64,000 bases of DNA from an uncultured Verrucomicrobiota bacterium (GCA_964395275.1 CAYNBQ010000003.1:5883-69882), one strand, 5' to 3'. Positions 1-64,000 are shown, numbered from the stretch's first letter. Made by a program: numbers and translations. The notes: generated from the sequence alone by a model not told the origin.

Positions 1-1
1 C

Positions 2-121
2 GTCGTGACGGATGGTCCGATCCTGAAACGTTTCCGCCCGCGGGCGCGGGGGATGGCGTCGCGGATCCGGAAGCGGACCAGCCACATCACGGTGGTTCTG
101 AGCGACGGAGAGGCGGAGTAG
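2..121 (+). CDS. rplV: 50S ribosomal protein L22, C-terminal fragment (gene starts upstream of window)
   Basis: Frame-2 translation ...[35 protein letters not shown] matches the conserved L22 C-terminus and sits immediately upstream of rpsC. Confidence 0.7.
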
Positions 122-159
122 CCCGCGGACGCGGCGCGACCGGTAGAAGGGGGTTTCCC

Positions 160-843
160 TTGGGACAGAAAGTCAATCCAATCGGCTTCAGGGTAGGCGT
201 CAAGCACGACTGGCGCTCGGTTTGGTATGCCGAAGGCCGGGAGTACGGGGACCAGCTCCTGGAAGACCTGGAGATTCGGGATTTCGTGAAGAAGCGTCTG
301 CAGAGCGCGGCGGTTTCCCGCATCGTGATCGAGCGGTGGGCGAACCGGATGCGGCTGCGGATCTTCACGGCGCGCCCCGGGATCGTCATCGGGCGCAAGG
401 GCGAGGCGATCGACCGGCTTCGCACGGAGCTGTCGAAGAAGGTCGGCAAGGAAGTGGCCGTCGAGATCCAGGAGATCAAGGTTCCCGAGACGGACGCCCA
501 GCTCGTTGCCGAGAACGTGGCGTTGCAGCTGGAGCGCCGGATTTCCTTCCGCCGGGCGATGAAGCGCGCCGTGAACTTCGCGATGGAGCGGGGCGCGGCG
601 GGGATCCGGCTGCATGCGGCCGGGCGGCTGGGCGGAGCGGAACTGGGACGCAAGGAAGGCTACCGGCAGGGCAAGGTTCCGTTGCACACGCTGGACGCGG
701 ACATCGACTACGGATTCGCGGAAGCCAGGACGATCTACGGCACGATCGGCGTGAAATGCTGGATCTGCCACGAGAAGAAGGACGAGGCCGCGGCGGGCGG
801 TTCGAAGCAGCGGAAGGAGGTGCGCCGTGCCCCTGATGCCTAA
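160..843 (+). CDS. rpsC: 30S ribosomal protein S3
   Basis: [17 protein letters not shown]... carries the KH-domain S3 signature. TTG start with GAAGGGGG RBS 7 nt upstream. Correct position in the S10/spc operon order. Confidence 0.95.
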
Positions 844-1252
844 ACGAGTCAAGCACCGCAAGGCGCATCGCGGCAGCCGGGCCGGGATGGCCAAGGGCGG
901 CACGCGCGTCGATTTCGGCGAATACGGGCTGCAGGCGATGGGGCGGGCGTGGATATCGGCCGTGCAGATCGAGGCGGCCCGGATCGCGATCACGCGGCAC
1001 ATGAAGCGGCGCGGGAAGGTCTGGATCCGGATCTTCCCGGACAAGCCCGTTTCGAAGAAGCCCGCGGAGACCCGGATGGGCAAGGGCAAAGGCGCGCCGG
1101 AGTTGTGGGTGGCCGTGGTGAAGCCGGGGCGGGTCCTCTTCGAGGTCGACGGCGTCCCGGAATCGACGGCGCGGGAAGCGCTCCGCCTGGCGGCGGCGAA
1201 GCTGCCGATCCGGACGCGGTTCGTGATGCGGCGGCATGCGCGCGCGGCGTAG
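827..1252 (+). CDS. rplP: 50S ribosomal protein L16
   Basis: [16 protein letters not shown]... matches the L16 N-terminal consensus. Overlaps the rpsC stop. Alternative ATG at 836. Confidence 0.95.
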
Positions 1253-1269
1253 GTAAGGAGTCTCTTGCG

Positions 1270-1479
1270 ATGGCCAGGATACAGGAATTCCGCGATCTGA
1301 CGGACGAGGAACTCCGTTTGAAACTGGAAAGCCTTCAGCGGGAGCTGTTCAACCTCCGGCTGCAGGCCCAGGCGGGACAATTGGACAACCCGGTGCGGTT
1401 GCGGATCGTTCGTCGCGATATCGCCCGCGCGAAGACGCTGGCGCACGAACGCGAACGCGAACGCGCCGCCGGCAGGTAG
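1270..1479 (+). CDS. rpmC: 50S ribosomal protein L29
   Basis: 69-aa [35 protein letters not shown]... is a typical L29. AAGGAG RBS upstream. Confidence 0.9.
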
Positions 1480-1485
1480 TGGATC

Positions 1486-1758
1486 ATGACGAACGAGACG
1501 AAAGAACGCGGGGTCCGGAAGGTCCGAACGGGCGAGGTGGTCAGCGACAAGGCGGACAAGACGATCGTGGTGCGCGTGAGCCGGCGGGTGAGGCACCCGG
1601 TGTACAAGAAGGTGATCACGCGGTTCAGCCGCGCGCACGTGCACGATCCGAACAACGAGGCCCGGGTGGGCGATCGGGTGGTCATCGCCGAGACGAGGCC
1701 GTTGAGCCGGCTGAAGCGGTGGCGGCTGGTGGAGGTCATCCGACGGTCGCCCCGGTGA
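1486..1758 (+). CDS. rpsQ: 30S ribosomal protein S17
   Basis: 90-aa ORF ...[28 protein letters not shown]... shows the S17 OB-fold signature. Confidence 0.95.
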
Positions 1759-1785
1759 TCCGGCGGCGTTGCGGGAGATACGACG

Positions 1786-2151
1786 ATGCTCCAGATGAGG
1801 ACGAGACTGGACGTGGCGGACAACAGCGGCGCGCGGCGCGCTTCGTTGATCACGGTGCTGGGCGGGGGCAAGCGCACGGCTTCGATTGGAGACATCGTGA
1901 CGGTGAGTGTGAAGGAAGCCGCGCCGAACGGTGTCGTGAAGAAGGGCGAGGTGCACCGGGCCGTGGTGGTGCGCACGAGTCATCCGATCCGCCGGCCGGA
2001 CGGGTCGGTGTTGCGATTCGATCGGAACGCGGTGGTGATCATCGATCCGCAGATGAACCCGCGGGGCACGAGGATTTTCGGGCCGGTGGCGCGGGAGCTG
2101 CGGGAGAAGAACTTCATGAAGATCATCTCGCTGGCGCCGGAGGTGCTCTGA
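1786..2151 (+). CDS. rplN: 50S ribosomal protein L14
   Basis: [18 protein letters not shown]... matches the L14 N-terminal consensus. Confidence 0.95.
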
Positions 2152-2432
2152 TGGGCGCGGGATTGAAGATCCGCAGGGACGACATGGTGATCGTTCTTTC
2201 GGGGGACGACCGGGGCAAGACGGGCAAGGTGCTGGAGGTCTACCCCAAGCGGCAGCGGGTGCTCGTCGAAGGGGTGAACCTGATCAAGCGGGCGATCCGC
2301 AAGACGCAGGACAATCCGCGCGGGGGCATCATCGAGCGGGAGGCGCCGATCCACGTCTCGAACGTGATGCGGCTGGATCGTTACCGGGCGCGCCATCGCT
2401 CGGACAAGGCCTCGGGGGATGAAACGAAATGA
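2151..2432 (+). CDS. rplX: 50S ribosomal protein L24
   Basis: ...[26 protein letters not shown]... carries the KOW motif of L24. ATG overlaps the rplN stop (TGATG). Confidence 0.9.
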
Positions 2433-2968
2433 GCGAACTCTACCGTCGATACAGGGAAGAGATCGTTCCGGAGCTGATGAAGGAACGGGGATACGCGAAC
2501 CGGATGCAGGTGCCGCGGCTCGAGAAGGTCGTCATCAACATGGGGATTCCTTCCGGGACGGATCGGGCGCTGTTCGATGCGGCGGTTGAGGAACTGGCGC
2601 AGATCTCGGGGCAGAAACCGATCATCACCAAGGCCCGGAAGAGCATCTCGAATTTCAAGTTGCGGGAGGGCAATCCGGTCGGCTGCAAGGTCACGCTGCG
2701 CGGCCGGCGGATGTACGAGTTTCTGGAAAGGTTCCTCAACGTGGTTCTGCCGCGGGTGCGGGACTTCCGCGGGGTGTCGCCCCGTTCGTTCGACGGGCGC
2801 GGCAACTACAGCATGGGGGTCACCGACCAGAGCATCTTTCCGGAATTGGATCTGGACAAGATCAAGAGGACGCAGGGGATGGACATCACGATCGCGACGA
2901 CCGCGGCGACGGACGACGAAGCGCGCGCGCTGCTTCGGTTGATCGGGATGCCCTTCGCGGCGTCGTGA
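2429..2968 (+). CDS. rplE: 50S ribosomal protein L5
   Basis: 179-aa ORF ...[33 protein letters not shown]... matches L5. Confidence 0.95.
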
Positions 2969-2990
2969 TCGCGAACGGAGAGAGGCTGTC

Positions 2991-3176
2991 TTGGCTAAGA
3001 AAGCATTGATCGTCAAATCCAACCGGCCGCCCAAGTACGCGGCGCGGCGGTACAACCGCTGCCGCCGATGCGGACGCGCCCGGGGATACATCCGCAAGTT
3101 CCAGGTCTGCCGGATCTGTTTCCGGGAGCTGGCGAGCCAGGGGATGATTCCGGGCGTCGTCAAGGCAAGCTGGTAA
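2991..3176 (+). CDS. rpsN: 30S ribosomal protein S14, type Z (zinc-binding, 61 aa)
   Basis: [48 protein letters not shown]... is a short S14 with a CxxC...CxxC zinc ribbon. Confidence 0.9.
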
Positions 3177-3211
3177 GCACCGTACCGGACGGACGGAGTC
3201 GAGAACGAAGA

Positions 3212-3616
3212 ATGAGCGTCACCGATCCCATTGCCGACATGTTGACGCGGATCCGCAACGCGCAGAGCGCGCTTCACGACGTGGTGGAGATGCCGCACTC
3301 GCGCATGCGCGAGGAACTGGCCCGGATCCTCCGGGACCAGGGCTACACGCTGGACTACGAGGTCCTGGGCGATCCGCCGAAGAAGATCCTGCGCATCCGG
3401 TTGAAATACCTGGATCCGCGCAAGCGCAGCGCCGCGATCACGGGGTTGCAGCGCGTGAGCCGTCCCGGGTTGCGCGTCTACGCGGGCGCCGACGAGATCC
3501 CCCGGGTCCTCGGGGGGCTGGGGTGCGCGATCCTGTCGACCCCGCGCGGGATTCTGACCGGCAAGGAGGCGCGGCGCGCCCGGGTCGGCGGAGAAGTACT
3601 TTGCTACGTCTGGTAG
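3212..3616 (+). CDS. rpsH: 30S ribosomal protein S8
   Basis: Internal ATG of ORF 3068..3616. [20 protein letters not shown]... matches the S8 N-terminal consensus. Confidence 0.95.
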
Positions 3617-3629
3617 CGAGGGGGCAACG

Positions 3630-4181
3630 ATGTCGCGGATAGGCCGCTTGCCAATACCGGTTCCCTCGGGGGTGACCGTCACGATCGGGAATCGGAACGT
3701 CACGGTGCAGGGTCCGAAGGGGACGCTGGAGGTTCCGCTTCCGCCGCTGTCGGAAGTCGCGCTTTCGGAGGAGGGGCGGATCGTGGTGACCCGCCGGGAC
3801 GACAGCCGCGAGGCGCGCAGCCAGCACGGGTTGACCCGCAGCCTGCTGGCCAACGCCGTGGAAGGGGTCGAGAAGGGGTTCAGCAAGACCCTGGAGATCG
3901 TCGGGGTCGGATACCGGGCCGCCCTGGAAGGGGACACCCTGGTGGTGACGGTCGGGTACTCGCACCCGGTGCGTCTGAAGGTGATCGAGGGGCTGAAGGT
4001 GGAGATCGACGACCGTTCCCGGGACGCGGTGCGGGTGACGGTCCGCGGGGCCGACAAGCAGAAGGTCGGCGAGATGGCCGCGCGGATCCGCCGGATCGCT
4101 CCGCCGGAGCCGTACCTGGGCAAGGGCATCCGGTACCAGGGCGAGGTGGTCCGGCGCAAGGCCGGCAAGACCGTGGGCTGA
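3630..4181 (+). CDS. rplF: 50S ribosomal protein L6
   Basis: [35 protein letters not shown]... is a typical L6. Confidence 0.95.
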
Positions 4182-4206
4182 GGTCCCGCGAGGGAGACGA
4201 GAATCG

Positions 4207-4569
4207 ATGGCAACGATCAGCCGAAGCAAGATGCGCGAGAGGCGGCATCGGCGGACCCGGCGCAAGATCCGGGGCACCGCGGAACGGCCCCGGATGGCGG
4301 TCTGTCTCACCTCGAAGCATATCTACATTCAATTCATCGACGACGACCGCGGCGAGACGCTCGCGGCGGTCTCTTCGCTGGACCCGGCCTTCCGCGAACA
4401 GGGCGGGCGCTGCAACCTCGAGGGGGCGGCGCGGCTCGGCGCCATGGCGGCGGAACGGGCCAAGGCGAAGCAGATCACGCGGGTGGTCTTCGACCGCGGG
4501 GGATTCCGCTATCACGGCCGCTTGCGGCGGATCGCCGAGGCGGCCCGCGAGTCCGGTCTCAACTTCTAA
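4207..4569 (+). CDS. rplR: 50S ribosomal protein L18
   Basis: ...[45 protein letters not shown]... matches L18. Confidence 0.95.
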
Positions 4570-4573
4570 ACGC

Positions 4574-5077
4574 TTGGCGGGACTGACGATGCTGGCAGAT
4601 ATCGAAGCACAGGAAGAACTCGACGAGAAGGTCGTCGAGATCAATCGCTGTTCCAAGGTCGTCAAGGGCGGCCGTCGGTTCAGCTTCAGTGCGCTCGTGG
4701 TGGTCGGAGACCGGAACGGGCACGTGGGCGTGGGATTCGGCAAGGCCAACGAGGTGGCCGACGCGATCCGCAAGGGATCGGAACTCGCGCGGAAATCGAT
4801 GACGACCGTCGCCCTGAAGGGCCGGACGATCCCGCACGAGGTCGTCGCCGAATCGGACGCCGCGAAGATCCTGCTGCGTCCGGCCAGTCCGGGGACCGGG
4901 GTGATTGCGGGCGGCGGAATGCGATCCGTACTCGATCTGGCGGGGGTGCGCGACGTGCTCGCGAAATCCCTGGGTTCGGGGAACCCGATCAACGTCGTCA
5001 AGGCGACGATGAAGGCCCTCGAATCGCTCCGGTCGAAGGAAGAGGTCGCCAGGGTCCGCGGGATCCCCGATCTGTAG
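4574..5077 (+). CDS. rpsE: 30S ribosomal protein S5
   Basis: ...[42 protein letters not shown]... shows the S5 dsRBD signature. Confidence 0.95.
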
Positions 5078-5106
5078 TCATCCGGACGGCGAAAGGCGGC
5101 AACACG

Positions 5107-5562
5107 ATGAGCGAACTGAATCTTCACGGACTGAAAAACAGCGCCGGCGCACGGCGTTCGCGGAAACGGAAGGGGCGCGGCCCCTCCTCGGGCCACGGAA
5201 AGACCTCGGGCCGGGGACACAAGGGACAGCACGCGCGGTCCGGATCGACGACCCGTCCCGGCTTCGAAGGCGGCCAGATGCCCCTGGCGCGGCGGATGCC
5301 CAAGCGGGGATTCCAGCCGCCGCGGCGGACCGAGTACGCGATCCTGAACCTGGACGCCCTCTGCCGGTTCGAGCCGGGCACCGAGGTGACCCCCGAACTC
5401 GTCCAGAAGGTGGGGCTCGTGCGGAACATCCGCGACGGACTCAAGATCCTGGGCACCGGCAGCATCGATCGGCCGTTGAAGGTCCGCGCGCACCGGTTCA
5501 GCCAGACGGCCCGGGCCCGGATCGAAGAGGCCGGAGGCACCTGCGAGGAAATCGGCTCTTAG
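5107..5562 (+). CDS. rplO: 50S ribosomal protein L15
   Basis: ...[23 protein letters not shown]... is the glycine-rich L15 N-terminus. It directly follows rpsE with no L30 gene between them. Confidence 0.95.
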
Positions 5563-5578
5563 GCCGGATGGAGTTCCG

Positions 5579-6922
5579 ATGTTTTCGGCTTTCGTCAACA
5601 GCTTCAAGATCACCGAGCTTCGTCAGCGGATCCTCTTCACGCTGATGATCATCGCCCTGTGCCGCGTCGGCGCCGTGATCCCGACCCCCGGGGTCGATTC
5701 CACGCGCCTGGCCGCGGAGATCCAGCGGATCGACGAACAGGTCGGCGGCGGCCTGCTCGGCCTGGTCAACCTCTTCAGCGGCGGCGCCCTGCAGAACTGC
5801 TCGGTCTTCGCCCTGGGGATCATGCCCTACATCAGCGCCGCCATCATCTTCCAGCTGTTGACGGCCGTGATTCCTTCCCTGGAGAAACTCGCCCGGGAGG
5901 GGCAGTCGGGCCGCCAGCAACTGACGCAGTACACCCGGTACCTGACCCTGGGCCTCTGTCTGGTCCAGGGATACATGCTGGCGTTGACCCTGGAGAACCC
6001 CCGGGCCTTCGGATTCACGGGCGACATCGTGCTGACCAAGGGGATGTCGTTCCGGTTGATGACGGTGCTGACGCTCACGACGGGCACGATGCTGATGATG
6101 TGGTTCGGCGAACAGATCTCCGACCGCGGCATCGGCAACGGCGTGTCGCTGATCATCACGGTGAACATCATCTCGAGGCTGCCCCGGGCGGTGCAGGTCC
6201 TCTTCACGATGTTCAGCCCGACGGCCGACACCGGCTTCACGATCCTGCACGGGGTCGTGTTGCTGCTGCTCTTCGTGGGGGTGACGGCAGCGACCGTGGC
6301 CATCACCGAGGCCCAGCGGAAGATCCCCGTGCAGTACGCCAAGCGCGTGGTGGGACGGCGGGTCTACGGCGGGCAGAGCACCTACATGCCCCTGCGGATC
6401 AACTACTCGGGCGTCATGCCGATCATCTTCGCCCAGGCGCTGCTGATGTTCCCCTCGAAGGTGCTCGCGCTGGTCGATCTGCCGATCTTCAAGCGGATGT
6501 CGGCGGCGATGGGATACGGCAAACCCGCCTACATGATCATCTACGGGGTGCTGATCCTCTTCTTCGCGTACTTCTGGGTGGCGACGCAGTTCAACCCGAT
6601 CCAGATCGCCGACGACCTGAAGAAGTACGGCGGCTATGTTCCCGGGATCCGTCCGGGCAAGCCGACGGCGAACTATCTCGACAACGTGATGACGCGGATC
6701 ACGCTGGCCGGCGCGATCTTCCTGGTGGTGATCGCGATCCTTCCGATCCTTCTGGCCAGCCAGCTGCAGGTCCCCTTCATCGTGGCGCAGTTCTTCGGCG
6801 GCACGAGCCTGCTGATCATCGTCGGGGTGATGCTGGAGACGCTCCGGCAGGTCGAGTCGCATCTGCTGATGCGCCATTACGACGGGTTCCTGCGCCGGGG
6901 CAAGATCCGGGGGAGGCTCTAG
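5579..6922 (+). CDS. secY: Preprotein translocase subunit SecY
   Basis: 447-aa multi-TM ORF ...ITELRQRILFTLMIIALCRVGAVIPTPGVD... shows the SecY signature. Confidence 0.95.
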   Translation: MFSAFVNSFKITELRQRILFTLMIIALCRVGAVIPTPGVDSTRLAAEIQRIDEQVGGGLLGLVNLFSGGALQNCSVFALGIMPYISAAIIFQLLTAVIPSLEKLAREGQSGRQQLTQYTRYLTLGLCLVQGYMLALTLENPRAFGFTGDIVLTKGMSFRLMTVLTLTTGTMLMMWFGEQISDRGIGNGVSLIITVNIISRLPRAVQVLFTMFSPTADTGFTILHGVVLLLLFVGVTAATVAITEAQRKIPVQYAKRVVGRRVYGGQSTYMPLRINYSGVMPIIFAQALLMFPSKVLALVDLPIFKRMSAAMGYGKPAYMIIYGVLILFFAYFWVATQFNPIQIADDLKKYGGYVPGIRPGKPTANYLDNVMTRITLAGAIFLVVIAILPILLASQLQVPFIVAQFFGGTSLLIIVGVMLETLRQVESHLLMRHYDGFLRRGKIRGRL

Positions 6923-6923
6923 G

Positions 6924-7598
6924 ATGAGCGCGCAGGAAGCGGTCTGGAAACGCCTTGTCTTTCTCGGGGCGCCCGGTTCGGGCAAGGGAACCATGGCGGA
7001 ACTGCTCTCCGCGAAGGCGGGCCTGGTGCACATCTCCACGGGGGACATGCTCCGGGAGAACGTGAAGGAGGGAACGGAACTCGGGCTCAAGGCCAAGGGG
7101 TACATGGACGCCGGCGAACTGGTGCCCGACGAGGTGATGGTCGCCATGGTGGCGGACCGTCTCTCGCGGGACGACGTGCGCGGCTCGGGGTTCATCCTGG
7201 ACGGGTTCCCCCGCACCATGGTCCAGGGGGAGAGCCTCGACCGGACCCTGGACGAGGCGGGGATGGCGCTGGACCGCGTGCTGCTCTTCGATGCGCCCGA
7301 CGAAACCATCCTGGAACGGCTGACGGGGCGGCGGGTCTGCCGGAAGTGCGGCCGGGTCTACCACATCCGGTTCATCCCTCCGAAGAAGGAGGGGGTCTGC
7401 GACGTCTGCGGCGGGGAATTGTACCAGCGTCCGGACGACCGGGAGGAGACGATCCGCAACCGCCTGGAGGTCTACCGGCGCCAGACGGCCGACCTGATCG
7501 GCTATTACGAGAAGAAGGGGTTGTTGACGAAGCTGGATGCGTCGCTGCCGCGGGACGAGGCCTTCGCGAAGTTGTGGGAAGTGGTCCGGCGGGGCTAG
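6924..7598 (+). CDS. adk: Adenylate kinase (with Zn-binding lid)
   Basis: LVFLGAPGSGKGT P-loop. The lid carries CRKCGRVYH...CDVCGG (four Cys). Confidence 0.95.
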   Translation: MSAQEAVWKRLVFLGAPGSGKGTMAELLSAKAGLVHISTGDMLRENVKEGTELGLKAKGYMDAGELVPDEVMVAMVADRLSRDDVRGSGFILDGFPRTMVQGESLDRTLDEAGMALDRVLLFDAPDETILERLTGRRVCRKCGRVYHIRFIPPKKEGVCDVCGGELYQRPDDREETIRNRLEVYRRQTADLIGYYEKKGLLTKLDASLPRDEAFAKLWEVVRRG

Positions 7599-7613
7599 AC
7601 GGGTTCGCGTTCG

Positions 7614-8390
7614 ATGATTATGATCAAGAGCCAGGATGAAATCCGGCAGATGACGGATGCGTGCAGGATCGCCCGACGAGTGCTGGATGAGGTCAGCGCG
7701 CTGGTGGCCCCGGGGATGACGACCGGGGAACTCGACCGGCGGGCCGGGGAGATCATCGAGGCTCACGGCGCCAGGAGCGCCTTCCTGGGGTATCGGGGAT
7801 ATCCGGGGACGATTTGTATCTCGATCAACGAGGAGATCGTGCACGGCATTCCCGGGGACCGCCGGATTCAATACGGGGACATCGTCAGCCTGGACGTCGG
7901 CGTGTCGTACCGGGGATGGATCGGCGACAACGCGACGACGGTGGCGGTGGGGCAGGTTTCCGAGGAGGTCCGTTCGCTGATGGAAGCCGGCCGGGAGGCC
8001 CTGGAAGCGGGGATCCGGCAGGCGCGGGCGGGGAGGCGCGTGGGAGACATATCCCATGCCATCGAAGAGGTGGCGGTGGGTCGCGGATACAACGTGGTCC
8101 GGGAGTTCGTCGGCCATGGGGTGGGACGGAAGCTGCACGAGGATCCGCAGATTCCGAACTACGGACCGGCGGGCCGCGGGCCGTTGCTGAAGCCCGGGAT
8201 GACGCTGGCCATCGAGCCGATGGTCAACCTGGGCGCGGGCGGGGTGAGAGTGCTGGAAGACGGGTGGACCGTGGTGACGGCCGACGGCGGTCCCTCGGTG
8301 CACTTCGAGCATACGGTGGCCGTGACCGAGGGGGATCCGGAGATTCTGACGTGCCGCGAAAAGACGCCATCCGAGTCGAAGGCAAGGTAG
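7614..8390 (+). CDS. map: Methionine aminopeptidase type I
   Basis: 258-aa ORF showing the pita-bread fold metal-ligand pattern (D..D..H..E..E). Confidence 0.95.
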
Positions 8391-8569
8391 TCGAGCAGCT
8401 CCCCAACACGATGTTCCGGGTGGAGTTGCCCAACGGGCACCGGATCCTGGCGCATATCTCGGGGAAGATGCGGTTGCATTTCATCCGCATCCTGCCCGGG
8501 GACAAGGTCGTGGTGGAGATGTCCCCGTACGACCTGACCAAGGGACGAATCACGTTCCGCCGGCGCTGA
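8351..8569 (+). CDS. infA: Translation initiation factor IF-1
   Basis: GTG start. [41 protein letters not shown]... is the canonical IF-1 S1-like fold. Overlaps the map 3' end by about 40 nt. Confidence 0.85.
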
Positions 8570-8613
8570 ACGGCGGCGGAACGCGGAAACGGGAAGACAG
8601 CGGAGAGAAAACG

Positions 8614-8727
8614 ATGAAAGTCCGACCTTCAGTCAAGAGGATGTGCGAGCGCTGCAAGATCGTCCGTCGCAAGGGCGTCGTGCGGGTGATCTGCACCAAT
8701 CCGCGCCACAAGCAGCGCCAGGGTTAG
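8614..8727 (+). CDS. rpmJ: 50S ribosomal protein L36
   Basis: [37 protein letters not shown] matches the L36 consensus. 37 aa, so below the ORF-track cutoff. Confidence 0.85.
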
Positions 8728-8747
8728 GCTTCGAGGAGAGTTTCGAC

Positions 8748-9152
8748 ATGCCCAGGATCATCGGAGTCGACATCCCGGACGACAAGCCGGTTCGCATTGC
8801 GTTGACCTACATCTACGGAATCGGTCCGGCGGTGTCGGAACGGATCTTGAAGAGCGTGGGGATCGACGGCGCGCTCCGCGCGCGGGAGCTGACGCCCGAA
8901 CAGGTTGCAAGCCTGGTCGGGGAGATTCAGTCGAACTACCGCGTGGAAGGGGATCTGCGCCGGGAGGTTTCCCAGAACATCCGCCGGCTGATGTCGATCG
9001 GCTGCTATCGCGGCCTGCGGCACCGGCGGGGGCTGCCCGTGCGCGGGCAGCGGACGAAGACCAACGCGCGCACGCGCAAGGGGCCGCGCCGCACGGTGGG
9101 CGTGATGCGCGACAAGGCCGCCCGGGCGGCCCTGCGCGCCGGCGGCAAGTAA
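8748..9152 (+). CDS. rpsM: 30S ribosomal protein S13
   Basis: [34 protein letters not shown]... matches S13. Confidence 0.95.
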
Positions 9153-9198
9153 AGAACGATCCGTTCCGCCGTTTCCGAAGGGGACGGCGGCGACGGGC

Positions 9199-9861
9199 GT
9201 GGGACAAGTCTCGCCAGAGCAGGAAACGGAAGCGATGACCGAAGAAGAGCGCAGAGCCGACGAAGAGAATCCGACGAGCCCGCAGGCTCCGGAAGAGGCG
9301 GCGTCCGAAGCGACGCCGGAGGCGCAGGACGGGGGAAATCCTCCCGCCGGGGAGGAGGGGACGGCCGAAGCGGGATCCGCCTCCGAGCCGAAGGAGGCGC
9401 CGGCGGCCGCGGCGGAGGAATCCACCGGGACGCCTCCCGCCGGGGCGCCGAAGGGGGAGAGCCCGGAGGCGCCGGCGCCGGAAGAGGTCCGGCCCTCCCG
9501 CGGCCGGCCGCGCGGGGTCGCCTTCGGGATCGCCCATGTGACGGCCACGTTCAACAACACGCAGGTGACGATCACGGATTCCCAGGGGGCGGTGATCGCC
9601 TGGGCCACGGCCGGGAAGGTCGGGTTCAAGGGCTCGCGCAAGAGCACCGCCTTCGCCGCGCAGATGGTGGCGCAGGACGCCGCGCGGGCCGCGATGGCCA
9701 AGGGCGTCCGGGAAGTCGAAGTGCGCGTGAAGGGACCGGGATCGGGCCGGGAGGCCGCGATCCGGGCCCTGCAGGGCGCAGGGATGGAGATCACCGTCAT
9801 CAAGGATGTAACGCCGATTCCGCACAACGGGTGCCGTCCGCCGAAGCGGCGGCGCGTCTGA
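9199..9861 (+). CDS. rpsK: 30S ribosomal protein S11 with about 90-aa acidic Glu/Ala/Pro-rich N-terminal extension
   Basis: C-terminal 130 aa ...[41 protein letters not shown]... is canonical S11. The first 90 aa are low-complexity E/A/P-rich. GTG start at 9199, or ATG at 9235. Confidence 0.9.
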
Positions 9862-9887
9862 GGAAACGGGCGGGGAGAAGGAAGAAA

Positions 9888-10514
9888 ATGGGCAGGTATA
9901 CGGACGCCGTCTGCCGCTTGTGCCGTCGGGAACAGACGAAGTTGTTCCTGAAGGGCGACCGTTGTTACACGGCGAAATGCGCGATCGAGAAGGGGCGCTC
10001 CGTACCGGGCATGCACATGCCGCGGCGGCGCAAGCCCTCGGAATACGCGGAGCAGCTTCGCGCCAAGCAGAGTCTGCGGCGCTACTACAGTCTTTCCGAG
10101 CACCAGTTCCGCCTGGTCTTCCAGCGGGCCTCGCGGCAGCGGGGCGTGACCGGCGAGGTCCTGCTGCAGATGCTGGAATCGCGCCTGGACAACGTGGTTT
10201 TCCGTCTCGGCCTGGCGACCTCCCGCGCCGCGGCGCGGCAGATGATCCGGCACAACCACATCCTGGTGAACGGGCGGAAGGTGAACATTCCCTCCTACAC
10301 CGTCCGGCCCAACGACGTCGTCCAGGTGAAGGAGTCGCCGGTCAGCCGGCAGATGGCCCAACGGGCGATGAATTCGACGGGGAGCCGGCCCGTGCCGGGA
10401 TGGTTGAGCCTGAACCCGGATCTCTTCCGCGGCGAGGTACTGCGGTTGCCCGAACGGGACGAAATCCAGCCGGTGGCGAACGAGCAGCTCGTCGTTGAGC
10501 TGTACTCGAAGTAG
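9888..10514 (+). CDS. rpsD: 30S ribosomal protein S4
   Basis: MGRYTDAVCRLCRREQTKLFLKGDRCYTAKCAIEKG... shows the S4 zinc-finger-like N-terminus and S4 domain. Confidence 0.9.
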   Translation: MGRYTDAVCRLCRREQTKLFLKGDRCYTAKCAIEKGRSVPGMHMPRRRKPSEYAEQLRAKQSLRRYYSLSEHQFRLVFQRASRQRGVTGEVLLQMLESRLDNVVFRLGLATSRAAARQMIRHNHILVNGRKVNIPSYTVRPNDVVQVKESPVSRQMAQRAMNSTGSRPVPGWLSLNPDLFRGEVLRLPERDEIQPVANEQLVVELYSK

Positions 10515-10580
10515 ACCAAGGTTTGCCCGCGCGACGATTCGACCGAATCGTCGGCTCGGACATTCGGGAGAGAACAGACG

Positions 10581-11651
10581 ATGGCAATCCGACTGAGCCG
10601 ATTCGAGATGCCCCGGCATCTCATCCGCGACGATGAGACCGCCACCGCGACGTACGCGAAGTTCATCGCCGAGCCCCTGGAAGCCGGTTACGGCTACACG
10701 CTCGGCAACTCGCTGCGGCGCGTCCTCCTTTCCTCGCTGGAAGGGGCGGCGATCTGTCGGGTGAGGATCCAGGGCGCCGATCATGAATTCCAGACGTTGG
10801 ACGGAGTCGTCGAAGACGTCACCGACATCATCCTGAACATCAAACGGATCCTGTTGAAGGTAGCCGACAAGGACAATCCGCCGATGCTGCGGATCGACGT
10901 GAACCGGGAGGGGGAGGTCACCGCCGGCGACATCGAGCTGCCGGCCGGGGTCGAGATCCTGAACCCGGACCTGGTGCTCTGCACGCTGAACAAGAAGCGG
11001 CGTTTCCAGGCGGAGTTCGAGGTGGCGGTGGCGCGCGGCTACGTCCCGGCGGACGAGAACAAGGTGCCGGACATGCCGATCGGCACGATCCCGGTCGATT
11101 CGCTCTTTTCGCCGGTCCGGCGCGTGAAGTACGAGGTGGAGAACACGCGCGTCGGGCAGCGCACGGACTACGACAAGCTCGTGCTGGAAATCTGGACGGA
11201 CGGCCGGGTCGGTCCGGAAGACGCCCTGGTGCTCTCGGCGGAGATCCTGAAGCGGCACATCGAGTTCTTCCGCAGCTACGACAAGGACAAGAAGATCGAG
11301 TTCGAAGAGGACGTCGAGCGCGAGAGCGAGGAACGGAACCGTCTGCGCAAGGTCCTGAACATGAGCGTCAACGAGATCGAGTTGTCGGTCCGCGCGGCGA
11401 ACTGCCTGAACAACGCGAACATCACCACGGTGGGGCACCTGGCGCAGAAGACCGAGGCGGAGATGCTCAAGTACCGGAACTTCGGCAAGAAGTCGCTCAA
11501 CGAGATCCGGGAGAAGCTCGCGGAACTCGGCAAGCAGGCCGGCGTGGAACTGACGTTGGGCATGAAGTTCGATTCCGATCTGCTGGAACCCGCGCCCGGC
11601 AGCGGGGAAGAAGAAGCCGCGGCGGTTCCGGCCCCCGACCGGGAATCCTAG
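10581..11651 (+). CDS. rpoA: DNA-directed RNA polymerase subunit alpha
   Basis: 356-aa ORF ...TLGNSLRRVLLSSLEGAAI... with alpha NTD and CTD. Confidence 0.95.
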   Translation: MAIRLSRFEMPRHLIRDDETATATYAKFIAEPLEAGYGYTLGNSLRRVLLSSLEGAAICRVRIQGADHEFQTLDGVVEDVTDIILNIKRILLKVADKDNPPMLRIDVNREGEVTAGDIELPAGVEILNPDLVLCTLNKKRRFQAEFEVAVARGYVPADENKVPDMPIGTIPVDSLFSPVRRVKYEVENTRVGQRTDYDKLVLEIWTDGRVGPEDALVLSAEILKRHIEFFRSYDKDKKIEFEEDVERESEERNRLRKVLNMSVNEIELSVRAANCLNNANITTVGHLAQKTEAEMLKYRNFGKKSLNEIREKLAELGKQAGVELTLGMKFDSDLLEPAPGSGEEEAAAVPAPDRES

Positions 11652-11675
11652 AGAGACGGCCACGGAGGACCTTCG

Positions 11676-12083
11676 ATGCGACACCGCAAGTTGACCGTCA
11701 AACTGGGCCGCACGTCGGCACATCGAAACGCCATGCTCGCCAACCTGGTCTGCAGCCTGATCGAACACGGCCGGGTGGTCACCACCGCGGCCAAGGCGAA
11801 GGCCGCGCGGCCGCTGGCCGAGAGGATGGTGACGCTCGGCAAGCGGGGATCGCTGCCCGCCCGGCGGCGCGCCGTCTCGATCCTGAAACAGCGCGACGCC
11901 GTCAGGAAGCTCTTCGACGAGATCGCCCCCCGCTTCGCGGACCGGCCCGGGGGCTATACGCGGATCGTGCTGATGCCCCCGCGCATCGGCGACGCCGCCC
12001 CGCGCGCCCTGATCGAGTGGGTGACCGAATCGGCGGGTGCGAAGCCGACCTCGCGCAAGAAGAAGGAACGCTCCCGGAAGTGA
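11676..12083 (+). CDS. rplQ: 50S ribosomal protein L17
   Basis: MRHRKLTVKLGRTSAHRNAMLANL... matches the L17 consensus. Confidence 0.95.
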   Translation: MRHRKLTVKLGRTSAHRNAMLANLVCSLIEHGRVVTTAAKAKAARPLAERMVTLGKRGSLPARRRAVSILKQRDAVRKLFDEIAPRFADRPGGYTRIVLMPPRIGDAAPRALIEWVTESAGAKPTSRKKKERSRK

Positions 12084-13552
12084 CGGACCGAGGAGAGCCG
12101 GTGCCGCCGCGCGCCCTTCTGGAAGAGGCCGTGGCCTCGGCCCGGCGCGCGGGCGCCGGATACGCGGATGTCCGCTTCGTCTTCCGGCGCCAGGAGTCGA
12201 TCCAGGTCCGGAACGGGAAGGTCTCCGGGATCTCCCGGTCGACGGATTCCGGGATCGGCGTCCGGGTTCTGAAGAACGGGGCCTGGGGATTCTCGGCGAC
12301 GGCCGATCTCTCGGGGCGAGCCGTTCGCGACGCGGCCCTTCGAGCCGTGGAGATCGCGGAGGCGTCGGCCGTCCTGCGCCGCGAACCCGTGGAACTCGAC
12401 GACACCCCGCCGTCGGTCGCCCGCTGGGAGAGCCCCTGCGAACGGGACCCGTTCGAGGTCCCCCTTTCCGAGCGGATCGCGTTTCTCGCGGATCTCACCG
12501 GGGCCCTGCGGCGGGATTCGAGGATCCGCAGCGCGGAAGCCGGATTGCAGGCGATGCGCACCCTCAAGGTCTTCCACAGTTCCGAAGGGGCGTTCATCGA
12601 ACAGCGCATTACGGAGACCGGAGCGGGGATGAAGGCCGTGGCGGAAGACCGCGGCGAGGTTCAACACCGCTCCTACCCGTCGGCCTTCGGGGGGGACATG
12701 GCGGCGCGGGGGTACGAATTCGTCGAGGGACTCGCCCTGGCGGATCATGTGGAAGAGGTCCGCGAGGAGGCGGTCGCCCTCTGCTCGGCGCCGGCCGTGC
12801 CCGAGGGGGAGGCGGACCTGATCCTGGAGGGTTCGCAGCTCGCGCTGCAGATCCACGAGTCCTGCGGCCATCCGACCGAACTCGACCGGGCCCTGGGAAC
12901 GGAGATCAGTTTCGCCGGCGGCAGTTTTCTCTCCCCGGATCTCCTGGGTTCGTTCCGGTACGGATCGGACCGGGTGACGATCGTTGCGGACGCCACGGTG
13001 CCGGGGTCGATCGGCTCCTTCGGATACGACGACGAAGGCGTTCCGGCACAGCGGGTTCCCCTGGTCGAAGAGGGGGTTTTCGTGGGGTATCTCTCGTCGC
13101 GGGAAACCGCGCCGAGGATCGGGCGTCGAAGCTCCGGGGCGATGCGGGCCGACGGCTGGAATCGCATTCCGCTGGTCCGGATGGTCACCGTGAGCCTGGA
13201 ACCGGGCGAGGGAACGCTGGAAGAGCTGATCTCCGACACGAAGAACGGCTGGCTCTTTTCCACGAACAAGTCCTGGTCGATCGACGACGTCCGGTTGAAT
13301 TTCCAGTTCGGGTGCGAATGCGCGCGGCGGATCCGCAACGGCCGGTTGGAGGGGTTGTACCGCAACCCCGTCTACACCGGAATCACGCCGCGGTTCTGGA
13401 ACTCGTGCGACGCGGTCTGCGGCCCCGGGGACTGGAGGGTCTGGGGCGTGCCGAACTGCGGCAAGGGCGAACCGATGCAGACGATGCACGTGGCCCACGG
13501 CGCCGCGCCGGCGCGTTTCCGCGGGGTGCGGATCGGGGGAAGCGGCCGGTGA
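12080..13552 (+). CDS. tldD: TldD-family metalloprotease (TldD/PmbA peptidase U62)
   Basis: ORF contains HESCGHPTE and the GxC...GxC C-terminal motifs of TldD. GTG start overlaps the rplQ stop (GTGA). Exact start uncertain (alternative GTG at 12101). Confidence 0.85.
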   Translation: MTDRGEPVPPRALLEEAVASARRAGAGYADVRFVFRRQESIQVRNGKVSGISRSTDSGIGVRVLKNGAWGFSATADLSGRAVRDAALRAVEIAEASAVLRREPVELDDTPPSVARWESPCERDPFEVPLSERIAFLADLTGALRRDSRIRSAEAGLQAMRTLKVFHSSEGAFIEQRITETGAGMKAVAEDRGEVQHRSYPSAFGGDMAARGYEFVEGLALADHVEEVREEAVALCSAPAVPEGEADLILEGSQLALQIHESCGHPTELDRALGTEISFAGGSFLSPDLLGSFRYGSDRVTIVADATVPGSIGSFGYDDEGVPAQRVPLVEEGVFVGYLSSRETAPRIGRRSSGAMRADGWNRIPLVRMVTVSLEPGEGTLEELISDTKNGWLFSTNKSWSIDDVRLNFQFGCECARRIRNGRLEGLYRNPVYTGITPRFWNSCDAVCGPGDWRVWGVPNCGKGEPMQTMHVAHGAAPARFRGVRIGGSGR

Positions 13553-14910
13553 AGACGGCGGAGATTTCTTTTCCGACCCCCGGATTGGCGGACCGGCTGC
13601 AGGCGGCGGTCCGGAACGCCCCCGCGGACGGCGCCGAAATCGTCGCCGTGGATTCGATCCTGGCGCTCACCCGGTTCGCCTCGTCGGTGATTCATCAGAA
13701 CGTGAGCGAACGGAACTGGACGTTCTACGCCCGGGCCGTCGTCGGACAGCGCAGCGGCGTCGCCCTGGGCAACGATCCCTCCCCCGAGGGGCTGGAGGCC
13801 CTTCTTCGGGAAGCGGCGGGGATCGCCGCGGAACTGCCGGAAGACCCCTTGCTGCCCCCCCTGATCGAGCCGCGGCCGGTGGATCGGGTCGACGGTTTCC
13901 GCGAATCGACCGCGGCCGCCACACCCGGGCGCCGGGCGGACGCGGTGCGCTCGATCGCGGATCGTCTCGGGAAGGACGGCCTGGAGGCCTCCGGATCGTT
14001 CTCGACCGGGGTCGAACGGATCCTGGTGGCGAACTCGGCGGGAGTCGCCGCGGAAGAAATCCTCTCCCAGGCGGCGCTGCGGATCGTTGCGGTGGGGCCG
14101 GAGGGAATGGGGTCGGCGGACGTCTCGAGCCGGGACGTCGACGCCCTCGATCCGCAGGCCCTCGCGGAAGAGGCCGCGGAGGTCGCCTTGAAGAACCGGG
14201 ATCCGCAGGAGCTGGCCCCCGGCGCCTATCGCGCGATGCTGACGCCCGCCTGCGTTCGGGAGGTTCTCCGCTGGCTTGCCTTCACGGCGTTCGGCGCCCG
14301 CTCATGGCTCAACGGATCCAGTTTCCTGGCCGGGGCGATCGGGGAACGTTCGCTCGATCCGAAGGTGACGATCTGCGACGACCCGCGCCATCCCGCCGCG
14401 GTGGGGCTTCCGTTCGATTTCGAGGGCGTTCCGAAGAGGCGCACGGAACTGGTGGTGAACGGCGTCAACCGCGGCGTCTGTTTCGACCGGGTCTCGGCGG
14501 CGGAAGCCGGCGAAAAGCCCACCGGGCACGCGCCGTTGCCGGGCAGCCCGCACGGCGGATATCCCGCGAATCCGGTCCTGGAGGCGGGCGACGGGGACGA
14601 AGCGGAGATGCTGAACCGCCTGGAGCGGGGGATCCTGATCAGGCGGTTCCATTACGTGAACGGATTCCTGGACCCGAGGACGGCGTTGATGACGGGGATG
14701 ACGCGGTACGGGACCTTCTGGGTCGAGGACGGGGAGATCCGTCGCGCCTTGAAGAACCTTCGCTGGACGCAGAGTTTCGTCGACGCGTTGGGAAAGGATC
14801 TTCTTGCGGTGGGAAACCGCTGCGACGCGGAGATCGGACGCGGCGGAGCGACCGTCGCCGCGCCCTCTCTTCTGGTGGAGAACTTCCGCATCACCGGCGC
14901 CACCGGATGA
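13549..14910 (+). CDS. pmbA: PmbA/TldE-family protein, partner of TldD
   Basis: About 450-aa second U62-family ORF. GTG start overlaps the tldD stop (GTGA). Lacks the HExxxH-like motif, as PmbA paralogues do. Confidence 0.8.
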   Translation: MKTAEISFPTPGLADRLQAAVRNAPADGAEIVAVDSILALTRFASSVIHQNVSERNWTFYARAVVGQRSGVALGNDPSPEGLEALLREAAGIAAELPEDPLLPPLIEPRPVDRVDGFRESTAAATPGRRADAVRSIADRLGKDGLEASGSFSTGVERILVANSAGVAAEEILSQAALRIVAVGPEGMGSADVSSRDVDALDPQALAEEAAEVALKNRDPQELAPGAYRAMLTPACVREVLRWLAFTAFGARSWLNGSSFLAGAIGERSLDPKVTICDDPRHPAAVGLPFDFEGVPKRRTELVVNGVNRGVCFDRVSAAEAGEKPTGHAPLPGSPHGGYPANPVLEAGDGDEAEMLNRLERGILIRRFHYVNGFLDPRTALMTGMTRYGTFWVEDGEIRRALKNLRWTQSFVDALGKDLLAVGNRCDAEIGRGGATVAAPSLLVENFRITGATG

Positions 14911-14963
14911 AACGTCCTTGACGGAAGGTCCCCGACGGGGCGGGACCGGGCGGCGGGAGGCGC

Positions 14964-15374
14964 TCAGTCCCCGGCGGCGATGTGGCGGCTGTCGTCCTCG
15001 TCCTTCTCGGTATAGCCGGATTCCTGCCGGGAGAAATTGACCTCGTTTTTCTGGACGTAGGCCTCGCAGAGGTCGTCGGCGGACATCCCCAGCGTCTGGG
15101 CGAGGCTGACGAGGAAGTGGAGCATGTCGACGACTTCCACCCGGGCGTTCTGGAGATCGAACTTCTGGTATCGCGCCCACCATTTCCAAGGGACGCTGTC
15201 GGTCAGTTCCGCGACCTCCTGGCTCAGGGCGCGGCAGTAGTTCAAGACCCAGTGGATCCGTTCCTCCTCGGTGAGATTCCGGGTGTCGACTCCGATGCGC
15301 CGGTTGAGTTCCTCCTGCATGCGGAAGATCCGGCGGAGCTGGTCTTCGGGAGCGCTGGGAGCGGGGTCGGTCAT
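14964..15374 (-). CDS. MazG-like / dimeric dUTPase-family nucleotide pyrophosphohydrolase (putative)
   Basis: 137-aa all-alpha ORF. Motif [34 protein letters not shown]...[24 protein letters not shown] resembles the dUTPase_2/MazG fold. GGAG RBS before ATG 15374. Confidence 0.5.
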
Positions 15375-15468
15375 CTCCAATCTCCTTTTTGCGAAGGCGC
15401 CGCGCGGTCGCTTGCGCCGCACGGGGGACGCGACTATGGTACGCGATTCACACAGGAGCCGTCGAACG

Positions 15469-16395
15469 ATGGAAAAGGTTACGATACTCGGAAGCGGGCC
15501 GGCGGGCTATACCGCGGCGATCTACTCCGCGCGGGCGAATCTGGGACCTCTGGTGATCGAGGGGTTTTTGCCCGGCGGACAACTCACGACCACGACGGAG
15601 ATCGAGAATTTCCCCGGGTTTCCGGAGGGGATCGACGGAACGGAGCTGATGCAGCGCATGCGCGCGCAGGCGGAGCGGTTCGGCGCCCGGTTCCGCGGAG
15701 GCGAGGTCACGGGGCTGGACGTCTCCGGGGAGGTACCGGTCGTCGACGCGGGCGGCGAACGGATCGAGAGCCGGACGGTGATCATCGCCACCGGCGCCTC
15801 CCCACGCTATCTCGGGCTGGAATCGGAGAAGGCCCTGCTCGGTCGCGGGGTCTCCTCCTGCGCGACGTGCGACGGGGCCTTCTTCCGGGACGTCCCGGTG
15901 GCCGTGGTCGGGGGCGGGGATTCCGCGGTCGAGGAGGCCATCTTCCTGACCCGGTTCGCCAGCAAGGTGACCGTCATTCATCGCCGCGACCAGCTTCGCG
16001 CGTCGAAGGTGATGCAGGACCGGGCGCGGGCGAATCCGAAGATCGAATTCGCCTGGAACAGCGTCGTCGACGACATCCTCGACGTGGAGGCCGGAAAGGT
16101 GACCGCGGTGCGGCTCCGGGACGTGAAGACCGGGCAACTGCGGGAACTGGAGGTCGAGGGCGTTTTCATCGCGATCGGTCACGTCCCGAACACGCAGCCC
16201 TTCGCAGGGACCGTGGAGACGGACGAGCGGGGGTACATCGTGGTGCAGGGCCGCACCTGCCAGACGAACGTCCCCGGGGTTTTCGCCGCCGGCGACGTGG
16301 TGGATTCGGCGTATCGGCAGGCGATCACGGCGGCGGGCCTGGGATGCGCCGCGGCGCTGGAAGCGGAGCGCTATCTGGAGAGCCGCGGATTCTGA
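15469..16395 (+). CDS. trxB: Thioredoxin-disulfide reductase
   Basis: [15 protein letters not shown] motif, CATCDG redox-active disulfide, GGGDSA NADPH motif. Confidence 0.9.
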
Positions 16396-16641
16396 GGCCC
16401 TGTCCGGGCCCGGACGATCCCGTCGGAAGCGAGGCGGTGCGGATCCCGGATTCCGGGCTCCCTTTCGGAGGGAGGGCGGGTCTCCCGGCGATGTCGTCGG
16501 TTCGTCCCGGGCCGGTCCAGTGGGGCGTGGTCCCCGGCTGTTTTTCCGGTTTCCGCCTTGTCGGATCCCTGCACGCGGGGCTGGCCAGGGCCGGACCCGG
16601 CTGATAGCATGCGGCCCATGAATCGCGAGGAGAGACGGGAC

Positions 16642-17283
16642 ATGGAGAAGCGGGGGATCGGACGCTCGGACGTCGTCCGGCATCCGGTTGCCGCGGTCCA
16701 GAGCCTTGGACTGAAGGGCGGCATCGAGGCGTTGAGCGGAACGCCGGTGGTGGACGTGGCGCGGCGCAGGGCGGAATGCCGCGGACCGCGGGGTTCCGTG
16801 ATGAGCCTTTTCGAGGACTACGCCAAGCTCGAACACCGCGCCGCGGAGATCTACCGCCGCCTGGCGGAGCTGCGCCGCGACCGGCCGGAAGCGTTCCGGT
16901 TTCTGCAGGCGCTGGTCGGCCAGGAGCGCAGGCATGCGGAGGTGCTGATCCTGGCGGGGATCGAGGCCTCGTGCAGCGACGTGCCGGACCAGGTGTTCCA
17001 GTTGCCCCGGGAACGGTATCCGTCCCTCTGCAAAGCCTTCGACGAATGGGACGCCGCCATCACGCCGGGGATGAAGGACGAGGAGATGGTGGCGATGATC
17101 ATCGCGATCGAGTCGTCCGAACTGGACGCGATCTACGACACCCTGGTGGCCTCTTCGAAGGCGGCGTTCCCGCTGGCGCTGTATCACGGCGTGGACGCGC
17201 AGTGGTATCATCTGGACTTCATCCAAAAAGGACTTGACACGCTTCGCCCGAAAGAGCCGGCGCCCGAAGACGCCGGCTCCTGA
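16642..17283 (+). CDS. Hypothetical ferritin-like / four-helix-bundle protein
   Basis: ORF has helical E/R-rich pairs (EHRAAEIYRRLAE...QERRHAEVL...ESSELDAIY). GAGGAGAG RBS 8 nt before ATG 16642. Start uncertain. Confidence 0.35.
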   Translation: MEKRGIGRSDVVRHPVAAVQSLGLKGGIEALSGTPVVDVARRRAECRGPRGSVMSLFEDYAKLEHRAAEIYRRLAELRRDRPEAFRFLQALVGQERRHAEVLILAGIEASCSDVPDQVFQLPRERYPSLCKAFDEWDAAITPGMKDEEMVAMIIAIESSELDAIYDTLVASSKAAFPLALYHGVDAQWYHLDFIQKGLDTLRPKEPAPEDAGS

Positions 17284-17307
17284 GGGATGCCGGGCGGGCC
17301 GCCCGGG

Positions 17308-17997
17308 CTACCATTCCATCGGTTCGATTTCTCCGAGGAGAACCTTCCGGCGCCGTTCAATGATCTCGGCACGGGCCTCGCGGCGGCGCTTCAGGCTTCG
17401 GCGGAGGCGTTCGAGTTCCTCTTCGAGTCGCGCGACTTCCCGTTCGCGCTGTTCCTGTTTGAGATCGAAGATCCGTTCCAGAAGGTCGTTGAGTTCCCGG
17501 ACGGCCTTTTCCTTTTCCGCTCCTTCCAGGTTGCGGGCGCGTTCGGCGATCCGGTGGCTTTTCTCCTCGAGCCGTTCGGTCTCGACGAATTGCCGGAACC
17601 GCTCGGGATCCCTTTCCCGCAGCTCGCGCAGTTCCATGGCCTCGGGAATCCGGCGCCGGACCTCCTCGGCGTAGGCCGCCGGATCGCGATCCCGAAGGCG
17701 GCGGAGTTCCTCCGCCTCGCCCGGGTGGATCTCTTCGAGCAGCGACATCACGAGGTTCTCCTGTTCGGGCGGCAGCGGGGGACGGGGCATCATGCCGCCC
17801 GGGGGCGCTTCGCCGGGCGGGCGCATGCCGGGGCCTCCGAACGGGGGCATTCCTCCCCCGGGACCGGGCCACGTCATGGGGCGGAACGCGTCGGGGGGCG
17901 GGGGCGGCGGCCCGGGTTCGCCTTCGAAGGCGCCGGCGGAGAGGACGGCCGTCGCGGCGAGCGCGACGATCAGGGTTGCGGTGCAGAACGGTTTCAT
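17308..17997 (-). CDS. Secreted Spy/CpxP-like (LTXXQ-type) periplasmic helical protein with Pro/Gly-rich linker
   Basis: N-terminal signal peptide MKPFCTATLIVALAATAVLSA, then a PGGM/PP-rich segment, then charged helical repeats (EELRRLRDRDPAAY...RELRERDPERF...). ATG overlaps the anti-sigma stop. Confidence 0.5.
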   Translation of the reverse strand: MKPFCTATLIVALAATAVLSAGAFEGEPGPPPPPPDAFRPMTWPGPGGGMPPFGGPGMRPPGEAPPGGMMPRPPLPPEQENLVMSLLEEIHPGEAEELRRLRDRDPAAYAEEVRRRIPEAMELRELRERDPERFRQFVETERLEEKSHRIAERARNLEGAEKEKAVRELNDLLERIFDLKQEQREREVARLEEELERLRRSLKRRREARAEIIERRRKVLLGEIEPMEW

Positions 17998-18467
17998 GAC
18001 GGATCTCCTTTCGTGTGTGATCCGATGGCTGCGTCTTCGAGAAAGGGATCGTTTCCGGTCGACCGCGCGGCTCGCCGGATCCGGTCCCGGAGACGTTCGC
18101 AGCGCAGCAGGAAGGGATCGTCGGGGCCCCCGGCAACGGTTCCGCGAAGAATGCCGCGCTCGACGGTCAGCAGGGCCAGGGCGATCTGCGGATCGGTGGC
18201 GTAGATCGGCGGGGCGTTCCCGGGCGCCGGGGAGATTGCATCGGGGTATCGCGCTTCGGAGACGACGCGTGCCTGCCGCATCCGGGAGCCGGCCAGAAGG
18301 ATCAGCGTGAAGAACAGGACGCCCGTCGCCAGGGCGAGGAGAGGGCCGGAGGCGAGGCGCCGGCGCCGTCGGAGCGAGGCCTCACGGCGTGCGCGTGCGA
18401 AGACGAGGTCGAAGGCGGGGGGCGCCGGGTCGATCTCGGCGCGGGGGGGACGAGGGGAAGGGTTCAT
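17994..18467 (-). CDS. Anti-sigma factor (single-pass membrane)
   Basis: Short cytoplasmic segment, one TM (LLALATGVLFFTLILLAG), periplasmic tail. ATG overlaps the ECF sigma stop (ATGA). Confidence 0.55.
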   Translation of the reverse strand: MNPSPRPPRAEIDPAPPAFDLVFARARREASLRRRRRLASGPLLALATGVLFFTLILLAGSRMRQARVVSEARYPDAISPAPGNAPPIYATDPQIALALLTVERGILRGTVAGGPDDPFLLRCERLRDRIRRAARSTGNDPFLEDAAIGSHTKGDPS

Positions 18468-19024
18468 GGCGATGATTCTCCTCCCGGGGCCAGTTCCCGG
18501 AGCGAGGAACGGAGGTGACGGACGGCGTCGCGCATGCGCCCCAAAGCCGTGCCGAGAGGACATCCGGTGATTTGCGCGATCTCGCGGAAGGGCAGGCCCC
18601 GCTGGATCCGCAGAAGGAAGACGCGTCGTTGCGCGGGGTGAAGTTCGTCGAGGGCGGCGCGGATCCGGACCAGCGTTTCCTCGGCGATTGCGCGCCGGTC
18701 CGGCCGGTCGCTCTCCGGAGCGCGAAGATCGGCGAGGTCGTCGAACGGGATCGGGCGGCGCCGGCGGGCCCGATCGACCACGAGATGCGAGGCGATGGTG
18801 AAGACCCAGGATTCGAACGAACCCGAGGGACGGAAGCGCCCGATCTTTCGCAGGACGCGCACGTAGGTTTCCTGCAGGAGATCCTCCGCGTCGTGAGGGT
18901 CGCCGACGGCCTTCAACAGATAGGCCCAGAGGCGCGGATGCAGGGGTTGCAGCAGGGCTTGCAGCGCCTCGTGATCGCCTCTGCGGGCGCGTGCGATCCG
19001 GTCGCGTTGTTCGGAAGAGTCCAT
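18464..19024 (-). CDS. ECF (sigma-70 family group IV) RNA polymerase sigma factor
   Basis: 186 aa with sigma-2 (LLQETYVRVLRKIGRFRPSGSFESWVFTIA) and sigma-4 (LPFREIAQITGCPLGTALGRM) regions. Confidence 0.85.
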   Translation of the reverse strand: MDSSEQRDRIARARRGDHEALQALLQPLHPRLWAYLLKAVGDPHDAEDLLQETYVRVLRKIGRFRPSGSFESWVFTIASHLVVDRARRRRPIPFDDLADLRAPESDRPDRRAIAEETLVRIRAALDELHPAQRRVFLLRIQRGLPFREIAQITGCPLGTALGRMRDAVRHLRSSLRELAPGGESSP

Positions 19025-19163
19025 CGTTTCACCCGGTACAACGAACCCACCATAGGGTTTATTGGCCGGTGCGCATATTCCGCCGGAAGGGGATGAGGGC
19101 CGTCGTCGCGCGCGCGGGCCCGGTGCGCGCGATCCTTTTGGGCTGGAGACCGGGGCGCGGCTT

Positions 19164-19172
19164 GGTACAATC
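19164..19172 (+). promoter_or_regulatory. Candidate extended -10 promoter element (TGGTACAAT) for the downstream 7-gene operon
   Basis: An AT-rich TGnTACAAT stands out in 70% GC DNA, about 55 nt upstream of ATG 19225, in the divergent intergenic region shared with the ECF sigma operon. Confidence 0.3.
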
Positions 19173-19224
19173 TCGGCCTTCGCGCCTGGGAGAAGGGTCC
19201 CGGCGGCGTCGTCAATCGGTGGGA

Positions 19225-19614
19225 ATGCCTCAGAAACCGTCTCGGAAATGGACCGCAGCCGTGCGGCATGCCTTTGCCGTCGCCGAAAGGGGCGACGAGA
19301 AGCTGTCGCCGGAGGAGGTGGAACTCCTCGACCGGATTGCGGAGAAGATCGCCCGGCGCGGGTTGATCGCGCCGGCCGTTCTCTTTCTGGAGACGATGCG
19401 GCCGATGAACTACGTGGGGGCCCAGTTCGTTCAGTTCGCCGCTCCCTTCCTGGACATGGTTTCGACGCCGGGCCTGCGGGAACGGGTCGTGGCCCTGATG
19501 GAGCGCCGGTCGACGGCCGAGGAACTCCTGCAGCGCCTCGAGGCGTATCGGGGGCTCGAACGGGGCGGGGGAACGTTGTCCGGCGGGGCCGGGATGCGGG
19601 GGGACGCGCGATGA
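19225..19614 (+). CDS. Hypothetical small protein, first gene of MutL-like operon
   Basis: 130-aa ORF MPQKPSRKWTAAVRHAFAVAERGDEKLSPEEVELLDRIAEKIARRGL... Stop overlaps the next ATG (ATGA). Confidence 0.5.
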   Translation: MPQKPSRKWTAAVRHAFAVAERGDEKLSPEEVELLDRIAEKIARRGLIAPAVLFLETMRPMNYVGAQFVQFAAPFLDMVSTPGLRERVVALMERRSTAEELLQRLEAYRGLERGGGTLSGGAGMRGDAR

Positions 19615-21404
19615 GCGATCGGACGCTGCAGGTCGCGATCGCCACCGACTGCGGCAGCACGACCACGAAGGCGATCCTGATCGAGCGGAAGGACGGGGTC
19701 TACCGGCAGACGTACCGGGGCGAGGCGCCGACGACCGTCGAGGCCCCCTTCGAGGACGTCACCCGCGGCGTGCTGAACGCCATCCAGGAGGTCGAGGAAC
19801 TCTCGGGACGCACGATCCTCGACGGCGAGAGGATCATCACGCCCTCCGGCGACGGCCGGGGCGTGGACATCTACGTCTCCACCTCCAGCGCCGGGGGCGG
19901 GTTGCAGATGATGGTGGCGGGCGTGGTGAAGTCCATGACGGCCGAGAGCGCCCAGCGCTGCGCCCTGGGGGCCGGCGCCATCGTGATGGATGTGCTGGCC
20001 TCCAACGACGGGCGGCAGCCGCACGAGAAGATCGAGCGGATGCGCCGTCTGCGTCCGGACATGATCCTCCTGTCGGGCGGGACCGACGGCGGCACGGTCT
20101 CGCACGTGGTCCAGCTGGCGGAGTTCATCGCCGCGGCGGATCCGCGGCCGCGGTTCGGTTCCACCTTCAAGCTTCCGGTGATCTATGCCGGCAACCGGGA
20201 CGCGCGCGAGGAGATCCGGCGGATCCTCGGGGAGAAAACCGCGCTGGTGATCACCGAGAATCTCCGGCCGGTGCTGGAGCGGGAGAACCTCGCGCCGGCG
20301 CGGCACAAGATCCACGACCTCTTCCTGGAACACGTCATGGCCCAGGCGCCGGGGTATGCGAAACTGATCTCGTGGACGCATGCGCCGATCATGCCGACGC
20401 CGGGGGCCGTGGGACTGATCATCGACAGCATCGCCCGACGCCAGGAGCTGAACGTGATCGGGGTGGACATCGGGGGCGCCACGACGGACGTCTTCAGCAG
20501 TTTCTCGGGCCAGTTCAACCGCACGGTGAGCGCGAATCTCGGCATGTCCTACAGCGTCTCCAACGTCCTTGCGGAGGCGGGACTGGAGAACGTGCGCCGC
20601 TGGATGCGGGCGGAGATCGAGGACCAGGATCTCCGGGACCGGGTGAAGAACAAGATGATCCGGCCGACGACCGTGCCGCAGCTTCTCGAGGACCTGGAAC
20701 TCGAACAGGCCCTGGCGCGCGAGGCGCTGCGCCTGGCCTTCGATCAGCACCGGATGCTGGCGGTCGGGCTCAAGGGCGTGCAGCGCGAGAGGACGATCTC
20801 GGACGCCTTCGAACAGAGCGGTTCCGGATCCTCCCTGATCCGGCTGATGGATCTCGATCTGCTCGTCGGCTCCGGCGGTGTCCTGTCGCACGCGCCGCGC
20901 CGGGTTCAGGCGATGATGATGCTCATCGACGCCTTCCAGCCCGAGGGGGTGACCCGACTGGCGGTCGACAGCATCTTCATGATGCCGCACCTCGGCGTCC
21001 TGTCGCAGGTGAACGAGCAGGCGGCCCTGGAGGTATTCGACCACGACTGCATGATTTACCTGGGAACCTGCATCGCCCCGGTCGGCGCGGCGCGGGCGGG
21101 CGACCCGGCCTTCCGCTGCCGGATCACCCGGAACGGCCGGACCGAGGAAGAGAAGATGCGCTTCGGGGAGATCCGGATCCTTCCGCTGGCGGAGGACGAG
21201 GAAGCGGAGGTGGAGATCCTTCCCGGGCGCCGGTTCGACGCCGGGGAAGGGAAGGGACGACCCCTGGAACGGAGGGTGCGGGGCGGCGTGGTCGGCCTGG
21301 TCCTCGACGCCCGCGGCCGCCCGATTCAGCACGCGGCCGATCCGGCGGAGGCGCGGCGCGCGCTGGACTCCTGGTGGAAGGCCGTGGGGATGTATCCCGC
21401 GTGA
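19611..21404 (+). CDS. MutL/GlmL-family ASKHA-fold ATPase (glutamate-mutase-accessory-like), 597 aa
   Basis: N-terminal VAIATDCGSTTTKAILIE is the MutL/GlmL signature. Second ATPase lobe GVDIGGATTDVFS. Confidence 0.75.
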   Translation: MSDRTLQVAIATDCGSTTTKAILIERKDGVYRQTYRGEAPTTVEAPFEDVTRGVLNAIQEVEELSGRTILDGERIITPSGDGRGVDIYVSTSSAGGGLQMMVAGVVKSMTAESAQRCALGAGAIVMDVLASNDGRQPHEKIERMRRLRPDMILLSGGTDGGTVSHVVQLAEFIAAADPRPRFGSTFKLPVIYAGNRDAREEIRRILGEKTALVITENLRPVLERENLAPARHKIHDLFLEHVMAQAPGYAKLISWTHAPIMPTPGAVGLIIDSIARRQELNVIGVDIGGATTDVFSSFSGQFNRTVSANLGMSYSVSNVLAEAGLENVRRWMRAEIEDQDLRDRVKNKMIRPTTVPQLLEDLELEQALAREALRLAFDQHRMLAVGLKGVQRERTISDAFEQSGSGSSLIRLMDLDLLVGSGGVLSHAPRRVQAMMMLIDAFQPEGVTRLAVDSIFMMPHLGVLSQVNEQAALEVFDHDCMIYLGTCIAPVGAARAGDPAFRCRITRNGRTEEEKMRFGEIRILPLAEDEEAEVEILPGRRFDAGEGKGRPLERRVRGGVVGLVLDARGRPIQHAADPAEARRALDSWWKAVGMYPA

Positions 21405-21411
21405 GGATTCG

Positions 21412-22545
21412 ATGATGGCGAAGAGCGCACACGCCTACACCCCCGGCCTGAAGGTCGCCAAACGGACGATCGTCCGGAAACGCCGGCTGCTGCCGATTCC
21501 CGGGAGCGTGCTGGTGGAGAAAGGCGAGCGGGTGACGCGCGACCGGGTCGTGGCGCGCACCGAGCTGCCGGGCGACGTGCAGACGGTGAACGTCGTGAAC
21601 CTCCTGGGGATCACTCCCGAGGAAATCGACGAGTACATGTTGAAAAGGGAGGGCGACCCGGTCGAGCGCGACGAGGTGATCGCCGAGACGCGCCCCTGGC
21701 TGAAATGGTTCCGTTCCTCGGCGAAATCCCCGGTGTCCGGGACGATCGAAAGCGTTTCGAAGGTGACGGGCCAGGTCATGGTGCGCGAACCGCCGAAACC
21801 CGTGGAGGTGCAGGCCTACATCGACGGCGTCGTCGTGGAGGTGATCCCGAACGAGGGCGTCGAGATCGAGACGCCTGCGGCGTTGATCCAGGGCATCTTC
21901 GGAGTCGGCGGCGAAGGGTGGGGCGAGATCGCCGCGGTCGTCGAACCCGGGGACCCGTTCACGGCGGATCGGATCCGGCCGGAACACCGGGGCAAGATCC
22001 TCGTCGGCGGATGCCTGGTCGACGGCGACGCCCTGCAGCGGGCCGTCGAGGTCGGGGCTGCCGCGGTGGTGACCGGCGGCATGCACGATGCGGATCTCCG
22101 CCGGCTGCTCGGCTACGACATCGGCGTGGCGATCACCGGCGAGGAGGAGATCGGGCTGACGCTGATCCTGACGGAGGGATTCGGCGAGGTCCGGATGGCG
22201 GAACGCACCTGGCGGCTGCTCCGGGAGAACGAGGGGCGCGTGGCGGCGGTCAGCGGCGCCACGCAGATCCGCGCGGGGGTGCTGCGACCCGAGATCATCG
22301 TCGCCCTCGAGGGAGGGGAAGAGGCGAAGGGCGCGGGCGAAGATGCGACCGGCGGGTTGAAGATCGGCGACTGGATCCGCGTGATCCGCCAGCCGTGGTT
22401 CGGTCGGCTCGGCCGTGTTCGGGGCCTCCCGGCGGAACTGCAGCAGGTCGAATCCGAGAGCCGCGTACGCGTTCTCGAGGTGGAATTCGAAGGAGGGGAA
22501 ACCGTGATGTTGCCGCGAGCCAACGTGGAGATCATCGAACAGTGA
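21412..22545 (+). CDS. Hypothetical soluble protein (hybrid-barrel-like N-terminus, KOW-like C-terminus)
   Basis: 377-aa ORF 8 nt after the MutL-like gene. Stop overlaps the next GTG. Confidence 0.6.
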   Translation: MMAKSAHAYTPGLKVAKRTIVRKRRLLPIPGSVLVEKGERVTRDRVVARTELPGDVQTVNVVNLLGITPEEIDEYMLKREGDPVERDEVIAETRPWLKWFRSSAKSPVSGTIESVSKVTGQVMVREPPKPVEVQAYIDGVVVEVIPNEGVEIETPAALIQGIFGVGGEGWGEIAAVVEPGDPFTADRIRPEHRGKILVGGCLVDGDALQRAVEVGAAAVVTGGMHDADLRRLLGYDIGVAITGEEEIGLTLILTEGFGEVRMAERTWRLLRENEGRVAAVSGATQIRAGVLRPEIIVALEGGEEAKGAGEDATGGLKIGDWIRVIRQPWFGRLGRVRGLPAELQQVESESRVRVLEVEFEGGETVMLPRANVEIIEQ

Positions 22546-23756
22546 AGGCCGGCCGACGGATCCCGGGGGTTTCGTGGGTCGTGGCGGCGGTCTCGATCGC
22601 GGCCTGCGCTTCTCCGGCGGTCGCCGCCGGCGAGGCGTCCGGGGCCGGCGGGCGGGCCGTCTCTCCGGAAGGCGCGCCGCGGAACGTGGCCGTACGGGAC
22701 ACCAGCGAGGGTCGCGGCGGGGTGCTGACGATCACCTGGGAATGGCCGGAGGACCGGCCCGTGGACGGATTCATCGTCTTGCGATCGACCGACGGCTCGG
22801 CATGGGTCCAAGCGGATGCGGTGGGTCCCTCGGCCAGGAAATGCCTGGATACGTCGCTGGCGAGAACGGACCGGGTTCGTTACTTCTACCGGGTCGGCGC
22901 CCGCAGGGACGGGGAGGTGACCTACGGAGCCCCCGTCGGGCCGGTGGCGTCCCCGGGGGCGTGGTTCAAGAGGGAACGGATCACCGTGCTGATCGCGTCC
23001 CTGATTTTCGGGACGCTGGTCGTGGTCTTCATCCGGCTCGCGAAGGCGGGGCGGCCGCTGAAGGTCCGTCCGATCGCGGGGATCCAGGCCCTGGAGGAGG
23101 CCGTCGGGCGGGCCACGGAACAGGGGCGGCCGGTCCTGTACTCGCCGGGGCTGAACGGTCTGAGTTCGATTTCGACGCTGGCGTCGCTGTCGATTCTCAG
23201 CCGTGTCGCGGAGAAGGTGGCGGAATACGGCACGCGGCTGATCATGCCCAACCGGGATCCGATCGTGATGTCGGTGGCGCAGGAGACGGTCCGGGAGTCC
23301 TACACGCGGGTGGGTCGTCCCGACGCCTTCAATCCGGACGACATCTTCTTCGTGACCGACGAGCAGTTCGCCTACGTGGCGGCGGTCGACGGGATCATGC
23401 TGCGCGAACGGCCGGCGACGAACATCTACATGGGGGCCTTCTACGCCGAATCGCTCCTGTTGGCGGAGACGGGGGCCTCGACCGGGGCGATCCAGATCGC
23501 CGGCACGGATTCCGAGGCGCAGCTCCCGTTCTTCATCGCGGCGTGCGACTACACGTTGATCGGCGAGGAACTCTACGCGGCGGGCGCCTACATGGGGCAC
23601 GATCCGGGACTGCTGGGCAGCCTGAAGGGACAGGACTGGGCGAAGGGCATCGTGATCGCGCTGATGACGATCGGGATCCTGATCACGACGTTGATCGTGT
23701 TCTTCCCCAGGCTCGACGGTCTCCTGTTCCTGCAGCGATGGATGGAGAAGGGATAG
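22542..23756 (+). CDS. Hypothetical membrane protein: signal peptide, FN3-like domain, TM, large domain, C-terminal TM
   Basis: GTG overlaps the upstream stop. Signal/TM VSWVVAAVSIAACASPAVAAG, TM ITVLIASLIFGTLVVVFI, C-terminal TM IVIALMTIGILITTLIVFF. Confidence 0.6.
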   Translation: MKAGRRIPGVSWVVAAVSIAACASPAVAAGEASGAGGRAVSPEGAPRNVAVRDTSEGRGGVLTITWEWPEDRPVDGFIVLRSTDGSAWVQADAVGPSARKCLDTSLARTDRVRYFYRVGARRDGEVTYGAPVGPVASPGAWFKRERITVLIASLIFGTLVVVFIRLAKAGRPLKVRPIAGIQALEEAVGRATEQGRPVLYSPGLNGLSSISTLASLSILSRVAEKVAEYGTRLIMPNRDPIVMSVAQETVRESYTRVGRPDAFNPDDIFFVTDEQFAYVAAVDGIMLRERPATNIYMGAFYAESLLLAETGASTGAIQIAGTDSEAQLPFFIAACDYTLIGEELYAAGAYMGHDPGLLGSLKGQDWAKGIVIALMTIGILITTLIVFFPRLDGLLFLQRWMEKG

Positions 23757-23760
23757 GTCG

Positions 23761-24387
23761 ATGAAACGATCCGCTCCCCTGATTGCGGCCTTCCTGATGG
23801 GGGTCTTCATGTTCGTGCAGTACTTCGTGCCGAACGAGGGACTGAACGAGGTCTACCAGAGGTTCAACAAGTGGGCGTCGATCATCGGAGGCATCGGGAT
23901 CATCCTCGGTCTGGAAAGCCTTCTTCGCCACCACTGGACGCGCATCCGGCGGAAGGTGCCCGGGTGGGCCTACAGCGTGGTGACGCTCGTGGCGATGGTG
24001 GTGACGGCCGCCTTCGGATTCGCCCGGGGGACGGCACCGGGCACGCCGTTCGCGCAGATCTTCGACTACATCTTCACGCCGTTGAACGCGACGATGTTCT
24101 CCATCCTGGCCTTCTACATCGCCTCGGCCGCCTTCCGGGCGTTCCGCGCCCGCACGGTGGAGGCGACGCTGCTCCTGGCGGCGGCGGTGGTCGTGATGCT
24201 CGGCCGCGTCCCGATCGGCAACGTCATCGACGAGCGGATCCCGGAGATCGCGAGCTGGATCATGGCGTATCCGAACATGGCCGCGAAACGGGCCATCATG
24301 ATCGGAGTGGGACTCGGGGTGATTTCGACGTGCGTCAAGATCATCCTCGGGATCGAACGGGCCTACCTGGGCGGATCCCAGTCCTGA
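23761..24387 (+). CDS. Hypothetical integral membrane protein (about 4-5 TM)
   Basis: 208-aa hydrophobic ORF, 4 nt after the previous stop. Confidence 0.6.
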   Translation: MKRSAPLIAAFLMGVFMFVQYFVPNEGLNEVYQRFNKWASIIGGIGIILGLESLLRHHWTRIRRKVPGWAYSVVTLVAMVVTAAFGFARGTAPGTPFAQIFDYIFTPLNATMFSILAFYIASAAFRAFRARTVEATLLLAAAVVVMLGRVPIGNVIDERIPEIASWIMAYPNMAAKRAIMIGVGLGVISTCVKIILGIERAYLGGSQS

Positions 24388-24397
24388 GGAGGGCGGC

Positions 24398-25273
24398 ATG
24401 GTTACGCGATTCTTCGAGAAGATCCTGAACATGGACCGCCGGATCATCTTCGTGCTGATCTTCCTGGCGGCGGCCCTGCCCTTCCTCTTCCCCTTTGCGC
24501 AGCCGGTGCCGATCACCGACGAGGTTCGGGAGGCCTTCAACGCCGTGGAACGGATCGCGGCGGAACCGGGCCGGCACAAGCCGCTCCTGCTGTCCCTGGA
24601 TTTCGATCCGACCACGGCGCCGGAACTGCGCCCGATGGCCGACGCGATCCTGCGGCACTGTTTCCGGCGCGAGATCCCGGTGATCGTCATGACCCTGATC
24701 GCCTCGGGCGACGTGCTGGCCAACAACATCACGGAGCGGATCGCCCGGGAAGAGGGCGCCGAGCGGGGGACCGACTACGTCTACCTGGGCTACAAACCCG
24801 GAGTCGACGCGATCATCCGGCAGATCGGGGAGAACATCCGCAGGATCTATCCGCAGGATTCGCAGGGAACCTCGCTGGCCGACCTGCCGATCACCGCGAA
24901 CGTCACCAACTACGAGGATCTCTCCCTGGTCGTTTGTCTGGCGGGATCGGCGATCGTCGAGACGTGGATCGATTTCGCCGTGGCCCGCTACGGGGCGAAC
25001 TACTTCATGGGGGCCACGGGCGTGATGGCCTCGGGCCTCTATCCGTACATCGAGGCGGGACAGTCGCACGGGCTGCTCGGCGGGATGAAGGGGGCCGCCG
25101 AGTACGAGCGTCTTCTGATCGACAACGGCATCTACGACCGGTTCGGAACGGCGACCGCCGGCATGGGGGCGCAGTCGGCCACCCATTCCGTCATCGTCGT
25201 GCTGATCGTTCTCGGCAACATCGGGTATTTCCTCCAGCGCAGGAAGAGGCGCCGGGAAGGGGAGGCGGGTTGA
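24398..25273 (+). CDS. Hypothetical bitopic membrane protein (N- and C-terminal TM flanking a soluble domain)
   Basis: GAGGAGGG RBS. TM IIFVLIFLAAALPFLFPF near the N-terminus and VIVVLIVLGNIGYFL near the C-terminus. Confidence 0.6.
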   Translation: MVTRFFEKILNMDRRIIFVLIFLAAALPFLFPFAQPVPITDEVREAFNAVERIAAEPGRHKPLLLSLDFDPTTAPELRPMADAILRHCFRREIPVIVMTLIASGDVLANNITERIAREEGAERGTDYVYLGYKPGVDAIIRQIGENIRRIYPQDSQGTSLADLPITANVTNYEDLSLVVCLAGSAIVETWIDFAVARYGANYFMGATGVMASGLYPYIEAGQSHGLLGGMKGAAEYERLLIDNGIYDRFGTATAGMGAQSATHSVIVVLIVLGNIGYFLQRRKRRREGEAG

Positions 25274-26367
25274 TGACCTCGTTCTTCGAACTTCCGCTGA
25301 TGGTGATCTCGCCGCTGAGCGCGGTGGGGCTGTGGACCTGGGTCGGGGCGCTGCTGACCCTGGCGATCTTCTCCTTCCTGTGGCGGGACAATCCCGTCTA
25401 CCGGTTCGCCGAGCACCTCTTCGTCGGCGTTTCCATGGGGTACTTCCTGGTGCTGGTCTGGACCACGTCCACGTATCCCGACCTGGTGTTGCCGCTGTTC
25501 AGCGGCCACGAGAAATCGGCGCACGACCCGGACATCAGCATCCGGGACGGGGGCAGGATGGTCTTCACGGCGCAGGACTGGAACCGCGATCGGACCGTCG
25601 TTCTCGGGGCCGAACCGGACGCCGACCGGGAGAACGGGACCGCCGAGATCGAGGTGCGCATGACGCGCGGGGCCAACCGGATCGGCGCCGTTCGGGTGGA
25701 GGCGGTGGAGATCGACACGGACGCGGAGCCGTCGGAGATCCCCGCCGGGGCGGAAACCCTGCCGGTGCAGCCGAAGGACGACGCCCTGCGGTTCGTCCTG
25801 GATCGCACGACCGTGCCGATCAAGGAGGGAGGAACGGCCGAGTTCCGGGTGCGGCTCTCCCGGGCCCCCGCGGCGCCGGTCCATGCCGTGGCGGCGCGTG
25901 CGGATGCGGTTTCGACGGCCAACCGGCTCCTGTTGTTGATCCCCCTGGTGCTCGGCCTGATGCTCGTTTCCCGGATCGTTCCGCGGATCTCGTGGATGAG
26001 CCGGATCACGATCGGGCTGCTCGTGGGAATGGGCGCCGGCGCGGCGATCCCCGTCGTGATGAAGGCGAGGATTCTCACCCAGACGAGCCGCACGATGTCC
26101 CTGTCGCTCCTGGTGATGGAAAACGGTCAGTTCGACGCAATGGGCACCTTCAACAACCTCGTGCTGATCGTCGGGATCATCACCTCGCTGATCTACTTCT
26201 GGTTCTCCATCGAGCACAAGGGGCCGGTGGGCGTCGCGGCGAAGACCGGCATCTATTTCCTGATGGTCGGCTTCGGCGCCGCGTTCGGCTACACGGTGAT
26301 GGCGCGGGTCTCGCTGCTGATCGGGCGGGTTCTCTTCCTGTTGGACAACTGGCTGCAGGTCGTCTAG
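25273..26367 (+). CDS. Hypothetical polytopic membrane protein
   Basis: 364 aa. ATG overlaps the upstream stop (TGATG). Multiple TMs at both ends with a central hydrophilic domain. Confidence 0.6.
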   Translation: MTSFFELPLMVISPLSAVGLWTWVGALLTLAIFSFLWRDNPVYRFAEHLFVGVSMGYFLVLVWTTSTYPDLVLPLFSGHEKSAHDPDISIRDGGRMVFTAQDWNRDRTVVLGAEPDADRENGTAEIEVRMTRGANRIGAVRVEAVEIDTDAEPSEIPAGAETLPVQPKDDALRFVLDRTTVPIKEGGTAEFRVRLSRAPAAPVHAVAARADAVSTANRLLLLIPLVLGLMLVSRIVPRISWMSRITIGLLVGMGAGAAIPVVMKARILTQTSRTMSLSLLVMENGQFDAMGTFNNLVLIVGIITSLIYFWFSIEHKGPVGVAAKTGIYFLMVGFGAAFGYTVMARVSLLIGRVLFLLDNWLQVV

Positions 26368-26442
26368 CGGCCCGTGGCGAAGGACGCACATGATCGAATT
26401 GCGGGGGCCCGCGAACGCAGGGCTCCGGCCGGAGAAGGGAAG

Positions 26443-27639
26443 ATGGCTTTCCTGCGTGCCGTCGATCCGAAACTGATCGAACGCACCGTGGAGATCCGAA
26501 GGAGGATCCACGCGGCGCCGGAGCTTTCCTTCGAGGAACATCGCACGGCCGCCCTCGTGGCCGAAGAGCTGGCGGAGACGCGCGCGACGGTGCGGACCGG
26601 CGTCGCCCGCACGGGGGTGGTGGCCAGGTTCGTTCGGGATCCGGATCTGCCGACCGTTGCGCTCCGCGCGGAGATGGACGCGCTGCCGATCCGGGAGGAG
26701 ACGGGCGTTCCGTACGCCTCGAGGAACGAGGGGATCATGCACGCCTGCGGCCACGACGGGCACACGGCGATCCTGCTCGGGGTATCGCGGATCCTGGACG
26801 AACGGATCGACGATTTTCCCGGAAACGTGGTGCTGATCTTTCAGCCCGCCGAGGAGAACGGCGGCGGCGGAAGGGAGATCGTGGAGGCCGGCGTGCTGGA
26901 CGACCCGCCGGCGTGCGGCGCCGCGGCGTTGCACGGCTGGACCCTGCTGGACGTCGGCGATGTCGGGATCGGCAGCGGCCCGATTCTGGCGGCCACCGAC
27001 GGGTTCCACGTCGAGATCGAGGGACCGGGGGGCCACGGCGCCCACCCGGACCGGACGGTCGACGTGGTGCTGGTGGCGGCACGGGTGATCGAATCGCTGC
27101 ACTCGGTGGTTTCGCGCGAGGTGGATCCGGTCGAGCCGGCCGTGATTTCCGTCGGCCGAATCCAGGGGGGCAGCGCCAACAACGTCATCCCGAATCGCGT
27201 CGAGATGGCGGGGACGATCCGCAGCCTCCGCGAGGAGACGCGGCGGTTTCTCTCCCGGAGGGTCCGGGAGATCGCGGAGGGCACGGCGCACATGGCGGGC
27301 GGCCGGGCCGCGGTGACGATCCACGAAGGCTATCCGGTGACCCGCAACGATCCCGACCTGTCGAACCTCTTCCGGGATGTGGCGGCCGATCTGCTGGGAG
27401 AGGAGCACGTGCATTTCTTGACGCAACCGAGCATGGGCGGCGAGGACTTCAGCTATTACGGGGCGAGGGTCCCGTCGGTGATGTTCCGACTGGGCGTGCG
27501 CCGTCCCGGGGCCCGGGAATGGCCGTCGCTGCACACGTCGCGGTTCGATTTCAGCGACGAGGCGATTCCGGTGGGCATGCTCACGCTGGTGAACTTTGCG
27601 GCGGCGATTCTGAAGCGGCACGTCGAATCGCGCGATTGA
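26443..27639 (+). CDS. M20D-family amidohydrolase (N-acyl-amino-acid / hippurate hydrolase-like)
   Basis: IHAAPELSFEEHRTA...MHACGHDGHTAILLG... metal-binding motifs. GGAGAAGGGAAG RBS. Confidence 0.85.
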   Translation: MAFLRAVDPKLIERTVEIRRRIHAAPELSFEEHRTAALVAEELAETRATVRTGVARTGVVARFVRDPDLPTVALRAEMDALPIREETGVPYASRNEGIMHACGHDGHTAILLGVSRILDERIDDFPGNVVLIFQPAEENGGGGREIVEAGVLDDPPACGAAALHGWTLLDVGDVGIGSGPILAATDGFHVEIEGPGGHGAHPDRTVDVVLVAARVIESLHSVVSREVDPVEPAVISVGRIQGGSANNVIPNRVEMAGTIRSLREETRRFLSRRVREIAEGTAHMAGGRAAVTIHEGYPVTRNDPDLSNLFRDVAADLLGEEHVHFLTQPSMGGEDFSYYGARVPSVMFRLGVRRPGAREWPSLHTSRFDFSDEAIPVGMLTLVNFAAAILKRHVESRD

Positions 27640-27835
27640 AAAGCATTTTCCCGTCGCTCCCGGCGGGGCCGGCGCGAACGAACGGATCGGCAAGAATTTC
27701 CGGCAGCTTCCGCGTGCAGAGGGGGCGTCCTGGGGCGCGGTTCCCCCTCGGCGTCGTCCGGGGGGCGGGCGGGAAGGGGCGGCGCCTCGGTCGAGAAGTA
27801 ATCCGGCGCGGGAACCGCGCGGCCGCCGGTCGATG

Positions 27836-27853
27836 GAAAATCCAGGATTTTTC
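27836..27853. promoter_or_regulatory. Inverted repeat GAAAATCC-A-GGATTTTTC in an AT-rich island
   Basis: Near-perfect 8-bp-arm palindrome inside an unusually AT-rich, ORF-free stretch (about 27830-27960), upstream of the candidate ncRNA promoter. Confidence 0.25.
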
Positions 27854-28168
27854 ACGATCGAAACGCGTAACATGCGGTATTGAAGGCGGTTGCGGAGCAA
27901 ATGACACCCGGCCATGGTGCGTGCGAAATCATTGGAAAATTTTTTCGTTCTTGCGTTTTCGCCTCCGTTCCGCGGGCCGGCGGCGACCCTGTGAATAACT
28001 TCCGCGGGAGGAATCGCGGAGGGATCCCCGCGTAACCCGGCGCGGTTCAGGCACTTGGAAATCCGTGCCGGGAAGGCGTTTTCTCGATTCTCACAGGTTG
28101 TTCACAGGGGTGCGGACGGTGGGGCCGGGGGCCGGTTGCGGGCCGGTGCGGGGGCGGTCGTCGGGGGA

Positions 28169-28196
28169 GTTGACAACCCCGGGGAATGGGGTATCC
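28169..28196 (+). promoter_or_regulatory. Sigma70-type promoter (TTGACA-16-TATCCT)
   Basis: Consensus -35 TTGACA at 28169-28174 and -10 TATCCT at 28191-28196. No protein-coding gene lies downstream on the + strand. Confidence 0.45.
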
Positions 28197-28199
28197 TGA

Positions 28200-37077: not shown

Positions 37078-37719
37078 ATGGAAGAGGCGGTTCGGATCCT
37101 CGACCACCCCCTGGCGCGTTCGCTCCTGACGGAACTGCGGGACACGACGACGCCCCCGCACCGGTTCCGGGAACTGGTCCGGTTGCTCACGCCGCTGCTG
37201 TTGAACGAGGCGTTGGCGGACGCAACCGTGCGCGAGACGGCGATCCGCACGCCGATCGGGGAGACGGAGGGCGTCCGACTGAAGGCCTCGATCGCCTTCG
37301 TACCGATTCTTCGGGCCGGGCTCGGCATGGTGGACGCCGCCCTGCAGTACGTTCGGACGGCGGCCGTCTGGCACCTGGGGATGTACCGCGACGAACGAAC
37401 CCTGCGGCCCGTCCACTACTACCGGAATTTTCCCGGAGAAACCCCGGACCTGGCGATCGTGCTGGAGCCGATGCTGGCGACCGGCGGTTCGGCCGCGGCG
37501 GCCGTCGCGGAGCTGCGCAGCCGCGGGGTGGAGGATATCCGGTTCCTTACGCTGATCGCCGCGCCCGAAGGCGTCGAGAAAGTGCTTGATGCGGGGCCCG
37601 CGGTCCGGATCATCGCGTGTGCGATCGACCGGGGTCTCAACGAGCACGGCTACATCGTCCCCGGTCTCGGAGACGCGGGGGATCGTCAGTACGATCGGGG
37701 TCCGGAAGAGGGGGGATGA
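37078..37719 (+). CDS. upp: Uracil phosphoribosyltransferase
   Basis: ...IAFVPILRAGLGM...LEPMLATGGSA... PRPP-binding motifs. Confidence 0.9.
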   Translation: MEEAVRILDHPLARSLLTELRDTTTPPHRFRELVRLLTPLLLNEALADATVRETAIRTPIGETEGVRLKASIAFVPILRAGLGMVDAALQYVRTAAVWHLGMYRDERTLRPVHYYRNFPGETPDLAIVLEPMLATGGSAAAAVAELRSRGVEDIRFLTLIAAPEGVEKVLDAGPAVRIIACAIDRGLNEHGYIVPGLGDAGDRQYDRGPEEGG

Positions 37720-38097
37720 GGGTCTCCTCACCTTCCGGCCGGCGGGCGGAGTTCCTGCGGAAGACGAACGAAGGGAGAAACCGCGAATGGGTCAGCAGCA
37801 CAACAAGGTCCAGAAACGCAGGCGGCGGGAACGACGGAAAAAGCGCCTGAAGGAGCGCGCCAGGGCCGCCGCCGGAAAGACCTCCCGCTAGCGGGCGAAT
37901 CGCATGAGTCGCCCCGGCCCCGGGCGCACCGGAGCGCCGCAGAGGGCGCCCCGGGACGCGGCTCCGCGAGCCGGAGGGCGCGATCGCTGCGGGCGATGCG
38001 GGTTCGGGGTTCCCCGTCCCTGATCCCGGCGGGCCGACCCGCGGCCCCGTGCGGCGACCTCCGGACGGTTCGGACCGGGCGGAAAGAAGGAAGAGCG

Positions 38098-39378
38098 ATG
38101 CTGGATCTGCGCTATATCCACGAACATCCGGACGAGGTGTTGCGCAACGCGGAACTGCGCCGGGTGGAGATCGATCTGGATCGTTTCCAGGAACTCTACG
38201 AACGGAGACTGGAGGGGATCCGGTTGACGGAGGAGATCCGCCGGCGTCAGAACGAGGTCGCCCGGGCGATGAAGGGGAAACTCCCGCCGGAAGAGCGGGA
38301 ACCGCTGATCGCCGAGGGACGGGAGCTCAAGGCGAAACTCTCGGGATTGGCCGAGGAACTGAAGAACGTCGAGGCCGCCCTGATCGAAGAGGCGCGCCGG
38401 ATCCCGAACCTGACCCATCCCGATGCGCCGATCGGGGCGACGGAAGAGGACAACCGGGAATTGCGCCGCTGGGGGACGATTCCTTCCTTCGATTTTCGCC
38501 CCCGGGATCACGTGGAGATCGCCGAGGCCCTGGATCTCGTCGATTTCGAGGGCGGCACGCGGGTCGCCGGCCAGAAGTTCTACTATCTCAAGAACGAGGG
38601 GGCCCTCCTGGAAATGGCCCTGGTGCTTTTCGCCCTTCGGAAGCTGACCGCGGAGGGGTTCACCCCGTTCGTCACGCCGGACCTCGCCCGCGAGGAGATC
38701 CTGACGGGGATCGGGTTCAATCCCCGGGGGGAAGAGACGCAGATCTACTCCGTGGAAGGGACGGATCTCTGCCTGGTCGCGACGGCGGAGATCACGCTGG
38801 GAGGATTGCTCTCGGACCGGATCCTGGACGCGGACGAGCTTCCGTTGCTGTATGTCGGCTATTCCCATTGTTTCCGCACGGAAGCGGGAGCGCACGGCCG
38901 GGCGACGAAGGGGCTGTACCGCGTGCACCAGTTTTCGAAGGTCGAGATGTTCGCCTTCACGATGCCCGAGGAATCCGATGCGATGCACGAACGGTTCGTC
39001 GGGCTGGAAGAGTCGATCTTTCAGGAACTGGGCCTTCCGTACCGCGTGGTGGACATCTGCACGGGAGACCTCGGCGGTCCCGCCTATCGCAAGTACGATC
39101 TCGAGGCCTGGATGCCGGGACGCGGGGAAGCCGGCGAATGGGGAGAGGTGACGAGCACGTCGAACTGCACCGATTACCAGGCGCGCCGATTGCGGATCCG
39201 GTTCCGCCGGGAACAGGGGGCGAAACCGGAACTGGTGCACATGCTCAACGGAACGGCGGTCGCGGTCAGCCGCGCGCTGATCGCGATCCTGGAGAACTAC
39301 CAGCAGGAAGACGGCAGCGTCGTGCTCCCGGAACCGCTGCGCGAAACCGTCGGAACGGACCGTATCGGCCCGAAGTAG
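38098..39378 (+). CDS. serS: Seryl-tRNA synthetase
   Basis: N-terminal coiled coil plus class II aaRS motifs (FRTEAGAHGRATKGLYRVHQFSKVE...). Confidence 0.95.
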   Translation: MLDLRYIHEHPDEVLRNAELRRVEIDLDRFQELYERRLEGIRLTEEIRRRQNEVARAMKGKLPPEEREPLIAEGRELKAKLSGLAEELKNVEAALIEEARRIPNLTHPDAPIGATEEDNRELRRWGTIPSFDFRPRDHVEIAEALDLVDFEGGTRVAGQKFYYLKNEGALLEMALVLFALRKLTAEGFTPFVTPDLAREEILTGIGFNPRGEETQIYSVEGTDLCLVATAEITLGGLLSDRILDADELPLLYVGYSHCFRTEAGAHGRATKGLYRVHQFSKVEMFAFTMPEESDAMHERFVGLEESIFQELGLPYRVVDICTGDLGGPAYRKYDLEAWMPGRGEAGEWGEVTSTSNCTDYQARRLRIRFRREQGAKPELVHMLNGTAVAVSRALIAILENYQQEDGSVVLPEPLRETVGTDRIGPK

Positions 39379-39442
39379 AGATGCGGCGGACGATGCCCCC
39401 GGGATCAGGGACGGGGCCGGGGTACGGAACCGGGGCGCGCGG

Positions 39443-40138
39443 TCAGTTGCGGTTGAGGTCCTGCTCGCGGTTGCGGACGGCCTCGAGAACCTCGTCGGGA
39501 TCCTCGGCGAAGCGGAGCTGGTCGCGGAACTCGGGCGAATCGAGCATGCGGGTCAGCCGGGCGAGGATCCGCAGGTGGATACGGTCGTCGCAACTGACCA
39601 GCAGGAAAAAAAGGTCGGTGAGGCGGCCGTCGGGCGCGCCGAAGGGAATGCCGGCCGGGGTGCGGCCGAAGACGATCAGGCTTTCTTCGGCGAGGTAGGG
39701 ATCGGGACGCCGCGGATGGGGCAGGGCGATCCCCTTCTGGACGGCGGTCGAAAGGAGTTCCTCCCGTTCGAGGACGGCGTCGAGCAGGGCCTCGGCGTCG
39801 TAGACCAGGCCGGTCTGTACGGCGCCGCGCACCAGGGCGCGGAGGGCGGCGGATTTCGTCCGGGCCGGCAGATCGAGGTGCACGGCCTCCGGCCGGAGAA
39901 GCGGGGTGACGACCATGCGGGGGCAGCAGATCGTCTCTTCGATCCGGACGAGCTCCCGGCGGTCGCCGGCGCCGATCCGTTCCTCCATCCAGTGGTCGAT
40001 CTCCTCCCGGGAGAAGACGAATCGATTCCCGCGGGAATGTGCCGGCACATCCCCCTGTTTCGCGAGCCGGGCGAGTTCTTCCGGGTCCATGCCCAGGGCC
40101 TCGGCGGCCTCGCGCAGTTCGAGGAACTCGTGTTTCAC
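39443..40138 (-). CDS. HTH DNA-binding domain fused to PTS EIIA(Ntr/fructose-type) domain regulator
   Basis: N-terminal ...LREAAEALGMDPEELARLAKQGDVPAHSRGNRFVFSREEIDHWM (excisionase/MerR-like HTH). C-terminal EIIA-2 fold with conserved His region GIALPHPR. Confidence 0.7.
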   Translation of the reverse strand: MKHEFLELREAAEALGMDPEELARLAKQGDVPAHSRGNRFVFSREEIDHWMEERIGAGDRRELVRIEETICCPRMVVTPLLRPEAVHLDLPARTKSAALRALVRGAVQTGLVYDAEALLDAVLEREELLSTAVQKGIALPHPRRPDPYLAEESLIVFGRTPAGIPFGAPDGRLTDLFFLLVSCDDRIHLRILARLTRMLDSPEFRDQLRFAEDPDEVLEAVRNREQDLNRN

Positions 40139-40291
40139 CCTTTTCGCCCTCCGGGAGAGACGACGGAAGGAGATCTCCGCTTCCGCCCCGGCTCGCTAGA
40201 GTAGCCCCCCGCGGGGGCGATGTAGAGCGTCAGGAGGGTGCTTTGCCGTTGCTTCGGGGCGGTCTTCGGAGCAGAGTACCGGAGGTGAAAC

Positions 40292-40726
40292 ATGAACGTA
40301 CTGCCTGATCTGCAATCTTCGATTCTCTGCGACGACGTCCGCCAGGAGCGCAACGGGAAATTCATCTTCGTGGGGATTTTCGACGTGATTTCGGCGCCGC
40401 GGTTTCCGGTGCGTCATCCGCGGCTCTTCGTGGTCAACCGCTGGTGCAGCGGGGAGGGCACCTTCCGCCAGAAGACTCGAATCCTCGCGCCGGACGAGGA
40501 GAGCAGCATCGTCGAGGGCAAGGAGATCGAGTTCACCCTGGCGAACCCTCACGGGACGGTGACGAACGTCGAGGTCTTCTTCAACACGCTTTTCCAGTCG
40601 CAGGGAACGTACTGGGTGGAGATTCTCCTGAACAACGATCTCAAGCTGCGTTACCCGGTGCAGGTGCGCAAGGTCGACATGCCCCAGCGGCGGCAGCCTC
40701 CCACGGCCGCCGGGCAGGACGGCTGA
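40292..40726 (+). CDS. Hypothetical protein
   Basis: 144-aa ORF with no recognisable motif. Ends 18 nt before the tRNA. Confidence 0.45.
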   Translation: MNVLPDLQSSILCDDVRQERNGKFIFVGIFDVISAPRFPVRHPRLFVVNRWCSGEGTFRQKTRILAPDEESSIVEGKEIEFTLANPHGTVTNVEVFFNTLFQSQGTYWVEILLNNDLKLRYPVQVRKVDMPQRRQPPTAAGQDG

Positions 40727-40743
40727 GGCCGACGGACGCGGTC

Positions 40744-40817
40744 GGGCCCGTAGCTCAGTCGGTTAGAGCAGGGGACTCATAATCCCTGGGTCGTAGGTTC
40801 GAGTCCTACCGGGCCCA
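40744..40817 (+). tRNA. tRNA with CAU anticodon (elongator Met or Ile2/lysidine type; resembles ileX-like)
   Basis: GGGCCCGTAGCTCAGTCGGTTAGAGCAGGGGACTCATAATCCCTGGGTCGTAGGTTCGAGTCCTACCGGGCCCA. 7-bp acceptor stem, D-loop AGTCGGTTAGAG, anticodon loop CTCATAA, T-loop GGTTCGAGTCC. CC (not CCA) follows. G1:C72 excludes an initiator. Confidence 0.85.
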
Positions 40818-41160
40818 CCGGTAAGCCAAAAAGTCGATACGTCCGGCGAGCGCGGCGGTGAGCGCGAGCCGGACACCTTTTCGGGGCGGGTTCCCGGGGG
40901 GAATCGATCCGGCCGGTAAGCCAAAAAGTCGATACGTCCGGCGAGCGCGCGTGCCGTGCGGAGCAGGCAGGTCGGATTGAATCCATCCGGAGCGGAACAG
41001 CGGGAGGCGCAGCAGGACGCGTCGTGCGCGGGTCGAAGAGCGCAGCAAGGGCGGTGAGCGCGAGCCGGACACCTTTTTGGGGCGGGTTCCCCGGGGGGAA
41101 TCGATCCGGCCGGTAAGCCAAAAGGTCGATACGTCCGGCGAGCGCGCGTGCCGTGCGAAG
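40818..41160. repeat. Tandem direct repeats (about 95-110 bp unit, 2 full copies plus 1 partial copy abutting the tRNA 3' end), period about 196 bp
   Basis: Unit GCGGTGAGCGCGAGCCGGACACCTTTT(T)CGGGGCGGGTTCCC(C)GGGGGGAATCGATCCGGCCGGTAAGCCAAAA(A/G)GTCGATACGTCCGGCGAGCGCGCGTGCCGTGCG occurs at about 40855-40960 and 41051-41157. The 37-bp 3' part also directly follows the tRNA (40818-40854). Confidence 0.6.
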
Positions 41161-41363
41161 TCCCGCAAGGCGGGACGGAGCAGGGTGAGGACGTCGCGTC
41201 ATGGCCCTCGAAGGACGTCTTGTGGAGCCGCGACGCCCTGTTCTCCTTCGCAGTTCCGCCTGGCGGCGGAACGGAGCAGGACGCCGCGGTCGGCCCCCGC
41301 GAAGGACGACCTGCGGAGCCCGGAGTTTGCGGCGCGGACGACCGGGAGTCTTCGTTTTCCGCG

Positions 41364-42365
41364 CTACCGCTTCCACCAGCTTCCCGGGCCCTCGTCGCGG
41401 GCCGACAGGACGCGGCGGGCGGCTTCGACGACGGCGCGGACGTCCATGCCGTATTTCTTCAGGAGTTCGTCCGGCCTGCCGGATTCCGCGAAGGTGTCCC
41501 GGATCCCGATCCGCCGCAGGGGCATCGGCGCATGTTCGCCCAGGATCTCTGCGACGGCCGAACCGAGGCCCCCGATGATGCTGTGCTCCTCCACGGTGAC
41601 GACCGCCCCGGTGCGGACGACCGATTCGAGAAGGGCCGCCTCGTCGAGGGGCTTGAGGGTCGGCGCATGGAGCACCTCGGCCCGGATCCCTTCGCGGTCG
41701 AGTTCCTCCGCGGCCCGGATCGCGGTGTCCAGCAGGATGCCGGTGGCGACGAGGGTCAGATCCTTCCCCGGCCGGACGCGGTAGATCTTTCCGATCTCGA
41801 AGGCGTGGTCCTCGGCGAAGATCCGGGGCACGCCGGGGCGGGCCAGGCGCAGGTAGACGGGGCCGTCCCATTCGGCGGAGGCGCGGACCGCCCGTCGGAC
41901 CTCCAGGGCGTCCGCCGGCACGAGGATCGTCATGTTCGGCAGGGCCCGCATGATGGCCAGATCCTCCTGGGCCTGGTGGGTGACGCCGTTCTCGCCGATG
42001 GTCAGGCCTCCGTGGGACGGGACGATCTTGACGTTCAGCTCCGGGTAGCAGATCGAGGTGCGGACCTGTTCGCAGGCGCGCATGCTGGCGAAGACGGCGA
42101 AGGTGCTGATGAAGGGCACGAGGCCGGTGGTCGCCAGGCCCGCGGCGATGCCGGTGAGATTCTGTTCGGCGACGCCGACGTTGAAATAGCGCTCCGGGAA
42201 ACGTTCGCCGAAGCGGTCGATCGAGATGATCGTGCCGAGATCGGCGGTCAGGACGACGATGTCCGGACGTTCTTCCCCGAGTTCGAGGATCGCCGCGCCG
42301 TAGGCGGGGCGCAGGCCCTCGTCGGGGCCGCGTTCGGGCAGCAGGGAGGCGTCGGCGAGGTTCAT
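41364..42365 (-). CDS. Transketolase, C-terminal (pyrimidine-binding) subunit
   Basis: Split transketolase. ...VGVAEQNLTGIAAGLATTGLVPF... ATG overlaps the upstream subunit stop. Confidence 0.9.
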   Translation of the reverse strand: MNLADASLLPERGPDEGLRPAYGAAILELGEERPDIVVLTADLGTIISIDRFGERFPERYFNVGVAEQNLTGIAAGLATTGLVPFISTFAVFASMRACEQVRTSICYPELNVKIVPSHGGLTIGENGVTHQAQEDLAIMRALPNMTILVPADALEVRRAVRASAEWDGPVYLRLARPGVPRIFAEDHAFEIGKIYRVRPGKDLTLVATGILLDTAIRAAEELDREGIRAEVLHAPTLKPLDEAALLESVVRTGAVVTVEEHSIIGGLGSAVAEILGEHAPMPLRRIGIRDTFAESGRPDELLKKYGMDVRAVVEAARRVLSARDEGPGSWWKR

Positions 42366-43219
42366 CGGATCGGCTCCTCTCCGAGTTCGGCCAGGGCTTC
42401 TTCGAGCATCTCGGCGGTGAACTTCGCGCCGTAGATCTCCTTCCTGCCTTCGAGGCAGGACACCCCCTTGCCGATGGTGGTGTCGGCGAGGATGACCGTC
42501 GGCTTCGACCGGGACCGGCATCCCCTCAGGACGGCCTCTTCGATCGCGCGATGATCGTGCCCGTCGATCCGGAGCACCCTCCAGCCGAAGGCCTTCCACT
42601 TGGCGGCGAGCGGTTCGGAATCCATGACGGTTTCGGTCGTTCCGTCGGTCTGGCTGTGGTTGCGGTCGACCATCGCCACCAGACGGTTCAACCGGTAGTG
42701 GGAAGCGGTCATGGCCGCTTCCCAGACCTGGCCCTCGGCCTGTTCGGCGTCGCTCATCAGGACGAAGACGCGGAACCGGCGGTGCTGGATGCGGGCGCCC
42801 AGGGCCATGCCGACGGCGGCGGACAGTCCCTGCCCGAGGGAACCGGTGGACATGTCCACGCCGGGGACGAGCTTGAGATCCGGGTGTCCCTGGAGCCGGG
42901 AATCGATCCGGCGCAGGGTGAGGAGTTCCCTGCGGGGGAAGAAGCCCCGCCAGGCCAGGGCTGCGTAGAGCGCGGGCGCGGCGTGTCCCTTGGCGAGGAC
43001 GAAACGGTCGCGCTCCGGCCAGTTCGGTTCCCCGGGGCGGATGCGCAGGATCCGTCCGTAGAGGACGGCGAGCAGATCGGTGACGGAGAGGGATCCGCAG
43101 GGGTGTCCGGAACGGCAGGCGGCGACGGCCTGAAGCAGGTCGGCGCGCATCCGCCGCGCCATGGCGGCGACGGCCTCGGGATCCCTGCAGGGAGGGGAGG
43201 AATCGGGTTGAGCGTTCAC
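42362..43219 (-). CDS. Transketolase, N-terminal (TPP-binding) subunit
   Basis: ...GSGHPCGSLSVTDLLAVLY...GHAAPALYAALA...GSLGQGLSAAVGMAL... GTG start with GGGAGA RBS. Start uncertain (alternative ATG at 43162). Confidence 0.85.
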   Translation of the reverse strand: MNAQPDSSPPCRDPEAVAAMARRMRADLLQAVAACRSGHPCGSLSVTDLLAVLYGRILRIRPGEPNWPERDRFVLAKGHAAPALYAALAWRGFFPRRELLTLRRIDSRLQGHPDLKLVPGVDMSTGSLGQGLSAAVGMALGARIQHRRFRVFVLMSDAEQAEGQVWEAAMTASHYRLNRLVAMVDRNHSQTDGTTETVMDSEPLAAKWKAFGWRVLRIDGHDHRAIEEAVLRGCRSRSKPTVILADTTIGKGVSCLEGRKEIYGAKFTAEMLEEALAELGEEPIR

Positions 43220-43330
43220 GAGATGTTCTCCCGTTGGAATGGGTCGGACCGTAGCGGGGCGGGGGAACGGAGGCAATGATTTATGATGAGGAGGCCGATT
43301 GACCCCCGGCGGGAGAAGGGCTATGTAGAC

Positions 43331-43350
43331 GACCTACCGATCGGTAGGTC
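43331..43350. promoter_or_regulatory. Perfect 20-bp palindrome GACCTACCGATCGGTAGGTC, putative TetR operator
   Basis: Lies 26 nt upstream of the tetR GTG, between divergent transketolase and TetR genes. Confidence 0.5.
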
Positions 43351-43375
43351 ACGGACCGCCTCAGGAGGAACCGCC

Positions 43376-43954
43376 GTGGGTCGACGCAACGAGGATACCC
43401 GCACCGCCATCCTTCAGTCCGCCGCCCGGCTCTTCGGCCGGCTCGGATACTCCGGGGCCTCGGTGCGCGCCATCGTCGAGGAGGCGGGCGTCTCCAAGCC
43501 GATGCTCTACTACTATTTCCCCGACAAGCGCACGCTCATGGAAGAGCTCCTGCGGTCCGCCTTCCGCCGCCTGGCGTCGATGGTCCGGGAGCGGGTCCGG
43601 GACGCTTCGGATCTCCGCGAGGCGCTCATCTCCGCCGCGGAGGCCCATTTCGCCTTCTACGAGGAAGACCCCGACCGGGCGCGCATGCTCTATCGCGTCC
43701 TCCTGGGGTCTCCCGACGCCGTCATCGGCATGCTGCGGCGTCTCTCGGTCGAACACGTGAGACTCGTCGAGGAAGTCGTCTGCTCGTTCCGGAAATGTTC
43801 GGGCAAGGCGGGGCTGACCGAGAACGAGACCGCCATCGTCTTTCTCTCTATGATCAACTTTCAGTTCGTGCGCCGGATCGCCGGGGGCGGGAGTCGAACC
43901 CGCCTCCGCGTGGATCGGATCGTGGACATCGTCCTACAGGGGGTTCCTTCATGA
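43376..43954 (+). CDS. TetR/AcrR-family transcriptional regulator
   Basis: HTH ...TRTAILQSAARLFGRLGYSGASVRAIVEEAGVSKPMLYYYFPDKRTL. AGGAGG RBS 7 nt upstream of the GTG. Confidence 0.8.
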   Translation: MGRRNEDTRTAILQSAARLFGRLGYSGASVRAIVEEAGVSKPMLYYYFPDKRTLMEELLRSAFRRLASMVRERVRDASDLREALISAAEAHFAFYEEDPDRARMLYRVLLGSPDAVIGMLRRLSVEHVRLVEEVVCSFRKCSGKAGLTENETAIVFLSMINFQFVRRIAGGGSRTRLRVDRIVDIVLQGVPS

Positions 43955-45054
43955 AGCGGTTTCCCTGTCCGTTGGCGGCGGTTCTTCTTGGAGCGGGAAT
44001 CCTCGTCTCCGCCGGGGGATGCGGCGACGGAAAGGACGAGGGAAACGGCCGCCGGGCGACGGCCGTGGCCGTCGCCGAGGTCGGGACGTTCCCGCTGCGC
44101 CGTACGATCGATCTGCCGGGCGTGGTCGAGGCCGGCGAGGAACGGTCGCTCTCGGCGGCGCAGCCGGGACGGATCGAGTGGATCCGGGTGAAGGAGGGGG
44201 ATCGTGTCGAGGCCGGCGCATGGATCGCCGGGATCAACGAGGCCGCGCTGAAGGCCTCGGTCGCCCTGGCGCGGGCGCGTCTCGATCTCGCCGAGAAGGT
44301 TCTGAAGCGCTCGCAGGACCTCTACAAGGACGGCGCCATCAGCCCGGAGACCCTCGATCGCGCCCTGTCCGAGCGCGACGTCGCCAAGGCGGGCATGGAG
44401 GCCGCGGAAGCCGAGCTGCGCAACGGGCGGGTCATCGCGCCGATCGCCGGCCTGATCGACGAGCTGCCGATGGACGTCGGCGAGTTCGCCCAGCCGGGCA
44501 GTCTGATTGCGCGCCTGGTGAACGACGATCGACTGGAGGTCGTCGTTTCCGTGCCGGAACGGGAGATCGGCGGGGTCCACGAGGGCGATGAGGCCGTCGT
44601 CGCTTCCACGGTCGGTTCGGATCGATGGAAGGGACGTGTGATCCATGTCGCCGAAGCGGCCGACGCGCAGACCCGCACCTTCCGGGTCCGCATCGAGATC
44701 GAGAAGGACGGCGGGACCGGCCCCGGGGGCGGAGGCGGGAATCTGCGCCCGGGGGTGATCGTGAAGGTGACCCTCACGGTGGAAGAACTCTCCGATGTCG
44801 TCGCGGTGCCGCTGTCCGTGATCGTCGAACGCGAGGGCGCCGCCGGTCTGATGCTGGAACGGGACGGCACGGCCCGATGGCAACCGATCCGCCTCGGCAT
44901 CCGCAGCGGCGCCTGGGTCCAGGTGACCTCCGGCATGCGGGCCGGCGATCGGCTCATCGTCCGGGGACAGCGGGAGGTCGCAGAGGGCGATCCCGTGGAG
45001 ATCGAAGAAACCCTCCCTTGGGAGGAAGTGATCGCCTCGGAATCGATCGAATGA
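43951..45054 (+). CDS. RND efflux periplasmic adaptor (membrane fusion protein, HlyD family)
   Basis: Lipoprotein-like signal ...LVSAGGCGD, coiled-coil hairpin and beta-barrel motifs. ATG overlaps the tetR stop. Confidence 0.85.
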   Translation: MKRFPCPLAAVLLGAGILVSAGGCGDGKDEGNGRRATAVAVAEVGTFPLRRTIDLPGVVEAGEERSLSAAQPGRIEWIRVKEGDRVEAGAWIAGINEAALKASVALARARLDLAEKVLKRSQDLYKDGAISPETLDRALSERDVAKAGMEAAEAELRNGRVIAPIAGLIDELPMDVGEFAQPGSLIARLVNDDRLEVVVSVPEREIGGVHEGDEAVVASTVGSDRWKGRVIHVAEAADAQTRTFRVRIEIEKDGGTGPGGGGGNLRPGVIVKVTLTVEELSDVVAVPLSVIVEREGAAGLMLERDGTARWQPIRLGIRSGAWVQVTSGMRAGDRLIVRGQREVAEGDPVEIEETLPWEEVIASESIE

Positions 45055-48000
45055 AGATCAGCAGGTTCTCCATTCATCATCGGGCGACCGTCTACGTGCT
45101 GCTCGTCGGCCTGATCGTGGCGGGCGTCTACAGCTACGTGACGCTGCCGCGGGAGGCGGCGCCGGACATCCAGATCCCGATGGTCCTGGTGCGCGCCCTC
45201 TACGAAGGAGTGTCGCCCAAGGACATGGAATCCCTCGTGGCGGTGCCGCTGGAGAAGAAGCTCAGCGGCGTCGATCGCGTCAAGGAGATGTTGTCGATCT
45301 CCGTGGAAGGGATGACGCTGATCAGCCTTGAGTTCGACGCCGACTACGACATCGACGACGCGCTGCAGAAGGTCCGGGACAAGGTCAGCGAGGCCGAACC
45401 CGATCTGCCGCTCGACGTGGAGACCCCGTCGGTGGAGGAGATCAACCTGTCCGAATTCCCGATCGTCCTGGTCAGTCTCTACGGGGACGTCGGTCCCGTG
45501 CGTCTCAAGCAGGTGGCCGACGAACTCGAGGACCGGTTCGACGGAATCCCGGGCGTGCTGGATGCGCAGGTCATCGGCGGGCTCGAACGCGAGATCCGCG
45601 CCGAGTTCGATCCGGAACGGCTGGCCGCCTACGAGCTGACGTTCGACGAGGTGGCCCGGTCGATCGAGACCGAGAACGTCAACGTTCCCGCGGGACGCAT
45701 GGACCTGGGACGAAGCCGGTATCTGGTCCGGGTGCCGGGGGAGTTCCATTCGGTCGACGAGATCTCGAAGGTCATCGTCGCCGTCCGCAACGGCCGCCCG
45801 GTGTACCTGGGCGACGTGGCGCGGATCATCGACGGGTTCAAGGATCGCGAGACGTATTCGCGGCTCAACGGCCGGGAAAGCGTGACCGTTTCGATCCAGA
45901 AGCGTTCCGGGGAAAACGTGATCCGGATCTCCGACGACATCCGCAGGATCCTTGAGGAGGAGAGCGAAGGCTTTCCCCGGGGAATGCGCTACGCCATCAC
46001 CCTGGATCTCTCCGACGACATCCGCACGATGGTGGCCGACCTGGAGAACAACATCTTCTCCGGACTCGTGCTGGTGATCACCGTGATCTTCCTGTTCATG
46101 GGGGGCCGCAACGCGCTTTTCGTGGCCCTGTCCATTCCCTATTCGATGGCGATCTCCTTCGTCGGACTCCAGATGGCGGGGATCACGTTGAACATGGTGG
46201 TGCTTTTCGCCCTGACCCTCGCCCTGGGCATGCTGGTCGACAACGCGGTGGTGATCGTCGAGAACATCTATCGACACCGCCAGGAGGGCTACGGCCGGGT
46301 GGAGGCGGCCGAACTGGGCGCCGACGAGGTGGCCCGGGCGGTGATCGCGTCGACCCTGACCACGCTGGCGGCCTTTTTCCCGATCCTTTTCTGGCCGAAC
46401 GTGATGGGGAAATTCATGGCCTTCCTGCCCAAGACGGTAATCCTGGCGCTGACGGCGTCGCTCTTCGTGGCGCTGGTGGTGAACCCGGCCCTCTGCGCAC
46501 GGTTTCTCAAGCTGAAAGAGGAAAAGGCGGGCGCGAAATCCCGACGGCATGAGCGGCACCGCGTGTTGCAGGGCTACGACCGGCTGCTCCGCAGCGCGCT
46601 GCGCCGGCCCGGGATCACGATCCTGCTGGCGGTGCTCGGACTCGCCGCCTCGATCATCCTCTTCGTCTTCTGGGGCGCCGGAACGGAGTTTCTGCCGACG
46701 ACCGAGCCGGACCGGGCCATCATCACGGTTCACGCCCCCGCCGGCACCCGCCTCGACGTCTCCGACCGGCTCGTCCGACGGGTCGAAGAGATCCTGGGCC
46801 GGTACGACGTGGTCGAGTACTACGTCAGCAACGTCGGTTCCTCGGCGGCGGCGGCCAATCCCTTCCAACCCGGCGGCATGGGCGGTCCCGCGCTCAGCCA
46901 GATCACCGTCGTCTTCCGCGAACGACGGGAGCGTCCGATGCCTTCGTCGGAGGCCATCCGGCGGATCCGCGAGGAACTGCGCGGCATCCCGGGCGCCCGG
47001 ATCGAGATCACCCAGGAGGAAAACGGGCCGCTGACGGGACCGCCGGTGAACGTGGAGATTCTCGGGGACGATCTCGACGAGCTGGACCGGCTGGCCGGCG
47101 AGGTTTCCCGTCGGATCCGGGACGTGCCCGGGCTGGTCGATCTGCAGGACGACATCGAGGAAGGCAACCCGGAGTTCCGTTTCCGAGTCGACCGGGCCAA
47201 GGCGGCCATGCTGGGGCTGCGCACCGCCTCGATCGGCCAGACCCTGAAGGCGGCGTTCAACGGGCTCGATGTGGGGGTCTACCGCGAAGGGGACGACGAG
47301 TACGACATCGTCGTTCGCCTGATGAAGGAGCGACGCAACGACCTGGGCACCCTGGAACAGCTCCGCGTGCCCGACGCCATGGGCCGGCCGATCCCGATCC
47401 TGGACGTGGCGCGCCTGGAACTGGCCCGGGGGCCGGGCGCCGTCCGTCGCGTGGACCAGAAACGCGCGGTGCACGTCCAGGCGGAAGTGGCCGGGCGGAA
47501 GGGCACCGAGGTACTCCGGGACGTCCGGAAACGACTCGAAGGATTCCACCTGCCGGCGGGATACCGCATCAAGTACCGCGGCGAGAGCGAGGATATCGAG
47601 GAGTCGAAGGAATTCCTGAACAAGGCGTTCGCGGGGGCGATCGGGCTGATCGCGCTGGTGCTGGTCACCGAGTTCAATTCCATCGCGCTCTCGCTGATCG
47701 TGCTGGCCTCGGTGCTGCTTTCGCTGGGCGGGGTGATGTTCGGGCTGCTGGTGACCCGTACGCCGTTCGGAATCATCATGACCGGGATCGGCGTCATCAG
47801 CCTCGCGGGGATCGTCGTGAACAATGCGATCGTGCTGATCGACTACACGGAACAACTGCGGGCGAGAGGAAGGAAGCTGCTTGACGCCGTGATCGAAGGC
47901 GGCCGCACCCGGTTCCGGCCGGTGATGCTGACGGCGGTGACGACGGTCTTCGGCCTGATCCCGATGGCGGTGGGGGTTTCCTTCGACGTGCGGCATTTCC

Positions 48001-48170
48001 GGTTCGAGATCGGCAGCGAGAGCAGCCAGTGGTGGGGACCGATGGCGGTGGCCGTGATCTTCGGACTGTCGGTGGCGACGATCCTGACGCTGGTCGTGGT
48101 GCCGACCCTCTACTACCTGGCCCGCCGGCGTTCGGAGGATGCCGCCGGCGGCGAATCGCGCGATTCTTGA
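45051..48170 (+). CDS. RND-family efflux transporter permease (AcrB/CzcA-like)
   Basis: 1039 aa. 12 TM with two large periplasmic loops. ATG overlaps the adaptor stop. Confidence 0.9.
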   Translation: MKISRFSIHHRATVYVLLVGLIVAGVYSYVTLPREAAPDIQIPMVLVRALYEGVSPKDMESLVAVPLEKKLSGVDRVKEMLSISVEGMTLISLEFDADYDIDDALQKVRDKVSEAEPDLPLDVETPSVEEINLSEFPIVLVSLYGDVGPVRLKQVADELEDRFDGIPGVLDAQVIGGLEREIRAEFDPERLAAYELTFDEVARSIETENVNVPAGRMDLGRSRYLVRVPGEFHSVDEISKVIVAVRNGRPVYLGDVARIIDGFKDRETYSRLNGRESVTVSIQKRSGENVIRISDDIRRILEEESEGFPRGMRYAITLDLSDDIRTMVADLENNIFSGLVLVITVIFLFMGGRNALFVALSIPYSMAISFVGLQMAGITLNMVVLFALTLALGMLVDNAVVIVENIYRHRQEGYGRVEAAELGADEVARAVIASTLTTLAAFFPILFWPNVMGKFMAFLPKTVILALTASLFVALVVNPALCARFLKLKEEKAGAKSRRHERHRVLQGYDRLLRSALRRPGITILLAVLGLAASIILFVFWGAGTEFLPTTEPDRAIITVHAPAGTRLDVSDRLVRRVEEILGRYDVVEYYVSNVGSSAAAANPFQPGGMGGPALSQITVVFRERRERPMPSSEAIRRIREELRGIPGARIEITQEENGPLTGPPVNVEILGDDLDELDRLAGEVSRRIRDVPGLVDLQDDIEEGNPEFRFRVDRAKAAMLGLRTASIGQTLKAAFNGLDVGVYREGDDEYDIVVRLMKERRNDLGTLEQLRVPDAMGRPIPILDVARLELARGPGAVRRVDQKRAVHVQAEVAGRKGTEVLRDVRKRLEGFHLPAGYRIKYRGESEDIEESKEFLNKAFAGAIGLIALVLVTEFNSIALSLIVLASVLLSLGGVMFGLLVTRTPFGIIMTGIGVISLAGIVVNNAIVLIDYTEQLRARGRKLLDAVIEGGRTRFRPVMLTAVTTVFGLIPMAVGVSFDVRHFRFEIGSESSQWWGPMAVAVIFGLSVATILTLVVVPTLYYLARRRSEDAAGGESRDS

Positions 48171-48242
48171 CGTCGTCGGAATCGGAGAGTCCGCGCGGCG
48201 CGATTCTGGACGCCCTTCGTCGATCCTCCTACAGATAAGAGT

Positions 48243-48785
48243 ATGAACCGACCGAAGGGATGGCGCCCGCTCCGGCTGCTGACCTCTCCGCTGGGACGTT
48301 CCCTTCTGTACATCGGCGCGGCCGCGGCGGTCTTCGGGTTCTGGCTGACCCCGATCCGCATCCAGGGGATCAGCATGAATCCGACCCTGGTTACCGGCCA
48401 GTACGCCTTGGTGGATCGCCTGGCGTATCGGAGGCATGGTCCGCAGCGCGGCGACATCGTCTGGCTCCGCGGCGGCGAGGGGCCGGAGCCGCTCTACTAC
48501 GTGAAACGCGTCGTCGGCCTGCCGGGCGAGCTGCTGGAGATCCGGGGCGGGCGGCTGTACATCGACGGTCGCCGGGTGCCGGAACCGTACACCTCGATCA
48601 ATCCGGACTGGTGGATCCGCCGGCGGATCCCCTCCGGTTATTACTACGTCGTCGGCGACAACCGTTCCATGTCTCCCGAGAATCATTGGCAGGGGATCCT
48701 GCCGCGGAGCTGGATCCTGGGACGGGTCCGATGGTGGCGGCACGGCGAGGGGACCGTTGCCGTCATGCGGGAACCGGGGCGGTGA
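48243..48785 (+). CDS. lepB: Signal peptidase I
   Basis: GISMNPTL (Ser box), YVKRVVGLPGE (Lys box), VGDNRSMSPENHWQ. Confidence 0.85.
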   Translation: MNRPKGWRPLRLLTSPLGRSLLYIGAAAAVFGFWLTPIRIQGISMNPTLVTGQYALVDRLAYRRHGPQRGDIVWLRGGEGPEPLYYVKRVVGLPGELLEIRGGRLYIDGRRVPEPYTSINPDWWIRRRIPSGYYYVVGDNRSMSPENHWQGILPRSWILGRVRWWRHGEGTVAVMREPGR

Positions 48786-48863
48786 TCGGGGAAAGAGGGA
48801 TCCGTTGCCGCGGCGCGGCGTCCGGATCGGGGGAACGAACACGAACGGCGGGAGAAGAAGGCG

Positions 48864-49364
48864 ATGATCAGGGGCAGGGTCTGGATCGGGGCGATCGTTT
48901 CGGCGGCGGTTCTCGCCGGCGTCGGGTTCTGGTTGTGGCATGCGAGAAGCGACGAGGCGAGGATCACGCACGCGGTGCGGGAATCCTGCGAAGCCGTTTC
49001 GAACAAGGACGTCCGGGGGGTGTTGAAGCATTGCGCGCCGGATTTCCGCCTCGAACCGATCGGGGGACCGGACGAGGTGCGGCCCTGGCTTTTCGTGGTT
49101 TTCCGGCAGGTCGGCGAGATCGAGGCGCGCCTGGACCGGATCACCGTCGAAGTGGCGCCGGACCGGCGCAGCGCCCGCGCGTGGGCGGTGATCCGGGGCC
49201 GGGCGGAGGGGGTGGGGCCGTCCTCCGGGGAATGGACGCAGGAACGTGTCCGCATCGATTTCGTCCGGGACGGGCGTCGCTGGCGGATCCGGGCGGCGGA
49301 ATTGCCGGATGCGGGGCGCTTCGGCGGGGACATCCGTCCCGAGGATCTGCGGGACCTGTTTTGA
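48864..49364 (+). CDS. Hypothetical membrane-anchored NTF2/SnoaL-like protein
   Basis: 166 aa with N-terminal TM IGAIVSAAVLAGVGFWLW and an alpha+beta cone-like remainder. Confidence 0.45.
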   Translation: MIRGRVWIGAIVSAAVLAGVGFWLWHARSDEARITHAVRESCEAVSNKDVRGVLKHCAPDFRLEPIGGPDEVRPWLFVVFRQVGEIEARLDRITVEVAPDRRSARAWAVIRGRAEGVGPSSGEWTQERVRIDFVRDGRRWRIRAAELPDAGRFGGDIRPEDLRDLF

Positions 49365-49521
49365 AGGGGTTTGCGGGGGCGCGGGGCGGCGCCTCTTGAC
49401 CCCCCGGGAGGGCCCATGTATCCTGACCATGGCGCGTTCGAATGAGGGGATGGGTCCGCAGGGTCCGGATGCGGATCCCTCGATGACGGCCATCGAACGC
49501 TTTCGGGGAGAGCGTTAAGGC

Positions 49522-50253
49522 ATGGCGAGTATCTTTTTGCGACGGCGTCGGAGCAACCCATCCCGGAAACGACCCCTTCCACGGAGGGGATTCACTCTCA
49601 TTGAATTGCTGGTGGTCATCGCCATCATCGCGATTCTGGCCGGCATGCTTCTGCCGGCGTTGAGCCGGGCGCGGGAGAAGGCCCGGCAGGCCAATTGCAT
49701 CGCGAATCTCAAGCAGTGGGGCGTGGCGCTGACGATGTACCTCGACGATTACGAGGGCTGGTTCCCCGACGAAGGCGCCGACGCCTCCGGCCGCTGGGAA
49801 CCGAACAATCTCCATGCCTGGTACAACGTGATGCCGCAGTACCTGGCGGAGGAACCCTTGCGGGACCTGGTGCGTTCGGGGCGGCCGCCGCGTCCGAAGG
49901 ACGGCACGATCTGGACCTGTCCGAGCGCCAAGGCGATCCCCGGGTTGGGCGCCTTCGATCCGTACATCTCCTACGCGTACAACAAGTTCATCATCGAGGC
50001 CTACCAGGGCAAGCCCCGCCGGAAGATCTCCGAGATCCGGCGCCCGTCGCAGTTCGTCTTTCTGGCGGAGGAATCCGGCAACCAGGCGATCACCTGGCCG
50101 AAGTACGCGGACTACCGACACAACGACAAGATCGATCTGCTCTTCGCGGACGGCCACGTCGCGGCGCATCCGAAGAGCCAGATCTACACGGAGAATCAGG
50201 CCGAAGTTAACCGCGGCGGGGTCATCTGGGATCCCGACGGGCCGCTCGACTGA
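49522..50253 (+). CDS. Prepilin-type N-terminal cleavage/methylation domain protein with H-X9-DG motif (DUF1559-like pseudopilin)
   Basis: [37 protein letters not shown]... C-terminal [12 protein letters not shown]. Confidence 0.8.
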
Positions 50254-50279
50254 AGGCGGCCAGATCGCAGGAGGACGGG

Positions 50280-52874
50280 ATGATGAAGAGGGGTTTCCGT
50301 GGTTCGTGGATGGTGCGAAGCGTGTTCGTCGCGGTGCTCGGGTTCCTTGCCGCGGGCGTCGCGGCGCAGGTGACCGACATCGCGGTCGTTCGCGAGGATC
50401 TCAACGGGGACACCCTGCCCGATCACATGGGGCAAAGCTTCACGATCCAGGGGTGGATCAACTCCCCGATGTATACGCCCACCCGGATCGATTTCTTCAT
50501 GGAAGACGCCACCGGCGGGATCAACATCAACACGACGCCGGGCGACTGGACCCTCCCGGAAGGGCTGCAGATCGGCGTCGAGGTGCTGGTCAGCGGGGTC
50601 GTCACCCAGTACCGGGGCAAGGCCGAACTGGATCCGACCTTCCTGCCGGACAACATCGAGGTGGTCGATCCGTCGCCGGCGACGCTCACGCCGGCGACGG
50701 TCACCATCGCGGAGATCCTGGCCGATCCCGAGAGCTACGAGGGCACCCTGGTGCGGGTGACCAACGCGTGGATCACGGCCGGCACGTTCCCGTGCGAAGG
50801 GTTCAACTGGAACCTGACGCTCGACGACGGGACGACGAACATCACGCTGCGCGTCGACGCCGACACCGACATCGACGGCCAGCCGACCTACACGACGGCG
50901 ATCGACGTCGTCGGCATCGTGAGCCAGTACGACAGCAGCGAGCCCTACGACTCCGGCTACCAGATCCTGCCGCGGGCGTACGATGATTTCACCCAGGTCG
51001 GCGCCGGCAACAACGCGCCGACGGTGGACTGTTTCGAGACGGATCCGCTGCTGGTGGAGGTCGGATCGACGGGCACGGTCGTCGTCGTGGCGCTCGACGC
51101 CGACCCGCTCGACGTGGTCGACCTGGTCGCCACGAATCTTCCCGCCAACGCCGAGTTCGTCGACAACGGGGACCGGACGGGGGTGTTGACCTTCGCGCCG
51201 GACGCCACGCAGTTCGGGCAGAGCTGGACGGTGACCATCATCGCCGACGACGGCACGGACACCGGCTCGCGCGATCTCGTTCTCGAGGCGCAGGCCGAAG
51301 ACAGCCCGTACCGGGGGCTCTTCGTGCTCAACGAGATCATGGCCGATCCGACGGGGTTCGATTCCAACGGCGACGGCGTTTTCAACACCAGCCAGGACGA
51401 GTACGCGGAGATCGTCTACACCGGCGAAGCGCCGATCGACGTGTCCGGCTTCGATCTCCACGACGACTACAGCTCGCGGCACGTCGTTCCCGCCGGAACG
51501 TCGCTGGTGCCGGGTCAGGCCCTGCTGGTCTTCGGCGGCGGAACCCCGACGGGGACCTTCGGCGGATCCGTCGTGCAGACGGCGTCCTCGGGAATGCTCG
51601 GCTTCGGCAACTACGGGGACACGATCACCCTGTTCGACGACCAGGGGCGACTGATCCTCACGGTGACCTACGGAGCGGAAGGCGGGGATGACCAGTCCCT
51701 GACGCTCGACCCGGACGTCACCGGGCCCGACTACGTCAAGCATACGCTGGCGACGGGATCCGGCGGCGCGCCGGGATCGCCGGGAACGAGGATCGACGGC
51801 TCGCACTTCACGTCGAACCAGCCGCCGGTGATCAACGAGATCGGCGACAAGGTGGTCGAGGTCGGGGCCGTGCTGGAGTTCACGGTGTCCGTTTCGGAGC
51901 CGGACGGCGATCCGGTCGCCTTCACCCGGCCCCAGCCGGCGGATCTGCCGCCGAACGCGAGCTTCACGGACAACGGCGACGGGACCGGGCTGTTCTCGAT
52001 GACCCCGGACGCCGGTCAGGAAGGGGAATCCTACCAGGTCGTCTTCCGCGCCGAGGACAAGGACGGGTTCGACGAAAAGACGATCACGATCGACGTGCTG
52101 GCGGCCGACGCCTACGGCGTGCTGGTGCTGAACGAGATCCTCTACGATCCGCATCCGGACGATCCGCCCGCGGTGCCCAACGGGGATGCGAACGGCGACG
52201 GCGACCGGCAGGGCAGCCAGGACGAGTTCATCGAGATCGTGAACACGGGCGACTCGTCGCTGGACATCAGCGGCCTGATCATCCGCGACGCCGTGGCGGT
52301 GCGGCACGTCTTCCCGGCGGGAACGATTCTTGCCCCGGGGCAGGCGGTCGTGGTCTTCGGCGGCGGAACGCCGACCGGCGATTTCGGCGGGTCGGTGGTC
52401 CAGACCGCCTCGACGGGGTTCCTCGGGCTCAACAACACCGGGGACACGGTCACGCTGCTCAAGCCGGACGACACGACGGTGATCGCCCAGTACAGCTACG
52501 ACGGTTCCGTGGCGGACCAGTCGATCACGCTGGATCCGGACCTGAGCGGCGCGGAATTCGTGGCGCATACGACGGCGGCTGGCGATCCGAACTCGGTGCA
52601 TTCGCCGGGGACGAAGATCGACGGCACGCCCTTTACGGCGGCGCCCGCGCCCGGGGAGATCGTGGGGATCGAGGCGGTTTCGGCGACGATGATCCGGTTG
52701 ACGTGGACGTCGACGGAGGGCGCCGTCTACTCCGTGGATCGCTCGGCCGGACTCGTGGAACCCGTCTGGACGGTGGTGGCGTCGGGGATCGCGTCGGGCG
52801 GCGCGACGACCTCGTACGACGTTCCGATCGACGGAATGGGCGCCGCCTTCTATCGCGTCGGCCGAAGCGACTGA
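50280..52874 (+). CDS. Large secreted protein with N-terminal OB-fold-like DNA-binding region and 2x [Ig/cadherin-like + lamin-tail (LTD)] domains
   Basis: Signal peptide, then two internal repeats each containing (V/L)LNEI(M/L)xDP...QDE(Y/F)xEIVxTG...GGGTPTG(T/D)FGGSVVQTAS(S/T)G...GDT(I/V)TL, typical of the LTD. Confidence 0.75.
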   Translation: MMKRGFRGSWMVRSVFVAVLGFLAAGVAAQVTDIAVVREDLNGDTLPDHMGQSFTIQGWINSPMYTPTRIDFFMEDATGGININTTPGDWTLPEGLQIGVEVLVSGVVTQYRGKAELDPTFLPDNIEVVDPSPATLTPATVTIAEILADPESYEGTLVRVTNAWITAGTFPCEGFNWNLTLDDGTTNITLRVDADTDIDGQPTYTTAIDVVGIVSQYDSSEPYDSGYQILPRAYDDFTQVGAGNNAPTVDCFETDPLLVEVGSTGTVVVVALDADPLDVVDLVATNLPANAEFVDNGDRTGVLTFAPDATQFGQSWTVTIIADDGTDTGSRDLVLEAQAEDSPYRGLFVLNEIMADPTGFDSNGDGVFNTSQDEYAEIVYTGEAPIDVSGFDLHDDYSSRHVVPAGTSLVPGQALLVFGGGTPTGTFGGSVVQTASSGMLGFGNYGDTITLFDDQGRLILTVTYGAEGGDDQSLTLDPDVTGPDYVKHTLATGSGGAPGSPGTRIDGSHFTSNQPPVINEIGDKVVEVGAVLEFTVSVSEPDGDPVAFTRPQPADLPPNASFTDNGDGTGLFSMTPDAGQEGESYQVVFRAEDKDGFDEKTITIDVLAADAYGVLVLNEILYDPHPDDPPAVPNGDANGDGDRQGSQDEFIEIVNTGDSSLDISGLIIRDAVAVRHVFPAGTILAPGQAVVVFGGGTPTGDFGGSVVQTASTGFLGLNNTGDTVTLLKPDDTTVIAQYSYDGSVADQSITLDPDLSGAEFVAHTTAAGDPNSVHSPGTKIDGTPFTAAPAPGEIVGIEAVSATMIRLTWTSTEGAVYSVDRSAGLVEPVWTVVASGIASGGATTSYDVPIDGMGAAFYRVGRSD

Positions 52875-52945
52875 TCTTCGGAGGGATCCGGACCGGAGGA
52901 TGGCTCGAGGGTTCTCCGGTCCTCCGAACGGGGAGGGATCTGCGC

Positions 52946-53344
52946 ATGGATGCGGAGGATCTGCAGCGGATCGAAACGGATCGGGCGCCGGCGGCGATCG
53001 GTCCCTATTCCCAGGCGGTGCGGTGCGGGGAATGGCTTTTCGTCTCCGGCCAGCTCGGGATGGATCCCGCCACCGGGGATCTCGTCGGACCCGGCGCCGA
53101 GGAACAGGCGGTCCAGGCCCTGAAGAATCTGGAGGAGATCTTGCACGCGGCCGGCGCTACGCCGGCGTCCGTGGTGAAGACAACGATTTTTCTCGCTGAC
53201 TTGGGCGATTTCGCGGGGGTGAACGCGGTCTATGCCGGGTTCTTCGGACCTTGGCGGCCCGCCCGTGCAACGGTCGAGGTCTCGCGGCTCCCGAAGGATG
53301 CCCGCGTGGAGATCGAAGCCGTTGCCCGCGTGTCGACGAACTGA
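52946..53344 (+). CDS. ridA: RidA/YjgF-family reactive-intermediate deaminase
   Basis: ...APAAIGPYSQAVRCGEWLFVSGQ...ARATVEVSRLPKDARVEIEAVA. GGGAGGG RBS. Confidence 0.85.
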   Translation: MDAEDLQRIETDRAPAAIGPYSQAVRCGEWLFVSGQLGMDPATGDLVGPGAEEQAVQALKNLEEILHAAGATPASVVKTTIFLADLGDFAGVNAVYAGFFGPWRPARATVEVSRLPKDARVEIEAVARVSTN

Positions 53345-53398
53345 TCCGGGCCGCGGCGTCGGGGGCGGGACGGCGGCGGCCGTCCCGATGCGGAGGCG

Positions 53399-55978
53399 GT
53401 GAGGCGTGTTCCGCTCGCCTTCGCCGCGGCGGCGTTCGCCGCCGGGATCGCGGGCGGGACGTCCGCGGATCCGCGAATGCTGCCGTGGCTGGCCGCAGCC
53501 GCCTGGATTCTCTGGTTTGCGGCGTATGCCGTGCGCAAGCGTGAATCCTTCCTTCCGATCGTGTTGCTGGCGTCGACCTTTGCACTGTGCGGCGCCCTGA
53601 CGGGCGCAGCCGGTCGACTGCCGCAGAGAACGGACGACCTGAGGGTCCGGGTCGGCGACCGGCCCCGGTTCGTTCGGGTGCGGGGTTTCGTCAGGGAAGG
53701 ACCGCGCCCGTTGCGACGGGAGGGCATGCGGACGGGCGAGGCGGCTCCCTACCGCTTTCTGTTCCGGGTCGAGGAAGAGTACGCCGGGCGGGAATGGCGG
53801 TCCGCCCGCGGACTCGTTCAGGTGGATGTAAGCGGCCGGGTCGCCGGCGCCGTGCGGGAACCGGCGCGGGGGGACGCCATGGAGATCGCGGGCGGACTCC
53901 GCCTGCCGCCCCGGTCCGGGCTGCCCGGGTGTCTCGGGGCGCGCGAGTTCCTCGCGGCGCGCGGGATCCATTATCGGCTGCGCTGCACGCGGAAGGCGGA
54001 CCTGGTTTTCCTGCCGGGAAAGGAGCGGCGCGGCCCGGTCGTCCTGCGCCGGGTTCGGGATGCGCTGCGCCGGCGTATCACCGCGGGACTGGAAGGGGAC
54101 CCTGTCGAGGCGGGTCTTCTGGCGGCGATCCTCCTGGGATACCGCCGCGAGATTCCCGCGGACGTCTGGGATCCCTTCACGCGGGCCGGCGCAATGCACA
54201 TCTTCGCGATCAGCGGGCTGCACGTCGGGCTTCTTGTTTTCGTCCTTGACAGTATGCTGCGCTTCGCCCGGATCCCGCGAAGGATCCGTCCGATCGTGGT
54301 CCTTCCGGCGATGTGGTTCTACGTGGTGATGACGGGTGCGCGCACCTCGGCGGTCCGGGCGTTTCTCATGGCGGCGGCGATCGTCGGCGGACGGAGTTTC
54401 AACCGGCCGCTGCACGCGTTGAACGCGCTGGGCCTGGCGGCGCTGGCTATCCTGGCGGTCCGGCCCCTTCAGTTGTTCGACGTCGGATTCCAGCTTTCCT
54501 TCGCGGTGGTGATTTCCCTGGTGCTGGTGACGGCGCCCGTGCAACGCCGGATCGGCCGCGTCACGGAACCCGATCCGTATCTGGCGCCCTCGCTGGTCGA
54601 CGAACGACGGCGGCGGATCCGGCGGTGGTCGGCCGGACCGATCGCACTGGGATCGGCGTCGCTGGCGGCCTGGATCGGGGCGACGCCGATCGGGGCGGCC
54701 CATTTCCATCTGGTGCCCGTGGTGGCGTTGGCGGGAAACCTTGTGGTGATTCCTCTCGCCTCGCTGGTCGTGGCGATCGGCCTGGCGTCGCTGGTGGGGG
54801 GCTGGATCTGGAGCGAGATCGGGATCACCTTCAACCACGCGAACCGGTTGGCGGTGGCCCTGATGGCCCGGAGCGTCGAGATCCTGGACCGGGTTCCCGG
54901 CGGCCATTTCTACGTACGGGAATTCCCGGGATGGCTGACGGCGTTCTGTTACGGATCGGTTCTGCTGTGGCTCTTCCCCGGGAGGAATTCCCGGCGGGTT
55001 CGGGTCGGCGTGGCGATTTCGATCCTCGTGCTGGCCGCGGTCGGGATGGGACGGTCCGGGAAATCCTCGCGATGGGAAGCGACCTTTCCCGCGCTGCGGG
55101 GCGGAGAATCGGTCTTCGTGGACGGTCCCGGCGGCGCCGACATGCTGGTCGACACGGGGCCGAGCTGGTCGGCGGAACCGTTGATCCTCCGCATGCTGCG
55201 GGTTCGGGGGGTCGACCGCCTGCGGTCGGTCGTTCTCACGCATCCGGACGGTCTGCACGTCGGGGGGACGGCGGTGGTGCGGGAATCCGTCCCGGTCGAT
55301 TCGTGGGCGGCCCCGCGGGGGTTCGGCGCGGAATGGGAGCGGCGGGGGATCGTCCCGTCCCCGGGAGAGGTGGCCGATGGAACGCTCGTTCTGCGCGGGC
55401 GGCGGTTCCGCGCGATCCTGGCGGCCCGCGGCGGGATGGAGGGCGGCATCTACGACCAGGGCGCCGCCGCCGTGCTGGTGGAGGGGCCGGATGCGTACGT
55501 GCTGCTGACCTCCGATGCGCCGGCATCGACCGTGCTCGGCGTTCTGGAACGCATCGATCCCGAAAAGCCGCTGATCCTCCAGTTGCCGCGGCACGGACGC
55601 TGGGATCCGGGGATCCCGGCGATGCTCGACCGGGGACGCCCCCTTCTCTGCGTGGCGGTGACGGGACGTTACGAATCGGAATCCTCGCCCGATCCCCGTA
55701 CGCTGGAGGCCGTGGAATCGCGGGCCATCCCGTGGCTGGCGACGCATCGGGCGGGAACGATCGTGCTGCGCTTCGAGGCGGGCGTCCTGGAGGTGGAATG
55801 CTGGCGGACGGATCGCGGGGGAAAGGCCCCGGACCGGATCCGATTTGACTTGCCGCACGGAAAGGGCGAAGGGTTGGGAAACGGTCTTCCCGGCGGGGTG
55901 GCGGTTGCGATCCCGGGGTCGATCGTGTGCGGGGTCCGCCGGGATGAAACGTCCGCGGCCGGGAGAGGGAAGTCATGA
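53399..55978 (+). CDS. comEC: DNA internalisation competence protein ComEC/Rec2 (with C-terminal metallo-beta-lactamase domain)
   Basis: AMHIFAISGLHVGLL competence motif in a polytopic core. C-terminal MBL (VLTHPDGLHVGG). Confidence 0.85.
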   Translation: MRRVPLAFAAAAFAAGIAGGTSADPRMLPWLAAAAWILWFAAYAVRKRESFLPIVLLASTFALCGALTGAAGRLPQRTDDLRVRVGDRPRFVRVRGFVREGPRPLRREGMRTGEAAPYRFLFRVEEEYAGREWRSARGLVQVDVSGRVAGAVREPARGDAMEIAGGLRLPPRSGLPGCLGAREFLAARGIHYRLRCTRKADLVFLPGKERRGPVVLRRVRDALRRRITAGLEGDPVEAGLLAAILLGYRREIPADVWDPFTRAGAMHIFAISGLHVGLLVFVLDSMLRFARIPRRIRPIVVLPAMWFYVVMTGARTSAVRAFLMAAAIVGGRSFNRPLHALNALGLAALAILAVRPLQLFDVGFQLSFAVVISLVLVTAPVQRRIGRVTEPDPYLAPSLVDERRRRIRRWSAGPIALGSASLAAWIGATPIGAAHFHLVPVVALAGNLVVIPLASLVVAIGLASLVGGWIWSEIGITFNHANRLAVALMARSVEILDRVPGGHFYVREFPGWLTAFCYGSVLLWLFPGRNSRRVRVGVAISILVLAAVGMGRSGKSSRWEATFPALRGGESVFVDGPGGADMLVDTGPSWSAEPLILRMLRVRGVDRLRSVVLTHPDGLHVGGTAVVRESVPVDSWAAPRGFGAEWERRGIVPSPGEVADGTLVLRGRRFRAILAARGGMEGGIYDQGAAAVLVEGPDAYVLLTSDAPASTVLGVLERIDPEKPLILQLPRHGRWDPGIPAMLDRGRPLLCVAVTGRYESESSPDPRTLEAVESRAIPWLATHRAGTIVLRFEAGVLEVECWRTDRGGKAPDRIRFDLPHGKGEGLGNGLPGGVAVAIPGSIVCGVRRDETSAAGRGKS

Positions 55979-57174
55979 GCAAGAAGAAGATCCGCATTTT
56001 CAACGGCCGGATCCTGAAGCGGGGATCCTTTGTGACCGGCCACGTTCTGGAAACCGCGGGCGACCGCATCGCGGGAATCCGTCCGGTGGGCGTTGTGCGG
56101 GATCGCAGCGCCGGGGTGGAGGCGATCGACGCTCGGGGGGGCTACATCGTGCCGGGTCTGGTGGATATCCACGTTCACGGGGGCGGGGGACACGACATGA
56201 TGGACCTCGATCCGGCGAGCCTCTGCGAGGCGGCCCGGTTCCATGCCCTGCGCGGTACGACTTCGGTGGTACCCTCGACGATCGCCTCGCCGCCGGAGGT
56301 CCTGATGCGCGCGGTGGATGTGACGCGCGAGGCCATGGACTGCGCCGACGGGGGACGGATCCTGGGGTTGCATCTCGAAGGGCCCTACATGGCGCGGACG
56401 AAACGGGGTGCGCATCCGGAGGAGTTTCTCCGGGATCCCGATCCGGCAGAGGTGGAGTCGTGGGTTGAGGCGGTTCCGGTGGTCTGCCGGGTGACGCTGG
56501 CGCCGGAGCTGCCCGGTGCGGTCGAGGCGACGGCGCGGCTGGTGTCGGCGGGGATCAAGGTTTCCCTGGGGCATTCCGAGGCGGACTACGAACAGGCGAT
56601 GGAAGCGGTCGGCGCGGGCGCCTCGATGGTGACGCATCTCTACAACGCCATGGCGGGCATGCGGAAACGGGGAGCCTACCGCGTTCCGGGGCTGGTGGAA
56701 GCGGCGTTGATCGAGGAAACCCTGATCGCGGAGATCATCGGGGACGGTCATCACGTCTGTCCGGAGCTGATGCGCCTGGCCTGGTTGTCGAAGACGGGCC
56801 GGGGCATGAGCCTGACGACCGATGCGCTCGGGGTGGCCGGTTTGCCCGAGGGCAGCCGTTTCGATCTCGGCGACGGCCTGGTGGCCGTCGTGGACGGCGG
56901 TGTCGCCAAGGTCGAGCCCGAACGCAACGTGCTGGCGGGCAGCGTCATCGTCCTGGCCGACGCGGTCCGCACGGCCGTGGAACGGGCCGGGATCTGTCCG
57001 GCCGACGCCTTCCGCTGCGCCACGGAAGTTCCCGCCCGCGCCATCGGATGGGACGACCGGATCGGCGCCCTGGAGCCGGGTATGCTGGCCGACATCGCCG
57101 TCTTCGACGAGCGGCTTCGTCCCACCGTCGTCATTGTCGGAGGAAATCGTCTCGACCTGCCCGATCCGGGTTGA
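55975..57174 (+). CDS. nagA: N-acetylglucosamine-6-phosphate deacetylase
   Basis: GLVDIHVHGGGGHD, LHLEGPY, metal-ligand His/Glu pattern. ATG overlaps the comEC stop. Confidence 0.9.
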   Translation: MSKKKIRIFNGRILKRGSFVTGHVLETAGDRIAGIRPVGVVRDRSAGVEAIDARGGYIVPGLVDIHVHGGGGHDMMDLDPASLCEAARFHALRGTTSVVPSTIASPPEVLMRAVDVTREAMDCADGGRILGLHLEGPYMARTKRGAHPEEFLRDPDPAEVESWVEAVPVVCRVTLAPELPGAVEATARLVSAGIKVSLGHSEADYEQAMEAVGAGASMVTHLYNAMAGMRKRGAYRVPGLVEAALIEETLIAEIIGDGHHVCPELMRLAWLSKTGRGMSLTTDALGVAGLPEGSRFDLGDGLVAVVDGGVAKVEPERNVLAGSVIVLADAVRTAVERAGICPADAFRCATEVPARAIGWDDRIGALEPGMLADIAVFDERLRPTVVIVGGNRLDLPDPG

Positions 57175-57188
57175 TTCGGCGGCTTCTC

Positions 57189-57219
57189 CCCGGCACGATC
57201 CCGCGGCGCCGGGCTTTTT
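57189..57219 (+). terminator. Putative intrinsic terminator (CCCGGC-loop-GCCGGG + CTTTTT)
   Basis: 6-bp GC stem with 13-nt loop followed by T5, 15 nt after the nagA stop. Confidence 0.35.
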
Positions 57220-57255
57220 GTGACCTTTTCCCGAGGAACGAGGAAGGAGACCCAC

Positions 57256-59757
57256 GTGACGACCATCATCGATCTCAACGGAGAATGGCGGTTCGCCGAA
57301 GCCGGGCCCGCCGCGGCCATGTCGGCCCGGGGACAATGGAAACCGGCCACGGTTCCGGGTTGCGTTCACCTCGACCTCTTGAACAACGGCGACATCCCCG
57401 ATCCCTTCTACGGGCGCAACGAGACGAAGGTTCAATGGGTCGAGGAACGTGACTGGATCTACCGGCGCGGCTTCGAACTCTCCGAAGAGGAACTCCTTTC
57501 CGCCCGGAGCTGGGAACTGGTCTGCGAAGGACTCGATACCGTCGCCGAGATCTCGGTGAACGGGGTGTCCGTCGGATCGGCCGACAACATGTTTCATGAA
57601 CATCGGTTCCCGGTGAAAAAGGCCCTGAAGGCGGGGGGAAACGAGATTCGAATCCGTTTCCGTTCTCCGGAGACGGTCTGCCGGGAACGATACCGGGCGC
57701 ACGAACTCAACGACGATCCGGACCGCGCCTACCCGTGGAGTCTGCGGCGGGCCTACCTGCGCAAGGCGCAGTATTCCTTCGGCTGGGACTGGGGGCCGCG
57801 GCTGGCGACCTCCGGGATCTGGCGCCCGATTTACCTGCACGGCATCGGCGATGCGGTCGTCGACGGCGTCCGGGTCTGGACGACCCCCACCCGAAGCGGC
57901 GGCGCATCGGTGGCGATCGACGCCGACGTGCGCGTGCTGAAACGGGGCCGATACCGGATCGAGATCCGTCTCGAACGCAACGGGGAAACCGTGGAGCGCG
58001 CGCTGGCGGTCGACTGGAACCGCGGGCGCCGGACGGCCCGGGCGACGCTCTTCCTCAAGAAGGCCGATCTCTGGTGGCCCCGGGGGTACGGGGAACAGCC
58101 CCTCTACGATCTCGTGCTGATCCTGCGCCGCGAAGAGGAGGGACGCCCGATCGTCGACACCTGGGCGGATCGCATCGGCATCCGGGAGATCGAGTTGGAT
58201 CGCACCCCGGATTCCGGGGGAGACGGGGAACGATTCGTCTTCCGGGTCAACGGGAAGAAGGTCTTCTGCCGCGGCGCAAACTGGGTTCCGCCGGACTCCT
58301 TCCTGCCGCGGGCGGATCCGCAGCGGTATCGCAGGCTGATCCGGATGGCCGCCGACGCCAACATGAACATGCTGCGCGTCTGGGGCGGGGGGGTCTACGA
58401 AGACGACGCCTTCTACGAGGCGTGCGACGAGGAAGGCATCCTGGTCTGGCAGGATTTCATGTTCGCCTGCGCCCCGTATCCGGAGACGGGGTGGTTCGCA
58501 AAATCCGTGGAGACCGAGGCGGAATCGGTCGTCCGGAGGCTGCGCAACCATCCCTCGCTGGCGATCTGGTGCGGGAACAACGAAAACGACTGGGGATACC
58601 GCTCCTGGGGCTGGGCCGAGGCCGGCTGGGCCTACGGCGGCGCGGTGTACCACGAGGTCCTTCCGAGGATCTGCGGCGATCTCGATCCGACCCGCCCGTA
58701 CTGGCCGAGCAGCCCCTTCGGAGGAGAGGATCCGAACAGCGAAGGATCCGGAGACCGGCACAACTGGGGGATCTGGTCCGTCTGGGAGGATTATACCGCG
58801 TACCGTCGCGACCACGGCCGTTTCCTCAGCGAATTCGGCTTCCAGGCGCCCGCCTGCAAGGCGACGCTCGACGCGGTGCTGCCCCGGGAGGAGCGTCATT
58901 CGTTGTCGGCGGCGCTCGAATGGCACGAGAAGCAGGGGGAGGGGATCGAACGGCTTTTCCGATTCCTTGCGGCGCATCTGCCGATGCCGCGGGACTTCTC
59001 GGAGTTCGTCTACCTGACCCAGATCAACCAGGCCGACGCCATCCGGTGCGGGGTGGATCACTGGCGGCGCCTGAAGTTCGACACGGCCGGAACGCTCTTC
59101 TGGCAGTTCAACGACTGCTGGCCGGTGGTGAGCTGGTCCTGCATCGACGCCGCGGACCGTCCGAAGGCGCTCTACTACGCCGCGCGGCGGTTCTTTGCGC
59201 CGCTGCGAACGGCCTGGATCCCGGACGACAAGGGGCGGCTGGAGGCATGGGCCGTCTGGGACGGACGGGGACGCGTCGATGTCGAATTCGAGGCGCGCTG
59301 GCTGCGGATCGACGGCAAGGTCTTGTGGAAAGAACGACGCGAACTGCGTCTGGGCCCGGGCAGGGCCCGCCGGGTCGTGCGCCTGCCCCACAAAATCGTG
59401 GAAGGATGCGATCCGGCCCGGCACCTGGCCGTGGCCGTTCTGCGCCGCGACGGCGGGGAGGAATCCAGGGACATCGCCGCGATGGTTCCCTTCAAGCATC
59501 TGCGGTTCGATCCTCCGAATCTGGAGGTCGTTGCGAGACCGGCGCGGGGCGGCCGGGTCAGGATCCGCGTCCGTTCGGACGGGTACGCCAAGGCGGTGGA
59601 ACTCCATGCGCCCGGGTACGACGCCGAATGGTCCGACAACTTCTTCGACCTCCTGCCGCGGGAAAGCCGGACCGTGACGGCCCGTCCCGCCGCGGGAACC
59701 GATCCCGAGAGGTTCGCCCGGCGGATCCGCGCCCGCGCCGTCCGCCCCGCGGGATGA
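57256..59757 (+). CDS. Beta-mannosidase (GH2 family)
   Basis: ...DLNGEWRFAE...WKPATVPGCVHLDLL... N-terminal sugar-binding and GH2 catalytic regions. AAGGAG RBS then GTG. Confidence 0.8.
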   Translation: MTTIIDLNGEWRFAEAGPAAAMSARGQWKPATVPGCVHLDLLNNGDIPDPFYGRNETKVQWVEERDWIYRRGFELSEEELLSARSWELVCEGLDTVAEISVNGVSVGSADNMFHEHRFPVKKALKAGGNEIRIRFRSPETVCRERYRAHELNDDPDRAYPWSLRRAYLRKAQYSFGWDWGPRLATSGIWRPIYLHGIGDAVVDGVRVWTTPTRSGGASVAIDADVRVLKRGRYRIEIRLERNGETVERALAVDWNRGRRTARATLFLKKADLWWPRGYGEQPLYDLVLILRREEEGRPIVDTWADRIGIREIELDRTPDSGGDGERFVFRVNGKKVFCRGANWVPPDSFLPRADPQRYRRLIRMAADANMNMLRVWGGGVYEDDAFYEACDEEGILVWQDFMFACAPYPETGWFAKSVETEAESVVRRLRNHPSLAIWCGNNENDWGYRSWGWAEAGWAYGGAVYHEVLPRICGDLDPTRPYWPSSPFGGEDPNSEGSGDRHNWGIWSVWEDYTAYRRDHGRFLSEFGFQAPACKATLDAVLPREERHSLSAALEWHEKQGEGIERLFRFLAAHLPMPRDFSEFVYLTQINQADAIRCGVDHWRRLKFDTAGTLFWQFNDCWPVVSWSCIDAADRPKALYYAARRFFAPLRTAWIPDDKGRLEAWAVWDGRGRVDVEFEARWLRIDGKVLWKERRELRLGPGRARRVVRLPHKIVEGCDPARHLAVAVLRRDGGEESRDIAAMVPFKHLRFDPPNLEVVARPARGGRVRIRVRSDGYAKAVELHAPGYDAEWSDNFFDLLPRESRTVTARPAAGTDPERFARRIRARAVRPAG

Positions 59758-59828
59758 CCCGAGCCCGTCTCGGCCGACCGGATGCGTCGGTGGGCGGAAC
59801 GGGGTCCCGTCGAGAGGAAACGGACGCT

Positions 59829-60233
59829 TCAGGCGTCGTGCGCGGACAGAAGCCGGACCAGGACCGTCCGGTTCCGGGGGCCGTCGAATTCCGCGAAATA
59901 GACCGCCTGCCAGGTGCCGAGTTGCAGTCGTCCCTCGGCGACGGGGATCGTGACCGACGATCCCATCATCGAGGCCTTCACATGGGCTGCGGCGTTGCCT
60001 TCGCCGTGCGCGTATCCGGCTTTCCACGGCACCGCGCGGTCGAGGGCCGTCTCCATGTCGGCGGTCACGTCCGGGTCGGCGTTCTCGTTGATGGTGATCC
60101 CGGCCGTCGTATGGGGGACGTAGACCACGACGACGCCGTTCCGGAACCCCCGTTCGCGGACGTATTCGGCGATTTTCGGGGTGAGATCCACGAATTCCGT
60201 GTGACCGCGGGTCTGCACGCTGATTCTCTTCAT
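59829..60233 (-). CDS. yjbQ: YjbQ/UPF0047-family protein (secondary thiamine-phosphate synthase-like)
   Basis: 135 aa. ...TEFVDLTPKIAEYV...VVVYVPHTTAGITINENADPDV...HVKASMMGSSVTIP. Confidence 0.75.
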   Translation of the reverse strand: MKRISVQTRGHTEFVDLTPKIAEYVRERGFRNGVVVVYVPHTTAGITINENADPDVTADMETALDRAVPWKAGYAHGEGNAAAHVKASMMGSSVTIPVAEGRLQLGTWQAVYFAEFDGPRNRTVLVRLLSAHDA

Positions 60234-60579
60234 CGTTCCTTCTCCCGTCTGCGGACAGGATGCGTCGGGATCCGCCCGATCGGAAGATCCGATTCCGGTG
60301 GTTGTTCGGCCTTTTCGGCGGGAGACGTTGGCCGGCGGACGTCGGCCCCGGGGCGATCGAAACCAGCAACGCGCGCCTCTGGAAGGCGTGTGCGCGTTGC
60401 CGGAGCGCGCTGTTCGGAATCCGACGCGAAAATCGACCGGGCGGACGAACTTCGTGCTTGCATAAGCCGGGAAATCGAGAACATACTCCGTGTTCGACAT
60501 CCCACCCCTGGAAAGAGGAATCCGGGCCTCCGGCGACAAGGGGGATGTCCGTCGGAGATCCAGGGAAAAGGAGGAGTGT

Positions 60580-61221
60580 ATGAGGAAAGGCTTCATGGCA
60601 ATGCTGGTGGTGCTGCTTGTCGCCGCCGGCGCGGCCGACGCGGCGATGATGGTGCTCTACCCCGACGAGAACATCCAGCTCTCGGCCTCGGGGTCGACGA
60701 CACGATCGCAGCATTTCAGCCCGACGGAGGCCGTGCAGCCGCTCAGCGGATCGGGGAGCCAGGAGTTCTTCAAGTCCGCGGGGTTTGCGATCGGCATGCG
60801 GGACAGCGACAATCTCCAGGGCACTCTGAGCCTGTATGCGTGGAACACGGACTATTCCACCACGGTTGCGGGTTCTCCCCTGGGGACGACGAGCGTGAAC
60901 CTGACGGGGCCGGGGGCCGGACAACCGGCCCAGGTCACCTGGGTCGATGTCGTGCTCTCGTCGCCGGTGGCGGCATCCGGCCAGTATCTGCTGGATCTCG
61001 TGGTGACGGGATACACGCAGAATCCGGGCGGAAGCCCCGGCTGGAGCCTGCAGAAAATGGACAGCGGAAACGGCGGTCCGAACAACGACGCGTTCAACAA
61101 CGGGTCGATCAAGACCGACCGCGAGTACCTGGTCCGGGTGGATGCGGTTCCCGAGCCGGCGACGATGTCGCTGCTCGGCATGGCCGCTCTCGCCCTCTGC
61201 GGGCGTCTGCGCCGCAGGTAG
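60580..61221 (+). CDS. PEP-CTERM sorting-domain secreted protein
   Basis: Signal peptide. C-terminal VPEPATMSLLGMAALALCGRLRRR is a PEP motif plus TM plus Arg-rich tail. AAGGAGGAG RBS. Confidence 0.7.
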   Translation: MRKGFMAMLVVLLVAAGAADAAMMVLYPDENIQLSASGSTTRSQHFSPTEAVQPLSGSGSQEFFKSAGFAIGMRDSDNLQGTLSLYAWNTDYSTTVAGSPLGTTSVNLTGPGAGQPAQVTWVDVVLSSPVAASGQYLLDLVVTGYTQNPGGSPGWSLQKMDSGNGGPNNDAFNNGSIKTDREYLVRVDAVPEPATMSLLGMAALALCGRLRRR

Positions 61222-61314
61222 GTTCTCGAGAACCGGACGGGTCGTCTCCCCCGGGGGACGGCCCGTTTCTCTTTTCCGGGAGATGCCGGGGGGGACCAGC
61301 GGCGGGAACCCGGC

Positions 61315-62190
61315 TCAGCGGCGGCGCTCCTTTACCTTGATGTCCAGAAAGACCTTGCGATCCAGGGCGCGTTCGATCTCCCGCCGGGCGGCGGTGCCGA
61401 TCCGTCGGATCGTGGCGCCGCCGGCGCCGATGAAAAGACCGCGCTGGCGGGCTTCGGCGACGCGGATCCGGGCGTTGACGTAGAGGACGCCGTTCGGTCG
61501 TTCGGCCAGTTCTTCCACGCGCACCGTGGCGGTGTAGGGCAGTTCCTGTTCCATCACCTCGAAGACCTTTTCCCGGATCTGTTCCGCGATCCAGACGTCC
61601 AGGGGGAGGTCGGTCCTGGCGTCTCTCGGGTAGAGGGGCTTGGCCTCGGGCAGCAGCCCGAACAGGTGTTCGACCAGTCGATTCAGCCCGGTGCCCAGCA
61701 GAGCCGAGATTTCGAAGATCGCCGGGTAGTCGGCCACGAGACGGCGGGCGATCTCGAGATTGTCCCGCGAGGCCGCGTCGATCTTGTTCAGGGCGGCCAC
61801 CCGGGGGACGCCGGATCCCCGGAGAAGATCGTCCACGGAAGAAGCCTCCCCGGGATGCGGCGGGCGCGAGGCGTCGATCAGGCGCACGACGGCATCGACG
61901 CCCTGGAGGGACCTCTTGAACGCGCCGCGCAGGGAGACCGGCACCCGCTTCGGCTGGGCGCGCACGAACCCCGGGGTGTCGACGAGAACGATCTGCCCTT
62001 CGGGCCGGTTCAGGACCCCGCGCACCGCGTACCAGGTCGTCTGGGGCTTCGAACTGATGATCGAAACCTTCCAGCCGACCAGGGTGTTCACCAAGGTGCT
62101 CTTGCCGGCATTCGGTTCGCCGAAAATCGAGACCATTCCCGATCGGAGCCTGGGCTCGGCCGACGGCTGGGGATCGTTCGTCGTTTCCAT
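61315..62190 (-). CDS. era: GTPase Era
   Basis: G1 GEPNAGKST, G3 DTPG, G4 NKID, C-terminal KH domain. Confidence 0.9.
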   Translation of the reverse strand: METTNDPQPSAEPRLRSGMVSIFGEPNAGKSTLVNTLVGWKVSIISSKPQTTWYAVRGVLNRPEGQIVLVDTPGFVRAQPKRVPVSLRGAFKRSLQGVDAVVRLIDASRPPHPGEASSVDDLLRGSGVPRVAALNKIDAASRDNLEIARRLVADYPAIFEISALLGTGLNRLVEHLFGLLPEAKPLYPRDARTDLPLDVWIAEQIREKVFEVMEQELPYTATVRVEELAERPNGVLYVNARIRVAEARQRGLFIGAGGATIRRIGTAARREIERALDRKVFLDIKVKERRR

Positions 62191-62357
62191 GGGGTTGCGT
62201 CCCGGATCGTGCCCTTTGTGCCGTGCGGGGTCAACGGTCCCTGCGGCGCATCCGGGGAGATCGGACGGAGGCGGTCTCCGGGATCGTGGGCCCCTCCGGC
62301 GCGCCGCCGGCCGGGGATCTTCACGCTTCACGAGGCCGTCTCCGGGGCCTATTCTGA

Positions 62358-64000
<1,643 letters not shown>

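Follow-up and report, generated by a model that had tools for sequence, protein, structure and literature searches.

A co-inherited seven-gene unit joins a MutL/GlmL-type ASKHA ATPase to four membrane proteins: a possible ATP-driven translocator

Results

The window analysed here, a stretch of 64,000 nucleotides, carries seven + strand genes between positions 19225 and 26367 (here g1 to g7), in which every junction is an overlap or a gap of at most 10 nt. The ATGA shared by g1 (19225-19614, 129 aa) and g2 (19611-21404, 597 aa) makes a 4-nt overlap; g3 (21412-22545, 377 aa) follows after a gap of 7 nt and itself overlaps g4 (22542-23756, 404 aa, GTG start) by the 4 nt of a GTGA. Gaps of 4 and 10 nt precede g5 (23761-24387, 208 aa) and g6 (24398-25273, 291 aa), and g7 (25273-26367, 364 aa) overlaps g6 by 1 nt, at a TGATG. 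All seven ORFs are present as the initial annotation described them, as are the overlaps and near-abutments, except that the g2/g3 gap is 7 nt and not 8. The gene calls are backed independently by identical g2–g7 products in a public protein collection (from a 73-kb NCBI contig), and the g1 start at 19225 agrees with the starts of its homologues.

Upstream lies a divergent − strand operon (17308-19024), which encodes an ECF-type sigma factor (18464-19024), a putative membrane anti-sigma (17994-18563) and a secreted, Glu/Arg-rich protein of 229 aa (17308-17997). The sigma factor was confirmed by matches to Sigma70_r2 and Sigma70_r4_2; the other two proteins belong to no family, so that no family match supports the ‘Spy-like’ label formerly given to the 229-aa protein. 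This operon is a local neighbour and not part of the conserved system. In the shared intergenic region (19025-19224), a promoter and terminator scan recovered the extended −10 noted previously, within a sigma-70-like promoter match (TGGAGA-16-TACAAT, TG-extended −10, 19144-19171); a hairpin with a T-run after it lies just upstream (19109-19141). Both are consensus matches only; the closest relative, L041, retains the hairpin with its TTTT and the −10-like element. Downstream, a gene for an M20-family amidohydrolase/peptidase (26374-27639, + strand; Peptidase_M20 and M20_dimer) starts 7–73 nt past g7 and, because no terminator-like site lies between them, may be co-transcribed with g1–g7. No such gene was seen behind g7 in other lineages, and it is outside the conserved core.

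The small, helical g1 protein has a hydrophobic core (LIAPAVLFLETxRPxNYVGxQF) and no match in Pfam or NCBIfam; it is a probable membrane-associated adaptor. Its homologues adjoin g2 in most loci, and at two Eisenbacteria loci (L014 and L015) a g1 homologue adjoins g4, without g2/g3. An eighth small membrane protein, ‘g0’, is part of the system elsewhere and is missing from the operon in the window.

The view of g2 as a MutL/GlmL-type ASKHA ATPase is upheld by the DCGSTTTKA motif and by a match to Pfam MutL (PF13941) over residues 10–480 at E = 3.3e-129 and 432 bits (cut-off 27). It nevertheless scores below the cut-offs of the NCBIfam GlmL models (232 versus 475 bits for NF040745, E = 9e-69; 206 versus 600 for NF040744; 167 versus 204 for TIGR01319). 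The protein ends in a beta-rich extension of ~115 aa, and no relative with a solved structure was found. Across 15 g2 homologues, with a mean column identity of 67%, the phosphate-1, phosphate-2 and adenosine motifs do not vary, which makes g2 a likely active ATPase. Its identity to homologues named from other phyla (Gemmatimonadota, Latescibacterota) is 72–74%. As proposed earlier, g2 stands outside a glutamate-mutase context: glmS/glmE were absent from its immediate neighbours and from the ten larger ORFs profiled in the window, and the annotated neighbourhoods of the related loci contained neither these nor any other B12-dependent aminomutase.

Three domains make up g3: a barrel-sandwich hybrid at the N terminus, a swivelling beta/beta/alpha domain in the middle and, at the C terminus, a KOW/SH3-like barrel, which had been suspected from the start and is now backed by an Spt5 KOW match; docking-type folds are thereby paired with a mobile one. 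Homologues are numerous (492 representatives of 50% identity clusters at E ≤ 1e-30), those named from other phyla are 57–62% identical, and an N-terminal H-x-Y-T-P-G-L is invariant. Two candidate roles do not fit fully. The fold fits a lipoyl/biotinyl carrier, but there is no conserved modifiable Lys at the hairpin tip, where residue 94 is split almost evenly between Arg (59) and Lys (58) among 120 homologues and the window protein carries Arg. It also fits a PEP-utilising mobile domain or PTS Enzyme I, but PF00391 gives no match and the His of the phospho-His loop (GG-x-TSH, position 225) is not invariant, being His in 83, Arg in 22 and Asp in 7 of the 120; the swivelling domain has no Pfam match at E ≤ 10 even when isolated. 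Natural g2–g3 fusions of ~1000 aa (995 and 1003 aa), found in two lineages and each in several assemblies, indicate that g2 and g3 work together.

The remaining four genes encode membrane proteins. In g4 (PF20539, E = 1.5e-114) a signal peptide is followed by an outside FN3 domain, a TM helix, a Rossmann-like DUF6754 domain and a C-terminal TM helix; hydropathy and charge place DUF6754 in the cytoplasm by the positive-inside rule. Residues 300–345 are acidic and invariant (CDYTLIGEE), including an invariant Cys, and in an AF2 model of pLDDT 77 residues 306–340 are of low confidence. Polytopic g5, oriented N-in with a conserved TMFxxLAFxIASAAxRAFRxR, belongs to no family found and always lies directly after g4 in related loci; it had been called a 4-TM protein, the number returned by a hydropathy scan, while reading of the sequence favours ~6. 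In g6 an N-terminal RR-containing signal-anchor precedes a ~215-aa domain, probably periplasmic, a C-terminal TM helix and a basic tail. R14-R15 is nearly invariant (≥90%) and E237, inside a conserved GAAEYE motif, is invariant; 34 family members share no Pfam match and g6 has no PDB relative. The g7 protein is polytopic, with ~6 TM helices and a lineage-specific insert of ~130 aa (about residues 85–215), absent from its homologues of 200–290 aa, which we infer to be extracytoplasmic. No family was found for g7 or its insert. The g5 and g7 proteins are mutually non-homologous, and g5–g7 contain no conserved cofactor-binding Cys or His motifs. In both fold searches FN3 matches crowded out any structural neighbours of the g4 DUF6754 domain and of g5–g7.

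Pfam, NCBIfam, PADLOC and PDB gave no family assignment for g1, g3, g5, g6 or g7, and none of the seven proteins matches a PADLOC anti-phage model. In profile searches g1–g7 showed no sequence resemblance to known transporter, channel or secretion proteins, and no search placed them in a known pathway, transporter or pilus system, a placement that on the initial annotation's own terms would have refuted it.

The system is present in more than a dozen bacterial lineages, including Nitrospirota, Planctomycetota, Gemmatimonadota, Latescibacterota, Zixibacteria, Ignavibacteria, Eisenbacteria, WOR-3 and Symbiobacterium/Bacillota. The order g1–g7 is identical in Candidatus Nitrospira bockiana, a second Nitrospira-like contig, a Planctomycetota MAG and three large genomes; the start/stop overlaps recur in Ca. 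N. bockiana and in at least one large genome. The seven genes are one co-inherited, very highly conserved unit, as had been supposed from their close packing, and the strong conservation of gene order in related genomes removes a potential objection to that view.

The unit is built from two modules, soluble (g1-g2-g3) and membrane (g4-g5-g6-g7), which are permuted, duplicated or set apart across loci, yet remain linked, with up to three membrane modules per locus. Arrangements include [g4-g7][g1-g3][g4-g7] (L001, L003), g2 with three tandem membrane modules (L002), [g4-g7] followed by two g2-g3 pairs (L024, L027) and g4-g7-g2-g3-g1 (L028). In Zixibacteria, Ignavibacteria and WOR-3, the membrane module at many loci lacks a g2/g3 in the 10 kb around it. 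Membrane-module copies in one genome are only 54–60% identical, a divergence that fits different specificities.

Neighbouring genes in other lineages include the housekeeping genes lipA, lplA, mreB, era, accA, obg, metK and fab genes. At L039/L044, oppABC lie within the cluster and oppDF, as separate genes, behind it with Tricorn. Aminotran_4 and an orphan SBP_bac_5 directly precede the cluster in one large genome, Ldh_2 and 2-Hacid_dh genes lie near another large-genome locus, and the Symbiobacterium neighbours are an S58 peptidase, asparaginase II, a PLP enzyme and an amidohydrolase. The gene near L002 taken for ‘EI’ is in fact PPDK. The recurrence of peptide and amino-acid neighbours, to which the M20 enzyme gene in the window belongs, hints at a peptide or amino-acid-derived cargo. 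This is speculative: such neighbours occur in only ~5 of 11 lineages and are absent in Nitrospira, WOR-3 and Zixibacteria, where housekeeping genes take their place, and no substrate-indicating riboswitch was found.

Discussion

We found no paper describing the seven-gene system, which is previously undescribed in the literature; its wide spread, two-module build and g2–g3 fusions are new here. The domain folds, and the topology of g1–g6, are as described above. We tentatively propose that g1–g7 form a two-module machine of the cytoplasmic membrane, an ATP-driven translocator with an actin-fold ATPase, although the case falls short of an even one. Cytoplasmic module A would comprise g2 as the ASKHA ATPase and g3 as its obligate partner, probably tethered to the membrane by g1 and elsewhere by g0. 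Module B would be a membrane complex of ~16 TM helices, made up of bitopic g4, g5 and g7 with ~6 TM helices each, and bitopic g6 with its periplasmic domain. On this proposal g2 would bind and hydrolyse ATP, the swivelling domain of g3 would pass the movement of g2 to the cytoplasmic domain of g4, and a conformational cycle of g4–g7 would shift a substrate across or into the membrane; one soluble module could serve several diverged membrane modules. We infer the ATP-driven coupling of g2/g3 to the membrane complex, while transport by g4–g7 is speculative. We know of no role for ASKHA ATPases in powering transport, which counts against a translocator, as do the absence of any sequence resemblance to known transporters and the membrane modules that have no g2/g3 nearby. 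So does the view, held without direct proof, that the GlmL family are chaperone-like reactivases (PMC4682846).

That view leads to a different and rather doubtful reading, in which g2/g3 would spend ATP on resetting, loading or exchanging a cofactor or subunit of a membrane enzyme formed by g4–g7; the membrane complex would be the client and nothing would be transported. Resetting of B12 enzymes is the role ascribed to GlmL, EutA and DdrA. The g2 protein is a clear GlmL homologue by its NF040745 match, and GlmL/MutL has been called a chaperone that reactivates glutamate mutase (PMC4682846). A possible client exists in the Rossmann-like cytoplasmic domain of g4, whose invariant acidic segment with its Cys could be an active site. 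Set against this, no B12-dependent enzyme or B12-binding motif was found in or near any examined locus and no cobalamin riboswitch in the window or 22 related loci; g4 gave no match to the GlmS B12 domain (hhalign probability 0.4%, with a provisional GlmS sequence); and g5–g7 offer no cofactor-binding Cys/His motifs. The several diverged membrane modules that accompany one soluble module are better explained by substrate diversity than by a single client enzyme. The actin/ASKHA fold of g2 might instead point to polymerisation or scaffolding in the manner of FtsA, MreB or PilM, with g2 anchored by g1 and g4–g7 and organising envelope synthesis. The FN3 and other periplasmic domains of the membrane proteins would suit such a role, as would the divergent placement of g3 relative to mreB-mreC-pbp2-rodA in a WOR-3 genome. 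We nevertheless think it improbable, since the mreB adjacency is a single case, Pfam matches to FtsA, MreB or PilM are absent and tandem diverged membrane modules are unexpected of a scaffold. GlmL-type proteins fall within the hydantoinase-like branch and, to our knowledge do not polymerise, which also speaks against a cytoskeletal role.

A phosphorelay resembling the PTS, in which g2 would take the phosphate of ATP, the swivelling domain of g3 carry it to the Rossmann-like domain of g4 in the role of EIIB, and g4 hand it to a substrate entering via g5/g7, could draw on the flavodoxin/Rossmann-like domain and invariant Cys of g4 and on a ptsI gene directly upstream of g4 in one Zixibacteria/Ignavibacteria clade. 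It is likewise improbable: the ptsI adjacency is limited to one close clade (g4 proteins 72–82% identical), more than a quarter of the g3 homologues sampled lack the loop His, and there is no Pfam match to PEP-utilizers or PTS proteins. The envelope-stress control suggested in the initial annotation, whereby the system would be an effector run by the divergent sigma/anti-sigma pair, fared worst on examination. An ECF-type sigma factor, a membrane protein and a secreted protein are indeed encoded divergently 200 bp away, and the arrangement persists in L041; this is, however, the only relative to keep it (g2–g4 products 72–83% identical), and any such control is therefore local at best. The sigma operon is absent from the loci examined in Nitrospira, Planctomycetota, the L039/L044 group, L043, L046, WOR-3, Zixibacteria and Bacillota. 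The one promoter-like match ahead of g1 resembles a sigma-70 rather than an ECF site. The identity that g2 retains to homologues named from other phyla is easier to reconcile with a core function than with an accessory stress system, and the very high conservation and housekeeping neighbours favour a constitutive one. We consider the stress reading very improbable.

A bolder claim, and an unlikely one at present, is that the system represents a new class of primary translocator, in which one ASKHA motor module with a swivelling partner serves interchangeable four-protein membrane modules. Its motor would then differ from ABC, P-type, rotary and AAA+ ATPases, and its role would be a housekeeping one at the core of many poorly studied phyla, namely Nitrospirota, Planctomycetota, Gemmatimonadota and some of the FCB group (Fibrobacterota-Chlorobiota-Bacteroidota).

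Comparison with known systems places these features in context. With GlmL/MutL, the glutamate mutase accessory protein, and Or-4 of ornithine aminomutase, g2 shares an ASKHA core of ~450 residues and the nucleotide-binding motifs. It differs from GlmL/MutL in falling under every NCBIfam cut-off, in being ~140 aa longer with a conserved C-terminal beta domain, in never adjoining glmS/glmE or oraS/oraE, and in its constant pairing, sometimes by fusion, with g3 and its linkage to four membrane proteins. The names ‘glutamate mutase L’ and ‘methylaspartate mutase’ that public annotation gives to g2 orthologues are homology transfers and probably wrong. DdrAB (PduGH) and EutA may share the theme of an ASKHA ATPase that works with a small second subunit and a swivelling beta/beta/alpha domain, and ATP-driven remodelling of a partner is a feature of these reactivases; here a separate protein carries the swivelling domain, together with barrel-sandwich and KOW domains, and the seven-gene system has no B12 enzyme partner.

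Like NqrA and RnfC, g3 starts with a barrel-sandwich hybrid, followed by an alpha/beta and a small beta domain, and by analogy with NqrA its place would be on the cytoplasmic side of a complex of small polytopic and bitopic subunits. It lacks, however, any FMN, Fe-S or NADH-binding motif; g4–g7 have no Pfam or NCBIfam match to Rnf-Nqr or FMN_bind subunits, and g5 and g7 bear no relation to one another. An actin-fold cytoplasmic protein together with bitopic inner-membrane proteins that bear periplasmic domains is also found in PilM-PilN-PilO and GspL-GspM, but there is no sequence relation, g2 retains all ATPase motifs, and no pilins, secretin or hexameric ATPase lie near the operon. ECF-type and ABC importers differ in turn, in that g1–g7 have no homology to an ABC ATPase, EcfT or S component and the ATPase is of the actin fold. 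The likeness to them lies in a comparable number of TM helices (~16), in the Opp parts (SBP_bac_5, OppBCDF) that two lineages have beside or among the cluster genes, and in the sharing of one cytoplasmic energising module by several diverged membrane modules, much as a single energising module feeds several S components in ECF-type importers.

Gene organization and chromosomal setting

Seven ORFs on the + strand make up the cluster: g1 (19225-19614, 129 aa), g2 (19611-21404, 597 aa), g3 (21412-22545, 377 aa), g4 (22542-23756, 404 aa), g5 (23761-24387, 208 aa), g6 (24398-25273, 291 aa) and g7 (25273-26367, 364 aa). ATGA joins g1 to g2, GTGA joins g3 to g4 and TGATG joins g6 to g7, while 7, 4 and 10 nt separate g2/g3, g4/g5 and g5/g6, respectively. 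The ORFs and junctions thus confirm the tightly coupled seven-gene layout described in the initial annotation, which was off by one nucleotide only. Third-position G+C is typical of coding DNA in all seven ORFs, the G+C content of the window is 65-70% throughout, and the products of g2 to g7 have identical entries, derived from an NCBI contig of 73 kb, among public protein sequences.

The cluster sits in the core chromosome. Upstream of it, a ribosomal-protein-like block containing secY (5579-6922) and rpoA (10581-11651) is followed by a TldD/PmbA gene (12017-13552), the whole spanning 160-13552. A PmbA/TldD-family gene also lies upstream of the cluster in L041, the closest related locus. An ECF-type sigma factor gene (18464-19024) is divergent from g1-g7, and in the 200-bp region between the two, 19144-19171 resembles a sigma-70 promoter whose -10 is TG-extended. 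Upstream of this promoter-like site is a G+C-rich hairpin followed by TTTT (19109-19141, +), which is conserved in L041 (~6600-6640) and could be a leader, an attenuator or a bidirectional element. Riboswitches were sought in the window and in 22 related loci, and none lies near any cluster.

An M20 amidohydrolase gene begins 7 nt after g7. The ~1.7 kb that follow it (27640-29340) show a marked A-over-T strand bias and include a sigma-70-like promoter match at 28170-28197; this stretch contains no ORF with coding-like codon-position G+C, and Rfam has nothing for it even at E<=1.

A widespread unit of two modules

Scanning a genome collection with g4 yielded 33 true loci in Zixibacteria, Ignavibacteria, Eisenbacteria and Bacillota, the last including a Symbiobacterium thermophilum MAG, and in almost every one g4-g5-g6-g7 lie side by side. 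Loci with the complete g1-g7 order, located by look-up of g2, g3 and g4 homologues, are found in Ca. Nitrospira bockiana, a second Nitrospira-like contig, a Planctomycetota MAG and three large genomes; the start/stop overlaps recur in these loci. Gemmatimonadota, Latescibacterota, Handelsmanbacteria, Nitrospinota, WOR-3, Coatesbacteria and Stahlbacteria are further sources of named homologues. The g3 family comprises 492 representatives (50% identity clusters, E<=1e-30), and there are >8000 clusters at 90% identity for each of g2, g3 and g4. Identity to homologues named from other phyla is 57-62% for g3 and 72-74% for g2, the latter in our judgement the level expected of core machinery.

The cluster genes form one co-inherited unit, whose two modules, soluble (g1-g3) and membrane (g4-g7), remain linked through rearrangement. 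In two loci (L001 and L003) the order is [g4-g7][g1-g3][g4-g7]; in L002, g2 is accompanied by three tandem membrane modules; in L024 and L027, [g4-g7] is followed by two g2-g3 pairs; and L028 has the order g4-g7-g2-g3-g1. Paralogous membrane modules within one genome are only 54-60% identical. Eisenbacteria have g0-g1-g4-g7, where g0 is an eighth, small membrane protein, with g2 and g3 not nearby. The cluster genes are dispersed in WOR-3, where g3 adjoins mreB, accA and era, and g4-g7 sit between mazG and wzi. Natural g2-g3 fusion proteins occur in two lineages, one of 995 aa (P0392) and one of 1003 aa (P0440 = HNW34126.1, Ca. Ozemobacteraceae), each being present in several assemblies, contigs and sources. 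Judged from the sequences, g2 and g3 act together.

The ATPase g2 and its partner g3

Residues 10-480 of g2 match Pfam MutL (PF13941, E 3e-129). They are followed by an extra C-terminal domain of ~115 residues, which is conserved across homologues and, in isolation, matches nothing in Pfam. In 15 homologues from many lineages all three ASKHA nucleotide-binding motifs are invariant and mean column identity is 67%; g2 carries the sequence features of an active ATPase. Its orthologues are publicly named 'glutamate mutase L' or 'methylaspartate mutase'. Since g2 scores under all three NCBIfam GlmL-type equivalog cut-offs and fails the GlmL gene-context test, these database names are probably misannotations.

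No family in Pfam or NCBIfam matches g3, and its isolated middle domain likewise matches nothing in Pfam. At the C-terminus is a KOW/SH3-like barrel similar to those of Spt5 and NusG. The extreme N-terminus carries the almost invariant motif H-x-Y-T-P-G-L: of 120 homologues, 119 have the Thr and every one has the other specified residues (His, Tyr, Pro, Gly and Leu). In 115 of them the protein begins M-(A/G)-H-A-Y-T-P-G-L, a stretch that falls at residues 5-13 (21424-21450) in the window, where g3, like that of its closest relatives, has four more residues in front. A relationship to DUF4438 was rejected on comparison.

In two unrelated lineages the gene directly before the cluster encodes a lipoate-attachment enzyme, of a different family in each: LipA in Nitrospira (L036:6694-7605, L045:6852-7730) and a member of the LplA/LipB family in L039 (352-1233) and L044 (6562-7335). 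Because of these genes, g3 was tested as a lipoyl/biotinyl carrier. The would-be modified hairpin residue is Arg in 59 of the 120 homologues and Lys in 58, so that g3 is not such a carrier and the upstream genes are an unexplained coincidence. A role as phospho-His carrier was also rejected, the equivalent position being His in only 83/120.

The membrane proteins

About 16 TM helices make up the membrane module, along with periplasmic domains and a single alpha/beta domain on the cytoplasmic side. The only member with a family is g4, which is DUF6754 (PF20539, E 1.5e-114). A structural model (pLDDT 77), taken with hydropathy and charge, predicts a signal peptide, an FN3 domain outside, a TM helix, a cytoplasmic Rossmann-like domain of four to five strands and a long C-terminal TM helix. 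Conservation peaks in residues 300-345, an acidic segment with an invariant Cys; the low confidence of the model there is what an interface or re-entrant element would give. Comparison of the cytoplasmic domain with the GlmS B12 domain led us to reject their equivalence, and no plasmid in PLSDB carries a match to g4.

Hydropathy and reading of the sequences indicate ~6 TM helices each for g5 and g7, which comparison rejected as paralogues, and for g6 an RR-containing N-terminal anchor, a probably periplasmic domain of ~215 aa and a C-terminal TM helix. The 34 g6 family members, all scanned with Pfam, share not even a weak match. The g7 of the window carries a lineage-specific insert of ~130 aa (residues ~85-215, 25525-25920), missing from all 28 homologues compared; alone it matches no Pfam family, and its sequence pattern may represent beta-sandwich repeats.

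For g1, g5, g6 and g7 there is no Pfam, NCBIfam or PDB sequence match, and among all PDB chains the profiles of the g2-g7 families matched FN3 and, weakly, the KOW of Spt5, but nothing else. Five of the seven cluster proteins are without any family, and one bears only a DUF number.

The small protein g0 (~140-180 aa), for which Pfam has no family, combines two TM helices with a soluble C-terminal part. In many lineages its gene immediately precedes g1 or g4 (L038:7050-7601, L039:1242-1706, L043:7463-7903, L044:7313-7741, L046:9297-9713, L014 ~9005-9390, L024:9381-9833); tblastn found no counterpart in the 64-kb window.

Neighbouring genes

Outside the window, L041 alone retains the divergent ECF sigma operon, and its g2-g4 products share 72-83% identity with those of the window; the envelope-stress control proposed in the initial annotation is accordingly not supported. 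Elsewhere the flanks vary by lineage and are mostly housekeeping genes, with peptide or amino-acid functions recurring in ~5/11 lineages. In the window the M20 amidohydrolase gene after g7 is the neighbour of this kind. Opp parts interleave with or abut the cluster in L039 (3875-9999 and 14741-16737) and abut it in L044 (14666-16657): in L039, g2 and g3 are separated by oppA, oppB, an IS element and oppC, and in both loci oppD and oppF come after g7, together with a Tricorn gene in this lineage. Directly upstream of the cluster in L046 are Aminotran_4 and an orphan SBP_bac_5 gene (7449-9284), the latter 13 nt before g0, while S58, asparaginase II, PLP enzyme and amidohydrolase genes adjoin the cluster in Symbiobacterium. 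To the same set belong the Ldh_2 and 2-Hacid_dh genes upstream in L043.

One close Zixibacteria/Ignavibacteria clade alone (L005, L006, L008, L011, L019, L020, L023, L030) has ptsI (PTS Enzyme I) and a bifunctional PGI/PMI gene, both in the region of ~3 kb immediately before g4-g7, with NTP_transferase, metK and ahcY downstream; no g1-g3 occur within 10 kb in this clade. PADLOC returned no matches, hence no sign of a defence system.

Discussion

We propose that ATP-driven movement in g2 would be passed to a swivelling domain of g3, and from there through the cytoplasmic domain of g4 to the membrane complex. More speculatively, the machine might translocate a substrate, peptides or amino-acid derivatives being conceivable candidates, and one motor might serve several diverged membrane modules, by analogy with ECF transporters. 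In the main rival reading a membrane enzyme would be the target of a chaperone or reactivase, in keeping with the action GlmL is believed to have (PMC4682846); nevertheless, any B12 signal is absent, and the multiplicity of membrane modules also argues against this reading. Envelope-stress, cytoskeletal and PTS-like explanations are weaker, each having been weakened by a specific test.

If the proposal of motor-driven transport is true, the system would represent a new way to energise membrane transport. Its distribution, fusions and modularity make it directly testable, and solving its function would close an annotation gap in thousands of genomes and show what GlmL-type ASKHA ATPases actually do. 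It occurs in environmentally important, genetically little-studied groups, including nitrite oxidisers, Planctomycetota, Gemmatimonadota and candidate phyla of the FCB (Fibrobacterota-Chlorobiota-Bacteroidota) group.

The interest of the system rests on its very high cross-phylum conservation and its absence from the literature searched. That literature, on DUF6754, on PF13941/GlmL/MutL/ASKHA and on glutamate mutase in Nitrospira, holds no description of it, which bears out the earlier suggestion of an undescribed membrane machine. With GlmL/MutL, g2 shares membership of the Pfam MutL family, but it differs in equivalog score and gene context. Of the other close counterparts (B12 reactivases, PEP-utilisers/PTS, lipoyl carriers, Rnf/Nqr, ABC/ECF, PilMNO and defence systems), not one passes its defining tests here.
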